DNA from: Pseudomonadota bacterium
Lineage (GTDB): Bacteria > Bdellovibrionota_C > UBA2361 > OMII01
NCBI GenBank assembly: GCA_046300175.1
Contig: JBKCMS010000067.1
Coordinates: 5,417 to 69,416 of the forward strand
Length of the DNA stretch: 64,000 bases
Direction of reading: 5' to 3'
Positions 1 through 64,000 of the stretch are shown piece after piece. Position numbers and translations under genes: made by a program. Position 1 is the stretch's first letter, and every line of letters begins with the position of its first letter. The notes below the pieces were generated by a model that saw only the letters and a program-made list of their open reading frames with translations, had not been told where the DNA came from and did not search any database.

Positions 1-321
1 CTAACCCGTGCGAGCAATAAAGCTCGCTTGGGCGGTCTTCGAGAGAAAATTTGATTTTTCGTTGGCAACATCAATTGCCTCACGCAGCCCTAACGGCCGC
101 CTCGATTCGTCTGGGTGAGTAAGAGCTATATCGTCTTGACGGATCGAGCGCAGGAAAAAGCTGCTTAAATACTCTGATAATTGCGAATTTTTAGGGACGT
201 CACCAACTATAAGCGCGCACGTGGTCAAATTGCGAATTTGACTCTCGAGCTCCTTGAGATCAAAGCTTAACCTCGTGCCTGGTTTGGGTGGATGTCCAAG
301 TGGATTTTCGGTTAAGGCCAT
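1..321 (-). CDS. hypothetical small protein (106 aa)
   Basis: Complete ORF (ATG 319-321, TAG at 1-3) on the same strand, directly downstream of rplS. I can assign no confident motif. Confidence 0.35.
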   Translation of the reverse strand: MALTENPLGHPPKPGTRLSFDLKELESQIRNLTTCALIVGDVPKNSQLSEYLSSFFLRSIRQDDIALTHPDESRRPLGLREAIDVANEKSNFLSKTAQASFIARTG

Positions 322-539
322 ACTCTACCTTGCCTGAATATGCTGCGATTCCTGCAGCTAACTCAATCCAATAGGCTCTCTTTCTTGTCGCTATTAGGGC
401 CCAAAATTAAAATATGCCTCTGGTGGAGCTTCGCGAAAGAAAAGCTACTCGGAGAATACCAATTCCGGAAGCTGTTGTTAAGAAAAATTGTAAATAAACA
501 ATTGAGAGCGGCGAACAAAGATTGTTCGCCACTAGAGCC

Positions 540-1049
540 CTACGCTGCCTGATTAGGGGTATCTCCCTTAACCGTGCCGGAATCGTAAAGGGTCTTCATA
601 CGGGTTGATTTTCCACGGAGTGGGCGCAAGTAGAAGAGTCGGGCACGACGCACTTTGGCTCGCGAAACCAACTCAATCTTGTCGATGCGTGGGCTGTGGA
701 GAGGAAACGTCCTCTCTACGCCGATGTTGTACGAAATCTTACGGACAGTGAAGGATGCGTCAGCGTGATTACCCTTGCTGCGCTTTAACACGACACCTTC
801 AAAAACCTGAATACGCTCTTTGGCTCCTTCTACGATCTTTGCGTGTACGCGAATCGAGTCGCCGATGTTGAACTGCGGAAGGTCGGTGCGAACGGCTGGG
901 CCATGTAGTGCAGCCAATGCCTGAGAGAGGCTTGTGGGCTCTCGCTTGGTTGACGCCTTGGCAGCTACCGCCTCAGTAGCTTGCACTTCCTGAGTGGTGT
1001 TCTCGCCGTTGTTTGTGGAGTCGGTCGTGTTTTCGTCAGCGCCTGTCAT
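540..1049 (-). CDS. rplS: 50S ribosomal protein L19 with low-complexity N-terminal extension
   Basis: Core reads [35 protein letters not shown]...[29 protein letters not shown], which is typical L19. An AAGAGG Shine-Dalgarno lies about 8 nt before the ATG at 1049. Confidence 0.95.
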
Positions 1050-1150
1050 AATGTACCTCTTTTTTTATCGTCCGCGTCGGATTTATTGATAGCAGTTGTT
1101 TTAACGGTGTTAATTTTATTATTTCGTATATCTACCAGTCTCGTCTTTGC

Positions 1151-1254
1151 CAGTATCGCTGACCTCAGTAGCCTGCCCTCACTAGCGCTGACCACCAGTA
1201 GCGCTGACCACCAGTAGCGCTGACCCCAGTAGCGCTGACCTCAGTAGTGCTGAC
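1151..1254. repeat. tandem array, about 7 units of a ~15-bp repeat (CAGTAGCGCTGACCA-like)
   Basis: Read directly: cagtatcgctgacct / cagtagcctgccctcac / tagcgctgaccac / cagtagcgctgaccac / cagtagcgctgacccc / agtagcgctgacct / cagtagtgctgac. Confidence 0.85.
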
Positions 1255-1265
1255 TTTTGGTCGGC

Positions 1266-1335
1266 GCTTATCAGCGGTCTGAGCTTATCAACGGTCTGAG
1301 CTTATCAACGGCCTAGCATTATCAACGTGTGCTGA
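1266..1335. repeat. tandem array, 3-4 units of a 17-bp repeat (GCTTATCAACGGTCTGA)
   Basis: Read directly: gcttatcagcggtctga / gcttatcaacggtctga / gcttatcaacggcctag / cattatcaacgtgtgctga. Confidence 0.85.
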
Positions 1336-1609
1336 ACTAGTGCTTAGCGTCTAACTGTTGCCCCTCTCTTTAGCTGTATTCCGGACAGGGATATGTGTCT
1401 GGACAGGACTAGCCGTACCACGGCGGCCCTGAAAGAGAGAGCGAAGGCTATCATAGCTCCGCGGATTGTTCAATAAACGGCCAGCAGAGTACTCGGTAGG
1501 GTCTCGACGATTCCTAAATAACTGAGTATTCTATCTGAATAGGCAGAAATGGCGTCAGGCAGCCTGACGTAAGTTAAACGTTTAATTCTCCCTGTTTGTT
1601 TGTAACAAT

Positions 1610-1951
1610 TTGTTTTTATTGGATTTTCTAGTGGGTCAAGCCAGCCAAATTATCCGTCGAGCCAAAAGAAAAAAGAGTACGCGTCCGGCATGGAGTAAGG
1701 AACAGGACCAGCGCTACCGTGAGTTGCTGGTACAGTTAGAGGCGCGGGGTTTTATTGTTCGTCGTGAAGAGCTCAAGCGCGGGCACTGCTGGAAGGTGGT
1801 AAGTGGTTCATGTCGCTCATTTTCACATCACTATGTGTTCGTTGACAGCCGGCTGGCGCCACAGGACCAAATTAGCTTCCTTGAGAGCACGCTCGCCGAC
1901 ATCGAGGATTCTGCCCCAGAACCCGAGCAAAATGTTTCGCACGCCGCTTAG
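1610..1951 (+). CDS. hypothetical protein
   Basis: ORF only, with a TTG start; a GTG at about 1631 is an alternative. Basic N-terminus (RRAKRKKSTRP). No recognisable family. Confidence 0.35.
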   Translation: MFLLDFLVGQASQIIRRAKRKKSTRPAWSKEQDQRYRELLVQLEARGFIVRREELKRGHCWKVVSGSCRSFSHHYVFVDSRLAPQDQISFLESTLADIEDSAPEPEQNVSHAA

Positions 1952-2048
1952 TTAAGTGCGGTGGCAAAGGAAACTTTTGGGAACCGTTCTATCTATTTTC
2001 TGCGCGAGAGCTGCTAGACTTATCTGCACGCACGTTTACGGGGAATAA

Positions 2049-3086
<1,038 letters not shown>

Positions 3087-3106
3087 TAGGTGTATCCGGT
3101 AGGCAG

Positions 3107-3985
3107 ATGAGACAAGAGACGTCTTCAAAAACTCACGTTGCTCTAGCGTGCCTAGGATGTTTCTTGCTCTCTCTTTTTTTGACTGCCTACAGCGCCAAGA
3201 ACCCCGCCGTGGCGCAGATTGGCTCAACAATCTTAATCAAAGCTGTAGCTCCGGTGTTGGAGATGGTTGAAGTTGTGCGCGGCGGGTGTGTTGGTGCGTG
3301 GAATCGATACGTAAATCTCATTAACACTGCGAACGAAAATAGCGACCTGAAGCTCCGAATTAGCGAGCTAGAAAATCGCGTAGCGGTGGCGAGCGAAGCG
3401 CAGAGAGAGAATATAAGACTCCGCCAAATACTTAGTTTCTCGGCGGATAACCAGCTTCAAGGAGTGACGGCAGCAGTAATTGGCGGGGACCCAAGTGGTT
3501 GGACCAAAGGAGTTGTGATCAGTAAGGGCAGTAACCATGGAGTGAAGCCGGGTATGGCCGTACTGCACCCACGAGGAGTGGTAGGACAGGTAACATCAGT
3601 AGCGGCTTCGTCATCAAAGGTGCTGCTTGTGAGTGACCATGCAAGTGGCGTGGATGTGCTCATGCAAACAAGTCGCGCTCGTGGAGTTGTTGAAGGGGCT
3701 GGCGAGCAGGTTTGCGAGCTAAAGTTTGTTACCAAGGATGTGCAGGTTCGCATGGGAGAGGAGGTCATCACATCAGGAATGGATGGCGTATATCCCAAAG
3801 GTATCGTTGTCGGGCATGTGGCTCAGGTCGGCACTGCTGGCGTTGGTTTATTTCAGCCCATAGAGGTTAAGCCAGCGGTTGACTTCTCCCGACTTGAGGA
3901 GGTTTTGGTTGTACCGTCAGCAGCCTCAGATGTAGGAATGCCGGTCCTTAATTATCCACCACAAGGCTTGAAAGGAGGCGACTAA
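3107..3985 (+). CDS. mreC: rod shape-determining protein MreC
   Basis: Membrane anchor, coiled coil (ENSDLKLRISELENRV), C-terminal beta domains (GVVGQVTSV, GIVVGHV). Sits between mreB and mreD. Confidence 0.85.
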   Translation: MRQETSSKTHVALACLGCFLLSLFLTAYSAKNPAVAQIGSTILIKAVAPVLEMVEVVRGGCVGAWNRYVNLINTANENSDLKLRISELENRVAVASEAQRENIRLRQILSFSADNQLQGVTAAVIGGDPSGWTKGVVISKGSNHGVKPGMAVLHPRGVVGQVTSVAASSSKVLLVSDHASGVDVLMQTSRARGVVEGAGEQVCELKFVTKDVQVRMGEEVITSGMDGVYPKGIVVGHVAQVGTAGVGLFQPIEVKPAVDFSRLEEVLVVPSAASDVGMPVLNYPPQGLKGGD

Positions 3986-3986
3986 A

Positions 3987-4499
3987 ATGCGTTTACTTAT
4001 CTGTGCCGCTGTAGCTTTAATCTTGCTTGTCCTCCAAGGAGCGCTGCACCACATCGGTTTGCCGGCCTGGTTGGTGCCTCAAGGTATACTTGTTTGCGTT
4101 GTGTTCTTGGCTCTCTATGAATTTAGCCTGGTTGGCGTGGCCATGGCTTTCATGCTGGGCCTACTGGTTGATATGAGCTCAGGAGTATTGTTAGGACCGT
4201 GGGCTGGGTCGTACGTGGTTGTGTATTCCATATTCGTATTCCTATCGCAGAGACTTTTTGTGGAGTCAGCTTTCGTGGCTATGGCAGTGGTTGCCCTAGC
4301 CACGGTGATTTCAGGTGTAGTATTTCTGCTCTTGGCTTTCGAGTACCAGGCGGTAACTCGTGAAGACCTGATAATGCTTGCTGGCCAGGCCGTAGCTTCA
4401 GCATTAGTGGCTCCACTCGTATTTCGATTACTAAGCCGTGCATGGAGGCGTGCCGGCGTACTGACCGTGGGGCGAACGGGAGTGGTTTCAGCGGTGTAG
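3987..4499 (+). CDS. mreD: rod shape-determining protein MreD
   Basis: 170-aa polytopic hydrophobic protein starting 2 nt after mreC. Position is conserved. Confidence 0.75.
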   Translation: MRLLICAAVALILLVLQGALHHIGLPAWLVPQGILVCVVFLALYEFSLVGVAMAFMLGLLVDMSSGVLLGPWAGSYVVVYSIFVFLSQRLFVESAFVAMAVVALATVISGVVFLLLAFEYQAVTREDLIMLAGQAVASALVAPLVFRLLSRAWRRAGVLTVGRTGVVSAV

Positions 4500-4505
4500 A
4501 CGCGT

Positions 4506-6413
4506 ATGCCTAAAGCGGAACGATCCAGTGTTAATCTCACCCCGCGCATCCTGACTGCATCAGTGATCTGTGCTTTGTGCTTGAGCGTGCTTATCGGTAG
4601 GCTGTGGTATCTGCAGATCGTGCGCGGCAGTTTTTTCCGGGATCGTTCAGAGAATAATCGACTACGCACCATATTTATCCCTTCTCCACGCGGCGTTATA
4701 GCCGATAGAAGAGGCGAGGCTTTGGTGAGGAATCGACCATCTTTTAATATTGAACTGGTAGTTGAAGATGCTCCCAATGTCTCTCAAGTTGTCAGCGATG
4801 TAGCTGCGCTGGTGGGCGAAGAGTCTCAGGTTTTGCAAGAGCGCCTAGCCAGCCAAAACAAGCGGAGGCGTTTTGAGCCTAAGGTACTCTTGCGCGATGT
4901 ATCTCGTGACCTAGTCGCTAAGGTATCATCGCAGCGGCACCGCTTGCCGGGAGTGATAGTTAGTGTAGCACCGGTCCGAGAGTATCCTTACGGTGGTTCT
5001 GCAGCGCACACCGTAGGGTACTTGCGTGAAATATCGGCAGATCAACTCAAGTCTCCATCTTATCAGGGCTATCGTGCCGGCGACATGGTGGGTCAGAGTG
5101 GCGTTGAATCTGCGCTGGAGCATTACTTACGCGGGGAACGCGGAGCACAGGCCGTAATCGTAAATGCTCGGGGCACCAAGATCGGGGAAGCCTTTTTCCA
5201 ACCAGAGATACCGGGCAGTGATGTGCACCTAACGCTCGATCGTCAGCTTCAGCAGGTCGCAGAGAGGGCGTTAGAAGGGCGTCGAGGTGCGGTGGTAGCG
5301 CTGCATGCGCAGACCGGTGAGTTGCTGGCTATGGCGTCTGGTCCTGCGTTTGAGCCAGCGTTGTTTGCTGGTGAGATAGCCAAAGATGTATGGGCTGATC
5401 TCACTGATCCTCGCTCAAGTAAACTTTCAAATCGAGCGCTGCAAGGAGCCTTTCCTCCAGGGTCGGTGTTTAAGATGTTTGTGGCTGCAGGAGCCCTTAG
5501 TGAGGGTGTAACAGATATTGCTGAGCAAACATTCTGCCCTGGATTCCTGAAGTTTGGTAAGCGACAGTTTCGATGTCATAAGCACTCAGGCCACGGACAT
5601 ACGGCTTTGTACGATGCCTTAGTTCAGTCTTGTGATGTTTATTTTTATACCGTTGGCCAGCGGCTGGGAGTGGATCGAATTCATGAGTACGCTCACGATC
5701 TTTTTGGATTTGGTGAACCGATCGATCTTGAGGGATTAGACGAGCACAGTGGTCTAGTTCCATCGACGAAATGGAAAGAGACGTACTTTCGTAACCCAAG
5801 TGATAAACGTTGGTACCCAGGAGAGACGTTGCCGGTTGCGATTGGCCAGGGAGCGGTGCTAGCGACCCCCTTACAGGTAGCTCGAGCGATGGCAGCTCTA
5901 GTTAATGGTGGCCGACTTTTAAAGCCACGAATCGTCTCAAAAATAGTCGCCAGTGATGGTCGGATACTAGAGCAGCGTTCCGAAGGTCCTCAGACCATGC
6001 GGGTGGTTGATATCGATCCCGCTATCCTCGCTGAGATTAAGCGCGGAATGGTCGGAGTGGTTGAAGATAAACGCGGAACAGGTAAACGTGCAGCGCTACC
6101 GAAAGAGAGCGGCATCAGAGTAGGTGGTAAGACCGGCACCGCTCAGGTGGCATCACGAGAGTCGGGGCTTGAGTTCGAGGATCACGCGTGGTTCGCGGGG
6201 TTTGCACCGATTGATAATCCACAGATAGTTGTAGTAGCGCTAATTGAAAACGGGGGACACGGCGGTGAGGTGGCAGCGCCGGTAACACGAGCTGTAATGA
6301 TGCAGTACTTCGGCATTCAAGAGTCAAAAAGCGCGAATATTACTTCACGTTCTCCAGACTCATCGGCTTCCCAGTCCCCAGCGCGCCCCAGAGCGGAGGC
6401 ACAAAGGCTATGA
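4506..6413 (+). CDS. mrdA: penicillin-binding protein 2 (elongasome transpeptidase)
   Basis: N-terminal TM followed by LQIVRGSFF, SxxK (GSVFK) and KTG (GGKTGTAQV). Overlaps rodA by 4 nt. Confidence 0.9.
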   Translation: MPKAERSSVNLTPRILTASVICALCLSVLIGRLWYLQIVRGSFFRDRSENNRLRTIFIPSPRGVIADRRGEALVRNRPSFNIELVVEDAPNVSQVVSDVAALVGEESQVLQERLASQNKRRRFEPKVLLRDVSRDLVAKVSSQRHRLPGVIVSVAPVREYPYGGSAAHTVGYLREISADQLKSPSYQGYRAGDMVGQSGVESALEHYLRGERGAQAVIVNARGTKIGEAFFQPEIPGSDVHLTLDRQLQQVAERALEGRRGAVVALHAQTGELLAMASGPAFEPALFAGEIAKDVWADLTDPRSSKLSNRALQGAFPPGSVFKMFVAAGALSEGVTDIAEQTFCPGFLKFGKRQFRCHKHSGHGHTALYDALVQSCDVYFYTVGQRLGVDRIHEYAHDLFGFGEPIDLEGLDEHSGLVPSTKWKETYFRNPSDKRWYPGETLPVAIGQGAVLATPLQVARAMAALVNGGRLLKPRIVSKIVASDGRILEQRSEGPQTMRVVDIDPAILAEIKRGMVGVVEDKRGTGKRAALPKESGIRVGGKTGTAQVASRESGLEFEDHAWFAGFAPIDNPQIVVVALIENGGHGGEVAAPVTRAVMMQYFGIQESKSANITSRSPDSSASQSPARPRAEAQRL

Positions 6414-7552
6414 TGAAGGTAGATCGTCGGCTGGCTGTGCATTTTGATTGGGCGCTATTCTTTTTTACGCTGCTGATCCCCTGCATCGGTTTATTAGTTC
6501 TCTACAGTGCAGGATATTCACCCGAATCACCTGTTAGTGTTCTAGGGTGGCTGAACATGGAGTTTCACAGTATGGCCTGTGCCAAACAGGCGCTCTACCT
6601 CTTGTGCGGTTTGGTAGTTATGGGAATCGGCATGGCGATCCCTACCTCCTGGTATCAGCGTTACTGTTTTGTTTTTTACGGAGTAGCTCTTACATTGTTG
6701 CTCATGGTCGCCGGCTTCGGTGTAGTAGTTAATGGATCGCGACGGTGGCTTGATGTTGGGCTCTTCAAGTTGCAACCTGCCGAGTTTATGAAGCTGGGGT
6801 TGCTGATTACAATGGCGCGAGTGCTATCAAAAGCGCCCCCAAGAAACGGCTCGCAGTATGGAATTACTGAGTTGATCGTCCCCGCGCTGTGGATAGTAGT
6901 TCCGATGGGATTAATCATGCAGCAGCCGGACCTTGGAACAGCGCTTTCATTAGGAATCGTAGGAGCAGGACAGATACTGTTCATTGGGGTACGACCGCGA
7001 GTTCTTCTCGCAGTAGTACTTGCAGCTTGTGTTTTAGCATACCCAGCATGGAACTCGCTGCATCAGTACCAGCAGCGGCGAATAATGGTGTTGCTTAACC
7101 CTGAATCCGATCCCCAAGGAAGCGGTTATCACATCACACAATCAAAAATCGCTGTGGGCTCGGGGGAGCTGTTTGGCAAAGGTTTTCAGCGAGGCACACA
7201 AACTCAGCTTGAGTTTTTGCCAGAACACACAACAGACTTTGTTTTCTCGGTGCTAGCTGAAGAGTGGGGGTTCGTTGGTTGCACGCTTGTTATCGGGCTG
7301 TTTTTTTGCTTAATCGCCTTAATGTTGCGAGTGGCCTATCGTAGTCGCGATTTATTTGCCTGCTTGCTTGTTATTGGCATTACCACTCAGATATTTGCGC
7401 ATCTGGTGATAAATATCGGCATGGTGGTGGGATTAATGCCGGTAGTCGGAATACCCCTTCCGCTGGTAAGCTATGGCGGGTCCTCACTTTTGTCTCTGCT
7501 CTTTGGGCTCGGTATCGTGCAGGGAGTAAGTATGCGTAGGAATATCTTTTAA
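6410..7552 (+). CDS. rodA: SEDS-family peptidoglycan polymerase RodA
   Basis: QPAEFMKL, QPDLGTAL, LPEHTTDFVFSVLAEEWGF, GIPLPLVSYGGSS. Confidence 0.93.
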   Translation: MMKVDRRLAVHFDWALFFFTLLIPCIGLLVLYSAGYSPESPVSVLGWLNMEFHSMACAKQALYLLCGLVVMGIGMAIPTSWYQRYCFVFYGVALTLLLMVAGFGVVVNGSRRWLDVGLFKLQPAEFMKLGLLITMARVLSKAPPRNGSQYGITELIVPALWIVVPMGLIMQQPDLGTALSLGIVGAGQILFIGVRPRVLLAVVLAACVLAYPAWNSLHQYQQRRIMVLLNPESDPQGSGYHITQSKIAVGSGELFGKGFQRGTQTQLEFLPEHTTDFVFSVLAEEWGFVGCTLVIGLFFCLIALMLRVAYRSRDLFACLLVIGITTQIFAHLVINIGMVVGLMPVVGIPLPLVSYGGSSLLSLLFGLGIVQGVSMRRNIF

Positions 7553-7555
7553 CTG

Positions 7556-8902
7556 GTGACAATGATGCGCTTTATGCTTAGTTTGGCGAAGAGGATTGCA
7601 TTGAGACTAGAACCGGTCTCAAAAATATCTTCTGCTCCGGTTGACGAGATGCGGGCTGCGACTTCGTCAAACTTCGCGAAAAAATCCTCAGTGTATCTCA
7701 GAGGATACACCTGCGGTTTTTTCCCTTGTTTTCCTCGTCTCGCCTCACATCTCGTCAACCTCGCGACGAAGCTATTTTTAAGACCGGTTCTAGTTGCTCT
7801 AGCGCTAACGGGTATACCCGCATCGTCCTATGGTCAGGACTCAGCGGAGCTCCAAGCGCCTTGGGAAGATATCGGTTCAGGTATCTCCATTTCCGAATCT
7901 AGAGTTGCTTTTCCGCCTCTGTCGCGAGCGGCGATCGACGCTCTCTTTGATAGTCTACGTTCTGGAGGGTCATTTGCGATTCCTGGAATCAAACAGTCGC
8001 AACAGGTGCCGAATAATATCGCTGGAATATGGGCAGGAGTTCGATCAGGCGTTGAGAGTACTGTAGGAGTTATTACTCTGAGATTTAGGCCGAGCGATGA
8101 GGCTCGTCTCTCACAGGTGGATTCTTCAAGGTCAACACCGATGTACGCCGAGAGCTTTGATGTGGAGCTGGAGCTTAAAGACGCAGAGTTTCTGATTAGA
8201 CACCAACTTGCGGCTAATAAACTTGCACGTCTAGGTTTGAGGGTGGATCTTGGTCTGCTTAAAGCAAATCGAGTGCTCACTGAGTTCGTTAAGGGATATC
8301 GTGATGCAGGTATGTACTTTGCTTGGCCGCCGTTGGTTCGACAGACGGCGCATAACGCATGGGCATTGCTGATCTGTCCGCGCACTCCGCAATTTGTTCA
8401 ACGTCGGCGCAACGAGGATGCTCGACTGGAGCTTCAAAGATCGCCCTACCAGCTGCATGAGGTTCATTTTTCAATCTCTGCATCGGCCCAGGCTCGTATA
8501 CCACCGACTGATAAACCGGAGCGGGTCGCGGTGCGCCTTCTTCCTTCCGGAAATCTCCCTGCGGCTGAGCAAAACAACGACGAAGTGCTCTCATTATCGC
8601 CCCAAGTGGAGGTCCCGTACAGGGCAGCAAAGCCGTTTGGTTTCATGAAACTTCCTCTGGTTGAGGGCAGCCTTCAGGAAGGGATTTTGGTAAGAACAGT
8701 GACCGAGAACCCGGCAGGATACGTACGCCGACAGTACTTTAGCCACGTTGTGTACGTGCATCGGCTAAATGAACCTTCGCCGGTTCCGGTCATAATTGGG
8801 GAACATCGGGCTGCACGTGATGAGGGGGACTGCTATATAGTGGCCGTGCAGCGCTCAACTTGGAATGAATACGACAGGTCGATTCAGACTGCTGCGCCCT
8901 AA
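7556..8902 (+). CDS. hypothetical secreted protein (start uncertain)
   Basis: Long ORF with signal-peptide-like LRPVLVALALTGIPASSYGQD. The first ~80 codons overlap the hairpin element, so a GTG at 7691 or another internal start is more plausible than 7556. Confidence 0.5.
   Translation: MTMMRFMLSLAKRIALRLEPVSKISSAPVDEMRAATSSNFAKKSSVYLRGYTCGFFPCFPRLASHLVNLATKLFLRPVLVALALTGIPASSYGQDSAELQAPWEDIGSGISISESRVAFPPLSRAAIDALFDSLRSGGSFAIPGIKQSQQVPNNIAGIWAGVRSGVESTVGVITLRFRPSDEARLSQVDSSRSTPMYAESFDVELELKDAEFLIRHQLAANKLARLGLRVDLGLLKANRVLTEFVKGYRDAGMYFAWPPLVRQTAHNAWALLICPRTPQFVQRRRNEDARLELQRSPYQLHEVHFSISASAQARIPPTDKPERVAVRLLPSGNLPAAEQNNDEVLSLSPQVEVPYRAAKPFGFMKLPLVEGSLQEGILVRTVTENPAGYVRRQYFSHVVYVHRLNEPSPVPVIIGEHRAARDEGDCYIVAVQRSTWNEYDRSIQTAAP
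7603..7798. repeat. ~195-bp element with ~50-bp terminal inverted repeats (long hairpin, MITE-like)
   Basis: Left arm 7603-7653 is gagactagaaccggtctcaaaaatatcttctgctccggttgacgagatgcg. The reverse complement of 7747-7798 is gagcaactagaaccggtcttaaaaatagcttcgtcgcgaggttgacgagatgtg. Confidence 0.8.
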
Positions 8903-8994
8903 GAATTGCCCAAGTGCCTGCGCCAACAACGCTTCCCTAGCTGGCCGATTTAAGGTACTCTTCGCCCTCATTAGCGAACTGTCGAGGAGGTCCC

Positions 8995-10509
8995 GTGGCG
9001 ATAATCATTGATGACGTGTCTCATACCTTTCACGAGTTCCTGCTCCTGCCGGGGCTCACAACTAAAGATCATGTTCCAGCGAACGTTACTCTCAAGACCC
9101 CTATCCAGAGGTATAAGCCTGTCGAGGGTATGCGAGGGGCGTTAAATTCGCCATTTGTCTCCGCAGCGATGCAAGCGGTTTCCGGTCCAGAGTTGGCGAT
9201 CGCACTAGCTCGCAAGGGTGGGTGTGCATTTATATTCTGCTCACAGTCGATCGAGTCTCAAGCTCAGATGGTTCGGGAGGTCAAAGAGCATAAAGCGGGC
9301 TTTGTTGAATCCGATTCGAACTTGCCGCCTACAGCAACACTATCAGATGCTCTCGCGCTGCGTCGCAAGACGGGCCACTCAACGATTGCCATAACCGAGA
9401 ATGGAGGTAGGCATTCAAAGTTGCTCGGGTTGCTCACGAGCAAGGATTTCTGGGAGTACAAAGATGACCTCACAAAGTGCGTTGAAGGATTCTATACGCC
9501 TCTGGAACGATTGGTGCTCGCTCAAGAAGGGGTGAGCTTGCAGGAAGCGACTAATCTCCTTTGGAAGCATAAGAAGGAGTGCCTGCCGATAGTCGACAAA
9601 CAAGGAAATCTGCGTTCTTTGGTGTTTCGCAAGGACTATTACGATCACCACTCGTACCCAGACGAGTTGACAGACACTCGTAAGCGGCTGTTCGTCGGAG
9701 CTGCTCTAAACACCTTCGATTATGCAGAAAGGGCAGCTGCTCTGGTTGAGGCGGGAGTTGATTGCCTGTGTCTCGATTCCTCTGATGGATACACTGAGTG
9801 GCAGGCTGAAGCGGCTCGCAAGCTTAGGGCAACCTATGGTGATCGCATTATTCTGGGAGGGGGTAACGTAGTATCGGCTGATGCATTTCGTTATTTAGTA
9901 GAGAAGGCAGAGGTGGATTTCGTCAAAGTAGGTATAGGTGGCGGATCAATCTGTATTACTCGAGAACAAAAAGGAATAGGGCGTGGTCAGGCTAGCGCCG
10001 TGATGGATATAGCGCGAGAGCGTGATAAGTACCTGGCAGAGACCGGAACATACATTCCTATCTGTTCCGATGGCGGACTGAACTCTGATACGCAGATGAT
10101 TGTGGCGCTAGCTATGGGAGCTGATTTCGTCATGATGGGTAAGTATTTCGCCATGACAGAAGAGAGCCCGACGGCAAAAATTAGCTACCGCGGAAGATTA
10201 TACAAGCCTTATTGGGGCGAGGGGTCCAACCGTGCACGCAATTGGCAGCGCTACAAACAGAGCGAAACAGCGGGGCTTATATTTGAGGAGGGGGTAGATG
10301 CTTATGTACCTTACAGCGGGCCTCTCTCTGACAAGGTAGACGTCTCTCTTGTGAAGCTGAGATCGACGATGTGTAACGTGGGAGTTCTCTCTGTCCCTGA
10401 GTTTCATAAAAAAGCTAGGCTCACCAGGGTGTCAGAGATGACCGTTGTTGAGGGAGGAACCTCAACTGTAGAGATGCTTGATCGGATGCAGCCTAACGCC
10501 GAATCCTAA
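8995..10509 (+). CDS. guaB: IMP dehydrogenase (long type with SAAMQAVSG / [11 protein letters not shown] motifs)
   Basis: Catalytic-Cys loop [24 protein letters not shown], an inserted CBS pair and [14 protein letters not shown] start. Confidence 0.75.
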
Positions 10510-10514
10510 TCAAT

Positions 10515-10928
10515 ATGTGGTTTACACCGAACCATTTTACCCTTTGTAATTCTCTGCGGCTGCTCGGTCTTGAGCCACGTTTTGAGGTAGGGGATGTGGT
10601 GGCGCGAGGTTTTGCAGACCTCGGCTTTGAGGAGTTTCAGGTCTTGCCGGGCCCTAGAATCCTCTCGCTAACCGCCGGTACGGTAAAGCCATTACCCGAT
10701 GATCACCGCGAGCACTTTTTCTGGATACCATCAGCGGATGAGGTCGTGAGTTTAATCGAGCAAAGTGGGGCGACGATCAATGAGTGTTTCCGTGAAGACT
10801 GTCGCGATTGGCGAATTGTGGTGCAAATTTCCTCGGGTAAAGCTTTTACAGTATCAGCTCGGTCGATACATGAAACGCTATTGCGAGCACTTATCGAGCT
10901 ATATTCAGTTGAAAAAGAGCAGTCATGA
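10515..10928 (+). CDS. hypothetical protein
   Basis: ORF packed between guaB and maf; its stop overlaps the maf start (ATGA). No recognisable motif. Confidence 0.5.
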   Translation: MWFTPNHFTLCNSLRLLGLEPRFEVGDVVARGFADLGFEEFQVLPGPRILSLTAGTVKPLPDDHREHFFWIPSADEVVSLIEQSGATINECFREDCRDWRIVVQISSGKAFTVSARSIHETLLRALIELYSVEKEQS

Positions 10929-11515
10929 GCAACAGCAGCGCAGCGTCTTTCCCATCTCCTATAGTGTTAGCGTCGGCATCCCCCCGCAGACTTGAGTTGC
11001 TGAGCCAAGCAGGAGTGTCCTTTTCTGTGGTGGTGGCTGGGATTGATGAGACTCCATTAGAGCATGAATCTCCGGAGAAGATGGTAGAGCGACTAGCTCT
11101 TCTAAAGGCAGAGGCCGTAGCAGCTCAGCAGCCGTTAGCCTACGTGGTTGGGGCAGATACAACCGTCTTCATCGATGGCCAATCGCTAGGCAAACCAACA
11201 TCGGAGCAGGAAGCACGCGAGATGTTGTCTCGAATTCAAGGTCGTACGCATCAGGTCTGGGGCGGTATAGCGATCGTTTGTATGTCCTCTGGCCTAAGTC
11301 GGGTATGGTCGCATATGACTGAGGTAACGATGCGCCCTATGAACACCCGCGAGATAGTCGACTATATAGCTACCGGTGAACCACTCGATAAGGCAGGCTC
11401 GTACGCAATTCAGGGTATTGGCCTTCAGTTTGTCGATACGATACGAGGCTCCTATTCAAACGTAGTCGGATTAAACATAGCAACCCTCCTCAAAGAGCTA
11501 AGAGACTTAGCATGA
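10925..11515 (+). CDS. maf: Maf-family nucleoside triphosphate pyrophosphatase
   Basis: VLASASPRRLELL, VVGADTTV, LDKAGSYAIQG. Confidence 0.9.
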   Translation: MSNSSAASFPSPIVLASASPRRLELLSQAGVSFSVVVAGIDETPLEHESPEKMVERLALLKAEAVAAQQPLAYVVGADTTVFIDGQSLGKPTSEQEAREMLSRIQGRTHQVWGGIAIVCMSSGLSRVWSHMTEVTMRPMNTREIVDYIATGEPLDKAGSYAIQGIGLQFVDTIRGSYSNVVGLNIATLLKELRDLA

Positions 11516-12228
11516 CCGATATTGCTCATAGGTGTGCAGTTATAGCGCAGTCGGTAGCGGAAGCAGCAAAGCGGGCTGGTCGAGAGCCATCACAAATAAC
11601 TGTCGTAGCAGTCAGCAAGAGAAAGCCGGTAAATGATATGCTTCTGTATGCGGCAGCCGCACAGGCGCAAGGAATGCAGGTGGTATTTGGAGAAAACTAC
11701 GTTCAAGAGCTGAAATTGAAGTATCCGGAAGTAAGAGAGTTGGGCAGTATCCACCTGATCGGCCCACTCCAAACTAATAAGATAAAAGAAGCGGTGCGCT
11801 GTGCAGACGTTATTGAATCTGCTCATTCTCCAAGAGTCATCGAAGGGATAGCCAAAGAGGCTCGCGCCTTAGGTAAAAGGCAGTCGATTTTTATCCAAGT
11901 TAATATAGGGGATGATCCACTAAAAAGCGGCTTTCATGCCGATCAGCTTACTGAAGCCTGTCAGGCAGTACGCATGCATAAAGACTCGCTGGCCCTATCA
12001 GGCCTGATGACCATCACTCCCTACTACTCAGATCCAGAGGGCGCACGCAAGGATTTCCGGGCAATGAGCGATCTGCGGAGTCGATTGCAGGCGAGCCCAG
12101 CCATCGAAATATTCGAGAATCGCACGATATATCTCAGTATGGGAATGTCATCCGACTTTGAAATAGCCATCGAGGAAGGTGCCGACCTTGTCAGGGTGGG
12201 TACAGCTCTTTTCGGAGAACGGCAGTAA
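11512..12228 (+). CDS. yggS: YggS-family PLP homeostasis protein
   Basis: VAVSKRKP (PLP lysine), FGENYVQE, HLIGPLQTNK, LSMGMSSDFEIAIEEGADLVRVGTALFG. Confidence 0.9.
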   Translation: MTDIAHRCAVIAQSVAEAAKRAGREPSQITVVAVSKRKPVNDMLLYAAAAQAQGMQVVFGENYVQELKLKYPEVRELGSIHLIGPLQTNKIKEAVRCADVIESAHSPRVIEGIAKEARALGKRQSIFIQVNIGDDPLKSGFHADQLTEACQAVRMHKDSLALSGLMTITPYYSDPEGARKDFRAMSDLRSRLQASPAIEIFENRTIYLSMGMSSDFEIAIEEGADLVRVGTALFGERQ

Positions 12229-12360
12229 TCACAGGCCCGCGGGGATCGTAACGCGCTTCAGGTCATACTCAATGAAGTGTACTGGTGGTAGCGTTGTCCT
12301 GTGTTGATTTCGAGACCGGTTATACCCCCTTGAGGTTTAAGTTTGCCACTAGCCCGGATA

Positions 12361-12490
12361 TTTCATGAAACTGCGTCGCGAGAGCGCCGAGAATGGTGAT
12401 TTTTCGGGCCCGAAGGGCGAATTCAAAAATCGATTTTTGAGCCGAAAAAGCGCCGTTATCGTCGCTCGCAGTAGCAGGCTTCATGAAATA
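12361..12490 (+). repeat. dispersed repeat family D, copy 1 (~130 bp, bounded by palindromic TTCATGAA)
   Basis: tttcatgaaactgcgtcgcgagagcgccgagaatggtgatttttcgggcccgaagggcgaatt... recurs in inverted orientation at 46605-46792. Confidence 0.85.
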
Positions 12491-12507
12491 TGCGGACTAG
12501 GTGACAC

Positions 12508-12921
12508 ATGGAAGTCAGTGAAATTATGCATCAGCAAGTAGAAGTGATAGGTCCACAGGCGTCTTTACGAGATGCCAGTGACCTTATGCACGACCGCGAT
12601 ATCCGACACTTGCCAGTGGTTGAGGCAGGACAGGTTATTGGCATCATAAGTGACAGAGATTTGCGTTGCTATCTATCAGATATGTTCCTGTTGCAGCCAG
12701 AGACTACGCCGGCATCAGCGCGCAAGACGATTACAGTGCGGCAGGTTATGCAGACTAAGCCAGTAACCTTGGACCCAGAGTCGGATATTCAGGAAGCGAT
12801 CGACTGCATGCTTGAATTTAAGATCGGAGCCGTTCTGGTTACTGACACAGAGGGACGATTGCAAGGTGTGGTGAGCTATGAGGATGTTATCAGAGCCGCA
12901 CGTGATCTGCTGCCAATGTAG
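12508..12921 (+). CDS. CBS-pair domain protein
   Basis: Two CBS motifs (IRHLPVVEAGQVIGIISDRDL; GAVLVTDTEGRLQGVVSYEDV). Confidence 0.85.
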   Translation: MEVSEIMHQQVEVIGPQASLRDASDLMHDRDIRHLPVVEAGQVIGIISDRDLRCYLSDMFLLQPETTPASARKTITVRQVMQTKPVTLDPESDIQEAIDCMLEFKIGAVLVTDTEGRLQGVVSYEDVIRAARDLLPM

Positions 12922-13028
12922 ACAGTGTGTGTTTACGGTGATTGAGCTCATCGCGAATGGTCGTAGGGCATAATAGAACTATTCGGCGCAGCAGTTCGGC
13001 GTTAAGGATACAGTAGGAGATATATATT

Positions 13029-13682
13029 ATGAAAAGCGATAAGCAATTACAGCAGGATGTCATGGACGATTTGCGTTGGGATCCTAGTCTCGATGCATCG
13101 AAAGTCGGAGTATCAGCGACCAACGGAGTTATTACCCTTACCGGCTCAGTGCCCAGCTATTTCCAGAAGCAAAATACCGAGCGCGTGGTCAAAAGGGTCG
13201 CTGGAGTACGCGCCGTGGCAAATGATATAGAGGTGCGTCTTGCAAACACAACAGAGAGAAACGATTCAGACATAGCGCAAGCCGTTTTGAACGCCTTGAA
13301 GTGGGATACTTCAGTCCCCGAAGAGAACGTTGATATCTCTGTTTCTAAGGGATGGGTCACAATAGAAGGGAGTGTAGACTGGAACTATCAACGAGAGGCA
13401 TGTGAGAAAGCTGTTGAAAAACTAATTGGTGTCAAAGGGGTTACTAATCGTATTGGTGTAGCTCCACACGCGAAATCAAAAGACGTCAAAAACGAGATAA
13501 AAGCCGCGCTTCATAGGTATGCTGAGCTTGAATCAAGGAATATCGAGGTGGATTCAGCAGATAGCACTGTCACGCTCCGTGGGCAGGTTCGCTCATGGGC
13601 GGAGCGCAAGGAAGCAGAGACTGCCGCCTGGATGGCACCGGGAGTCACTCAAGTAAAAAATGAGATCATTGTCTCGGTATAG
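13029..13682 (+). CDS. BON-domain (OsmY-like) protein, three BON repeats
   Basis: The pattern GVITLTGSVPS...V..VAGV..V.N.I.V repeats three times. Confidence 0.85.
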   Translation: MKSDKQLQQDVMDDLRWDPSLDASKVGVSATNGVITLTGSVPSYFQKQNTERVVKRVAGVRAVANDIEVRLANTTERNDSDIAQAVLNALKWDTSVPEENVDISVSKGWVTIEGSVDWNYQREACEKAVEKLIGVKGVTNRIGVAPHAKSKDVKNEIKAALHRYAELESRNIEVDSADSTVTLRGQVRSWAERKEAETAAWMAPGVTQVKNEIIVSV

Positions 13683-15441
13683 AGTTAGCTTGGATCGATT
13701 GCCGCAGCGAGCTGAGCCATTCTCGCTTTGATTTTTGCAAGCGAGACAATCCACGAATACGGTTAGGGTTGAACCGCTGGACTCGAGATACCTCGACTAC
13801 TGTTCCATCTGAGCAGGAGTGTTCGGCGACAAAAAATACATCGGGACCAGCGGCCGATGTAGGTTTAACCCTGAAATCGGTCCTTCCAGAGTGTAGGGTG
13901 GTGAGGGCGGCTGGCACAAAAGTTGTCAGCACCTCACCACGATGCGCTCCGATTGATGTTGCTCCGCCCCGAATACTCACAGAACACTGCGGCGATAGTG
14001 ATGTAACCGTTGCACTGAAGGTAACACTTTTAGCATTAAGGCTTTTAGCGCTAAGTCCAAGTGTTACTGGTTTGCCGATGTGCGGATTAGCTGGAGAAGG
14101 TCCGCCTCCACGCGGAGTTGGAGTAGGGGAGACAATCCCTCGCGAAAATCCGCGACGGCACTCGGAATACCACGTATCTAAATAACCAGATATTTCTAAG
14201 AGACTAGCGCTGGAAAATGATTTTGGGGTGTTGTTACTGAGGCTGGGGCGCATGATGCCTGTATCGGTATGCGAGGCATTGAGGGTATGTCCGATTTCGT
14301 GAGCTGTAGTAACCGGGTCTAACGCACTAGAGACGTGTTGGACGATTGCGAGGGAGAATGGTGACCGGTCGTTTCTGCAGGTAGTGCCTACATAGGCGAT
14401 GCCGATAGTTTTCTCGTCCATAGTTCGGCCCGTGAAAAATTGCACGAGATCTATCTGGTTCGCCGCGGTGTGCGATCCGGTGTGAATGATCGAGAAACGA
14501 GGCTGCAGACTAAGCTGTTGAGCTACGTCTAGTAGGTCGCTTGGGTTAGTGGCATCGCCGATCGAAGTTGGTCCAAATTGACGGGCTACCGTGAAGGTAT
14601 AGCCAAGCTGGTTTTCATAAAAGACGGCAGCGCTGTGAATAGTCGATATTAATGCATCGTTGCACGCCGCGACTGATGAGCATCGAATACGGCTTGAGAA
14701 TTGTGCGTCAAAATCAGTAGCTATGTATAAAGTGGGGTAGGTGGTACGGCTAGCAAACGGCGAGTCCTTCAACAAAACATATGAATCTCCGCTAATGGTG
14801 TATTTTAATGGCGTACCACACTGCAAATTGGGAAGGGATGAGCGTGACACTACTCCTGTTCGTGAGTTCCGTCTAAAAGGCCGGCTGATATCTTGGAGCG
14901 CAACTCTAAGAGACGAGAGCCTGCCGGTGTCGACCTCTGCACTGCGACGAATATCCGGAGTAGTGATCAGCAAGCGATGGGGCACAGAGGAGCGTAGAAT
15001 AACAGCAGCCACCGGAAATGCCTTGTCGGTAACTCCATGTGGCCTTAGCCACCCGCGCAGTAGCACAGGGCCGTTGCGGCGCAGTGTAGCTGAATTTCCT
15101 GCAGGTAAGCCAGAATTTAGTGATGGCGGGTCGGCCAGCGGCGCAGCCACTTCGGCCGATGTGAGCATTATTCGCGAGCCCCGAGAGGTTTGACTTTTTA
15201 CCGAAAGGGCTATCGGCTCTATCTGTAGCTCACAACGAGGTGAGAAAGATACAGCGGCGGAAGTTAGAGGCGATCCGCACGGGGAGGCATCAGCTTCAGC
15301 AATGATGCGCTCTAGCTGCTTTCGTGAGCCGCGCACCCAACTATTTAGCTCATCAGAGTGTCCAGCAGTTGGCAGTGTTACCAGAGCGCATACTGCGAGG
15401 ATAACGCTATAGGCGCCATGTTTGAGACCAGCAATAGTCAT
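13666..15441 (-). CDS. secreted zinc metalloprotease, reprolysin/ADAM-like HExxHxxxxxH
   Basis: Signal peptide (VILAVCALVTLPTAGHS). Zincin motif TTAHEIGHTLNASHTD. Confidence 0.7.
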   Translation of the reverse strand: MTIAGLKHGAYSVILAVCALVTLPTAGHSDELNSWVRGSRKQLERIIAEADASPCGSPLTSAAVSFSPRCELQIEPIALSVKSQTSRGSRIMLTSAEVAAPLADPPSLNSGLPAGNSATLRRNGPVLLRGWLRPHGVTDKAFPVAAVILRSSVPHRLLITTPDIRRSAEVDTGRLSSLRVALQDISRPFRRNSRTGVVSRSSLPNLQCGTPLKYTISGDSYVLLKDSPFASRTTYPTLYIATDFDAQFSSRIRCSSVAACNDALISTIHSAAVFYENQLGYTFTVARQFGPTSIGDATNPSDLLDVAQQLSLQPRFSIIHTGSHTAANQIDLVQFFTGRTMDEKTIGIAYVGTTCRNDRSPFSLAIVQHVSSALDPVTTAHEIGHTLNASHTDTGIMRPSLSNNTPKSFSSASLLEISGYLDTWYSECRRGFSRGIVSPTPTPRGGGPSPANPHIGKPVTLGLSAKSLNAKSVTFSATVTSLSPQCSVSIRGGATSIGAHRGEVLTTFVPAALTTLHSGRTDFRVKPTSAAGPDVFFVAEHSCSDGTVVEVSRVQRFNPNRIRGLSRLQKSKREWLSSLRQSIQANSIPRQ

Positions 15442-15647
15442 AATGCAGAGAGATCCTACAACGACTTGGGCTTGTTGAGTAGAGCACTTAGCGCGGGAGC
15501 AGGGCGTCGCACTTCTCTCTTCTTAAAGGGGCCAAAAATCTGCGGAAGCTACTGGCACAATTAACTTAAACAGCATCTGCCCGCACGTTTTTATCCTTTT
15601 TGAAACTTCCAGCGTTCCTAAATAGATAGCGGGATAACTGCGATGCC

Positions 15648-16541
15648 CTAGCGCGGGAGGCGCTGTATGCCACCGATCTTGACGGTAGAGCGTGGACTAG
15701 TGCCGGCATCGAATAGCAGCGCGCTGCCGGGAACCCAGCCGCGAACGCCGTTGTTCGTGCGCACCCGGTACCAGGCGCCTGAGCGATAATCAATCAGGAC
15801 CTCAGTGTGCTGTGGTATCTTGAGTAATGTTGAATCTAGGCGTGTTGGGCCAGTCTTAAGGTATGTAGAGGCGTTGCGTATCGTGGCGAGTTCATCTGAG
15901 GTAAGTAGTGCTGGCCGCGCTGTCACAGCAGGGGTTAGGTCCTGGATCGGCACGGTTCGCGAGCGAGCTGCGTCGAATGTTGGCCTGCTAGAAGCTCCCG
16001 ATGGATTTAAGCGGTAGAACGACCCTAAGCGCTTTGCTGTTGTTCCATCAGGAGAATCGTCATAGGCCTTAGTTCTTACGCGATTAGAAGTTGCCAGTTG
16101 TGGCGCCTGAATTTTCTTAGGGGGCTCGAGGGCGGGATGCTTCTGTAGCTCCTGAAGAGCCTTGGGTTTAGTCACTTCAGTAGTAGAGGCCGTTTCGATC
16201 GAGGCGCTAGCCTGTTCTTCCGTTACAGGTGCTGATTCAGGAGCCTTGATTTCAAGCACCGTGATCGATCCTGCTGAAGAGCCTCCCTCTGATGGATTCA
16301 CTATTACCGTTGAAGCTTCCTGTTCCGTTGAGGCTGCTGGTGCCATTGGAACATCGGATGAGTCTAGATTCATGGAGCGCAGTAGCTCCTCTTCTTTTCT
16401 ACGAAGCTCCTGCTCGCGGGAGTCTATAGAGGTGTTATCCGCAGCTCCTTCATCGTTGGCTAGCGCCAAATTAGTAAAACCGCATACAAGGCAAATGGCA
16501 GCTGAAGAAAAGAGATGTGGTAGGCGCAGGTTGTAAGACAT
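15648..16541 (-). CDS. secreted protein with C-terminal bacterial SH3 domain
   Basis: Signal peptide (AAICLVCGFTNLALAND), low-complexity acidic/Ser-Thr linker, C-terminal GAWYRVRTNNGVRGWVPGSALL. Confidence 0.6.
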   Translation of the reverse strand: MSYNLRLPHLFSSAAICLVCGFTNLALANDEGAADNTSIDSREQELRRKEEELLRSMNLDSSDVPMAPAASTEQEASTVIVNPSEGGSSAGSITVLEIKAPESAPVTEEQASASIETASTTEVTKPKALQELQKHPALEPPKKIQAPQLATSNRVRTKAYDDSPDGTTAKRLGSFYRLNPSGASSRPTFDAARSRTVPIQDLTPAVTARPALLTSDELATIRNASTYLKTGPTRLDSTLLKIPQHTEVLIDYRSGAWYRVRTNNGVRGWVPGSALLFDAGTSPRSTVKIGGIQRLPR

Positions 16542-16860
16542 ACAAAACGTAGGTCAGAATTTAAAGTTTCTGTGACGGGTCAGTTGGCTTTTGCCAAGCA
16601 CGCTCCCGTAAGCAGCTAAAGAGTACGAGTGGCACGGCCCCCGAACACCTTAAAGAACCTAAGTACAAACCTAGGTAAAAACCTACGAATCAACAGGTCT
16701 TGATAGTGCTCCGTCTCCATAACTACCAAAGTGATGGCTAAAAACGAGCTAAGACCTTACCTACCATTGTAATCGGCTCAGTATACTTAATCAAACAGGG
16801 CCTCAGATTGAGAATCAGAGTAATCGCCAGAATAAAAGTGCTGTGATTTCAGATATATAT

Positions 16861-17080
16861 AGCGTTCCGTAAAAGTCTGTAGCGAAATCTCGACTTTTGG
16901 AGAACGCTATCGATTCGCGGATGCGAATCAAAACAACAACCTATAGTGATGTCCAGCAAAAGCCTTGCCAGTTTTACAGGCACGGACTTTTGCACATCAC
17001 TATAGGCGCAGCCTTATTCATTTTCGAAAAAATGCATGAGAATAGCTGGGCGAGTGCAATTTTGGCGTAGCTAAGTTGTC
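16861..17080. repeat. composite of three dispersed repeat modules (E, F, A) in tandem
   Basis: - E, 16861-16936: matches 44491-44570 in reverse complement.
- F, 16940-17006: hairpin cctatagtgatgt...acatcactatagg; matches 34621-34690.
- A, 17008-17080: hairpin plus gctgggcgagtgcaattttggcgtagc; matches 33258 and 41974. Confidence 0.8.
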
Positions 17081-17133
17081 TGTTTTGATTTGCATCTGCT
17101 AATTGATAGCAGTCTTCCAAAGCTGGGATTTAG

Positions 17134-19233
17134 CTACAGATCTTTGGAGCACGCCATAGCCGTTTCAAACCAAGCGACAACACCCTGGCCGAGCGCACGA
17201 TTGCGGACATTCTCCACTGCTTGTTGGTGGACATCTGATAGACCCGCTCCCATGAGCTCAATTGCTACAACTACCGGTTTTGAAGCCTTTGCCAGACGTA
17301 TTGCCCGCGCTACCGCGAGCCTACGCTGCTCAGAGCAGCTTAATAGAGCAGTCGGCATCCCTAAAGCTAGGTGTTGGAGATCTAGGGCCTCTGTGAGCTC
17401 AAGGGCCTGTCGCGCCTTGGCAAGTGCGGCGAGTATCTGGGAGGAATCCTTAATAGGTTGGTTTAAAATCGCAGAGAAAGCTACTCCACGAAACAGGGCG
17501 GAGTTTATCGGAGCGCTACAACGGGCACCACAACACACCGGGCAGGGATGAGCAAGAGGACGAGGAAGTTGGTCATAGTGGGTCAGGATCACACCGAGAC
17601 CACTACACTCCCTACACAAGTAACGCGGTGAGCGAGATGAAAACAAGGTGAAGTCCTTAAACGTTAGGCCGAGTGTGCGAGCATCCAGAGATGCAGCATA
17701 TAGCTGGGCCAGAGGTTCCAAAACGCCAAGCTCTTCACCCACCACGCGCGCCCTGCCGGAAAGCGGCAGAAAAAGCGGGATAGCTACAAGTTGGGCTGGT
17801 GATTTCATCGTAGCTAAGCCTGCTCGCAATTTGTTTGTTAGTTGGTTGAAAAATGATGGCGCCTCGGTATCAGGGCGGCATAGCTGTACTAGCTCGCCGG
17901 CATATATTCCGGTCAAGCGCGTACAGCTACCAGCGTCTGAGGATAGCTCTATTGGAGGGCTGAGTTCTTTTAGGCCTCTGGAACCAATCGCTGGAACGTG
18001 CTGGATTCGTGAGTTAAGCGGAGAGAATGTTTCTCCGATAACGATAACCGAACGGAAAGAAGCGATTTTTTGAGCGAGTTCCATCACCGCACGGCCCCGT
18101 GCGTCTGACATGAGACCACGAGGTAAATCAACAACGATAGTATCTTCTCGATGCTCAGCGGCTAGAAAACTTCTTATCAGTGATAAGCATGCTAGTTCCT
18201 GCGCGTCCAAGATATCAGTTCGCGAGCCCAGAGGCAGGCCGTCTAGGGAAATAGCGCCTAGCAGCGCCTGGGCCTGAGATAGGAGAGAGCCTTGATTTGC
18301 GCTTAGCATCCCTACGGGACGCATTAAGAGATCAGAAATGGTGTCCTTTCCGTTAAATACAAGCTGCGACTCTGCCGATCTGTCACGAGCGTTATCGAGC
18401 CCGCGTGTGAGCAGAGCTGATAGGGTCGCACGATAAACAGGTCCAGCGCCTATTTGGCACTTGTTACACCAGCCGTTAGGCGAATACGACAATGATTCGC
18501 CGCTCGCATCAGATACAGTGAAATAAATGTCGGGCACTCTCCAGGCTAAGTGTAGGAGTGTACTTATGGCAGCAATCGATGATTCCTGGCAAAGGAACCG
18601 GTCGATAAGTACTGTGTGAGCACCGGTCGAGCTGATAGTGGGTGTTAGGCCATGAAGCTGTGCCCATTCATTCAGGTTTAGAGAATAGGTTGAGGCATTG
18701 AGGGTAATCGTCTTTCCGCTCCAATGCTTTCGGACGCTATCAAGGAGAGAGATCGGCGATGTGTACCTAGTGAGTAGTGTACCACACTGATTACACTGGC
18801 AGCATGATGAATTTATAGCCGAATCGATAACTGAATCAATTAATCCACACGCAGCCAGTGCAGTAAGCGGTGTGTAGGCTAAGCGCTCCGGAGATGTATA
18901 CTGAGTTCTGGCTGCGAGAGTTCTAGTTAAACGTCCAGAAAGTGGCTCCGGTATGGCTCCCGCTTTTAGTGTTTCGATGAAGCGCTCCTGGGCAATCGAG
19001 TCAGCATAGAAACCGTCAATCCACTCTAGAGATCCTATATCGGCGCCTGCTATATGAACTCCCCGCGGCTCAAACGCGATCGAAAATGACACAACGCCTT
19101 CGGCACTCTGAGAGTAAGATTGATTAGATGCGCTGACTGCTGCGTCTAGTTGACCTCCATGCGCAGCATGTCGGAAAAATCGGGCAGCTGAAAAGACCTC
19201 TCCAGAGATTCGCCGTATGCTTGGCTCAGCCAT
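17134..19233 (-). CDS. UvrA-like protein with degenerate ABC ATPase motifs
   Basis: By eye it is colinear with UvrA. Cys clusters are kept: CCQCNQCG, WCNKCQ, CRECSGLG...CPVCCG. The ATPase motifs are altered:
- Walker A positions read IAGADIGSL and LTGIYAGEL.
- Signature motifs read LDAQELAC and LSCSEQRR.
- Walker B reads VVDLP and AIELM. Confidence 0.7.
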   Translation of the reverse strand: MAEPSIRRISGEVFSAARFFRHAAHGGQLDAAVSASNQSYSQSAEGVVSFSIAFEPRGVHIAGADIGSLEWIDGFYADSIAQERFIETLKAGAIPEPLSGRLTRTLAARTQYTSPERLAYTPLTALAACGLIDSVIDSAINSSCCQCNQCGTLLTRYTSPISLLDSVRKHWSGKTITLNASTYSLNLNEWAQLHGLTPTISSTGAHTVLIDRFLCQESSIAAISTLLHLAWRVPDIYFTVSDASGESLSYSPNGWCNKCQIGAGPVYRATLSALLTRGLDNARDRSAESQLVFNGKDTISDLLMRPVGMLSANQGSLLSQAQALLGAISLDGLPLGSRTDILDAQELACLSLIRSFLAAEHREDTIVVDLPRGLMSDARGRAVMELAQKIASFRSVIVIGETFSPLNSRIQHVPAIGSRGLKELSPPIELSSDAGSCTRLTGIYAGELVQLCRPDTEAPSFFNQLTNKLRAGLATMKSPAQLVAIPLFLPLSGRARVVGEELGVLEPLAQLYAASLDARTLGLTFKDFTLFSSRSPRYLCRECSGLGVILTHYDQLPRPLAHPCPVCCGARCSAPINSALFRGVAFSAILNQPIKDSSQILAALAKARQALELTEALDLQHLALGMPTALLSCSEQRRLAVARAIRLAKASKPVVVAIELMGAGLSDVHQQAVENVRNRALGQGVVAWFETAMACSKDL

Positions 19234-19284
19234 ATCCTAACTCAAAAGTCTATGCAGCTGCGGCGCTTAATCTGGATCAGGGAG

Positions 19285-20673
19285 TTATGCAGCCGCGCTG
19301 AGAGAGGATTTAATCGTCTCTATTCGGTCGATCACCATTTTCTTATAGCTCTCAAGCAGCTCAGCAGATTCGGCCTCAAATCGCATTACAAGCACCGGCT
19401 GCGTATTAGATGCGCGAACAAGCCCCCAGCCTCTGTCAAAAGTAACCCTAACACCATCGATGGTATCAACCTTAAACTCCTTGAAGGCCTCTTGTGCTGC
19501 TGTTGCGATCTTAAACTTGATCGCCTCTGGGCAATCTACCCGCATCTCTGGGGTCGAAAGCATTGGTTTGAGTCCAGACAGTAGGCTTGAAAGCGCGCCG
19601 CTGTGTTTGCTCATAATTTCCACCAGTCGAGCCGAGGAGTAGAGTGCGTCGTCGAAACCGAAGTACCTGTGCTTGAAAAAGATGTGCCCGCTCATTTCAC
19701 CAGCCAGGTCACCATGGGTCTCTTTGAGCTTGCTTTTGATCAGAGAATGACCCGTCTTCCACATGATTGCCTTGGCCCCACGAGCGTTAAGGTCATCAAA
19801 AAGCTGACTAGAGCACTTAACATCCCCAATGATCGTTGCTCCTGGTTTCTCAGCTAGAATAGCGCGGCCATAAATCAACAATAGCATATCACCAAATACA
19901 GGCTCACCGCGCTCATCAACTACGCCGATGCGATCAGCATCACCGTCCCATCCGATACCAAAGTCGGCTCCGTGTGTCTTAACCGCAGCCACCAGGTCTT
20001 TTATGTTCTTGAGCTCAGTTGGATCCGGATGGTGGTTTGGAAATCGCCCATCTGGATCGCAGAACAGCTCAATTACCTCAACGCCGAGCGCTTTCAACAC
20101 CGCCGGACCAACGAGCCCTCCAACACCGTTTCCGGCGTCTACTACAACCTTAAGTTTCCGTGAGCCTATATGAGGCTTAGAGTTGTCAATAATTGAAGAA
20201 ATATATGACTCTCGAACAGCAAGCTGCGATATAGTTCCACGTTTGCCAGTAGGGGCGCTTTGCAACACTCGCTCGCAGCGTGCCTTAAGGTCTTGTATCT
20301 CCGCTCCGGATAAGGTCTGTTTGCCGAGAAGAATCTTAAATCCGTTCATATCTGGCGGGTTGTGACTGCCAGTGACCTGAATTCCCCCTCCGAGTTCGTT
20401 AGAAAAAACAGCGAAGTAAAGTTGCGGTGTAGGTCCCATGCCGGTGAGCACTACGTCTAGCCCCTCATCGGCTAGTCCTTCAGCCAAGGCTTGCGCATAT
20501 CCTGGAGAGCTTAGGCGGCAGTCGTGCCCGACTCCGATACGGTTTAGGCCGTGCTCCTTGGCAAGAGTGCCGTAGGCGCGTCCCAGCAGCCGAGCGAACT
20601 CATCACTAAGTTCACTACCTACCGTCCCACGGATATCATATTCCCTAAAAATTACCGGATTAACTTTCATCAT
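19285..20673 (-). CDS. phosphomannomutase/phosphoglucomutase
   Basis: Phosphoserine loop GIQVTGSHNPPDMNGFK, metal loop GWDGDADRIGVVD, and GEMSGH. Confidence 0.9.
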   Translation of the reverse strand: MMKVNPVIFREYDIRGTVGSELSDEFARLLGRAYGTLAKEHGLNRIGVGHDCRLSSPGYAQALAEGLADEGLDVVLTGMGPTPQLYFAVFSNELGGGIQVTGSHNPPDMNGFKILLGKQTLSGAEIQDLKARCERVLQSAPTGKRGTISQLAVRESYISSIIDNSKPHIGSRKLKVVVDAGNGVGGLVGPAVLKALGVEVIELFCDPDGRFPNHHPDPTELKNIKDLVAAVKTHGADFGIGWDGDADRIGVVDERGEPVFGDMLLLIYGRAILAEKPGATIIGDVKCSSQLFDDLNARGAKAIMWKTGHSLIKSKLKETHGDLAGEMSGHIFFKHRYFGFDDALYSSARLVEIMSKHSGALSSLLSGLKPMLSTPEMRVDCPEAIKFKIATAAQEAFKEFKVDTIDGVRVTFDRGWGLVRASNTQPVLVMRFEAESAELLESYKKMVIDRIETIKSSLSAAA

Positions 20674-20674
20674 A

Positions 20675-21781
20675 TTAATATTTCTTGTCGACTATATGGT
20701 TTTTTTGTAGCTCCGCACCGAAATACGATGAGAGTTTCTCCTCAGTTTTACGTTTCTGGATGGTCTTTCGGGCTTCATCGCGGCGCGCCTTTAACTGTGC
20801 CTCGCTCTCTGTGCCGTTATCATCCTCTTTGTCCTCTTGATTCTCTTCGCCCTCTTCGTCGTCCTCTGCCCCAAGGCGCTCCTCAACAAAGAATATCTGC
20901 GTAACCCCTTCTGTTACTACAGGTTTACTATATTTTCCAGCCTCTAGTGAGCGGACAGCCTCAAGTATGTGGCCACTTAGGTCTTTAACTGCGACCATCC
21001 CTAGTAGCCCGCCCTCTGCCCTGTTAGGGTTATCAGAGAACTCTTGTGCAGCAGATTCAAAACTTTTGCCAGCGGCCAGGGCTTGTTCCACCGCTTGCAC
21101 CTTTGCAGAGATTTCGTCATTTGAGCGGCCAGCGTGTGCAATGCTTATCGAGCGTAGCTTCACCGAGGCTCCACCACTTGAGAGACTCGGGTTTGATGAA
21201 ACATACTCGTCGACCTCCTGCTCTGAGACGCTTACACCACCTTTTGCTATGGAGGAGGCTAACTTGGTTTTGAGAATCTCACTTCTGACCTGACGTCGAT
21301 ACCAGGCTACGCTCTTTCCCTCGCGTTTAAGAACACCCTCGAAGTCGGGCCTTGATAGAGAGTTTCGAGCTGCCACCTCATTGATGTATTCCTCAATCTC
21401 AGCGTCATCGACCGACACCCTCTTTAAGGAAGCCTCGGCTTCTAAGATACGCTCAAAGATTATAGTTTCCAGGGTTTGCTGGGCTTCCTGGTCCGTTGCT
21501 ATCTCTTTAAGAGAGAGTTTTCTAGGTGTTGATAATCGCGAGGTAAGCTCAGAGAGGGTAATCGGCTTTTCGTCCACCGAGGCTACTACGGCATCGATTA
21601 CAAACTCGCTCACAGGAGCAGGCGCTTGGCTCTTAGGAGCGGCGCTCAAAGGGGTATAGAGGACCGGGAAGGTTGCAAGTACCGCTATTGATGAGGCCAG
21701 AAGCGTTCGCCGAGGTGTAGGGGAGGTCTGACCCTGCGGGACAGTCTGTTTGAGCACGAAAGATATAAGCGGCATAATCAT
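20675..21781 (-). CDS. SurA/PrsA-like periplasmic peptidyl-prolyl isomerase (parvulin domain) with acidic tail
   Basis: Signal peptide, SurA-N-like helical region, parvulin segment AQEFSDNPNRAEGGLLG, C-terminal EDDEEGEENQEDKEDD. Confidence 0.75.
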   Translation of the reverse strand: MIMPLISFVLKQTVPQGQTSPTPRRTLLASSIAVLATFPVLYTPLSAAPKSQAPAPVSEFVIDAVVASVDEKPITLSELTSRLSTPRKLSLKEIATDQEAQQTLETIIFERILEAEASLKRVSVDDAEIEEYINEVAARNSLSRPDFEGVLKREGKSVAWYRRQVRSEILKTKLASSIAKGGVSVSEQEVDEYVSSNPSLSSGGASVKLRSISIAHAGRSNDEISAKVQAVEQALAAGKSFESAAQEFSDNPNRAEGGLLGMVAVKDLSGHILEAVRSLEAGKYSKPVVTEGVTQIFFVEERLGAEDDEEGEENQEDKEDDNGTESEAQLKARRDEARKTIQKRKTEEKLSSYFGAELQKNHIVDKKY

Positions 21782-21896
21782 ATTAGGAAACCCGTTCTCA
21801 GTAAGCTAGCTAAGTCTTGTAGGTTTCACAACACCAACTTATAGTGGGCCCCAACAAGTGTCGTTCGCGCCTAGAAACCGATTCAATAGGATTTCC

Positions 21897-22766
21897 ATGA
21901 AAAGCTCGGATCATTCCCTGGCTAAGTCATTAATCTGCAGTGTAGTGCTGTGTGGTGTAAGTGCCTTTTTAGGTGGCTGCGGTGGGGGTGGTGATAGCTC
22001 GGATGGGTCGTCTGGAGGCGGGTCAGCATGCAATTCGATCGGTTATGCAGCAGCGCTGAAAGTAGCCAATGGAGAGCAGTGTGTGGCAGACAGCGAAAGC
22101 GACACCTCATCTGTTGTGAAGCTGCGAATAGAGACTAGGGACGGCTCGATTGGCACCTGCACAGGCACGGTCATCTCAACGACGGCAGTATTGACGGCAG
22201 GGCATTGCTTTGCTTACTCCGACTGGTCACGAGTAATTATCACAGCAGTGTCAGCGGGAAGAAAAGTTGATGTTCAGTCAACTAGTGTAGTCGTGCATCC
22301 AAACTTCAGAGCGTCGCTTTCAGAGGGGTTGTTTTTTAATGACGCAGCAATTGTAAAGGTGGGTTCGGCGCTCCCTGTTCCTCCGCTACCACTCTTGGTT
22401 TCTCGTGCCCCTCAGGTGGGTGAGGATTCAACGGTTGCTGGATACGGGCAGACCGAAAATGGAGGTGCAGCTGTGGATGATGTTGTCGCTGGGCAGGCGG
22501 TGATTCGTTCAGTGACCGATAATCACCTGCGAATCGATTATCGTGATGGCGAGAGCCATCCATGCAAAGGGGATTCCGGAGGTGCGCTATTAGTGCAGCA
22601 GGGAGAGGGCTTGGCCATAGCGGGAGTAGTCTCGCAGAGTGATCCGAGCGTAACGGCTGACCAGATATGTGAGCAGGGTGAAGACAAGACGCTTTACACG
22701 AATACTCAGCAGGCCTCAGTTTCCAATTTTATCTTGGCGCAAGCCCGCGGTGCAGCGACAAAGTAA
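21897..22766 (+). CDS. trypsin-like (S1) serine protease lipoprotein
   Basis: Lipobox FLGGC followed by a Gly/Ser linker. His LTAGHCF, Ser CKGDSGGAL. The ATG at 21897 has AGGA upstream; the ORF track starts at an upstream GTG (21858). Confidence 0.8.
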   Translation: MKSSDHSLAKSLICSVVLCGVSAFLGGCGGGGDSSDGSSGGGSACNSIGYAAALKVANGEQCVADSESDTSSVVKLRIETRDGSIGTCTGTVISTTAVLTAGHCFAYSDWSRVIITAVSAGRKVDVQSTSVVVHPNFRASLSEGLFFNDAAIVKVGSALPVPPLPLLVSRAPQVGEDSTVAGYGQTENGGAAVDDVVAGQAVIRSVTDNHLRIDYRDGESHPCKGDSGGALLVQQGEGLAIAGVVSQSDPSVTADQICEQGEDKTLYTNTQQASVSNFILAQARGAATK

Positions 22767-22796
22767 ATCTATAATAGTTAAAAGAGCAGTGTAGTT

Positions 22797-23813
22797 ATGA
22801 AAATCACTAATCCATGGGTGTTGAGGCTGCTACGGCAGGGAGCTAAAGCAGCATCGTTTTTTTTGGTACTGCTGGGTATCTCAACCGTACCTGTAGCTGC
22901 GCAGGACTGCGACCGTTGTGCAGCAACGGCCTACCTACAGAGCGCGCTTTTACCTGAAGTAACTAACCACGTTGGCTTGCAGCTCAGCTATGATTACCGC
23001 CATACGATGCTCACAGGGAGCTCAGACACCCCGAACGCCGCCGATGAGAAGGTGGCAACTACGGTGGCGAACCTCTACTACTCACATAGTCTAATCGAGG
23101 GAACTAGCTTTGACCTGTACCTACCTTTTGAATCTCAAGCTTACACCGCCCGGCCTAATTACACCTATGATAGTGGGCGTGACTCAGCACTTGGCGATCT
23201 GAGTCTTTTGGTAACACAGCAGCTTTTCGGCGGAGTAGCCGAACGGAAACTGGTAGATTGGCGCCTTAGAGCAGGTGTAAAGCTTCCAACGGGAGATTCA
23301 TCTCAGCTAAAGAAATACCCCGCAGAGGTCGTTCGCCCGGATCCTCAAGGTTCAGTGTATCCAACCAGCGCCCTGTATCCGTACGATCGGGCACTAGGAA
23401 GTGGCTCGGTCGACTGGATTATCGGATCGAGCTACGTGGTGCGCTATGAGGATTTTTTTGGGCTCGTAGATGCGCAGTTTATCGGGCGTACCACGGGGGA
23501 GAATGACTTTACCGTGGGTAACACGGCAACGGTGCATGTCACCCCTGGGTACATCTTCTCATACTCAAGAGGTAATGAGTTCTCGTTGCTGCTGGATGCA
23601 GCTTATCGTTACGATGCTCAGTCGGACTATGACGGTAAGACGGTCGACAATTCTGGTCAGACAGCATTTAGCATGGGCCCGCAATTGATGGGCAACTTTC
23701 AAGGTAAGGTGCTCGCCTTAGTTGGGGTTAACCTACCACTCTACCAGAGTGTAGAGGGCACACAGTTGGCCTCTGACTACCAGATATTAGCATCGATAAT
23801 GACCGGGTTTTAG
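22797..23813 (+). CDS. putative outer-membrane beta-barrel protein
   Basis: Signal peptide ending VAAQD, alternating beta-strand pattern, C-terminal ...IMTGF with terminal Phe. Confidence 0.5.
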   Translation: MKITNPWVLRLLRQGAKAASFFLVLLGISTVPVAAQDCDRCAATAYLQSALLPEVTNHVGLQLSYDYRHTMLTGSSDTPNAADEKVATTVANLYYSHSLIEGTSFDLYLPFESQAYTARPNYTYDSGRDSALGDLSLLVTQQLFGGVAERKLVDWRLRAGVKLPTGDSSQLKKYPAEVVRPDPQGSVYPTSALYPYDRALGSGSVDWIIGSSYVVRYEDFFGLVDAQFIGRTTGENDFTVGNTATVHVTPGYIFSYSRGNEFSLLLDAAYRYDAQSDYDGKTVDNSGQTAFSMGPQLMGNFQGKVLALVGVNLPLYQSVEGTQLASDYQILASIMTGF

Positions 23814-23849
23814 AGTCTCGGCATCACTCCGGAATCCTCGAAAACGCTA

Positions 23850-26381
23850 TCAGCTGCCCCCGAGTTTACTTGCTGGGTCACTAACAACGGCATCCAGCTG
23901 CTCAGCAGCTGCCTCCGGGCTGAGCGCCCGTTTAAAATGACCGGCCTCACCAGACTGACTCTCCAGCTCATTTACTAACTCTTGGCGCATATAGTCCCAG
24001 CGCATAATCTCCGGTAGCTGCGGAAAGTGTTCAGTCAACTTCTTGAGTACCTTTAACGGGTTCTTCCGATCCTCCTCTGTCAGTGATTCTACAACTGTGC
24101 TGCACACTTTGGTTAGCTCGTTCATAGTCGACAGCTTGGTTGCTGTTTCTTGCTCTATACTGGTAGGCAGATCTCGATCAAATCCAAAACGGGCTGCGAA
24201 TTCCTGCTTCCATAACTCGAATGTGTTAAGCTTTCCTTCGTGCATATACGATACTCTGATTGATCGTTGGTACAGGTCTTCGTAGAATTTTGTTGCCTTA
24301 TCAATCTCATCATTTAAACTTTTCCACGTAGCAGGTGCATTCTTTTTCACTGCATCACTAGGATGGCCCCAAGAGTACCAAGACTTTTCACCTAACAACT
24401 CAAGCATTCTGCCGTAGTTATGAGCATTAGCCGAGTCGATCTGATCTTGGCTAGAGGTTTGTTCTACCTTTATAAATCCAAGCTGTTTCAGTTCTTGCGG
24501 CTGCTTAGTTAGAACAAAACCTGCCAAAGCATCAAGCCTTGCTAATTCAGTTATCTGTTCTCTCTCCTCCTTGCTAAATTTTGGTGATTCAAGCCGCTCT
24601 TTAACTATTTCAGAGTCCGGCGAATGAACAAATCCCTTCAAAGCTCTTTGAATTGATGCCAGCACTGCCTTCTTTTTCGGGCTCGTAGAGCAGGCGTTTT
24701 CATGTTCTCTTGCTAGACCAGCACTAACTCCGTAGAGAGTACCGCCTGCCGCCGAAGCCGCGCCTAGTGCCCAACCGATCGGACCAGAACAGGCAAATGG
24801 AATTATGCCGAGAGAGTAAGAGCCGCCGACTGCACCAGTAATTTGCGTGTCGTTCATATCTATGAACTGGCCCTGGCTAAATTTTTGGTATCCATCAACA
24901 GCCGCTAATACCCCTCCACTACCCCCGATAACGGTCCTACCTAACATCGCGACGCCCGGGATGTTGGTTAGGCCGACGCGACTACTCGTGCTGCTAACTA
25001 ACTTTTGCGCTGCGGCGATGGCAGTAACGCTCAGGGCGACGTCGCCAGCGGCGCTAGCGCCTTCTGCCAATCGCGCCCTAGTCATGTTGTTCTTGTCCCC
25101 CTCTTGAGTGGTGAATGTAGTTTGGAGCCATTCGAATGCTTCGATATCCTTCGTTAACGATCGAATAAGTTCGGGGACCGCCGAGTGTTCAGCGTCAGGA
25201 TCGTAACTAGCCGCCATTACATTGGTGACAGCCTCAGAAACTGTAAGCATGGCTACTGTTGCATGGAACGGGTTTTTCGCCGCCCAGTCACTTACTTTAA
25301 CCTTAGCGCGCCACTGTCCAGCTACCTCTTTCAGCTTGCTAAGAGTACTCTGTTTACTGACCTCGGTGGCGGTCGTAGTTAAGGGGGCAACTTTAGCCTC
25401 AGTCAATTTACCTGAAGCTCCTGTTTCTGTGGGTGGAGGTGGTGTTTTAGGCCCCTGGTTAGAATTTTTTGCAGTGCCCTCGCTCACGGTCGAGCGCCCC
25501 GAAACTAAATTTGTTGCGGCCTCAAAGGTTGCACGATAACCGTCAGCTATCAGCTGCGTGCCCTTAGAAGTGAGCTTGACAGCACCATCCCTTGCTATTT
25601 TAGCACCCTCGACTACCTTTTGACCCAGACCACCAGACCCCTTAATTGCGCTCGCTTGTCCTGCCTTGACTCCATCTGCGGCCTTGGCTGGTCTCACGAT
25701 CCGCTCGCCTCGCAGTGGTGCGCGTGCATTTGGTGTGTATGATTCCTCCTCGGTGTTCGCACGATCTGAAGGGCTCGTTTCGGTCGCTGCTTGAGATGCC
25801 TGAGTAAGAGCAGACTGTGTAGCTGTTAGCGACGCCTCTTTAGCTCTTTGCACATCACTTTTACTTATCAGGTACTCTTTTTCGCCAAGTTTAAGGTGCA
25901 GAAATTTCACTGATTCGTCGATGGTGAGCGACACAGTTGTTCGCCCATCGGCATGATGAGTCACCTTAGCGTCGTAGGTATCGGGTTGATTGACAGCGAC
26001 GAGACGGTTAGTCTGCTTCGGCAATGTTTCTAAGATCTGATGGTTCCTATTTGCTTTGCTGTAGTCACCGTTATTCCTGACGTAACCAAATGCGATGGTA
26101 GAAGAGCTGTTCTCAACGGAGGCTTCTAGTCTACCGTCAGAGCCTATTTTCAATTGTAGCCCATCTTTTGTAGTCGTCCCATGAAGCAGTTTTTGTTGGA
26201 CGGTCTGAGTTGGAGCGGCAGCTCCAGCTGCCAAAGCTCGTTGAGTCCCTAGCCGACTAACCGTGGTAGTTGAAGGTATAGAGTCATTCAGTGGGTTAAT
26301 AGGAATAGGGCGATCATCGGGAGCTGCATTTGGGTCAAAGCTATAGTGGGTATAAACCTCTTGCTTAACTGCCTCTGCCAT
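23850..26381 (-). CDS. large orphan protein (843 aa) with central Gly-rich hydrophobic module
   Basis: Uninterrupted 843-codon ORF with no signal peptide. Residues ~440-557 are Gly/Ala-rich hydrophobic (GVAMLGRTVIGGSGGVLAAV...GPIGWALGAASAAGGTLYGVSAGLA). I recognise no family. Confidence 0.6.
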   Translation of the reverse strand: MAEAVKQEVYTHYSFDPNAAPDDRPIPINPLNDSIPSTTTVSRLGTQRALAAGAAAPTQTVQQKLLHGTTTKDGLQLKIGSDGRLEASVENSSSTIAFGYVRNNGDYSKANRNHQILETLPKQTNRLVAVNQPDTYDAKVTHHADGRTTVSLTIDESVKFLHLKLGEKEYLISKSDVQRAKEASLTATQSALTQASQAATETSPSDRANTEEESYTPNARAPLRGERIVRPAKAADGVKAGQASAIKGSGGLGQKVVEGAKIARDGAVKLTSKGTQLIADGYRATFEAATNLVSGRSTVSEGTAKNSNQGPKTPPPPTETGASGKLTEAKVAPLTTTATEVSKQSTLSKLKEVAGQWRAKVKVSDWAAKNPFHATVAMLTVSEAVTNVMAASYDPDAEHSAVPELIRSLTKDIEAFEWLQTTFTTQEGDKNNMTRARLAEGASAAGDVALSVTAIAAAQKLVSSTSSRVGLTNIPGVAMLGRTVIGGSGGVLAAVDGYQKFSQGQFIDMNDTQITGAVGGSYSLGIIPFACSGPIGWALGAASAAGGTLYGVSAGLAREHENACSTSPKKKAVLASIQRALKGFVHSPDSEIVKERLESPKFSKEEREQITELARLDALAGFVLTKQPQELKQLGFIKVEQTSSQDQIDSANAHNYGRMLELLGEKSWYSWGHPSDAVKKNAPATWKSLNDEIDKATKFYEDLYQRSIRVSYMHEGKLNTFELWKQEFAARFGFDRDLPTSIEQETATKLSTMNELTKVCSTVVESLTEEDRKNPLKVLKKLTEHFPQLPEIMRWDYMRQELVNELESQSGEAGHFKRALSPEAAAEQLDAVVSDPASKLGGS

Positions 26382-26995
26382 CTTGTTCTCCGTAATTGTG
26401 AGCTAGCTACTGGAGGGTAAAAGGAATGCGCGGCATATACCGCACACTCCAAGTTAAAGTCCTTAGCTGAGAACCCCACTTACTAAAGGGTATGGCTAAA
26501 TTAACTGTAGGTGTGCGCTAAGCGGATGGCGAGATATGCCTCACAAGTAAATTGAGCTTGTTAAGAGGGAGGCAACTCATGGCGCTGCAATGGAAAAGAG
26601 AGCTGATTCAGGCAATTAAGCGGGTCAGCGATTAAGAAGCAAAGGAGCCAACATTTTAACCACCTTGCACTGGGTTTAGAGGAACGATTATCCATAGGTC
26701 GTTCCGGTTGCCGATGACCTTTATAAGAGCGACTACACTCTGATGACCAGTTATAACATTATTCGCATGCACACTTGACCGTGGGCCAGCTGCCATTGCA
26801 CTTGTCTATAGATCCTAATCATCTGGGGCCCTTATTTAACTAGCTGCGGATTCATCGAATAAAGATAGAGTTTATAGCGTCCAACTGATATCGGCATCGT
26901 CCGCCAGAGGGTAATAATTATAGCTCTCGGTATAGCTCTCTTTATGACCCCGGCACGTCGCCCTAAACCTTTAATTTATTCGAGGGAGGTCAGTT

Positions 26996-27463
26996 ATGAA
27001 AGCTCCAAGCCCCGGTTCTCTCTGTGATGATACGGGATCAGACGGTGGCATAAAAGGCAGTGAGTTGGTTCCCGCACCTAGCCCTGAACTTGCATTAATT
27101 GCTAGGTCGTTCGCGTCGGTGCTCATTGGGCAAGCAGTGGCAGACGGAGAGGTGCGCGCATCCGAGATGAGGCATATTGAGCGTGTTATAAGAAAAACAT
27201 TCTATCTCGCAGAGGTTGACGCGCAACGCTTTGTCAGAGAGGCACTTGAGCAGTCTGCAGTGATCGGCTCTTTAGCGTTCGAGAATGCTTTGGAGACTTT
27301 ACGAGATAAATTTCTGCCACATCAACGAAAACGCTTTCAGGAAGCGCTTATAGAGCTTGCCGAGAGCGATGGGCAAATCGACGAGAAAGAGCGACTACTA
27401 GCCTGTTACGTTAGTAAGCGTTTAGGTATCGACAAAGTCTCTACTTCGAGTCGTCTAAGCTAA
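26996..27463 (+). CDS. TerB-like (tellurite-resistance TerB fold) protein
   Basis: Paired motifs ADGEVRASEMRHIERVI and SDGQIDEKERLL, typical of TerB/DjlA-N type domains. Confidence 0.5.
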   Translation: MKAPSPGSLCDDTGSDGGIKGSELVPAPSPELALIARSFASVLIGQAVADGEVRASEMRHIERVIRKTFYLAEVDAQRFVREALEQSAVIGSLAFENALETLRDKFLPHQRKRFQEALIELAESDGQIDEKERLLACYVSKRLGIDKVSTSSRLS

Positions 27464-27689
27464 CGGAGAGGGAATTCTTATGGTGCATCTGGCTATTCTT
27501 CTGACTAGGTCCACTCAGGCTCGGTCTCTAAGGCCAAAAACCTAACTGAGCCAATCAAGGGGACTCGAAGTTGGGGAGTTTCTGCTGATGTGGCTATTCG
27601 GGTTTATTTTATATGTCGCAAGCCACTAATGGGATGAAATCGGCGAGATGCATCTGCTTGGAGAGTTTTAGTTAATTGAAGGGCACATT

Positions 27690-27971
27690 ATGAAAGTAAC
27701 TATTCTTGGTGTAGACACTGAACGCGATGAGGCGATTTCGTTTATCCGAGCGAAATTGGAGCGAGTACGGGATAGATTTAAGTTAGACGGATCGGATATT
27801 GACGTCTGGTTGAGGGACACCAACGGACCTCGCGGTGGAATTGATCAAGAGTGCTCTATAAGAGTCACCCGGGCTCGGCAAATGCCAGTTGTAGTAAAGT
27901 GTCGGCATAGCTCCGTAAGATCGGCCGTTCTGGGCGCAATCTGTAGATTACGCAGGGCTATTGCTCGCTAG
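27690..27971 (+). CDS. short HPF/RaiA-like ribosome-associated protein
   Basis: 93 aa. Has a LRDTNGPRGGIDQECSIRV segment resembling the short HPF/RaiA family. Confidence 0.4.
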   Translation: MKVTILGVDTERDEAISFIRAKLERVRDRFKLDGSDIDVWLRDTNGPRGGIDQECSIRVTRARQMPVVVKCRHSSVRSAVLGAICRLRRAIAR

Positions 27972-28145
27972 TGTGATGTGAGTACCTTCACTACCACCAC
28001 AGAAAGAGGGGTATTTTCAGGTAGCCCAGCAGGGGTAGTATTACTTGCCCAATCTCTGTCAGACAAACTCATGCAGCCGGTGGTAGAGCAGAACAATTTG
28101 GCAGAGACGGCACCCGTCATGCACGAAAAGGATTGCTATAAACTC

Positions 28146-28762
28146 CTATCTGCCGAGCGCGTGAAATTTCAGGGCCATGAGAGACTCTAGTACTGCTTGA
28201 TGGTAGCAAAGAAGCTCATAATCGTGGGCTTTAAAATCAGTAAATCGCTCATAGTACCGAAAAGTGCTCCCTGATTGAAGAGACTGTCTGGTAGAGTGCT
28301 CCCTCCAAGTGGTGAACGAGCTTTAGTTGTTGAACTTAGCTTAATCGACATTCGCTTCCTTGGTAGTTGTCAGATATTGAGTCCTCTAAGCCACCTGCTT
28401 GATATTTTCTTAAGGTATTTGGTGGCGGTGTTACAGCTTAAAAAGAGGCGCTCTGCAATACTCTCTGATGACTTACCTGCATCGAGCAGCAAAGTGCACT
28501 TAATCCTGTCTCAAGAAGCGCGCATTGCGCTCCAGTCGCAGCTCTTGCTCCAGAGCGGTTTGAGTTCCTGCTAGATAAAAACATACTGAGCCGTCACTGG
28601 GTCTGCTTGTATCAGTACCGGGGTGTTTATTAGCAACTAGACAGTGCCGTGCTGCAGCCAGAGTCCTTTTGTCTTCTACGGCGCAACTTGGGCAAGCTAA
28701 AATTGCGCTCTCCGTGCTATAGCGAGTGGTTTTTTCAAAAATCACTCGCGTAGCGTTTATGG
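28146..28762 (-). pseudogene. internally deleted, frameshifted IS630-like transposase relic
   Basis: Minus-strand frames give an HTH-like IKCTLLLDAGKSSESIAERLFLSCNTATKYLKK / YQAGGLED and a C-terminal RYYERFTDFKA...FFATIKQY...LESLMALKFH. Stops and frameshifts lie between them. It is far shorter than an intact IS630. Confidence 0.5.
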
Positions 28763-28819
28763 AAGCAGCTAAGACAAGTGATGAATTCAAAGTGGCCTTA
28801 ACCACTATTCATTGCTCGG

Positions 28820-28956
28820 AAACCAATTCCCCTTTTGTAGGTAGCTGATGTGCGGAAGGCTGCCTAAACGAAAGGAAGTACTAGGGGTCAGATTAGAGCT
28901 TAGATTCAGAGTGTTGAGTTGCGGATCTATCAAGTACCCCGGCGAGCTCGTGAGCT
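28820..28956 (+). repeat. dispersed repeat family C, copy 1
   Basis: aaaccaattcccc..gtagctgatgtgcggaagg...gagtgttgagttgcggatctatcaagtac..gcgagctcgtgagc aligns along its whole length with 32697-32832, in the same orientation. Confidence 0.8.
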
Positions 28957-29377
28957 AGAAAATCTAGGCGTTCTGTTCCTGTAAAGGAAATTCTCTTGAT
29001 TACAAGGGCACAGGGATGGTTTTTCAGGATAACGAGTTGCGCACCTTTTCTTGCTGGGCCAGTGTCTCAAGGTGAGTGTCTCAAGGTGAGATTGGACATC
29101 TTTAAGCCAATTTTCAGGAATAGTGTCTGAAACCGCATCAGCAAAAGTCGCAGCGACCTCTTTTGCTGATACGGAATTTTGCGCATCACTACAGTAGTGT
29201 CGGCCTTGGTAGTCGTTTGTTTTTGAACAAAGAGAGGGATGGAGTTGTAAGTGGAAAAATAGAGAAAGTAAATTACTGGCGTGCCTACGCGTCCTCAGCG
29301 GTATAGAAGAGGTAGTGATTACCCCAAGTGAGCACAGGGTGTCAGCGACTAATTCGAACTCCGCTTTAAGAAAGTCG

Positions 29378-30913
29378 TTACTTTATTTTTTTAAAATCAC
29401 CGGGTTTCCAGCTTCTCTTAATCGCTGCCTCAGTCGGCCCGTAAAGCCTCAGCACGGCGAAGTAACCCTTACCAGGTACCGTCGCCAACCAATTCGAGTG
29501 TTTGCCCTCGAATACCTGAGGGCCAAAATAGAGATCGGTGCTGCCGTCGTCATTTTGCACAGGATTGTCTCTCGAGCCAAGCGATGGAAACGGCTGGCCA
29601 TTAGCAAGTCCCGATGCGTTTTCGGCCTCATAAAGTGTTACTGACCAGAAATTAGCAGCGGGGATATTAGCTGGTAGATTTAAACGATAGTTAACTCCTC
29701 CAGACAGGGGCGTGCCGTCTCCATCAGTAAATGCGATCATATAAGCCGCACCTTTACCGGGTATCTTCGAGAGCATCCCAGGACTGACCGAGTAATAATT
29801 AGTAAAAAACCAGATGCGGGCATCGAGGTCGAGGTATCCTCCCGAAAGATTCTTCCAGGAGAGATCCAAAGCCTTGTGTGGTCCTGGTGGCGTTATGTTA
29901 TCGAGGGGATTTATCCAACGACGATCCTGATAAACCCTGAGCGATCCCTGGTTCAGGACCTCCTCGAAACCAATGACGCGGCTCATCTTGTATGCCGTCT
30001 TGGCGGCCCGATCAAGGATCTCTCGAGTCCGCGCATCGGGCTTGAAAGGCTGGCCCTTTATGATGCCGATCGCCGCTAACATCCCGAGTGAATCCGACTC
30101 TGCCAGGTTGTTTCCTTCCGAGTCCACGAGATCCTTGAGTTGATCAAACGCACGTCCATCAGCGGTTGGCAACATATTCACTGGCACCCCTGAGGCATCG
30201 GGAAATACCATCGGTTTGGCGGTGGCTTCACCTTTTAAAGGATAGATCTTTGCTTGCTCAATTAGCGCAACCGCCGGCCTCAAATTCTTAGGATCCTGAT
30301 AGAAGCCCCGGAGAAAGATAAATACGTTGTTAGTTCCAGAACGGTAGACGAAGTATCCTTGAGGAACGTCTCCCGCATATCCGGGTGGCAGGATGAGAAA
30401 TTTGCCACCCTTGCCGGCATCTGGACCTGTTAGGCCAACATCACCTTGGAATTTGCCACCATCGACAGGTATGGGACGTTGCCAAAAATCGAGCAAGATA
30501 CCTTGCAACATAGGAGGCGCCTCAAACACCAGCGGACCATCCTTTCCGAGGTCAACATAGCTCATCGCGTAGATCACATCAGAGTTTGGTGTAGTAACTA
30601 GAGTCTTTGCATCGAGTCTCTTCTTCCAAATCGGCAGCACGTTGTATCCAGCGCCGAAAGTGCTCTCTGAACCGGTCTTCATGCCGAGCGTGTTGATTAG
30701 GGGTAGCGCCCAGAGATAGGTTTGAGTCGCGCGCTGAAACAGCAATTCGTCGCGTAATATCTGGGCGACTTCATTTCCAGGTCGATTCTCTGTGAATGAG
30801 GCGTTTGCCAATTCATCAAAGCGCGAAGTTTGTGCTTTAGCCTCGGAGGCTATTATAGCGCAGGCAATCGCGGTAATAACAAGCGCGTAATTTCGGAGTG
30901 TTAGTGATGACAT
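29378..30913 (-). CDS. secreted DUF1254/DUF1214-type protein
   Basis: Signal peptide, QRATQTYLWALPLIN (DUF1254-like). C-terminal ANFWSVTLYE...YFAVLRLYGP (DUF1214-like). Confidence 0.75.
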   Translation of the reverse strand: MSSLTLRNYALVITAIACAIIASEAKAQTSRFDELANASFTENRPGNEVAQILRDELLFQRATQTYLWALPLINTLGMKTGSESTFGAGYNVLPIWKKRLDAKTLVTTPNSDVIYAMSYVDLGKDGPLVFEAPPMLQGILLDFWQRPIPVDGGKFQGDVGLTGPDAGKGGKFLILPPGYAGDVPQGYFVYRSGTNNVFIFLRGFYQDPKNLRPAVALIEQAKIYPLKGEATAKPMVFPDASGVPVNMLPTADGRAFDQLKDLVDSEGNNLAESDSLGMLAAIGIIKGQPFKPDARTREILDRAAKTAYKMSRVIGFEEVLNQGSLRVYQDRRWINPLDNITPPGPHKALDLSWKNLSGGYLDLDARIWFFTNYYSVSPGMLSKIPGKGAAYMIAFTDGDGTPLSGGVNYRLNLPANIPAANFWSVTLYEAENASGLANGQPFPSLGSRDNPVQNDDGSTDLYFGPQVFEGKHSNWLATVPGKGYFAVLRLYGPTEAAIKRSWKPGDFKKIK

Positions 30914-30961
30914 AGAAGCTTCAAAAAATTGACAGATACGCGTTGTTAGACACTGTGCAGA

Positions 30962-32434
30962 TTACCTAACCCGCTCTATATCTGGCAAAACCCAAGACCG
31001 ATCAAAGTACGCTTGAGTTGGGCCGTAGAGTCGAAAATAAGAGAACCAACCTTTGCCTGGAAGCGTCTGGATCCAATTGCTCGTTGGTTTGCCACTTGGA
31101 GCGCTCGGCCCGAAGAAGAGGTCAACGCTGCCGTCAGCATTCTTGACTATGTCATTGCGAGAAGACCGATCTGGTTGAGCCCCGGTATCAACAAAGCAAC
31201 GAGTTTCGTTATCATATACAGTGACCGACCAGAACTGGGCAACGGGCGCGTCCTTGGGGATTTTTAGGTGATAGGTATTGCTGCCACTCAGCCAGTTGCC
31301 CTCACTATCTTTTGCGGTTTCGAGGTAGAGTTGGCCAAAACCAACCGTTCGTCCCATCATGCCGGTAGAAACACCTACTGCCTCGTAGAACCAAGAGGAG
31401 CGTTCGTCTAACTGGGTGTGATGCGCAGCCTCTTGGCTGGTCTCTTTCAAGAAAAGCGAGATATCCCAGTGCTTGCCAGGCCAAACCGCTGCTCCTTCAA
31501 AGCGCTTTTTGTAAGCGATTGTGCGAGCCATCACCTCACCTGTTAAAGAGGCCTCTTGTAAAATCTTCTTTTGCCTTGCGGTCGGAGCGAATGGCTTACC
31601 CTTTTCTATGCCCAGAGGTTGCAGCATACCCATCATCATACGATCACGCTCGTGAACTGGTTCTTCGTTGATGATTCGGGCCAGGCCCTCCCAATAAGCT
31701 AGCCCACGAGGTTGTATGCCGCTCCACTTGCGACCGTTGGGAGAAACGTGACGAGTCGGAGGCGGATTCTCTCGCCGGCTATAGGGGTACATCTTCAAAC
31801 CATCAATCAGTGCTCGTGCCTTGACTGCATCTGGATCGAGAGCGCGGTGAGCGGACCAGATATTCACCGTAGGGGAGCGGAATACGAAATACCCTTCAGG
31901 CCTCATATCTGGGTCATCAGGACCAAGGATTAAGTACTTGCCCCCTGCGCCTTTGTCCGGTCCTGTTTGTCCGGAGTCGGTAATAGGGCGTTGCCAAAAA
32001 TCGGTGAAGCCCCCCGCAGTCGGGCCAGCAGGAATTTCAAAGACCAGCGGCCCGGTCTCCTTTAAATTGGGAAATGCCATGATGTACGGAGTAGTAGCAT
32101 TCGCCGTTAATAGGCCAAGCTTATCTTGAAATGTGAGGTAGTCCACGTAGTCGTTTTTGCCAGCTCCAAACTTAACAAGATGCTCGGTTTGCCACTGTTG
32201 CATAGCCATCAGCGGTAAGGCCCAAAGGTAAGCTTGACAGGCCCGCTGGTAGTCAATTTCGTCAAAAATGTTTTCTACCGTGGAAGCACTAGGGTATCCG
32301 CTCGACAGTTCAAGTTTGCCAGATCTAGTTTCGATACTGCCGGTCGTTGGTAAATCCTGTGCATCGACTACGGCGGATGTCCAAAAGAGTATAACTGTTG
32401 TGGCGATAGCTGCTATGGGATTAAAGTTTTTCAT
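30962..32434 (-). CDS. secreted DUF1254/DUF1214-type protein (paralog of 29378-30913)
   Basis: Signal peptide, QRACQAYLWALPLMA, AQFWSVTVYD...WFSYFRLYGP. Colinear with its neighbour. Confidence 0.75.
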   Translation of the reverse strand: MKNFNPIAAIATTVILFWTSAVVDAQDLPTTGSIETRSGKLELSSGYPSASTVENIFDEIDYQRACQAYLWALPLMAMQQWQTEHLVKFGAGKNDYVDYLTFQDKLGLLTANATTPYIMAFPNLKETGPLVFEIPAGPTAGGFTDFWQRPITDSGQTGPDKGAGGKYLILGPDDPDMRPEGYFVFRSPTVNIWSAHRALDPDAVKARALIDGLKMYPYSRRENPPPTRHVSPNGRKWSGIQPRGLAYWEGLARIINEEPVHERDRMMMGMLQPLGIEKGKPFAPTARQKKILQEASLTGEVMARTIAYKKRFEGAAVWPGKHWDISLFLKETSQEAAHHTQLDERSSWFYEAVGVSTGMMGRTVGFGQLYLETAKDSEGNWLSGSNTYHLKIPKDAPVAQFWSVTVYDNETRCFVDTGAQPDRSSRNDIVKNADGSVDLFFGPSAPSGKPTSNWIQTLPGKGWFSYFRLYGPTQAYFDRSWVLPDIERVR

Positions 32435-32696
32435 GTATAGAGAGCGCTTCTAAACAGGTTAATGAATAAAAGAAAATAATTACGAATTTGCGTAGTTTCA
32501 CCAAATGATTCAATTTCAGTGGGCCACCACAGCATAACCCTTGCAGAAGGCTTGGTCTTGGTCAAGTAAGGTCTGCTAATTGAAGCTAGGACCTTAATAC
32601 TGGAAAGGCGGATGAGTAAGCTACATGTATCCTAACCTAGACTGCTGGCTTCCTGGATACTTTTGCTGCTTCTGCAGCACGGTCTGATTGTTAGAA

Positions 32697-32832
32697 AAGC
32701 CAATTTCCCGTTCGTAAGCAGCTGATGTTCCGAAGGTTGCTTAACCGAAAGGACTTGCTTTGGGGTCAGATCAAGCTGAGGTTCGGAGTGTTGAGTTGCA
32801 GGTCTATCAAGTAGTTCGGTGAGCTCGTGAGC
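32697..32832 (+). repeat. dispersed repeat family C, copy 2
   Basis: Matches 28820-28956. The ORF 32632-32889(-) is probably just this repeat. Confidence 0.8.
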
Positions 32833-33069
32833 AAGCCACCATTTCTCATAGAGGTAAAATCCGGATCGGTAGTTCGTAAGGAAGAGCACAGTAACTTGAA
32901 AAATTTCTCAAAAGATATCTCTGAGAGTATTCCACTCTGCCTGTGCAGCGGGTCAGAGTCTTGGAGCTTTGGAGAAGTAGAATGTGTACCTTAGCAGGAT
33001 GGGATTAATCGTATTACGCTTGAAGCCTGAGACTTATCAAAAAGCCTCGCTGATCTATCAGCGAAGTAG

Positions 33070-33243
33070 ATGCCGATAGATTCATGTAGCCGCAGTGGGG
33101 TGTGCCCTTCCTGTCGGGCAAAGCGCGCTATAAAGTTTGCAGAGCACCTCTATAACGAGGTTGCTGCGGACGTACCCTATCGTCAGACAGTCTTTGGAAC
33201 ACCTAAACGCCTACGCGTCATCTTAAGTGCGGCCGTCGGCTAA
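33070..33243 (+). pseudogene. fragment of IS91-family transposase (N-terminal zinc-binding domain only)
   Basis: 57-codon ORF MPIDSCSRSGVCPSCRAKRAIKFAEHLYNEVAADVPYRQTVFGTPKRLRVIL. It resembles the C..RG.CPSC..KR...FAE.L...V.P.VP.RQ.VF..PK.LR signature. No catalytic domain follows. Confidence 0.55.
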
Positions 33244-33257
33244 GCTCCATACTAAAC

Positions 33258-33385
33258 TCAGCCTCATTTATTTTTGAGGAAATGAATGAGAACAACTGGG
33301 AGAGTGCAATCTTGGCGTAGCCAAGATTGCGCTCGCCCTGCTATTGCGAGTGATATTTTTCAAAAACCACTCGCGCAGGGTTTAG
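33258..33385 (+). mobile_element. miniature (~130 bp) derivative of the IS630-like element (modules A+B)
   Basis: Three hairpins:
- cctcatttatttttgaggaaatgaatgag
- palindrome gggagagtgcaatcttggcgtagccaagattgcgctcgccc
- gcgagtgatatttttcaaaaaccactcgc
Both end modules also flank the transposase remnants at 41974-42240, and one lies at 28695-28762. Confidence 0.7.
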
Positions 33386-33421
33386 TAAAACCATCGAGCA
33401 TCGGTTTTTGCAAAAGTTGTG

Positions 33422-34453
33422 CTACGCAGCAGCCTGTAAGGAGCTATCTAATAACGGTTCATAGAGGCACCGTGGAGTGCGATGAAAGAGGTCTCGCTTA
33501 ATCATCAGATAGTTAATGCACCTAATGTATCCAGAGAAGCGCTCACGAAGTTCGTCGATAACAGCGCTAAACTCAGCGTAGCCTGAAGCCTCAATAACTA
33601 GCTCGAGTTTGCATCCTCCTAGCTGCTGTATGTATTCAAGAACCTGAGGATGATCTTTGCAGTAACTGTGGAACTCCTGCTCCTGCGCAGCATCGTAGCT
33701 GCGCGGCTGAACCTGAACATTAAATAGAGTCATGTCGAGCCGCGAACGATCGATGTCAATGCGATATCCGGCGATAACTCCAAGCTTCTCCAATTTATCA
33801 AGCCTGTATGAGACTATAGCTGGGGTCGTATTCAGGTGCTGCGCTAGTTCGGTAACTGAAAGTCTAGAATTTCTTGAGACTAGTGAAATGATCCCAGCTT
33901 CAATTAGGTCGAGTGAGTACTGATCAGGAGCTGTACCGATAGCGACTTCAGGGAGGGTGAAGTGCCACCCTGGTCCCTCGTTAGTTTTTGAGCCTAGTAG
34001 ATACTTTTTCGGAAACCACCAGTTGTTGACGAAGGTATACACATCGTAAGTAGTGACCACATCGCTGAAATCAGAGAACAGCTGATTCTGAATATCATAA
34101 GCTTCCTTAGGAGAACGGGCGGCTATTACCCAGATGAGGTCCCATGAACCGTAACACTCAGCGAGCCAGAACGTGTTTGGGTGCTTATTGAGAAATTCAA
34201 CAAGTTGCGACCACCGATCACGATTAGACTCAAGCTTTAGGTAGGTTTTGTAAATCGTATATCCAAGCTTGTATGGATTTATAAGGGCCGAGCATCCACG
34301 GAGAATACCTGTGGTCTGCATGCGCTGAAGCCTGCTGATAACAAGGTCTCTACCAAGTCGCACACGTCGGGACACCTCTGATAGTGGTCGCCGTGAGTTG
34401 CAGTCTAGCTCAAAAAGAATTCGGCGGTCATAGGCGTCCAGTGATTGCGACAT
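33422..34453 (-). CDS. tandem (duplicated) Lrp/AsnC-family transcriptional regulator
   Basis: Two HTH+RAM modules:
- LDAYDRRILFELDCNSRRPLSEVSRRVRLGRDLVISRLQRMQTTGIL
- LDLIEAGIISLVSRNSRLSVTELAQHLNTTPAIVSYRLDKLEKLGVI
The ATG at 34453 has AAGGA upstream; the ORF track starts earlier, at 34567. Confidence 0.8.
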   Translation of the reverse strand: MSQSLDAYDRRILFELDCNSRRPLSEVSRRVRLGRDLVISRLQRMQTTGILRGCSALINPYKLGYTIYKTYLKLESNRDRWSQLVEFLNKHPNTFWLAECYGSWDLIWVIAARSPKEAYDIQNQLFSDFSDVVTTYDVYTFVNNWWFPKKYLLGSKTNEGPGWHFTLPEVAIGTAPDQYSLDLIEAGIISLVSRNSRLSVTELAQHLNTTPAIVSYRLDKLEKLGVIAGYRIDIDRSRLDMTLFNVQVQPRSYDAAQEQEFHSYCKDHPQVLEYIQQLGGCKLELVIEASGYAEFSAVIDELRERFSGYIRCINYLMIKRDLFHRTPRCLYEPLLDSSLQAAA

Positions 34454-34620
34454 AGTGAATCCTTGCGTCTGAGGGCCACGTAGCAAACAGACGTAGCTCA
34501 CATCTTGATAATTACCGTCGTATCGGATTTCAAGGGTAAACAACAATTCAGTTCTTTTTTGGCTCAATCCCGCGATAAAGTGCTCTTAATATCTCAAATT
34601 TAGGTCCATTAAAGCCAATT

Positions 34621-34690
34621 TAGTCATGGATGTCGCTAAAAGTCTTGCCAGTGTAGAAGGCATGGACCTTCGCACGCTGCTGTATTCATC
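34621..34690. repeat. dispersed repeat family F, copy 2
   Basis: gatgtcgctaaaagtcttgccagtgtagaaggcatggaccttcgcac resembles gatgtccagcaaaagccttgccagttttacaggcacggacttttgcac at 16948-16996. Confidence 0.6.
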
Positions 34691-34766
34691 GAAATTATCG
34701 CCGGCACCTCAGATCAAATAATTTAGACCGATTTGCTCTGATAAATGAGCCAAACTCAAGAGCCGC

Positions 34767-35837
34767 TTGGCGCGCGATGCTAAGCCGTTCACATTGGCAG
34801 AACGAAATAACGTAATCAAAGGGGTTATGAGCAAATTGGAACTGGCATCAAAAATATCATGCATCGCGGTTGTCGATAAGCAGGGAGCGAATTCATCAAG
34901 CTGCGCGAAAAACTACTTCTTAGTAGCGGCTGCGTATGTATCCTGGGGTGTGTTACCGATCTTTTGGTCTTACCTTTCGCACGTGGATCCAATCACAGTG
35001 CTGTATCAAAGAACCGTGTGGTCTTCCGTATTCTTGGGGATTTTATTGCTCGCTAGAGGTAAGCTGCTCTCTGCTTTTAAGTCGATGGCATCATTTAGGC
35101 AGCTAGGAACCACATCTCTATCAACATGCTGCCTCGGTCTTAACTGGTTTTCATACGTTTGGGCCATGAAACAGAATGAATTGTTTGCAGCTGGCCTTGC
35201 GTACTATCTCTGCCCGCTGCTGACGATGTCTGGAGCAGCGTTGATATTCAAAGAGAGATTTACTATCAGACAAAAAGTCGCGATACTTCTTCTTATAGCT
35301 GGAGTTTCGGTGCCAGCAATTAGCAGTGGTGAGTTGCCGGTATTGGCGCTGGTCATCGCTACTTCTTGGAGCGCATACACCCTATTAAGGCGCCATTTCG
35401 ATCGGCCAGCATTGACGGCAATTTGGTGTGAGGCGCTCACTCTGGCCGTTGTGCTATCTGTGCTTCTACCCCTGTTATATGGAATGAGTGCTGTTATCCC
35501 AGCGACTACAGCACCGTCTGACATCGCTCTGTTCATCACATCAGGTATAGTGACGGCAGTTCCGATCGTTTGGCTGGTAAATGGAATGCGGACGGTGCCG
35601 GTAAAGATGGTGGGACTGCTGCAATACCTAAGTCCGACACTCACCTTGATAACTTCTGTGCTATTTTTTCAGGCTGAGCCAACTAGCCCGCAGGTTTTAT
35701 GTATATTGTTCATCTGGAGCGGTCTAATTGTATTCTTTATCTCCGAACTTGGGTTGGTCAAAGTGTTTCGTCCAGAGGGAAAGAGTCAGCAAGCATTCGT
35801 TCGCCCACCTATTTCTATTCACTCTCTTAGAAAATGA
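34767..35837 (+). CDS. rarD: RarD/EamA-type (DMT superfamily) transporter
   Basis: Ten predicted TM helices in two EamA halves; N-terminal AAAYVSWGVLPIFW, typical of RarD. Start uncertain: TTG at 34767, with ATG at 34827 an alternative. Confidence 0.7.
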   Translation: MARDAKPFTLAERNNVIKGVMSKLELASKISCIAVVDKQGANSSSCAKNYFLVAAAYVSWGVLPIFWSYLSHVDPITVLYQRTVWSSVFLGILLLARGKLLSAFKSMASFRQLGTTSLSTCCLGLNWFSYVWAMKQNELFAAGLAYYLCPLLTMSGAALIFKERFTIRQKVAILLLIAGVSVPAISSGELPVLALVIATSWSAYTLLRRHFDRPALTAIWCEALTLAVVLSVLLPLLYGMSAVIPATTAPSDIALFITSGIVTAVPIVWLVNGMRTVPVKMVGLLQYLSPTLTLITSVLFFQAEPTSPQVLCILFIWSGLIVFFISELGLVKVFRPEGKSQQAFVRPPISIHSLRK

Positions 35838-35874
35838 ATGATACTGAAGGCTTGAGCCTCTGCCTTGGTAATCG

Positions 35875-36561
35875 CTATCCCTTAATTAATTCGGCTTGGC
35901 TAAGCTCCAGCAGGGTGCCGTGAAGTACCGTGTGTTCATCTTCATCTCCTATCACCACAAGATTGGCATCTGCTGATATCGAGGAGCTAAGTTTGGATAT
36001 GGCAGCATGAGCTGCTATCAATGCGTGGGAGGCTGCAAGTGGGCCCTGCGAAAGCATGTTCTTAACCAAAGGGAGCGCAAGAAAGGTATTCGCTAGCTCA
36101 GTCATTGGTACGCTGCCAGCAAAGTTTAGGCTACCCCTAACGTGCTCTGGCTGGAATCCTCGTGCCAACTCCCACAACACAATAGACGAAGATACATCAT
36201 CTTCGATATCGATTGGATGGCGCCGGTCGCCAGTAAAGATAAGAGCCAATCGCACGTCAAACGAGTTTGACGCGAAACGTCGGCTGTAAGTCGCATATAC
36301 CTCTTCGCCGATAGAGCGCATCTTTGGTGCAAGCTGCTGCCAGGAAGTGTAACTAGCAAGGGCGCTAGCAAGTAAGCTGAGCATATCTATAGCCGGCTGC
36401 AGGGTGCCTGCATGGGCGGCATAGACCCCTGATGCTACGCGAACTAGCTTGGGTGCAGTGACCGGATAGAACGATCCCCCGGCAGTATGGGCCTTCTGAC
36501 CGAGAGAGTCAGCTAGGATAGCAGTGTAACTACGTTCCTGATGAACAAGAAAAATTGACAT
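35875..36561 (-). CDS. hypothetical protein
   Basis: ORF with GAAGGA Shine-Dalgarno before the ATG at 36561. No confident family. Confidence 0.5.
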   Translation of the reverse strand: MSIFLVHQERSYTAILADSLGQKAHTAGGSFYPVTAPKLVRVASGVYAAHAGTLQPAIDMLSLLASALASYTSWQQLAPKMRSIGEEVYATYSRRFASNSFDVRLALIFTGDRRHPIDIEDDVSSSIVLWELARGFQPEHVRGSLNFAGSVPMTELANTFLALPLVKNMLSQGPLAASHALIAAHAAISKLSSSISADANLVVIGDEDEHTVLHGTLLELSQAELIKG

Positions 36562-36844
36562 ATATCCTTCTCTAAAAGTGCACCGCAAAAGTGCGCAGTG
36601 GAACCCGGGCCGCCGCTGATAATTATAGCAGCTAATCTAAACTAAGCATCATTCATTGTAACTACTCGCCGGTATAAAAGGTTATGGTTCATTCTTCAAG
36701 TTTAATTATCGCCATTTCGTTGATCATTATTTCTTGTTATGCCCTGATCGGGGATGCAGGATTTTTGGTGGGTAGTTACCATTAATTGTTGACTGGGGTT
36801 GTGAATTTTCACAATACTTGACTGAGAGAAGGGATATTTTACAA

Positions 36845-37210
36845 ATGATATCGGCAGACACGTACATTTTTCACATCGTGTTCAAAGACAACTGGCAAGC
36901 AGCACGAGCAGAGTCCGAGTATCTTGGGGACACTCTAAGTACAGAGGGCTTTATTCACTGCTCTACTGAGGAGCAAGTAGTTCGGACTGCTAATCGGGTC
37001 TTTAGAGGGCGAAAGGGGCTAGTCGTATTAAAGATAAACTGCCAAGAGGTTGTCTCTCCAATCATCTATGAGGACACATCCGGCACAGGCGAGGATTTCC
37101 CACATATATATGGACCGTTAAACGTATCAGCTGTGGATAGCATCCAGGAATTAACTCTCGGCGCCGATGGCTTATTCGTGCCTCTTTCACAGCAGTGGAA
37201 AGCGCCGTAG
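36845..37210 (+). CDS. DUF952-family protein
   Basis: IFHIV...W..A...Y.GD.LS.EGFIHCST..Q......FRG...LVVL.I......I.YED....EDFPHIYGPLNVSAV. Confidence 0.8.
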   Translation: MISADTYIFHIVFKDNWQAARAESEYLGDTLSTEGFIHCSTEEQVVRTANRVFRGRKGLVVLKINCQEVVSPIIYEDTSGTGEDFPHIYGPLNVSAVDSIQELTLGADGLFVPLSQQWKAP

Positions 37211-37270
37211 CATCTCATGCGATACAGCTCTCTGCCAATAAATGGCAATTAAAGATATTTTCTCGCCCAG

Positions 37271-40200
37271 TTAGGCTCTGAATGATATCCGCGCTAAAGT
37301 CGATTCGGTTAGCGAATAAACCTGACCAAGAGTAGTCTCCTTACGCTTATCAAATATTATTGTAAATGTATTGCTTCGGCCGAATTGGAATAGTTGTGGT
37401 TCGCGCTGCACTAGCTCCAAAGCACGTAAACCATCGACTCGAGTGTTATGCGTTGGCTTATGTCCATCTCTGAGAAGGGCTATTGGACTAAAACTGAAGG
37501 CAGCTTTAGCAGGCGTGACATCAGCTTTAACTATACCATGTCGCCTCAGAAGGCTACGATAGCGCATGATAACGAGGAGATTATCAACCTCATCACCGTA
37601 GGGACCGAATCGATCTTCTAATTCACTCTGAATATCAAATGCCTCATCATCAGATCGCAGATTGGATAGTCGCTGATACAGTACAAGCCTCTCACCTATA
37701 TCAGGTACATATGTCTCGGGGATAAAAGCGTCGACACCAACGATACGAATCTCAGGGTCGATTGTGTCCTCAAGGAGGGGCTCATTGCCTCTTAGATCGG
37801 CGACTGCCTCTTGTAGAATCCGGCAGTACATGTCAAAGCCAACCGACAGCACGCTCCCAGATTGCTCTTTGCCTAGCAGGTTCCCAGCTCCACGTATCTC
37901 CAGGTCGCGAATTGCTAAATTAAAGCCGGCACCTAAAGTGTCAAGTGATTGCAGGACCTTCAGGCGCTCATGGGCCTCGCCGGTAAGCGACCGTAGGTGA
38001 GGCACTATTAGGTATGCGTAAGCTTGACGCTTGCCTCGACCTACACGACCCCGCAACTGATAAAGCTGAGCCAGTCCGAACTGGTCAGCGCGATCAATTA
38101 TCATCGTATTTGCATTTGGCACATCGAGGCCTGACTCAATAATTGTGGTCGAGATCAAAACGTCGAATTCACGATCAACAAAACGTTTCATGATCCTCTC
38201 AAGAGTTGCCTCAGGCATTTGTCCGTGAGCGAATTCAAAGCGCGCCTCGGGTACTAGCTCGGCTAGATGCGCAGCCACAACGCCGATATTTTGCACCCTG
38301 TTATGAATATAAAACGCCTGGCCGCCGCGTCGAATCTCTCTCAGGATCGCATCGCGCACCAAGGCATCGTCCCGCTCTGCTACGTAAGTTTGAACAACAC
38401 GCCGATCAACAGGGGCTGTCTGAATCAGGCTAATATCGCGGATATCTAAGAGCGACATGTGCAGTGTGCGAGGGATCGGCGTTGCGGTTAGGGTCAGAAC
38501 ATCAACATTAGCTCTGTATGACCGCAGACGCTCCTTCTGCTTAACTCCGAAACGGTGCTCTTCATCTATAATTAGAAGACCCAGATCCTTAAATGTGACA
38601 TCGTGTTGCAATAAACGATGAGTTCCTATTACGATATCTATGTCGCCTGCAGCTACAGCTTGAAGTGTCTGTTCATTTTCGCCAGTCGAGTAAAAACGAC
38701 TGATTGCCCCGACCTTAACCGGATAACCAGCAAATCGTTCTTCAAAATTCTTTTTATGCTGCTCGACTAGAATGGTGGTCGGCACGAGAAGAGCCACCTG
38801 CCTAGCATGCTGGGTGCATTTAAAAGCGGCGCGGATAGCCACTTCGGTTTTACCGAAGCCTACGTCGCCACAGACTAGGCGGTCCATCGGTTTGTCAGCA
38901 GCCATATCATTGATGGTTTCTTCGATCGCTTTGCGCTGATCGGGGGTCTCATCGTAGGGAAATGCGTCAGAAAAGCGTTCGTCCTCAGCGCCGTAGGGTT
39001 CAAATCGCCATCCCTTGCTGACTGAACGCGAAGCGTAAAGGCGGATGAGGTCACCAGCTAAGGTGACAATCGAATCTCTCACCTTCTGTTTAGTGCGTGC
39101 CCATCGAGTTGAGCTGAGCTTGTCGACTACTGGAGCCTGGCCCTCTGCTCCGACAAATTTTTGGATCTTACCGATCTGATGTGCCGGTAGGTACAGGGTA
39201 CTATCGGCGTACTCGATGTGCAGGAAATCCCCTAAAACACCGTCAACAGTGAGGTGTTTGAGTCCCTTGTAAACGCCCACCCCATAGTCGATATGAACCA
39301 GATAGTCTCCGTCTTTAAGGAGAGAGAGTGTGCTCAATATACGCTTAGCACTAACTCGTGGAGCTTTACCGGATCGATAGGAGCGCTCTCCAAAGACCTC
39401 ATTTTCCGCCAAAAAGCATAGCTTGTCGCTTGGTATTCGAAAGCCTGATGTGATGTGGCCAACGATTATTGCAACCGCCGATCGTCGAGGTGAATCAATC
39501 CAGCCCATGCCGCAGGCGGTTACAATCGGCGCATCAGTGCCCAGATCCAGAAGAATTGATTGAAGTCGCTGGGCGCGTGAGAGGGAGCCAACCGTGAGAG
39601 CAACAGAGAAATCTTTTTTACGCCATTGATTTAAAAATGCCTTCAACGGAGCGAATGCCGAGCCTGAGCCAATCTGAGTGCGCATCTGAGTGGCTAGCTC
39701 AGTAACGCTTTCAGCTCGAAGGTTAATTAGTGTTCTAGGGCTTGACGCCGGCGAATCGGGCCCAGCGATAGAGGAAATCTCACAGCGAGTTCTGACAGAT
39801 AACTCACGGACCACGGTGTCGTGGTCGAGATATATCTCATCTGCTAGAGGCAATAGGTGCTGGTCTTCTAGTAAGCGCAGGGCGCGCTCACGGGCTGTGT
39901 GAGAGAATTCATCTATCGCACGCTGGCACTGGTACGAATCGATCGTGCAGATCGGTACATTGCTCGGCACTACATCGAGAATGCCAGGAAGGTGCGGGTG
40001 AGCAATAAATTGAATCAGTTCAATGCCCGGATAGTCCTCTCGCTGCTGCATAGCCAGTACTACCTTCTCTACTATGCGGGCGTGAGTTCCGGTTTGAGTT
40101 GCACGCTCCTTGATTCGGTGTGCGGAATTGATTGGATCATATACCTCTGTCAGACACAGGGATAGCTCACGCACCGGGAGAATGGTGATAGATTCCTTAT

Positions 40201-40858
40201 CTGACAAGCTGCGTTGTGATTCAGGATCAAAGCTTCGCATGCGGACTATAGTCTCGTTGAGTAGCTCGATGCGTATCGGCATCTGCTCCGCACTTGGAAA
40301 TAGATCGATCACCGCACCCTTTACAGACATCTCGCCCACTTCTTCTACTGACTTGGCATGGCGAAAGCCAGCGTCAAGAAGCCGAGAGATGAACTGCTCT
40401 CTGCCGATTAAATCGCCGAGTTTTGTCACGATACTGAGGGCACGAATGTCTTGGGGCGGGATAATCCGCTGCAGAAGCGTTTCCGCAGCTGCTACTACGA
40501 TACCAGTGTTAGAGCAAGTTAGAGTGTGCAGCGCTCGTATGCGCTCCGCTGACGTGTCTACCCCTGGGGATACCGGTTCTAGAGGCAGGGTATCCCAACT
40601 TGGGAGAAAGGTGACTGAGTCATTACCCAAGAAAAACCTAAGGTCGTCGCATACCTCTTCAGCAACTTTTCTGGATGGAGTTACGATAAGAGCTTTGGGT
40701 GCATCTCGGAGGATTGTTGAGATGTAATAGGATGCGGCAGAGCCGGGTACCCCGATCACTCTCTGAGGATTGAGCATGGCGGCGGCTTGTAGGTCAGTCG
40801 ACTCAGGTGGAGAAAGGTGCATGTCAGAATCTACGATAGGACAGCTATGGTAGGCCAC
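37271..40858 (-). CDS. mfd: transcription-repair coupling factor
   Basis: 1195 aa. Has a UvrB-homology N-terminus, a CarD-like RNAP-interacting domain (GDYLVHIDYGVGVYKG), helicase motifs GDVGFGKTEVA and IIDEEHRFG, and QLYQLRGRVGRG. Confidence 0.95.
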   Translation of the reverse strand: MAYHSCPIVDSDMHLSPPESTDLQAAAMLNPQRVIGVPGSAASYYISTILRDAPKALIVTPSRKVAEEVCDDLRFFLGNDSVTFLPSWDTLPLEPVSPGVDTSAERIRALHTLTCSNTGIVVAAAETLLQRIIPPQDIRALSIVTKLGDLIGREQFISRLLDAGFRHAKSVEEVGEMSVKGAVIDLFPSAEQMPIRIELLNETIVRMRSFDPESQRSLSDKESITILPVRELSLCLTEVYDPINSAHRIKERATQTGTHARIVEKVVLAMQQREDYPGIELIQFIAHPHLPGILDVVPSNVPICTIDSYQCQRAIDEFSHTARERALRLLEDQHLLPLADEIYLDHDTVVRELSVRTRCEISSIAGPDSPASSPRTLINLRAESVTELATQMRTQIGSGSAFAPLKAFLNQWRKKDFSVALTVGSLSRAQRLQSILLDLGTDAPIVTACGMGWIDSPRRSAVAIIVGHITSGFRIPSDKLCFLAENEVFGERSYRSGKAPRVSAKRILSTLSLLKDGDYLVHIDYGVGVYKGLKHLTVDGVLGDFLHIEYADSTLYLPAHQIGKIQKFVGAEGQAPVVDKLSSTRWARTKQKVRDSIVTLAGDLIRLYASRSVSKGWRFEPYGAEDERFSDAFPYDETPDQRKAIEETINDMAADKPMDRLVCGDVGFGKTEVAIRAAFKCTQHARQVALLVPTTILVEQHKKNFEERFAGYPVKVGAISRFYSTGENEQTLQAVAAGDIDIVIGTHRLLQHDVTFKDLGLLIIDEEHRFGVKQKERLRSYRANVDVLTLTATPIPRTLHMSLLDIRDISLIQTAPVDRRVVQTYVAERDDALVRDAILREIRRGGQAFYIHNRVQNIGVVAAHLAELVPEARFEFAHGQMPEATLERIMKRFVDREFDVLISTTIIESGLDVPNANTMIIDRADQFGLAQLYQLRGRVGRGKRQAYAYLIVPHLRSLTGEAHERLKVLQSLDTLGAGFNLAIRDLEIRGAGNLLGKEQSGSVLSVGFDMYCRILQEAVADLRGNEPLLEDTIDPEIRIVGVDAFIPETYVPDIGERLVLYQRLSNLRSDDEAFDIQSELEDRFGPYGDEVDNLLVIMRYRSLLRRHGIVKADVTPAKAAFSFSPIALLRDGHKPTHNTRVDGLRALELVQREPQLFQFGRSNTFTIIFDKRKETTLGQVYSLTESTLARISFRA

Positions 40859-40924
40859 ATCGCTTCGAAGTAAACCAGTTTAGGGAAGCGAGGCAAGCAG
40901 CCCATTAATCCCTTTTATCTTACG

Positions 40925-41947
40925 ATGGAGTGTCAAAAGGGTAAAGTAAAGATGCCAGAGCAGACGAGCAATTTCGAGTCACTTCTAGCGCTTGCGTGCG
41001 CCAAAGGGGCCTCAGACCTCCATTGGAGCTCAGGTGAATCGCCAGTGCTACGTATAGCGGGCTCTCTGGAGCGACTAAGTGATATTCGAGGCACTCCAAT
41101 TGATGAGCTTATAAATCAAATGGGTAAATATCTGCCGAGCCAGAGTATGTCTGAGAACGACTCATTTGGGGAGATCGATTGCGTATTTGAAATGGTGAAT
41201 CTAGGACGCTTTCGCCTGCACCTCTATCGTCACGTGCATGGCGTAGCTGCCGCTATCCGACTAATACCGCACACCGTTCCGGATATTGAGTCCCTTGGCC
41301 TCCCTACATTCATTCAGAGCCTAGCACAGCTTGATCGTGGTCTTGTACTGGTGACCGGCCCAACGGGCTCAGGAAAGTCAACAACTCTTGCAGCGCTGGT
41401 GGAGTTAATAAATAGACACCAGGCTAGTCATATTATTACTATCGAGGACCCGATTGAGTTTCTTCACTCTTCAAAACGAGCAGTGATACGGCAACGTGAG
41501 GTTGGTAAGCACACGGAGTCTTTTGCTTCCGCACTGCGGGCTGCACTGCGTGAGGATCCGGACGTTTTATTAGTTGGAGAGCTGCGCGATCTTGAGACAA
41601 TTCATTTGGCTCTGACGGCTGCGGAGACGGGTCACGTTGTGTTCGCGACTCTTCACGCAGCGGGGGCGGTTAAGACGATCGATCGAATCGTTGATGTCTT
41701 TCCAGCGGCGCAGCAGGCGCAGGTCCGCAGCATGCTCGCCGATAGCTTGCAGGCCGTTGTCAGCCAGAGTCTAATCACGACTCATGCAGGTAAGAGAGCG
41801 CCAAATGTAGAGATACTAAGAGCTACTCCAGCTGTGCGCGCCTTAATCCGCGAGGCAAAGACTCATCAGTTACCAGGAATCATGGAGGTGTCACGATCCG
41901 CTGGTATGTGTACCTTTGAAATGCATAGAAAAGAGCTTTGTTTCTGA
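40925..41947 (+). CDS. pilT: type IV pilus retraction ATPase PilT
   Basis: Walker A GPTGSGKSTT, IITIEDPIEF, Walker B LLVGELRD, His box GHVVFATLH. The start may be the internal ATG at 40952. Confidence 0.9.
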   Translation: MECQKGKVKMPEQTSNFESLLALACAKGASDLHWSSGESPVLRIAGSLERLSDIRGTPIDELINQMGKYLPSQSMSENDSFGEIDCVFEMVNLGRFRLHLYRHVHGVAAAIRLIPHTVPDIESLGLPTFIQSLAQLDRGLVLVTGPTGSGKSTTLAALVELINRHQASHIITIEDPIEFLHSSKRAVIRQREVGKHTESFASALRAALREDPDVLLVGELRDLETIHLALTAAETGHVVFATLHAAGAVKTIDRIVDVFPAAQQAQVRSMLADSLQAVVSQSLITTHAGKRAPNVEILRATPAVRALIREAKTHQLPGIMEVSRSAGMCTFEMHRKELCF

Positions 41948-41973
41948 TTCGGCTAATTCACTGAGTATAAACC

Positions 41974-42240
41974 CAGCCTCATTCATTTTTGGAAAAAATG
42001 AATGAGAATTGCTGGGCGAGCGCAATCTTGGCGTAGCCAAGTTACGCCGTAGAAGACAACAAATTCCTATGTGCTTAAGCGTGTGAAATTTTAATGTCAT
42101 CAGAGACTCTAGCTCTGGACGGTACTGCTTGATGTTAACAAAGAAGCTTGAGAATGGCGGCCTTGAAATCAGCAAATCGCTCATAGTACTTATTGTATAA
42201 GACGATTTTTTTCAAAAATTACTCGCGCAGAGTTTAGATC
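41974..42240 (-). mobile_element. IS630-like element remnant: both end modules plus the transposase 3' end only
   Basis: - 41977-42006: hairpin cctcattcattttt-gg-aaaaaatgaatgag.
- Then gctgggcgagcgcaatcttggcgtagccaag.
- Minus-strand remnant: ...FFVNIKQYRPELESLMTLKFHTLK.
- 42211-42238: tttttcaaaaattactcgcgcagagtttag. Confidence 0.6.
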
Positions 42241-42382
42241 AAATACTTACAGAAATGTAATTGCGCTTCCTAGTAATCGCAGATACAAATAACGATAGAT
42301 AAAACCAGATTATTACGTCAGTTAAACTAGATTGCCAGAGTTAAATGACTCGCAGGTGAAATCCTTTCTATCGAGAGATCTG

Positions 42383-43438
42383 ATGAAACAGATCAAAACA
42401 GCTATAATTGGCTTTGGATTATCAGGAAAGATTTTTCATGCTCGCATCCTACGTTCGCTTCCCCAATTCCACATCACTTCGGTAGTTAGCTCACGTGCCG
42501 CTGAGGTACAGGAGGAGCTACCGGAAGTTAGTGTGTTTTCTTCTGTTCAAGAAGTACTCACTGATAAGTCTATTGAATTAGTCATAATCGCCACCCCCAA
42601 TCAAGAGCACGCTCGCTTTGCTCTAGAAGCGCTGGCGGCTGGTAAGCACGTTGTAGTAGAGAAGCCTTTCGCGATTTCGAGCAGCGAAGCACGCCAGGTA
42701 GTTGAGAGTGCTGCAACTATGAAGGGAGTCTTATCAGTCTTTCACAACCGGAGGTGGGATAATGGATTCCTCACATTGAAGCGTGAGTTACTGGCCGGAA
42801 CACTTGGGAACATATTCCAGTATGAAGCGCATTTCGATCGTTTTCGTCCGCATGTAAATCATTCACGTTGGCGAGAGCAGGCAGGCGAAGGCTCTGGCAT
42901 ACTGTATGACCTAGGCTCGCATCTTATAGACCAAGCTCTTCATCTGTTTGGCCGCCCTCAGCATCTTTATTGCGAGATGCGCGCTCAGCGACGAGAAGCT
43001 GCGACAGACGACTGCTTTACCATTCTCCTTGATTACGGCTCTCTCCAGGTCACTTTGGGAGCTGGCAGCATCGTAGGTGTTCCGCGGCCCGTATTGCAAG
43101 TTCACGGGGATCGCGGCAGCTTTATAAAGTATGCGCTTGATCCCCAAGAAGAAGCGCTCAGAGCGAACAAGCATCCAGGGAATGTGGACGAAGTCTGGGG
43201 CCTCGATGGCGACTCGGCACAACTTCATCAGATCAACTCAGTAGGAGCCATGCGTCAAGTAGAGTGCGCTACTATACCAGGTGCATACCATGACTTCTAC
43301 CGAGGTATCTTTCAGGCAATAACAGAGGGAACCCCTGCACCGGTATCCCCGATCGACGGGCTGACAGTAATTGAATTGATAGAAGCTTGCGCGGCGAGTG
43401 CAAAGCAAGGATCTAGAATCACCCTTCGCAACCCGTAG
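42383..43438 (+). CDS. Gfo/Idh/MocA-family NAD(P)-dependent oxidoreductase
   Basis: Rossmann IKTAIIGFGLSGKIFH, VVVEKPFA (EKP motif). The ATG at 42383 is preferred over the upstream TTG of the ORF track. Confidence 0.85.
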   Translation: MKQIKTAIIGFGLSGKIFHARILRSLPQFHITSVVSSRAAEVQEELPEVSVFSSVQEVLTDKSIELVIIATPNQEHARFALEALAAGKHVVVEKPFAISSSEARQVVESAATMKGVLSVFHNRRWDNGFLTLKRELLAGTLGNIFQYEAHFDRFRPHVNHSRWREQAGEGSGILYDLGSHLIDQALHLFGRPQHLYCEMRAQRREAATDDCFTILLDYGSLQVTLGAGSIVGVPRPVLQVHGDRGSFIKYALDPQEEALRANKHPGNVDEVWGLDGDSAQLHQINSVGAMRQVECATIPGAYHDFYRGIFQAITEGTPAPVSPIDGLTVIELIEACAASAKQGSRITLRNP

Positions 43439-43746
43439 CCAGCACTCGGTTTGCCAAGAATGCTAGAAGTATCCTGTAACTAAAGTTATCAGTGAGCTCT
43501 ACCGCAGAAGTTTGAGAGGGTTAGATTTACATTAAGGGGGGAGCCGGTAATCTAGAGCGCCTGCCTGATGAGGAGGACAAGAAAGCAGGTGCTGAAATCG
43601 TCTTAACAAAATAGTAGCTGTAGCGACAGACTGACAGCAGCTTGCGCTAGTGCCAGATGCCAATCCATCCTCGGCATCTCACACCCATAAAAAAAATGGG
43701 GTCTCTCTCAATTAACGTCCTCAATTTGAAGGTAAAAGCTTTCCCC

Positions 43747-43775
43747 TCAACAAGAGGTTTAGGATGTGGTATAAT
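43747..43775 (+). promoter_or_regulatory. candidate sigma70 promoter with extended -10
   Basis: TCAACA (43747-52), 17-nt spacer, TGgTATAAT (TATAAT at 43770-75), about 115 nt upstream of the PRTase ATG. Sequence pattern only. Confidence 0.3.
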
Positions 43776-43890
43776 CATCTAAACCGTAGAGTAGTTAAGA
43801 TTTTTTCTTAAGTCTCGGTAGAAGAAAAGCGGTCTGTTTGTAATATGCAAGCCGGTAGGTCGCGTACGAAAAATATTTAAAGAGCTAGAA

Positions 43891-44376
43891 ATGGACGAAA
43901 CCACTAAGGCATCAATAGATCGGATAACAATACGCTTTGAGCGCCCGACGCGTTTGCCAGGTGGTCAATTTGCATCTATTTTTTATGATTGCTATCAACT
44001 CGCACCGAGTGAGTTAGCAAGGCTTGCAGCAGATGCGGTCGGCGACCTGGAGCACGATGCATTTGATATAGCAGTGGGCTTAGCCTACAGCGGAATAATG
44101 TATGCGGCGGCAGTCGCCGGCGGCCGTAAGGTAGCTATTCTTCAAAAAGATGGACAGATATTTGGTCCCGACCTTCGAGGTCGACGAGTAGTAATTGTGG
44201 ATGATGTCGTGCACACAGGTCGACACTTCATCGAAGCAGCCAAAAAAGTCGAACAAGAAGGCGGAGTAGTCGTTGGATTTGTATGTATTATTGATCGTTC
44301 ATCGGGTATGCTAAGGGGTCCACAATCGCCGTTATCTGCGCCGCTGTGGAGTGCTTTTGAGTCCGAAATGGGGTAG
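43891..44376 (+). CDS. type I phosphoribosyltransferase (orotate/purine PRT-like)
   Basis: PRPP-binding loop RVVIVDDVVHTGRH; about 160 aa. Confidence 0.7.
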   Translation: MDETTKASIDRITIRFERPTRLPGGQFASIFYDCYQLAPSELARLAADAVGDLEHDAFDIAVGLAYSGIMYAAAVAGGRKVAILQKDGQIFGPDLRGRRVVIVDDVVHTGRHFIEAAKKVEQEGGVVVGFVCIIDRSSGMLRGPQSPLSAPLWSAFESEMG

Positions 44377-44490
44377 GGCCCAGTTTGACCTCGCAAGCCT
44401 AGCTTCAATGTCGAGTAGCATACATTATTAATCTGCAAAAATTAGTGCCAGTGATAGTGTCGCGACTTTTGCTGTAAATTACGATAGATT

Positions 44491-44570
44491 ATTGTTTTGA
44501 TTCGCATTCGCGAATCGATAGCGTATGCCAATACCAGGGATTTTGCCCAGGGACTTTTTGGAGACGCTCT
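44491..44570. repeat. dispersed repeat family E, copy 2
   Basis: ttattgttttgattcgcattcgcgaatcgatagcgt... matches the reverse complement of 16861-16936 (ttgttgttttgattcgcatccgcgaatcgatagcgt...). Confidence 0.75.
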
Positions 44571-44584
44571 AGTAGAGGGGAATC

Positions 44585-45130
44585 ATGACTGGATCAAATC
44601 CATGGCGTAAGCTTTCGAGCCGTTTGATTTACGAAAATCCGTGGATTCGAGTCCGCGAAGACCAGGTAATAGCCCCATCAGGCACGCCGGGTGTTTACGG
44701 TGTTGTTGAGGCACGAGCCGCTGTTGGTATCGTAGCCTTTACTGAGAGTCGGGAACTTTACCTGGTAGGACAGTATAGATATCCGACAGAGTGTTACTCT
44801 TGGGAGATTCCTGAAGGCGCCGCAGAGGGGACTGAAACACCATACCAGGCAGCGATTCGCGAGTTGCGAGAGGAGACGGGGCTGACAGCAGCATCGATCG
44901 AGCAGTTGGGGGGAGAGATTCACCTTAGTAACTGCTTCACAGCTGAGCGTGCCTACCTGTTTTTGGCGAGAGGGTTAACCCCCGGAGCAACTGACTTTGA
45001 CCCTACGGAGCAGATCGTTCAGCGAAAAGTAGCGCTTGCAGAAGCTATCACCATGGCCACTAATGGAGATATTGTTGATGGCTTAACCCTGATTGCTATT
45101 CATCGACTAGCAAGGCTTATAGGGGAGTAG
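44585..45130 (+). CDS. NUDIX hydrolase (ADP-ribose pyrophosphatase-like)
   Basis: Nudix box GAAEGTETPYQAAIRELREETG. Confidence 0.85.
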   Translation: MTGSNPWRKLSSRLIYENPWIRVREDQVIAPSGTPGVYGVVEARAAVGIVAFTESRELYLVGQYRYPTECYSWEIPEGAAEGTETPYQAAIRELREETGLTAASIEQLGGEIHLSNCFTAERAYLFLARGLTPGATDFDPTEQIVQRKVALAEAITMATNGDIVDGLTLIAIHRLARLIGE

Positions 45131-45135
45131 GAGCT

Positions 45136-46518
45136 GTGAGTTTTTTAGGGACTAAGACATCCAGGGCTATCGTCAAGGAAGGTAGCCTAGATGCTGTCAA
45201 GATCGGAGCAGCAGAGACTTATTTTGGAGCCTTTGGAGTTTTTCTGGGTGGGACGCCTTTGTTGATCGGCGCTTTGGCTACAGTTCCTCCCTTAATCGGT
45301 GCTATGGCTCAAACCGTAGGTATGCAGCTGGCCGAACGCGTTAAAAGCCGTCGCAATGCGATCGTGCAGTGTATTCAAGTGCAGGCGCTGCTGTGCTTGC
45401 TCTTTGGGTGTGTGGCGCTTACGACCAGTAGCGGAACCCGGCCTCTATGGATATTGATAGCTCTCGTTTCGCTCTATCACGTTACGATTGGATTGATCGC
45501 CCCGCTGTGGAATAGCTTAATTGGCGATCTTGTCCCGCCGACGTCTCGCGGGGACTTCTTTGGATACCGTAACAAGTGGATGGCGATAGTAACCTTCGCG
45601 GGAGTTGTTGCCGCTGGGGAAACCATTCATTTTTTCGCAGGACAAGGATACGGAGCAATTGGATACGTTGGCATTTTTGCCTTGGCCGCGCTCAGCCGCT
45701 TTCTTTCAGGGCGATTTATGCGGGCAGTACCTGATGTAGCAATGCACATTCCTGATGGATCAAAGTTCTCGTTCTGGCAGTTCATCGTTCGTGCTCGACA
45801 ATCAAACTTTGTGCGTTTTGTATTATTTGTTTCGGCCATGAACTTTGCGACAGCGATTTCTGGGCCGTATTTCGCTATGTACATGCTTAATGATCTGCGA
45901 TTTTCGTATCGTGAGTACATGATTGTTGTTTCAGCCGTTGTTCTCGTGCAGTTCGCCGTGATGCGTTCGTGGGGTGCCCTGAGCGATCAATTCGGGAATC
46001 GGCAGATTATGCGCGTGTGTGGCGCGTTGGTATCTATAAATCCGCTGTTGTGGTTAATCTCCAGTAACTTTTGGTGGGTGATCCTCATTCAGCTTTACAG
46101 CGGACTTTTCTGGGCTGGATTTAATCTGGCCGCTGCTAACTTTGTGTTTGATGCAGTCACAGCGCCCAAGCGCGCCCGATGCTTTGCATATCAGTCTATA
46201 GTCAATGGTGTGCTGGTGTTTGTCGGATCAGCCATCGGCGGATACATCGCTAGCAACGTGTCAATTGCAGCAAACGCGCCGCTTGCTTTATTAGTTGCAG
46301 AGTCAAGTTTTTTAGTGCTCTTTGTCTCCTCTGGAGTGCTGCGGATAGCAGTGATGCTCTTCCTGTTTCCAGCTTTTGCTGAAGTTCGCAAGGTGCAGAG
46401 GGTGCGAGGCTATCAGCTACTTGTACGAGTCGTCTCTCTACGCCCATTGTGGGGCGCTACGTTTGGGGTGGTGTCTGATAAGAGACGAAAGGCTGATGGG
46501 GGAAATGACCTGGCTTAG
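45136..46518 (+). CDS. MFS transporter
   Basis: About 12 hydrophobic helices in two six-helix halves, with a basic loop between them. GTG start. Confidence 0.8.
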   Translation: MSFLGTKTSRAIVKEGSLDAVKIGAAETYFGAFGVFLGGTPLLIGALATVPPLIGAMAQTVGMQLAERVKSRRNAIVQCIQVQALLCLLFGCVALTTSSGTRPLWILIALVSLYHVTIGLIAPLWNSLIGDLVPPTSRGDFFGYRNKWMAIVTFAGVVAAGETIHFFAGQGYGAIGYVGIFALAALSRFLSGRFMRAVPDVAMHIPDGSKFSFWQFIVRARQSNFVRFVLFVSAMNFATAISGPYFAMYMLNDLRFSYREYMIVVSAVVLVQFAVMRSWGALSDQFGNRQIMRVCGALVSINPLLWLISSNFWWVILIQLYSGLFWAGFNLAAANFVFDAVTAPKRARCFAYQSIVNGVLVFVGSAIGGYIASNVSIAANAPLALLVAESSFLVLFVSSGVLRIAVMLFLFPAFAEVRKVQRVRGYQLLVRVVSLRPLWGATFGVVSDKRRKADGGNDLA

Positions 46519-46604
46519 GTCGATACGATCCCGCTCCTAAAAATTATCCTAAAAAGAGCAGTTAAGGTGGGGCAGAATGGAGTAGCTGGTTAAAAGCACA
46601 AAGG

Positions 46605-46792
46605 ATTTTGATATTTTCGGCGCGGAACCCTGGCACCGTCGGGGTGAGCGCCGAAAATTCAAAAGCCGTAGTGATTTTAGCCAGATGCGCCATTCTGAAA
46701 CCCGCAACTGCTCTTTTTAGGATTCTTGTTAAATTCGCCCCCGGGCCCGAAGATTCACATTCTCGGCACTCTCGCGACGCAGTTTCATGAAA
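46605..46792 (-). repeat. dispersed repeat family D, copy 2 (longer, inverted)
   Basis: Its reverse complement begins tttcatgaaactgcgtcgcgagagtgccgagaatgtgaatcttcgggcccgggggcgaatt. This is nearly identical to 12361-12425. Confidence 0.85.
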
Positions 46793-46833
46793 TTAAACCT
46801 GGGCGAGTGATTTTTTAAAATCACTCATATAGG

Positions 46834-49761
46834 TCAATTCCCGGCAAAAAGCATGCGAAAGGTTTTCAAGTGCCCTAAAGCCAGCTTGAGCTGCGTTTTC
46901 TTTTCCTTATTACCGCGTGCCCCTATAAAGCTGTCCTTGAGGCCTTGAATAGCGGCATAGCAGGCCCTTTTCGTCTCGTCCGACAAATTCACTGATGGAA
47001 AACTAGCAACGAAATCATCCTCGGCGTTCGCTTCGTTAAATGCCGTTGCAATAAGCGGAGCATGCCGTTTTACCATTCGTAGTTCAGATATCCGCAGAGC
47101 TATATCGAATAGGGTAATTGCCCAATTTTTCTCGTTAGCAGATAGAAGCTCCAGATTTGCTAACGTGCTTAGATGCTCCCGAGCCTTGAGAAGAGATTCG
47201 GCGTCAGGAAGGTGGTTCTCGATCAGCTGCGACACAGCTATTGCCAGCGCCTCTGTGGTCTCCCAGGAGGTTGGCTGAGAGCTAGTTTGGCCCGGCTTAG
47301 CAAGTTGATTGATCAGGTCAAGCTCGGCTTTAGCTACTGTTTTTATCTGCTCGCAAAGCTCGTGCAAGCGCTCAACTTGCGCGAGTCTATCAAGAATTCG
47401 GCTCGACAGTGGTAGGAAGTGAGAGATATTCCTTTCTTTGCCCAAAAAGGTGCGTTTATCGGGTGATTGCCCCCCGTATTTCCCAATCTCTAAATCAAGT
47501 AAATTCTTCGCCAAATTTGTGGGACTATCTTCGCATAACTCGCTTAGTCTTCGACCGAGAACCGAGACGCAATGTTCTAACAGAATTTGCTGCTGTTGAA
47601 ATCCGTCTTTATTTGGACCACCGGAGCTTGAATAGCCTAGTGCCGCAATCCAGCGGGCTAGGAAATTACCTAATAGTCTAGGCGCGATTCCATTAAGATA
47701 GTCATCGGCATCCTTTGCATCGCCGCTGTTGCAGAACGATTCCCCAGCGCTGAGGTAGGTGATACCGGCTATTGATTGCGCATCGTTTCCCCGGATTATT
47801 ATGTCACGCAGCGGAAGCTGGGATACTTGGGCGACTAGCCCCACAGCCATCAGGTCTCCTAACATCGGCATGATAGTGTCCAGGAGGCCGACCCTTCTCT
47901 GATCAAAATGAGCTAGATCAGAGCGCTGACCGTTGACGAACCTCCGAATACGATAATTCCCGTGATATAAATGCCGGCCGGCATCAGAGCTACCTACCTC
48001 GGGGATCGATACATATTCGTAGGGAGGTGCTAACTTAACCTGTGTTTCATTGAGTAAAGCCAGGAGAGAATCAAATAATCGGTGCTGACTATCCTTAAAT
48101 TTTGCGGCCCATTCAAAAATTTCTGAGCCAGTGATGGCCCCCAAGGCATATCGAACAGCTATCGTGTCGCGTTCCTGCCATCTGCTCGGCGCAAAGACAT
48201 TGTCCTCGATAACTATCCTCGTTGGCGCCTCTCCGACCTTGCCGAATTCAACAATAAAGCTTTCAGCAGACAGGTCCCCGAAGCGCCGAACGAATTTTGC
48301 AGGATGCTTCTCAAATGTAAGGGGTCTTTGGGGTCGGTATACACAGATAAAATCGGCCTGAGCTATTTCAGAGCTATCGGATACTTTAGCGATTTGTTGC
48401 TGACCATCGTTGCTCAATAACCAGTGACCGATATCGTGCAACTTGGAGTCCTTGGTTGTAAGGACAAACTCACGCGCCCCTTCTGCGTTCACACGAAAAT
48501 AGCCGAATTCCTCGGCCCGCAAAGGAGTCGAAAAATCCTGCCCTAAGTTTAGTCCGTCTGAGATACCAGCGAGCAATTTACTTGTTACTTCAACAAATCT
48601 GCGTGAATCTAAATTGATCCCGTGAAAATCCGGATGGCAATTACGGCGGTACTTATTGACTACTTCACTAAGGCTTTTTCTAAACAAAGAGTCATCAGAG
48701 TAATCTTTAAAAGATGTGTAAAGTTGTCTAAGGTCATTGGCGAAAGCTGTAAGCACCTCTTCTTTGTTAACTATGTGGTCGCTTCCCGGCTCAACAAGTA
48801 AAACCTGTACCTCTCGACTCCCCATTTTATTGCGATTTTCAAATAGAGAGCATAGGACCTCAAGCGTATTGATTGGTAATTTTTCAATGTCGTTAAGAAG
48901 AAAGTATCTGATACCAGTATATAAGTTGTAGATACACTGAGCACCAGTGCTAGTGTTAAATATCGATTGCCGGACTACTTCGGAGATGGATTGATTGGGC
49001 TCATCAACTAGGTGTAAGCGATTTATTAGTTTGACAGTAAATCTTTTAGAATTATCATCAGCTAAAAGTATGACGCGACCACCTTTTTGCCGAGCCCGGG
49101 TTTCAGCAATATCGATCGCTTGTTCGTATTGGGAAGCTAGTTTGAGAAACTCTTCCCTTGACAAATCTGCCCCAGGTGGCTCTATTCGTAAGAGGTAGTT
49201 GTTTCCATCTAACCATGCTGAAACCGAGAAGATCTTGTCTATATCAGTTTCATAACAATGCATTGCATCGCGGTGTTGTCTAAAGCTCGAGTGCACATGA
49301 GAGTGCGTTGTATGAGTTGTTGAGCTTTTGCCCGCAGCTATCGTAGCGAGGCTTGGATAGATCATAGCGGGGGGCGGATTGATGATTGCGAACTGCAGTT
49401 TCGGGTTAGATTTTAGCGGCCAGGGCCAATTGGGGTTTTGATCAAAGACTATCTCAAGAGTGGTGCGTTCAGGACCAATGCTGGCAGATTGGGGAAGCTT
49501 GGCCACGGCGAGACAAAGCGGCGAGACGCATTTTTTGTTATCATCAGTAAATAGTCTAGCGCCCATCTTTCGGGGTATCCTCGGGACGTCATTACGGATC
49601 GTATCTTGTATCCGGGCAGTAGTTTCATGGGGGGCAAAAAGGTTCGCGGGAGTGCTAGGTTTGCTGCTGCCAAGAGAGCAGCCTCTACCAGAGCCGAAAA
49701 CAACGCGGCCCTCAAGCAGATAGAGCCTAACGGCAGCGCTGGCACCTTTCTGACCTTGCAT
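46834..49761 (-). CDS. large orphan protein (975 aa) containing a degenerate sigma54-activator-like AAA+ core
   Basis: Long uninterrupted ORF. By eye, residues ~225-350 align to the bEBP AAA+ core:
- RVILLADDNSKRFTVKLINRLH versus VLI.GESGTGKE..A.AIH
- YFLLNDIEKLPINTLEVLCSLFE versus LFLDEIGELP...Q.KLLRVLQE
- VQVLLVEP versus VRVIAATN
- FANDLRQLY versus FREDLYYRL
The first ~130 codons may be non-coding, so the start is uncertain. Confidence 0.55.
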   Translation of the reverse strand: MQGQKGASAAVRLYLLEGRVVFGSGRGCSLGSSKPSTPANLFAPHETTARIQDTIRNDVPRIPRKMGARLFTDDNKKCVSPLCLAVAKLPQSASIGPERTTLEIVFDQNPNWPWPLKSNPKLQFAIINPPPAMIYPSLATIAAGKSSTTHTTHSHVHSSFRQHRDAMHCYETDIDKIFSVSAWLDGNNYLLRIEPPGADLSREEFLKLASQYEQAIDIAETRARQKGGRVILLADDNSKRFTVKLINRLHLVDEPNQSISEVVRQSIFNTSTGAQCIYNLYTGIRYFLLNDIEKLPINTLEVLCSLFENRNKMGSREVQVLLVEPGSDHIVNKEEVLTAFANDLRQLYTSFKDYSDDSLFRKSLSEVVNKYRRNCHPDFHGINLDSRRFVEVTSKLLAGISDGLNLGQDFSTPLRAEEFGYFRVNAEGAREFVLTTKDSKLHDIGHWLLSNDGQQQIAKVSDSSEIAQADFICVYRPQRPLTFEKHPAKFVRRFGDLSAESFIVEFGKVGEAPTRIVIEDNVFAPSRWQERDTIAVRYALGAITGSEIFEWAAKFKDSQHRLFDSLLALLNETQVKLAPPYEYVSIPEVGSSDAGRHLYHGNYRIRRFVNGQRSDLAHFDQRRVGLLDTIMPMLGDLMAVGLVAQVSQLPLRDIIIRGNDAQSIAGITYLSAGESFCNSGDAKDADDYLNGIAPRLLGNFLARWIAALGYSSSGGPNKDGFQQQQILLEHCVSVLGRRLSELCEDSPTNLAKNLLDLEIGKYGGQSPDKRTFLGKERNISHFLPLSSRILDRLAQVERLHELCEQIKTVAKAELDLINQLAKPGQTSSQPTSWETTEALAIAVSQLIENHLPDAESLLKAREHLSTLANLELLSANEKNWAITLFDIALRISELRMVKRHAPLIATAFNEANAEDDFVASFPSVNLSDETKRACYAAIQGLKDSFIGARGNKEKKTQLKLALGHLKTFRMLFAGN

Positions 49762-50019
49762 AGTAGTTTACACCCGCCCCGAGGCTAAACAACTAAATCA
49801 GGTAAGAAAAATAGGGCTGTTTGTTTTAATTAGCAACAATGGCAATCCAAAAAGTCACTTCAGTGAACGACCCCATTTGCAGACCTAAAAATAGCCTAGC
49901 TGCACGAAATCACTACGGCTTTTTGAAATTACGGGCCCCATACTTACAGCGGCTGCTGTTTCAGGCCTCCATGCCGGGCTGCCTTTTCTCAAAACGAATC
50001 AGGCTCGGGTCACCTCGCC

Positions 50020-52308
50020 TCAGCGCACCCAAAACTCAACTTCTTTCGTTAATATGGAAGATGGCGCCCCGACCGGTAGCACGCGAGCACTGACTGTATG
50101 CCGGCCTCGGCTAAGAGGCCATAGGTACCTGGTATCAACTGTAGATCCAGATTTCTGCACGGGTATCCCGTCCACGATCCACTGAATTTCACTTAGCGGT
50201 TGATGGGCGGCTAACTCAAATGCAAAAGCTTCCTTGGAATCAGGTACGCGCGGGTCCATCGCTAGACGTAGTCCCGGAGTCGGCATGGTTATGCGCGGAG
50301 CTGAAATGTCACTAGCGGGGCGGGGAGAATCAGTATTGAGATGATTATCATGAGATATCTCAGTAATAATGTGAGCTGCTTCGTTCTGATTGAAGAGATG
50401 GCGTTGAGTACAGTGTTCTTTAGGAGCAGAGCCGGGTACAAATAGCTCAACTTTAGCTGGGCATAATGTGTTTGCAATTGCACCGGACGATGCGCACACT
50501 GTCTTACGAGTTAATCGTGGGCTGAGATATAAATCTCGTGTTTCACGGCGCTGCTCCAGTAGTGCAAATACTGAGCGCAGCACCAAGGCGGGACCACGAG
50601 CACCGCTGATTGAAGACATCGATGAGCGGTCAAGGTTTCCCATCCAGACACCTACCGTGAAGTTATCCGAGTAGCCGATTGCCCAGGCATCTCGATAGTC
50701 AGATGACGTGCCGGTCTTGATGGCGGTCTGCACTGGAAATCGTAAAAGTCCGTCGCTGCCAAATTCAAGCCGTCTAGCGTAGGGATCTGAGAGGATATTG
50801 CTGATGATGCTAGCTGTTTCATTATCAAATATTCGCTTCTGCTGGAGAGAAGATTGTTCAAAATGACTATAAGTAACTATGAGCGGATGATGCTCCCCGC
50901 GCTTGGCTAACATGAGGTACCCGCGTACCAATTCCAAAAGGGTAACCTCACCGTTGCCAAGGGCTAATCCCTCTCCATAGAAATCAGCTGGTTGCGTTAA
51001 TGATGAAAATCCAGCGGAGCGAAGTAGGGTGAGAAACTCATCGATCCCAGTGAAATGAATCGCTCGTATTGCCGGTATGTTTAAAGAGTTTCCGAGCGCA
51101 TCTCTGAGAGACACCGGCCCATAGTGCACCCTACTGTAGTTTCTGTAAGAGTGGAGTCCAGCTCCTACGGCCTCTGCTAAAGGGGAATCGAGCAGAGTTG
51201 TTGCCGCGCTCCAACCCCGAGACAGAGCCAGTCCGTAAAGAAAAGGTTTCAGGGTCGAGCCTGGTTGCCGAGGGGTGATTACCGCATCGATCTGGCTCTC
51301 AGGGGTATTGCTGAAGGACCCGGCGGCGTTAACCCAGGCCAGAACCTCTGCAGTAGCATTGTCCACTACCAGGACCGCACCATTGCGCACCTGCTGATAT
51401 GCTAGATCCTTAAGCCGACCCTCTAGTATCTGTTGAACCGCCGCCTGAAGGGTTGAGTCTAGTGTGGAATGAATAGTCGAGACGTGTTTGTCACTATTGG
51501 GTAGTCCCTGAAGGTAGCGCACAAAGTGATCCGCACGCACAGGTATAGTTTCGCTCTGTATATCCGTGTGCTCGCTGGCGATCTGCTCTAGGCTTGCGGC
51601 CGGTAGTGCACCAATTGATACTAGCCGCGCTGCTAGGGTCGTTATTCGACCTTGCATACTTTGAGGTTTGCGATGGAGACTTAGCTTTTCGGGAGCACGC
51701 AGCATAACTGCGAGTGCTAACTGTTCCCTCTCGGTAAGAGTGTCCAGATCGCGATCCCAAAAATAGCGGGAAGCTTGAGCAACGCCGCGTCGATTTCCTG
51801 CAAACGGAACCTGATTCAGATAAAATTCAAATATCTCAGCCTTGGAGAATCGTTTTTCAAGCTGTTGCGCCTCGATTCCCTCAATCACCCGGGTCCATAC
51901 TGTTCGAGGTCGTGGATGCATCATCCTAACAACCTGTTCTGATATGGTGCTCGCCCCACGAACTATTCTCCCGGCGCGAGCATTTTGCCAGATGGCGTGG
52001 GCGCGTGCGCGCCAATCAACCCCTGAATGCTCGAAAAAGCGCCGATCTTCAGCCTCTAGGCAGGCTCTCTGCAAGGTTGCAGGGATGCGGTGGAGCGGGG
52101 TATGGATTGTTGTGTTCCAGCCCGAGCTGAAAGTAAACGATAGAGGGGCGCCAAGTCGATCGAGAATTTGTCGCTTACCTGAAAGTGCTCCCTGAGGGCT
52201 GAGCGTCTCTGGTATAGGCCTGAGCGCCAGCGCCAGAAGAGATGATGCCACAACCAGTGCGCCGGCGCAGGCGGTAACCAGCAGAGTGATGTATCTGCCC
52301 TTCATCAC
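50020..52308 (-). CDS. pbpC: penicillin-binding protein 1C (bifunctional GT51/transpeptidase)
   Basis: GT51 motif EDRRFFEHSGVD; transpeptidase motifs PGSTLKPF, GNSLNIP and IKTGTSSD; C-terminal PBP1C-type beta domain. Lies immediately downstream of the A2M gene. Confidence 0.9.
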   Translation of the reverse strand: MMKGRYITLLVTACAGALVVASSLLALALRPIPETLSPQGALSGKRQILDRLGAPLSFTFSSGWNTTIHTPLHRIPATLQRACLEAEDRRFFEHSGVDWRARAHAIWQNARAGRIVRGASTISEQVVRMMHPRPRTVWTRVIEGIEAQQLEKRFSKAEIFEFYLNQVPFAGNRRGVAQASRYFWDRDLDTLTEREQLALAVMLRAPEKLSLHRKPQSMQGRITTLAARLVSIGALPAASLEQIASEHTDIQSETIPVRADHFVRYLQGLPNSDKHVSTIHSTLDSTLQAAVQQILEGRLKDLAYQQVRNGAVLVVDNATAEVLAWVNAAGSFSNTPESQIDAVITPRQPGSTLKPFLYGLALSRGWSAATTLLDSPLAEAVGAGLHSYRNYSRVHYGPVSLRDALGNSLNIPAIRAIHFTGIDEFLTLLRSAGFSSLTQPADFYGEGLALGNGEVTLLELVRGYLMLAKRGEHHPLIVTYSHFEQSSLQQKRIFDNETASIISNILSDPYARRLEFGSDGLLRFPVQTAIKTGTSSDYRDAWAIGYSDNFTVGVWMGNLDRSSMSSISGARGPALVLRSVFALLEQRRETRDLYLSPRLTRKTVCASSGAIANTLCPAKVELFVPGSAPKEHCTQRHLFNQNEAAHIITEISHDNHLNTDSPRPASDISAPRITMPTPGLRLAMDPRVPDSKEAFAFELAAHQPLSEIQWIVDGIPVQKSGSTVDTRYLWPLSRGRHTVSARVLPVGAPSSILTKEVEFWVR

Positions 52309-52323
52309 GATAATCTTCTCCTG

Positions 52324-55300
52324 CTACTCCTCAACAACAAGGAGGCTACTACTTGATTCACCGAATATGCTGGGGTCATACATCGCTTCTGAATGTGCAG
52401 GTGGAACTGCGAAATTCCCCGGTGCTATCGCTTGTGCCACATACGAAAGATAATAGTCGCCAGGAGCCAGATACTCAGAGTAAAAGCGCGCCGAACTGTG
52501 CCGCAATTCCCGGTGATAGAATCCGCCTCTACCCTCCGCAAAATCGATCCAGCCAGTTTTAGTAAACCACAGCGACGAGACTGGACCGGCGAATCCGTCC
52601 TGTTCGGTGTCGACTGTAGACGATGTTGCTAGATCTCGATTGACAGGCTCCAGACCCCCAGGGATCGGATCATTAAGAACCACAAAGTAGCGCGGAGTGC
52701 TGACGCGAACAAAGATATTAATCGTGACAAGCTCACCTCGTTTTAGATTGATTGGACTATTTAATGCAGTCCAGTTGCCGTTTCTCTTCACGGCAAACTC
52801 ACGGATTATTTCCATGCCAGCGTTTATTGCACTGGCCTGCTGTTCTTTGGGTGCATAGGTGAGTCGAGTCGAGTAGTAAAAACGTCCGCTCCCTGATGGC
52901 TTTAAGGAAACAACGATAGAGTTTCCTGGATCTGTCGGTTCAAGAGGCCTACTTACTTCGACGGGCTCACTGGACGAGGGAATAATCGCAAGGTTAGCGA
53001 GACTCTTTGATCCCACTGCGACATCAACGTTGATTCCAGCGTTCCTACCTTCAATGTTTTTGGCATAGCTGGCAAGAGCGCGCACACAAAATAAATTTTC
53101 CTGGGTGTTGGTCCAGTGGCTCTTGCGCTTTCGGTCGATGACTAGGGCGCGTGCGAGCTTTTCAATCGTGTTGTTCACCAGCGAATTGTCCTCAGCTCCG
53201 GCGTTGGACTTAAAAGAGATGAGAGCATCCAGCGCAGCGCACTGCGAACGCATATCCGAGTCGAGAAGCCACGGAGAGGCATGGTACTGAGGATCCCTCA
53301 GCGCAAATTCGCCATTCGCCTCTACTCCAGACGCCAGGACGCGACGCACAGATTCCTGCCATGCACTTTTAGCGGACGGGCCAAGTGCAAGCGCTGCTTG
53401 TAAGTACAGGGAGCGCCCAAATAACCCCATTGTTGAAAGCTTCGGTGATATTCGATGCAAGTCGTTAATGTTAACGCGCGACTGAGCACCGCGCTTAGGT
53501 GTTTTAGCAAGGGCGGTAAGTGCTACAGCTCGTACAGTAGCCCGCATCTCATCGGGGGAATCATCAGCGATATTGTTGGGCCCGGGAGAAAGCGAGATCT
53601 CATTTCTCAATACGGTCTCAAGATAATGAGTGAGCTTACTGCGCGGAGCATCTGGAATCGAGTATCCCAGCTCTTCAAGCCAATTTAGCGCCAGCGCGGT
53701 GAACGCGCTTAGGTAAGGGCTCACATGCTCGTCTAAGGGTGAATAAAAAGCCATGCCGCCGTTAGGTGCCTGGTGTTTGGATATCACAGCTAGTGTCTGG
53801 GTAATCGTATCCTTTGCGCTTGGCCAAACAAAACTCTTGGGTAAAAATGGTCTCAATTCAAGCGCATACGCGGCCATTAGTGCTTTAGAGATCTTCTGTT
53901 CCCAACATTCATAGGGATAGTCGCGCATGTAGGCAAAGGCTCCATCTAGCCCCCCGAGAAGAGACGAGGAGATGACTGCTCCGATGCTACCTTGCTTGAG
54001 ATCGATATCTAACGGCACCTGTACAGGCTCGGTTACAGTAGCGCCGCTTGATGAGCCGATGCTCACCGCTGTCTGAGCTACGGTCCTAGGGAGGATCGGT
54101 AGCGAAACACCCAGAGAATCGCCGCCGATGCTATCGAATGCTTTCAACTGAATCTGCGCGGTTCCCTCCTGCACCGCGGTAGCTTTGATACTGACGGGAT
54201 AGCGCTTAAACGGCTCTGTCAGTAAGGATAGTTTTAGAGGTAAAGCCGTTACAGCATGGCCTTGGATAGTACTCTCAATATTAAGTGTGCGTGGTTTATC
54301 AGTTCGATTCATCACCGTAAAAATCGCGCTGAAAGAATCTCCACTGCGCACCTGATTGGGCATAGCCGAGCGCACCTCGGTATCCTTGTTGACCACGAAA
54401 CGAGTATCCCCAAGGCCCATCTTATCCTCAGGGGTGAGAGCCATAGCTAGCACCTTCCAGCCTGTGAGATTGTCAGGAGCTTGAAAAGAGAAAGAAGCTC
54501 TACCGTTTGGATCTGCACGTAGCGCAGGATTCCAGTAGCTGACATACTTTTTAACTGATCGCATATCGAGTTTGCTACCGCCATCACCACCTGGGCTTGC
54601 TCCCTTCTTCTCGAAGTGCTGCCTTCCAATTAGCATCTTTAGCAGATTGTAGTTTTTGATATCTAAGCCATCGAGTGAATAAAACCCTTTGTAGGGATCA
54701 AAATAGGTTCGCCCGGAAGAAATAAGGTCAAAGACTGATTCATCGATCACCGTGACGGCGAACTCCACTGGCGCGACCGGTTCAATGCCGGGAGTGACGG
54801 ATAGATCGACAGTGACAGTGTCGTTTGGTTTATAATCCTTTTTCTCAGTGCGGACGTTAACAACAAGCTGCTTAGCTGGATCGTCCACATCGATCTGGGC
54901 ATATCCGATCCGAAACGTAGGTTTACCGAGATCGACCTGACCATCGACAGGTTTGTCGACCCGAGGCGACATTACTGTTGCTGAAAAAAAGAAGCCTGGA
55001 ATATGGTCTGGTGTGATAGGCACCTCGAACACCGCAGCAGTATCCGTAAGGGTTTTATTCCAGAACTTTTGTACCCCATAACGTTCAACGGTAAGTAGAG
55101 CATGTCCAACCGGGAATGGGTTCTGGATCATAAATCGAGCGACTTCACCTACTCGATAGGTTGTTTTCTCTGGAATAATTTGCAGCTGGTTGCTCGTCTC
55201 GTTTTGCCAGACTACATTTCCAGGGCCAGTTGCCCAGCGTTCAATCGAACTTGTGTGTTCTCTGCCTTGGATATCAACGATGCGTGCAGTAGCGCGGTAG

Positions 55301-58125
55301 CGCCCCGGATTCTGCGGCTTGAAAGAGCAGGAAAATGTCGCCGTGCTTGATACTCCTTGGCATTTATGGGCTACGACCCAGATTTTTTCGTAACGATTGG
55401 TGTAGGCATTACCCGCACTCTTTACTCTAGCAACCTTGATCTCCTCATATTCGACGGTTAATGCGAGTGCATATCCATTAACTAATTCGCCTGCATCATC
55501 GACTACTAGCGCACTTACAGAGGCTTCCTTATCAGTAGAGAGTATCCAATCATCCTGTTTAACTCCAACGAAGCGGCTTCGACCGATAAATGGAACTTTT
55601 GACTGACTAGTAACGAACTTGCCTCGGTCGTCGCGGACTGCGCTTTCTACCATTAGGTGACCAAATGGCAGATCGTTTCCTGCCAGATCGAAAGACGTAA
55701 CTAGGTCGCCCTGAGTATTTAGGAGTTCCTCTTGCTGGCTAACGGTTTTGTCGCTCAAGGCGCTGCTGAATGTGAAATTCTTGGCGCGAGGGTCTTTGGG
55801 AGCAATAGGGCTGCCTATCAGTCGAGCTGTGACCCGTGTAGCTGCCTCTGCGTATGGGCCACCTGCGTGTAGACGGGCTTCAGTTTTAACCGAGACGCGC
55901 TCCCCCGCACGGAAAACAGTAGACTGAAGATCTGTAGTAACTTTAAAAGCTGCCGGTGTAAAGTCGCTTATGAGTACTCTAAGCGGTTCCCAAGTTTCGT
56001 CAGCGAACGTTGCCTTAAGAACAAACGTATACCAGCCAACTGCTGCCTGATTGCTGGTGGTGAACTCTCCGCTGAACCCACCGAACTCCGAGAGGGTCAC
56101 CTTCGGAATGCTAAAAACTACCTTGTCGGTCGGATCCTTTACCTCTAGGGAGTATCCCTCTCGCGGGGCCGATGTAAAACTTTTATTGTTCTGATCACGC
56201 ACCCAGAGTGCAAACTGTACGGTATCACCGAGGCGATAGAGTCCCTGGGCTGTGGTGCCCCAGGTATGTATGTGACCGTATTGCGTATGAGTCGACGGGT
56301 ATATCTCGCCATCATATACCTGGTAGTCCCAAGTTAATGGAACAACAGCCAAGTCTCCGTCCTTCTCCACCTTTATAAAAAGTGAGGGTTTAGATTCCTC
56401 CCACTGATCGATTTTATTTAGCTGCGGATCGAGTAATACCATGCCAGGTAGCACTGCCGTACCATTTGCATCGGTATCTGTGCTGGCAAGAGAATGAGAT
56501 TTAGGTGAGAGCGCAGATATCTTGTCCGTAACGACCGACACTCGTGCATTCGGCACTGGGGAGCCGCTAGCCATAGACGTTACCCAAATGAGCGAATCAA
56601 AGTGCCCCATCTTAGCATGCACCGCATACGGGGTTACCTGGCTGAAAAATCGCTGTATGTTGTCGTATCTCTGAGCAGGCTTGGCGGTTATTGTGCCTTG
56701 CACTATGCCTGAGCTCCCACCCAACATGTCTCTTATCTTGATTGGGAATGGATAGGCGATGTTGGGCGCTTTGAATGGAGTAAGGGTCTTTACCAAGCCA
56801 AGCTGAGCACCGCGGGTGGTTAGGGTTTGATACGAAAGAGCCAGGGAATCGACATTATTGACTACTAGCGGTAAGTGCGAATCAGTATCCTTTTCCAGGA
56901 CAGAGTGGCGGTGATCAAGCACGTAACGAGCAGGACGATTATCTGTTTTAAAGCTGATAGATAGATCCTTTGTTAGAGTACGATTAAACTCGTCGTATAC
57001 GCCGCCTGCTGGCGCCGAAAATGTGTATGTTGTGTCGGCCTTGAGACCGTATGGCAGATTGATGAAGTAGTGTTGGCCTTGAACGTGATCGCCAGCTAGT
57101 TGGGAGTATGATGGGGTTGTTTCCCATGGATCGAAATCAGTTCGACCGCCGCGAAGATCGGGCTGTGAACTGATAGCTGGCACAACTCTCTCTTTTCGGA
57201 TCGGAGCATTAAACGTCAGTTGAATCGCGTTTAACGGATCACACCGCTTTGTTGATTTCTTCGATGCTTCAAGTGTATCCCCAGCTTTAATAAGAAAGGA
57301 ATTGCCCTTAATATCGCGGCAGGTAATACCTATAAAACTAAAATCGGGGAAAGTGTGGAAGGAGGATATGTTGCGCTCTTCGCGACCAGGCGTTGAGCCC
57401 TTTAAAGATCGTAATCCTGGTGAAATTCGGAGGGTAAGAGCGCTATCGGTTGGCAGATCAGAGTGCGGAGAAATCGACCAGAGACGGCCGGTGTTTCTCG
57501 CTGCTTGTTCTGGCGGCTCTGATGCGTCTGGACTTGGAGTCACTTCAGCCACAGCCACCGAGTATTTCGAGTGTCGTGCATCCTCAAAATGCAGGTGGCT
57601 AGCTAGTGACTCCTGAGTCACCGCTTGATTTGTCATCAATCGAATAGATGGTAATCCTGGCCCCGACCATTCAGTAAACCAGGCACTAGAGATAGTGGGT
57701 AGGGAGGTAGTAAAGCTTCCTGAGTGCGGTTGAGTCAAAACCGCAGACGTTGTGATATCAAACTTTTCGGGTACGGAGAAGTTATAGGTTGTAGCAGGAA
57801 GAGGTAGATCTGCCTTCCCCAAAACACAGGCAAGCGCAGTTGGGCTTTGCCAACGCCATTCGCAATTTAGCGGTGGAGAGAAAGAGATACGCACCTCCTG
57901 ACCAGAGCGACCCATCCGCCCAAGGGGTACAACTGCTTTATCGAACTGGAATACGATCTCGGAAGGCGGGGTCACATTATCCTGAGAGGGTGTCACGCCA
58001 ACGATCTTTGCAATGACGGGATAAGCTGCATCAGCTCCGTGGGCACACGGTGCGGTAGTCGCAAGCCAACAGCACAAAGCAGGGCCGAAAAATTTGAGAA
58101 TTAGTGTTTTTGCTGAGCTGATCAT
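52324..58125 (-). CDS. bacterial alpha-2-macroglobulin family protein (1933 aa) with thioester motif
   Basis: Thioester CWEQ in MRDYPYECWEQK (codons at 53896-53907). Signal/lipobox-like N-terminus. Very long array of beta-sandwich MG-like domains. Paired with pbpC. Confidence 0.9.
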   Translation of the reverse strand: MISSAKTLILKFFGPALCCWLATTAPCAHGADAAYPVIAKIVGVTPSQDNVTPPSEIVFQFDKAVVPLGRMGRSGQEVRISFSPPLNCEWRWQSPTALACVLGKADLPLPATTYNFSVPEKFDITTSAVLTQPHSGSFTTSLPTISSAWFTEWSGPGLPSIRLMTNQAVTQESLASHLHFEDARHSKYSVAVAEVTPSPDASEPPEQAARNTGRLWSISPHSDLPTDSALTLRISPGLRSLKGSTPGREERNISSFHTFPDFSFIGITCRDIKGNSFLIKAGDTLEASKKSTKRCDPLNAIQLTFNAPIRKERVVPAISSQPDLRGGRTDFDPWETTPSYSQLAGDHVQGQHYFINLPYGLKADTTYTFSAPAGGVYDEFNRTLTKDLSISFKTDNRPARYVLDHRHSVLEKDTDSHLPLVVNNVDSLALSYQTLTTRGAQLGLVKTLTPFKAPNIAYPFPIKIRDMLGGSSGIVQGTITAKPAQRYDNIQRFFSQVTPYAVHAKMGHFDSLIWVTSMASGSPVPNARVSVVTDKISALSPKSHSLASTDTDANGTAVLPGMVLLDPQLNKIDQWEESKPSLFIKVEKDGDLAVVPLTWDYQVYDGEIYPSTHTQYGHIHTWGTTAQGLYRLGDTVQFALWVRDQNNKSFTSAPREGYSLEVKDPTDKVVFSIPKVTLSEFGGFSGEFTTSNQAAVGWYTFVLKATFADETWEPLRVLISDFTPAAFKVTTDLQSTVFRAGERVSVKTEARLHAGGPYAEAATRVTARLIGSPIAPKDPRAKNFTFSSALSDKTVSQQEELLNTQGDLVTSFDLAGNDLPFGHLMVESAVRDDRGKFVTSQSKVPFIGRSRFVGVKQDDWILSTDKEASVSALVVDDAGELVNGYALALTVEYEEIKVARVKSAGNAYTNRYEKIWVVAHKCQGVSSTATFSCSFKPQNPGRYRATARIVDIQGREHTSSIERWATGPGNVVWQNETSNQLQIIPEKTTYRVGEVARFMIQNPFPVGHALLTVERYGVQKFWNKTLTDTAAVFEVPITPDHIPGFFFSATVMSPRVDKPVDGQVDLGKPTFRIGYAQIDVDDPAKQLVVNVRTEKKDYKPNDTVTVDLSVTPGIEPVAPVEFAVTVIDESVFDLISSGRTYFDPYKGFYSLDGLDIKNYNLLKMLIGRQHFEKKGASPGGDGGSKLDMRSVKKYVSYWNPALRADPNGRASFSFQAPDNLTGWKVLAMALTPEDKMGLGDTRFVVNKDTEVRSAMPNQVRSGDSFSAIFTVMNRTDKPRTLNIESTIQGHAVTALPLKLSLLTEPFKRYPVSIKATAVQEGTAQIQLKAFDSIGGDSLGVSLPILPRTVAQTAVSIGSSSGATVTEPVQVPLDIDLKQGSIGAVISSSLLGGLDGAFAYMRDYPYECWEQKISKALMAAYALELRPFLPKSFVWPSAKDTITQTLAVISKHQAPNGGMAFYSPLDEHVSPYLSAFTALALNWLEELGYSIPDAPRSKLTHYLETVLRNEISLSPGPNNIADDSPDEMRATVRAVALTALAKTPKRGAQSRVNINDLHRISPKLSTMGLFGRSLYLQAALALGPSAKSAWQESVRRVLASGVEANGEFALRDPQYHASPWLLDSDMRSQCAALDALISFKSNAGAEDNSLVNNTIEKLARALVIDRKRKSHWTNTQENLFCVRALASYAKNIEGRNAGINVDVAVGSKSLANLAIIPSSSEPVEVSRPLEPTDPGNSIVVSLKPSGSGRFYYSTRLTYAPKEQQASAINAGMEIIREFAVKRNGNWTALNSPINLKRGELVTINIFVRVSTPRYFVVLNDPIPGGLEPVNRDLATSSTVDTEQDGFAGPVSSLWFTKTGWIDFAEGRGGFYHRELRHSSARFYSEYLAPGDYYLSYVAQAIAPGNFAVPPAHSEAMYDPSIFGESSSSLLVVEE

Positions 58126-58424
58126 GACGTGTAATGCTAAATCAAATGAACGAAAAACGAGGATAAATCCGATAATCTGAGACGGCTAATATCCTGAACT
58201 GCGCTGTTTAGGTTACTGCCACGCTCCTATAACTTAGCCGGCTTTAGGGGAAAACACTAGAACTGGCAAATGACGGGCCAATAAAGTGTCGGATCAAACC
58301 GGCTCCCTAATCTCGTGCTAATGCGCTGATTTTAAGGGCTCAGCTGGGATATCGTTTCTCGTGTCGCGCAAGAGATGAGGGCTAACCGTTAAAGCTCCTG
58401 GCAGAGTGAGCCGACTCTACCTAA

Positions 58425-60407
58425 ATGCTGTTGAAGTTTCCGGTAAAGCCGGTTGTATCTCTGCTCATCATCGGCTTAATCAGCGTCCGACAGACGCATG
58501 CGCAGGACCAGAAACTTGTGTTCGAAGGGGCCGTTGTCTCTGCGCGGGGCAAGACACGGGCGCTATCAGCAATCAGCTCAGGTCTTCCTGGGGTACTTCC
58601 TAAGGATCGCCACGCCGAATATCTAGGAGCAGGAGCTCTGCTAATCAGGCCTAAAAAGGAGGTGGGTTTACAGGCTATCCCTGGAGGAGTTGAATCTCCG
58701 AGGCTGTACTCACGCCGCCTTGATCCCTGCAAGCTGGCTAGAGAGAGAAGGTGGATGAGGCGCATTCTCGGTCGCTTTCGCTGTGAGTCAAACCATGCCT
58801 ATTTCACCTCTGCCGTGCCTAACGACGCGCTATATTCGAATCAGTACGCCAGCAGTTTTATGTCACTACCGGATGCTTGGGATAAGACTACCGGTTCAAG
58901 CGATCGGCTTGCTTTGGTGATCGACACTGGCGTGCTTTACACTCATCCCGATTTGGCGAGCAACATGTGGAGCAATCCAGGCGAGATACCAGGGGATGGA
59001 GTCGATAATGACTCAAACGGTTATATAGACGATGTGCACGGTATCAATGCGATAACTAACACAGGAGACCCCACAGACGATAATGGTCACGGCACGCACT
59101 GCGCCGGTATTTTAGGCGGCCGAGGTAATAATTCACAAGGCGTTGCAGGTGTAGCATGGACTACTAAGATAGTCGCAGCTAAGTTTTTGTCCAGTTCAGG
59201 AAGCGGCAGCCTTTCGAACGCTATAAAGGCGATTCAGTACGGCACAGCACTCAGAAATGCAGGCTATAAGATCGTCGTTAGTAATAATTCATGGGGAGGC
59301 GGAAGCTATAGCAGCTCACTAGCCGGTGCGATAACCGCCGCTAGAGATGCTGGTATACTCTTTGTCGCTGCGGCCGGAAACTCTGCATCAAACAATGATA
59401 CATCGCCATCGTACCCAGCCAGCTATTCCGTCAGTAATGTGATCGCTGTAGCCTCCACTACATCAGCAGGAACACTCTCGAGCTTCTCTAACTACGGAGC
59501 GACAAGTGTCCACATTGCGGCTCCAGGGTCAAGTATCGTGAGCTCCTATCTGAGTAACGACTATGCTTACCTTAGTGGCACCTCGATGGCGGCCCCTCAA
59601 GTAGCTGGTGTAGCGCTCTTGGTGCAGTCTGTCTGCGCTAGTCTACTGAGTGTTGAGCAGGTCAGGAATGCCATAGTAGGCACTGGGCAGCAGTACGGAT
59701 CGCTTGATGGAAAGGTAAGTACATCGGCCATAGTCAATGCCAACGGCGCTGTGATAGCAGCCCAGGCCCACTGTCCTACTACCTCAACGGCAACTCCGAC
59801 TGTGACTGCAACCTTCAGTGCAACAGCAACAGCTACTACTCCTACAGCAACTCCGACCGCGACTAATACAGCTACACCGGTACCACCAACTGCCACCCCT
59901 TTACCAACGGTGACGCCATCACCACCACCAGTTACTCCAACATCGGCCCCTGTTTTCGCAACTCCGACCCCTAGGGTCACTGCCACGGTAACTCCCAGAG
60001 CTACACCGCGATTTGTGCGTAAAGCCCTACTAGTTGTTACCCCCGGTGAAGTAAGTAGTGGCAGCTCTGTAACCATAGCAATCAAAGAGGGCGGGTCAGA
60101 GCGCTCTGCGTCATTACGGGTATTCGGCAAGGATGGCAAGCGAACTTATGCCTGCTCAAGTATGAGCCTTCCATTGATTGGGGGTGCCGTTTCAATAAAT
60201 GCAACGATGCCATCCGCAATCACTAAATTCAAGACGATGCAGCTATTTGTTACTGTCGGTCGGCGGACGATGCAAAGTCAGGTGGGCGTTTCGGCAGCGC
60301 GGCCATCCACGAATCACCGTGAAGCTAGCACAGCATTCCAACAGGTGTGTGGCTCAATTAGCCGAGCCGCGCGAGTTGCCTCTGCGCGCCAGCGTCAAAG
60401 TTCATGA
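58425..60407 (+). CDS. secreted subtilisin-like (S8) serine protease with Thr/Pro-rich linker and C-terminal domain
   Basis: Signal peptide. Triad motifs VIDTGV (Asp), HGTHCAG (His), GTSMAAPQVAG (Ser). Linker TATPTVTATFSATATATTPTATPTATNTATPVPPTATPLPTVTPSPPPVTPT. Confidence 0.9.
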   Translation: MLLKFPVKPVVSLLIIGLISVRQTHAQDQKLVFEGAVVSARGKTRALSAISSGLPGVLPKDRHAEYLGAGALLIRPKKEVGLQAIPGGVESPRLYSRRLDPCKLARERRWMRRILGRFRCESNHAYFTSAVPNDALYSNQYASSFMSLPDAWDKTTGSSDRLALVIDTGVLYTHPDLASNMWSNPGEIPGDGVDNDSNGYIDDVHGINAITNTGDPTDDNGHGTHCAGILGGRGNNSQGVAGVAWTTKIVAAKFLSSSGSGSLSNAIKAIQYGTALRNAGYKIVVSNNSWGGGSYSSSLAGAITAARDAGILFVAAAGNSASNNDTSPSYPASYSVSNVIAVASTTSAGTLSSFSNYGATSVHIAAPGSSIVSSYLSNDYAYLSGTSMAAPQVAGVALLVQSVCASLLSVEQVRNAIVGTGQQYGSLDGKVSTSAIVNANGAVIAAQAHCPTTSTATPTVTATFSATATATTPTATPTATNTATPVPPTATPLPTVTPSPPPVTPTSAPVFATPTPRVTATVTPRATPRFVRKALLVVTPGEVSSGSSVTIAIKEGGSERSASLRVFGKDGKRTYACSSMSLPLIGGAVSINATMPSAITKFKTMQLFVTVGRRTMQSQVGVSAARPSTNHREASTAFQQVCGSISRAARVASARQRQSS

Positions 60408-60956
60408 TAAATCCAAAGTGGCTCAGAGTAGGGGCCACAACATCACGTTTTAGCTAGAGACCGATCTGGAAAGGTTATACCAAAGAAAAGGGAATTGAAT
60501 AAAAGTCCTAGGGAGGTAGCTGTAAAGTTAATCGCTGATAGCTTGAGCTTGTAGCGCCCCCCTGCTCCCCCGTTTTATCCTTTGAATGCCTACCCATAAC
60601 TAAGTTGAATCTAAAAAGAGGTGGTTTTGTAAATTCCAGGCGCCTACCGTGATCATGCCAGGTTAGTTAAAGAAACCGACTAAAGCGCCGATGGTAATCT
60701 ATGCAATCTCCGCCCTCTTCAACTGCTCTTTTTCAGTTAAAAGAGCGCATGTGGCGGCACTAGTCGGAAATAGTTTGGCTTGGTCGGGGGGGGGCTGATT
60801 TTCTGCGTAATTGAGTAGCTGACACAGCTGCCTGAGGGCTCCGCAGTTTTCTCTCATTAACGCCCTGGCGTCTGCTCCGAATGGGGGGGGTCCGGCATCC
60901 GAATCTATAGGGGAGAGGTGTAGTTCAGAACGAACACCCCGGGTGCTGGTAGAGGT

Positions 60957-63056
60957 ATGCAGGTAGCCCGCGCGAAACCATCTTTTTATCCTCAGGGAGA
61001 AGAGGGTGCCCAGTTTTACGAGCCTGGGTATGTGATTGCTGGACGCTATCGCATCAGGCGCGCTTTGGGCCGGGGCGGCATGGGTTCGGTGTACCTTGCA
61101 GAAGATCTGGTACTAGGAGAGAGCGGAGTAGCCATAAAGGTGCTACAGCGCGGGGGTTCAGAGGATCGTCTGGCGATAAATCGCTTTCTAAGTGAGGTGC
61201 GACTCACTCACAAGATTCAGCATGAAAACGTAGTTCGCACATTCGACTTCGGCCAGGATGGGGATTCCATATACTACACTATGGAGTACCTGGCAGGGGA
61301 ATCACTGCAGGTGGTGATTCGAAACGGAGGGCTGCCGTATCGTACCGTTGTTGATATGGCTAGCCAGTTGATGCGGGGTTTGGCAGCTGTTCATAGCGTC
61401 GGAGTGGTGCACCGCGACCTGAAGCCAGCAAACGTTATAGTTGCTAGCGATGGAACCCTCAAGATTACTGACTTTGGAATCGCTCGGGCTGTGACGGCGC
61501 CTACGACCATGTTTGCATCGGATGTTTTCGGCACTTTGAGGTACGTAGCTCCAGAGGCACTGCAGGGAGAGGCGGCAACAAAGGCGGTGGATTTTTATGC
61601 CCTCGGCGTGATTCTGTTTGAACTGCTAACTGGAACTGCACCTTTAAATGAGGAGAATCCGGCTAGGCTAATTTTGGCGAAGATAGAGCAGCAGGTTCCG
61701 TCGATTGCATCGCTTCGCTCTGATCTTCCTGGTTGGCTGAGTGAGGGTATCGATGGTCTCTTAGAACGTAGTCCGGCAACCCGCATGGATGCAGTCCGCG
61801 CCTTCGCAGTAGCACTCGATCGCCATTCATCGTACGTGCCCGCCGGGAGTGGACGTCGCCTAGCGGAGTCGGTGGATGTCGCAGCCCCCTCTCAAAGGGT
61901 AGGATCATGGAGAGATTGTCAGCGTCTTTATCTCGCGCTGCCATTCACCACGCTACTCTGGGTGCTGCTGATCTCTCTTTTTGTCCTACCGATCTCGCAG
62001 ACAGAGATGTTTAGCCGCCTTGAGGCAAGCCACGCAGATATGCTCTATCGTCTGCGCGGACCAGGTGAGCCTCATCCAGGAATAGTTGTAGTCTCGATGG
62101 ACGAGCAGAGTTGCCAGCGGTTGGGAGTTCCTCTAACGGGTCATTGGCCGCGTTTACTGCATGCCAAGCTACTTAATGCGCTGGCAGATGCCGGAGCTAA
62201 GCGGGTCGTCTTCGATGTTATATTTGCTAACTCTGACCGCGAAAACGAGTCTGATCGAGCGCTCGCTGAAGCGATGAAGCGCGTGCCAACGGTGCTTGGC
62301 GCAGCGCTTGGATTGTCGCAACGGGCAACGATTAACGGGGCATTTTTACTTGAGGAGCTTCTACAGCCGGCAGAGATGTTCGAGGCCGAGAGTGTCGGAA
62401 TAGGAGTAGTCGGTCTTCCGCTCAACTTGGGAAGGGTGCGCGAATTTCCCAGAGCCGTATCTGAGGTGTTTTCAGGGATAACAACTCTGGCTGAGATGGC
62501 TGTGGCGCTTGATCGAGATGATACCACGGCACCTCCCGTCGGTTCCCTGATTAATTTCTACGGTCCAGGTCGGTCGATCCCGACCATCCCGTATGAGCTG
62601 GTTGTATCTGATGAATCTCCTCTTCCAAGAGCTGTATTTGAAGGGAAGGTAGTATTCGTTGGTTTAGGTCTACGTAGTAGTACTGGCGCGTCACAGAGAG
62701 ATGCATTTATTACCCCATATGACCAGCAGACTTTCGGCGCTGAGATACACGCAACGGCGGCATCGAACCTTCTAAAGCGTGATTGGATACAGCAGCCCTC
62801 TAATTCTGTAGCAGCCCTAATGACTTTTGGTTGGGCCGTTGTTCTATCAGCAATCATCGTCGTGCTCAGTGGCGTAAGGACATTAATAACTCTGGGAACT
62901 GCGGTTACCCTAATTTGTCTATTTCAATTTTTTCTCTTTCTTTCTGGTTCGCTTATCCCAGTTGTGGGTGGTGTAGTGTGGGGTATATTTAGCGGATTAC
63001 TCCTCAGGATCGCCTTAGTGCCCTCATCAGCGCGACTTTGGCGAGGTAGGCTATGA
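60957..63056 (+). CDS. Ser/Thr protein kinase fused to a CHASE2 sensor and C-terminal TM bundle
   Basis: Kinase motifs: GRGGMGSVY, AIKVL, HRDLKPANV, DFGIAR, APE. CHASE2-like segment: VVVSMDEQSCQRLGVPLTGHWPRLLHAKLLNALADAGAKRVVFDVIF. Three hydrophobic helices at the C-terminus. Confidence 0.85.
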   Translation: MQVARAKPSFYPQGEEGAQFYEPGYVIAGRYRIRRALGRGGMGSVYLAEDLVLGESGVAIKVLQRGGSEDRLAINRFLSEVRLTHKIQHENVVRTFDFGQDGDSIYYTMEYLAGESLQVVIRNGGLPYRTVVDMASQLMRGLAAVHSVGVVHRDLKPANVIVASDGTLKITDFGIARAVTAPTTMFASDVFGTLRYVAPEALQGEAATKAVDFYALGVILFELLTGTAPLNEENPARLILAKIEQQVPSIASLRSDLPGWLSEGIDGLLERSPATRMDAVRAFAVALDRHSSYVPAGSGRRLAESVDVAAPSQRVGSWRDCQRLYLALPFTTLLWVLLISLFVLPISQTEMFSRLEASHADMLYRLRGPGEPHPGIVVVSMDEQSCQRLGVPLTGHWPRLLHAKLLNALADAGAKRVVFDVIFANSDRENESDRALAEAMKRVPTVLGAALGLSQRATINGAFLLEELLQPAEMFEAESVGIGVVGLPLNLGRVREFPRAVSEVFSGITTLAEMAVALDRDDTTAPPVGSLINFYGPGRSIPTIPYELVVSDESPLPRAVFEGKVVFVGLGLRSSTGASQRDAFITPYDQQTFGAEIHATAASNLLKRDWIQQPSNSVAALMTFGWAVVLSAIIVVLSGVRTLITLGTAVTLICLFQFFLFLSGSLIPVVGGVVWGIFSGLLLRIALVPSSARLWRGRL

Positions 63057-64000
63057 GACTACATAGAGTGGGTGCCGGTATTGAAATGGCGCGTCTGCTC
63101 CGAATCCCCGCAGCCTTTGAATCTCTGCTGCTCTACCTAGCTATGCTCGGTTTAAAGCCTTCAAAAAGCTCAAAATATCTTTGGCGTATCCTCTGCGCGC
63201 CTGTATTGTTTTTGCCTTCCTTCACAGCTCCTTTTAAGTTCCGAAATCACACACTCTTATTGGTTACTTTATTGGCTCACGTCTGGATTGTTCAAGCACA
63301 CAGTGAGGAGAGCACTTCGGTGTCAGATGTAGTGCTGGTTGGGCAAAGCGGTAGCGAGGAACCTCTCGGCGTTGAAGTAGTGTGTGCAAATGAAGCTTCT
63401 CGCCCAGAGGATGATGGGCACTCCCTTGCAGTATTAGCGATAGGGGCAGCAGGAGCACAAGGCGGGGTAGGTAGGGTTTACATCTATCAATCAAGCACCT
63501 ACCTACAGACACTAGAGCCCGAATCTGATTTGCCAGTTGCTCGATTTGGCTCTGCGATGGGGTGGATCGATGATATCAACGGCGATTTGGTCGATGATCT
63601 AATTGTAGGAGCCCCTGGTTCGGCTGGTCGCATTGATGGAGGGGTGTACGCATTTACTAGTAGATTGAGTGATGGTCGGCTAAAATACTCACTTTGTGGC
63701 GCTCTGCAAGGTCCAAGCGGCTTAGGTGAGCGCATGAAGGCTCTACGAAGAGGTGCCGTGGAGGGCTCCGCTAATCTGATCGTGGCTGACCCACTAAGCG
63801 GTCGCATCGATGGTTTTATTCTCTCTACTGATGATCAGGGTCTCTGCACCTTTTCAGCTCTGGGCGAATTCATAATTCCGAGTACAGAGGGAGACGTCTC
63901 GCCGCTGTTTATAGAGGCTGATGTTCAGCAGAGTGAGGGGCTAGTTGTCGCTGGTGGGGGAGATTGCGGCGTATCTCTAAGCTCAGAATATCAGGGGGGG
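63053..64000 (+). CDS. FG-GAP/integrin-alpha-like repeat protein, 3'-truncated by the window edge (absent from ORF track)
   Basis: I translated this frame by hand from the ATG at 63053, which overlaps the kinase stop as ATGA. There is no stop through 64000. Signal-like LLLVTLLAHVWIVQAHS. FG-GAP motif ARFGSAMGWIDDINGDLVDDLIVGAPGSAGRIDGGVYAF. Confidence 0.6.
   Translation, partial: MRLHRVGAGIEMARLLRIPAAFESLLLYLAMLGLKPSKSSKYLWRILCAPVLFLPSFTAPFKFRNHTLLLVTLLAHVWIVQAHSEESTSVSDVVLVGQSGSEEPLGVEVVCANEASRPEDDGHSLAVLAIGAAGAQGGVGRVYIYQSSTYLQTLEPESDLPVARFGSAMGWIDDINGDLVDDLIVGAPGSAGRIDGGVYAFTSRLSDGRLKYSLCGALQGPSGLGERMKALRRGAVEGSANLIVADPLSGRIDGFILSTDDQGLCTFSALGEFIIPSTEGDVSPLFIEADVQQSEGLVVAGGGDCGVSLSSEYQGG

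Follow-up and report, generated by a model that had tools for sequence, protein, structure and literature searches.

The window analysed here, a 64,000-nucleotide stretch of a bacterial contig, encodes on its minus strand a 699-residue protein that is homologous to UvrA along its whole length and shares the UvrA fold, that has lost the UvrA ATPase motifs throughout a family held under purifying selection, and that occupies a genomic position where other lineages carry uvrA itself. An earlier note on this DNA, made from the sequence by eye, had described a UvrA that kept its zinc modules and lost every ATPase motif; it had also called the reading frame long and uninterrupted, as indeed it is.

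17134..19233, minus strand: coding sequence of the UvrA-derived pseudo-ATPase, 699 aa and stop codon (ORF list and translation)

The start codon is backed by N-termini common to the orthologues of the 699-aa ORF. We class the product as a pseudo-ATPase derived from UvrA on the basis of homology, clade-wide loss of catalytic residues and purifying selection. On balance we lean towards a fuller reading, in which this pseudo-ATPase most likely descends from the resident uvrA of a conserved mfd-surA-pgm-uvrA cluster and would act as an ATP-independent, zinc-stabilised scaffold.

The colinearity with UvrA that had been noticed by eye was confirmed over the whole length by profile-profile alignment (hhalign probability 99.95%, E 2e-37, 658 columns), and the match was repeated with E. 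coli UvrA. When the family profile was run against the PDB, UvrA chains were the only strong matches (E 2.5e-33 to 7e-23); generic ABC ATPases came next, none of them stronger than E 3e-5. A template-free AF2 model computed from family sequences only (pLDDT 89.7, pTM 0.88) was searched with Foldseek; the 38 best PDB matches were all UvrA (E 3e-23 to 2e-13, TMq up to 0.61), and ABCE1 and DppD appeared at E 6e-7 and weaker, a likeness to ABC proteins by structure only. Profile search and Foldseek, two of the checks proposed in the earlier note, each returned UvrA with significance. Searches with one sequence against Pfam, NCBIfam and, by phmmer, the PDB cover aa ~500-660 only. It took the 37-sequence family profile to reveal the whole-length homology; a profile of three sequences brought no gain over a single one, and AF2 run with three sequences only gave a pLDDT of 46.6. 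The protein misses the curated cutoffs for UvrA (TIGR00630, 47.7 bits vs 729.8; NF001503, 39.8 vs 1147), and none of the 37 family members matches PF00005 (ABC_tran) or the UvrA-specific Pfam domains at E <= 0.01. We conclude from whole-length colinear homology and the UvrA fold that the 699-aa protein is UvrA-derived.

The alignment divides the protein into the following parts, several of which are remnants of UvrA domains.

18796..19233, minus strand: N-terminal part of degenerate nucleotide-binding domain I, aa 1-146, aligned to UvrA 3-119
18457..18795, minus strand: zinc module 1 and UvrB-binding-domain-like fold, aa 147-259 (alignment, invariant Cys)
18154..18456, minus strand: signature-domain-I remnant, aa 260-360, including LDAQE at nt 18196-18210
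17746..18018, minus strand: N part of degenerate nucleotide-binding domain II, aa 406-496, P-loop deleted
17284..17745, minus strand: signature domain II and zinc finger 3, aa 497-650, including LSCSE at nt 17329-17343

The cysteine clusters reported before are all present (CCQCNQCG, aa 144-151; WCNKCQ, aa 255-260; CRECSGLG...CPVCCGARC, aa 540-572). C147, C150, C256, C259, C540, C543, C564 and C567 show no variation among 37 family members, the last four belonging to zinc finger 3 (nt 17533-17616). Retention of the zinc modules thus holds for modules 1 and 3, whose eight cysteines these are, but not for module 2, which is deleted. The insertion domain was correctly noted as missing: together with zinc module 2 (E. 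coli ~265-415) it has no counterpart, the deletion falling between aa ~263 and ~290. The UvrB-binding domain, thought to be missing as well, is there; UvrA 120-256 (E. coli numbering) aligns to aa 147-259, a segment that is framed by the two CxxC pairs of zinc module 1 and is modelled. In Foldseek, full-length UvrA structures scored a TMq of 0.60-0.61 vs 0.42 for d117-399 UvrA. The signature-II/zinc-finger-3 region is the most conserved of the family and has a net charge of +5.5 vs +0.5 in UvrA, and the N part of nucleotide-binding domain II is the least conserved segment (column identity 0.21-0.33), with the lowest model confidence. Of the E. coli UvrA DNA-binding arginines only R722 is kept, R712, R724 and R730 being replaced by Ala, Leu and Asp. 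Residues R216 and E222, which define the UvrB/Mfd contact of E. coli UvrA (PMC3025350), correspond to A222 and H228 in the window protein; in the family, Arg is found at the first position in 41% and Arg or His at the second. With the UvrB/Mfd contact pair and three of the four DNA-binding arginines replaced, both canonical interfaces may therefore be gone.

The surroundings of the gene resemble those of uvrA in other lineages.

19285..20673, minus strand: phosphoglucomutase/phosphomannomutase gene (pgm), directly upstream of the target gene across a 51-nt spacer (Pfam and NCBIfam matches)
20675..21781, minus strand, co-oriented: SurA-like peptidyl-prolyl isomerase gene, a conserved upstream neighbour in relatives
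37271..40858, minus strand, same strand as the target: mfd, transcription-repair coupling factor (TIGR00580, 999.9 bits)
16940..17006, minus strand: terminator-like hairpin followed by a U-rich tract, 128-194 nt past the target stop codon (inverted repeat)

As stated in the earlier note, the pgm stop codon lies 51 nt upstream of the 699-aa ORF, and the surA-like gene, pgm and the target are co-oriented. In the window mfd is found 18 kb upstream of the target gene; in relatives L086 and L092 the order mfd-surA-pgm-target is contiguous, and pgm directly precedes the family gene in 10 of 11 contexts. In L004 and L007 (both Binatota), as well as in L014 (Oligoflexia) and L069 (a deltaproteobacterial MAG), this cluster continues after pgm with an intact uvrA. 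Since intact uvrA fills the same mfd-surA-pgm slot, the target is best read as the positional orthologue of uvrA, a point absent from the earlier note and added by this analysis. Even the closest genomes that carry an intact uvrA in this slot are far removed, with pgm ~50% identical among the matches listed. In a neighbour-joining (NJ) tree the family sits on a long branch that leaves its attachment among the UvrA classes open, so it is synteny that carries the orthology.

Apart from mfd, the neighbours of the target are not DNA-repair genes, which counts against the scaffold reading. One might ask whether the protein has left DNA altogether, serving for example as a protein- or metabolite-binding partner in a surA-pgm operon (envelope, sugar-nucleotide supply) that reuses only a stable zinc fold. 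Co-transcription with pgm is likely, since the spacer is short and the terminator-like hairpin comes only past the gene (RNA fold -39.9 kcal/mol, z -6.0, with 0 of 200 shuffles as stable); a scan for promoter and terminator consensus gave background level only. A conserved gene for a small membrane protein lies directly downstream of the target in five subclades, the evolutionary rate of the target is like that of secreted neighbours, and the loss of most canonical DNA-binding arginines also fits a non-DNA role. However, ordinary uvrA shows the same pgm linkage in other phyla, so the linkage is no sign of a new function, and the most constrained part of the protein is the domain that provides the DNA-binding surface of UvrA, with its net positive charge. 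We regard such a role as unlikely. A defence-system reading is without support, as PADLOC gave no match for the target protein or three of its neighbours.

Somewhat less probable again, in our estimate, is a repair modulator or adaptor that engages UvrB or Mfd and competes with or replaces canonical UvrA, without damage verification of its own. The UvrB-binding-domain fold is retained between the invariant cysteines of zinc module 1, the gene shares its cluster with mfd, and Mfd keeps its UvrB-homology module, in which R181 is kept and R165 is Lys. Domain D2 of Mfd is 38% identical to E. coli D2 here and 39% in a lineage with intact uvrA; its triad is K/R/L, and the pattern of domain conservation is like that of lineages with intact uvrA. 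Against this, the E. coli contact residues are not conserved on the UvrA side, the clade is variable at Mfd F185 (L, S, D), and linkage to mfd is also seen with ordinary uvrA, so that it may be plain inherited gene order.

Loss of the ATPase motifs was traced column by column.

19027..19053, minus strand: former Walker A of site I, IAGADIGSL, aa 61-69 (column table)
18121..18132, minus strand: Walker B remnant of site I, VDLP, aa 368-371 (column table)
17251..17262, minus strand: Walker B remnant of site II, IELM, aa 658-661 (column table)

In the profile-profile alignment, IAGADIGSL stands opposite the Walker A motif GLSGSGKSS, LDAQE (aa 342-346) and LSCSE (aa 631-635) align to the two LSGGE signatures, and VDLP and IELM to the two L-D-E-P Walker B motifs, all as the earlier note had proposed. 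Its assignment for the second Walker A was right about the loss of the P-loop and wrong about the counterpart, which is not LTGIYAGEL (aa 440-448) but LCRPDTE (aa 451-457), followed by a 5-residue deletion opposite G-K-S-T-L. The Walker A columns of site I, with G, S, G, G and K at 100% in UvrA, are variable in the family, without a conserved Gly or Lys. At the site-I Walker B the catalytic Glu (100% in UvrA) has become Leu or Ile; the site-II Walker B is altered in all members and has disappeared altogether from the window protein; and the entire family is without the distal H-loop His, which stands at 100% in UvrA. Neither GxxxxGK[ST] nor LSGG[EQ] was found in any of ~60 family members, whereas the UvrA matches from the same search all carry at least two Walker A motifs and most carry LSGG[EQ]. 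Alignment revealed no intact GxxGxGK[ST] or LSGGQ/E, motifs whose presence the earlier note had named as contrary to its claim; motifs that are intact but misaligned were rejected on the profile-profile column table and the motif scan of ~60 members.

Some features of the sites could be taken to mean that nucleotide is still bound or hydrolysed through non-canonical residues, in a site of ABC type that is unusual and yet active. In site I, 92% of the family retain the Walker B Asp, with Pro at 100% two residues on, Glu occupies the Asp position of the site-II Walker B in 95%, and a Ser-Leu pair is conserved across the family at the end of former P-loop I. We nevertheless hold an active site to be very improbable: site I has neither a Gly-rich loop nor the Lys; site II has physically lost a stretch of five residues that contains G-K-S; no member retains either signature, the catalytic Glu of the proximal site or the H-loop His of the distal one; and the core of nucleotide-binding domain II is the least conserved segment.

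The family comprises at least 37 full-length, intact orthologues (658-741 aa, 23-46% identity) and ~60 relatives in all. A survey of the orthologues, as suggested in the earlier note, showed that the substituted motif positions are lost family-wide while the eight Cys ligands, together with several Gly, Pro and Arg residues, are invariant. Frameshifts or stops in orthologues, which the note had said would indicate a plain pseudogene, were not what we saw; at least 37 ORFs are intact. With dS saturated between the window gene and its relatives, dN/dS was taken from the closest pair, L002/L088. The value of 0.21 (0.05 for pgm) agrees with the earlier view of a gene that is maintained and not decaying, and by domain it ranged in this pair from 0.09 (signature II/zinc finger 3, the lowest) to 0.34 (N-terminal part of nucleotide-binding domain I). 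The target is at the same time the fastest-evolving gene of the syntenic block: its dN between the window and L001 is 0.58 vs 0.06 for pgm, and identity among relatives is 28-43% for the target, 81-90% for pgm and 65-86% for Mfd. Such fast evolution is equally compatible with a housekeeping role, loose constraint or an arms race. A decaying uvrA that is still open by chance, as the loss of every catalytic motif and the high dN might suggest, has a negligible probability and is effectively refuted by the intact full-length ORFs across lineages at low identity, the invariant residues, the low dN/dS overall and in the zinc-finger-3 domain, the conserved N-terminus and start codon, and the confident fold obtained from a family-only MSA.

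Relatives were recovered by several routes. A word-indexed protein search found two; the same kind of search with the family profile was swamped by ordinary UvrA. A metagenome scan with the C-terminal sub-alignment gave one additional locus, and one family member lies in NCBI MAG GCA_041442895.1. Peptide patterns of the family, specific to the three closest sequences, had no match in GTDB genomes, where the best pgm identity among the matches listed was ~50%, in many phyla. Selection has preserved the target in one uncultured lineage.

We compared the protein with the known kinds of UvrA. Class I UvrA (TIGR00630 / NF001503; PDB 2R6F, 3PIH, 3UWX), the canonical NER damage sensor, shares with the target whole-length colinear homology, the fold, zinc module 1 with the UvrB-binding-domain fold, the zinc finger 3 pattern C-x2-C-x-G-x-G ... 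C-x2-C-x-G-x-R-[FY] and, in Binatota, Oligoflexia and the deltaproteobacterial MAG, the slot after mfd-surA-pgm. Unlike class I UvrA, the target has no Walker A, LSGGE, proximal catalytic Glu or distal H-loop His, lacks the insertion domain and zinc module 2, is ~240 residues shorter, and differs at the residues that contact UvrB and at three of the four DNA-binding arginines. Class II UvrA, represented by D. radiodurans UvrA2, DrrC and Ecm16 (PDB 2VF7, 7SH1), resembles it as a shortened UvrA relative that is not known in standard NER and is among the best sequence and structure matches. The domain pattern is the reverse, however: class II lacks the UvrB-binding domain and has the insertion domain, and it keeps both ATPase sites where the target has neither. 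Ecm16 is reported to need ATPase activity for its function (PMC9328131). Class II identity was rejected on the opposite domain pattern and the absence of ATPase motifs. Short UvrA-like matches from a representative search (P0085, P0123, P0128, P0135, P0147) each have two Walker A motifs.

The UvrA proteins of L014 (an uncultured Oligoflexia) and L069 occupy the same position and are already without the insertion domain, as in the target; the UvrB-binding domain is kept in L014, and the stretch is masked in L069. Unlike the target, both retain the zinc module 2 cysteines, both Walker A motifs and both LSGGE signatures. They group with ordinary UvrA in the NJ tree, which does not resolve a specific sister relationship to the target family; they could represent an intermediate state. 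Loss of catalytic motifs with retention of the fold under purifying selection is a pattern the target shares with pseudoenzymes generally.

Binding and hydrolysis of ATP are held to drive both the discrimination of damage and the loading of UvrB by UvrA. With the ATPase motifs lost, this ATP-driven cycle is not expected to run in the target. What the protein retains is the UvrA fold, zinc module 1 and the UvrB-binding-domain fold it encloses, and, towards the C-terminus, the signature domain that carries zinc finger 3. It has shed the insertion domain, zinc module 2, the Walker A loops, both signature motifs, the catalytic Glu of the proximal site and the H-loop of the distal one. In the scaffold reading that we favour, what is left would be an ATP-independent binding scaffold stabilised by zinc. 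The signature-II/zinc-finger-3 region, strongly constrained and positively charged, would do the main work, most plausibly by binding nucleic acid, and the former UvrB-binding domain may provide a second, rapidly evolving contact surface. The suggestion of a DNA- or zinc-dependent binding protein made in the earlier note is, judged from sequence, plausible. Such a protein could have arisen by replacement of uvrA in the lineage or from an in-situ copy freed after duplication.

It is doubtful, though to be taken seriously, that the target is the sole UvrA orthologue of the lineage, turned ATP-independent in a genome that has no canonical uvrA at another site. In that case UvrA-dependent NER would have been abandoned while Mfd was kept, or else the scaffold would be useful without nucleotide cycling, for example by offering Mfd or UvrB a platform that binds DNA or lesions constitutively; an ATP-independent function hidden in the UvrA architecture would then be exposed. 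The absence of a second uvrA from these genomes would also raise the question of how, and whether, excision and transcription-coupled repair happen there.

In agreement with the earlier note, we found no description of an ATPase-dead UvrA in the literature on degenerate or pseudo-enzyme UvrA, as a dedicated family in Pfam or NCBIfam, or in PADLOC. To our knowledge, every characterised UvrA class (canonical, class II resistance, duplicated) depends on two ATPase sites, and no earlier UvrA-derived pseudo-ATPase is known to us; on that background and on these searches, the target would be the first of its kind. A clade without either ATPase site, at the uvrA position beside mfd, amounts to a natural separation-of-function experiment and may reveal which abilities of the UvrA scaffold and its C-terminal zinc finger do not depend on nucleotide cycling.

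The proteins of this family are currently labelled either 'hypothetical' or 'ABC-type ... ATPase subunit', and the second of these labels is wrong.

The 699-aa UvrA-like protein is encoded on the minus strand, downstream of a surA-like gene and a phosphoglucomutase/phosphomannomutase gene (pgm). ORF call and translation bear out the ORF at 17134-19233 described in the earlier note, and every motif string quoted there was found at the residues given; the strand is corrected to minus, the plus-strand frame across this interval containing many stops.

20675-21781, minus strand: SurA-like PPIase gene, preceding pgm and co-oriented with it and the UvrA-like gene
19285-20673, minus strand: pgm, 51-nt spacer to the UvrA-like gene downstream
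17134-19233, minus strand: UvrA-like gene, ATG start, 699 aa
16940-17006, minus strand: terminator-like hairpin (-39.9 kcal/mol, z -6) followed by UUGUUGUUUU, 128-194 nt past the stop codon
37271-40858, same strand as the UvrA-like gene: mfd, parted from the surA-like/pgm/UvrA-like run by extra genes in the window

The 590-nt spacer 3' of the UvrA-like gene holds two inverted repeats, 16859-16910 (19-nt arms, 84% complementary) and 16940-17006; the latter, with its U-tract, looks like a terminator. The UvrA-like gene is likely co-transcribed with pgm, the transcript being ended by this strong hairpin and U-tract.

Single-sequence searches detected the C-terminal quarter alone: Pfam gave no match, NCBIfam UvrA models matched only aa 503-653 (47.7 bits; cutoff, 729.8), and phmmer against PDB matched UvrA chains across aa ~501-659 only. 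Searching the representatives exhaustively with a profile of three sequences gave 59 clusters whose representatives scored E ≤ 1e-30, the majority 658-741 aa long and matching end to end; ranked after these were ordinary UvrA proteins, mostly duplicated, which matched profile positions ~480-670 only. We aligned 37 full-length family members (23-46% identical to the window protein) and compared them by hhalign with a profile of 34 UvrA units, to which E. coli UvrA was added later. The match was significant over the whole length (probability 99.95%, E = 2e-37, 658-664 columns), with window aa 23/41-699 colinear with UvrA 3/9-890. Against PDB, strong matches of the family profile were to UvrA chains only (E = 2.5e-33 to 7e-23), generic ABC ATPases coming next at E = 3e-5 or weaker. 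An AlphaFold2 model built from the family alignment alone, without templates (pLDDT 89.7, pTM 0.88), predicts a UvrA fold: its best 38 Foldseek matches in PDB are UvrA (E = 3e-23 to 2e-13), with ABCE1 and other ABC proteins following at E ≥ 6e-7. The colinearity previously seen by eye is therefore correct, and UvrA ancestry is near-certain.

The former nucleotide-binding sites, I and II, were compared in a per-column table of family versus UvrA, with E. coli numbering mapped by alignment.

Motifs of the two former nucleotide-binding sites in UvrA, the window protein and the family
Walker A, site I: UvrA G-x-S-G-S-G-K-S-S (G, S, G, G, K 100%); window IAGADIGSL; family variable, without conserved Gly/Lys
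Signature I: UvrA LSGGE; window LDAQE; family L-[SD]-x-x-[ED]
Walker B, site I: UvrA L-D-E-P; window V-D-L-P; family D 92%, P 100%, catalytic Glu always hydrophobic
Walker A, site II: UvrA GxSGSGKST; window LCRPDTE plus a five-residue gap; family with G-K-S-T-L deleted
Signature II: UvrA LSGGE; window LSCSE; family L-S-x-S-E
Walker B, site II: UvrA L-D-E-P; window I-E-L-M; family E 95% at the Asp position
H-loop, site II: UvrA His 100%; window absent; family lost

The table and a regular-expression check agree with the earlier claim that the ATP-binding and hydrolysis motifs are replaced: GxxxxGK[ST] and LSGG[EQ] were found in no family member, nor did the alignment place an intact GxxGxGK[ST] or LSGGQ/E in any. 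The second Walker A is indeed lost, although its proposed counterpart, LTGIYAGEL, lies about ten residues off, which leaves the absence of the P-loop unaffected. Walker A matched twice or more in every UvrA hit of the same result list, and LSGG[EQ] matched in most of them. Pfam ABC_tran and the UvrA-specific Pfam domains were reached by none of the 37 members. The window protein thus has no nucleotide-binding motifs, and it has almost certainly lost ATPase function.

Eight cysteines are invariant in the family and stand at the predicted ligand positions of two UvrA zinc modules, C147, C150, C256 and C259 in zinc module 1 and C540, C543, C564 and C567 in zinc finger 3; G545, G547, G569 and R571 around the latter are also invariant, as in the UvrA pattern. 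The reported retention of cysteine clusters thus holds for modules 1 and 3, while zinc module 2 is missing together with the insertion domain (E. coli ~265-415). The UvrB-binding domain, also thought to be missing, is in place: aa 147-259, between the module 1 CxxC pairs, align with it (E. coli 120-256) and are modelled at pLDDT ~95, and the model has a TM-score of 0.60-0.61 against full-length B. stearothermophilus UvrA, just 0.42 against T. maritima UvrA d117-399. In E. coli UvrA, R216 and E222 are the UvrB/Mfd contact pair, and R712, R722, R724 and R730 are DNA-binding arginines (PMC3025350). The window protein has Ala for R216 and His for E222 (in the family, Arg in 41% at the former position, Arg or His at the latter) and Ala, Leu and Asp for R712, R724 and R730, R722 alone being kept; the retained parts have only some of their functional residues. 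Even so, the signature-II region is the more positively charged, at +5.5 versus +0.5 in UvrA.

Across family-bearing loci, flanking genes are close to those of the window and the UvrA-like protein is divergent (identity to the window proteins: pgm 81-90%, Mfd 65-86%, BON-domain protein 93-95%, UvrA-like protein 28-43%). The UvrA-like gene has a dN of 0.58 between the window and locus L001, against 0.06 for pgm. Almost every pair is saturated at synonymous sites; only loci L002 and L088 could be used, and they give dN/dS of 0.034/0.73 = 0.05 for pgm and 0.277/1.33 = 0.21 for the UvrA-like gene, divided into 0.34 (N-terminus), ~0.2 (middle) and 0.09 (signature-II/zinc finger 3). Together with dozens of intact ORFs, these ratios exclude a pseudogene, in line with the earlier impression of a gene maintained rather than decaying; they also show that most of the molecule is constrained much more weakly than a working UvrA would be. 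Purifying selection is concentrated on the signature-II/zinc-finger-3 domain, and the least conserved segment of the family is the former NBD-II core.

In 10 of 11 contexts (the window, L001, L002, L084, L086, L088, the contig of search hit P0010, L090/L091, L092 and L093), pgm lies directly upstream of the family gene; L085 is the exception. Loci L086 and L092 have the close-packed order pilT (divergent), mfd, surA-like, pgm, family gene, and the pilT/mfd neighbourhood is conserved, distant lineage members included. The pilT-family ATPase gene is divergent from mfd at 37271-41947 in the window, L086:1925-6739 and L092:867-5630. We inspected 80 GTDB loci, collected through pgm, for mfd and uvrA. 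A co-oriented mfd lies upstream in four of them, L004, L007 (Binatota), L014 (uncultured Oligoflexia) and L069 (deltaproteobacterial MAG). Precisely these four have an ordinary uvrA, with Walker A and LSGGE intact, beginning right after pgm (in L004 only the first ~220 residues, including the first Walker A, are on the locus). Two of these genes lack the ~120-aa insertion domain and keep the ATPase motifs:

L014:5309-7821, uvrA of the uncultured Oligoflexia MAG
L069:11346-13759, uvrA of the deltaproteobacterial MAG

Both retain the zinc module 2 cysteines, with the two CxxC pairs only ~8-15 residues apart, and may represent an intermediate state; in each record, parts of uvrA are masked by runs of N. 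In a neighbour-joining tree the family forms one long-branched clade without a firm attachment point, so that orthology rests on synteny, not phylogeny. The most economical view is that this pseudo-ATPase descends in situ from uvrA as its positional orthologue, which extends the largely supported interpretation of the earlier note.

On balance we lean slightly towards an account of the window protein as a UvrA-derived pseudo-ATPase scaffold. It would be static, holding its ligand by the conserved, positively charged C-terminal domain, the counterpart of UvrA's DNA-binding surface; the UvrB-binding-domain fold may provide a second, fast-evolving surface, and ATP-dependent damage verification and UvrB loading would be beyond it. 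Nucleic-acid binding as the mechanism, taken by itself, we consider less likely than not. The linkage to mfd would also suit a protein that acts on UvrB or Mfd as adaptor or competitor, but the residues that contact these proteins are not conserved, and domain D2 of Mfd does not tip the balance. Another alternative is a role without relation to DNA, inside the surA-pgm operon. Class II UvrA (UvrA2/DrrC/Ecm16 type) is rejected: there the insertion domain is present, the UvrB-binding domain is absent and ATPase activity is required (PMC9328131), the opposite domain pattern to that of the window protein, in which ATPase motifs are absent.

The window protein descends from UvrA and would work along similar lines, but it falls outside class I: it lacks the ATPase sites, zinc module 2 and the insertion domain, and scores far under the curated cutoff. 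It fits the general pseudoenzyme concept. Family members are named "hypothetical protein" or generic "ABC-type ... ATPase subunit" in databases, and no description of an ATPase-dead UvrA was found in the literature searched. We class the family as a clade of UvrA-derived pseudo-ATPases, of relevance to the DNA-repair field. A normal uvrA may exist elsewhere in the genome. The host range is narrow and uncultured. Narrow patterns found no family member in GTDB representatives, where the closest pgm among the matches listed was ~50% identical and matches were scattered across many phyla, and one member is carried by NCBI MAG GCA_041442895.1. All family loci have 50-55% G+C, and no rRNA or other Rfam family was found in the 64-kb window. 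Two unusually short UvrA-like proteins from the representative search, P0110 (649 aa) and P0112 (721 aa), keep both Walker A motifs at a spacing of just ~390-445 residues, where ~590-610 is canonical. These minimal forms of UvrA are apparently ATPase-competent and do not belong to the pseudo-ATPase family.

In five subclades a small conserved protein of 105-130 aa is encoded directly downstream of the UvrA-like gene (L085:3973-4326, L086:11538-11879, L090:2392-2727, L092:10466-10783, L093:5929-6321). It has one predicted hydrophobic helix, the motifs QKGEAE and LPESYGEL, 42-62% identity between loci and no Pfam family; in the window and its closest relatives it is absent, and SH3-domain and reprolysin-like genes are found instead. 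The window is rich in proteases that are apparently secreted (13666-16541, 21858-22766 and 58425-60407): a metalloprotease of reprolysin type beside an SH3-domain protein, a serine protease resembling trypsin, and one of subtilisin/mycosin type. The first two of these are fast-evolving (50-68% identity between relatives versus 86-90% for pgm). ORFs of 843, 511, 490 and 975 aa (23850-26381, 29378-32434, 46834-49761) had no NCBIfam match, and the 843-aa ORF none in Pfam or PADLOC either. A gene for a penicillin-binding protein of PBP1C type (50020-52308, TIGR02073) comes directly after a 1933-aa ORF (52324-58125), a layout typical of the bacterial alpha-2-macroglobulin/PBP1C pair.
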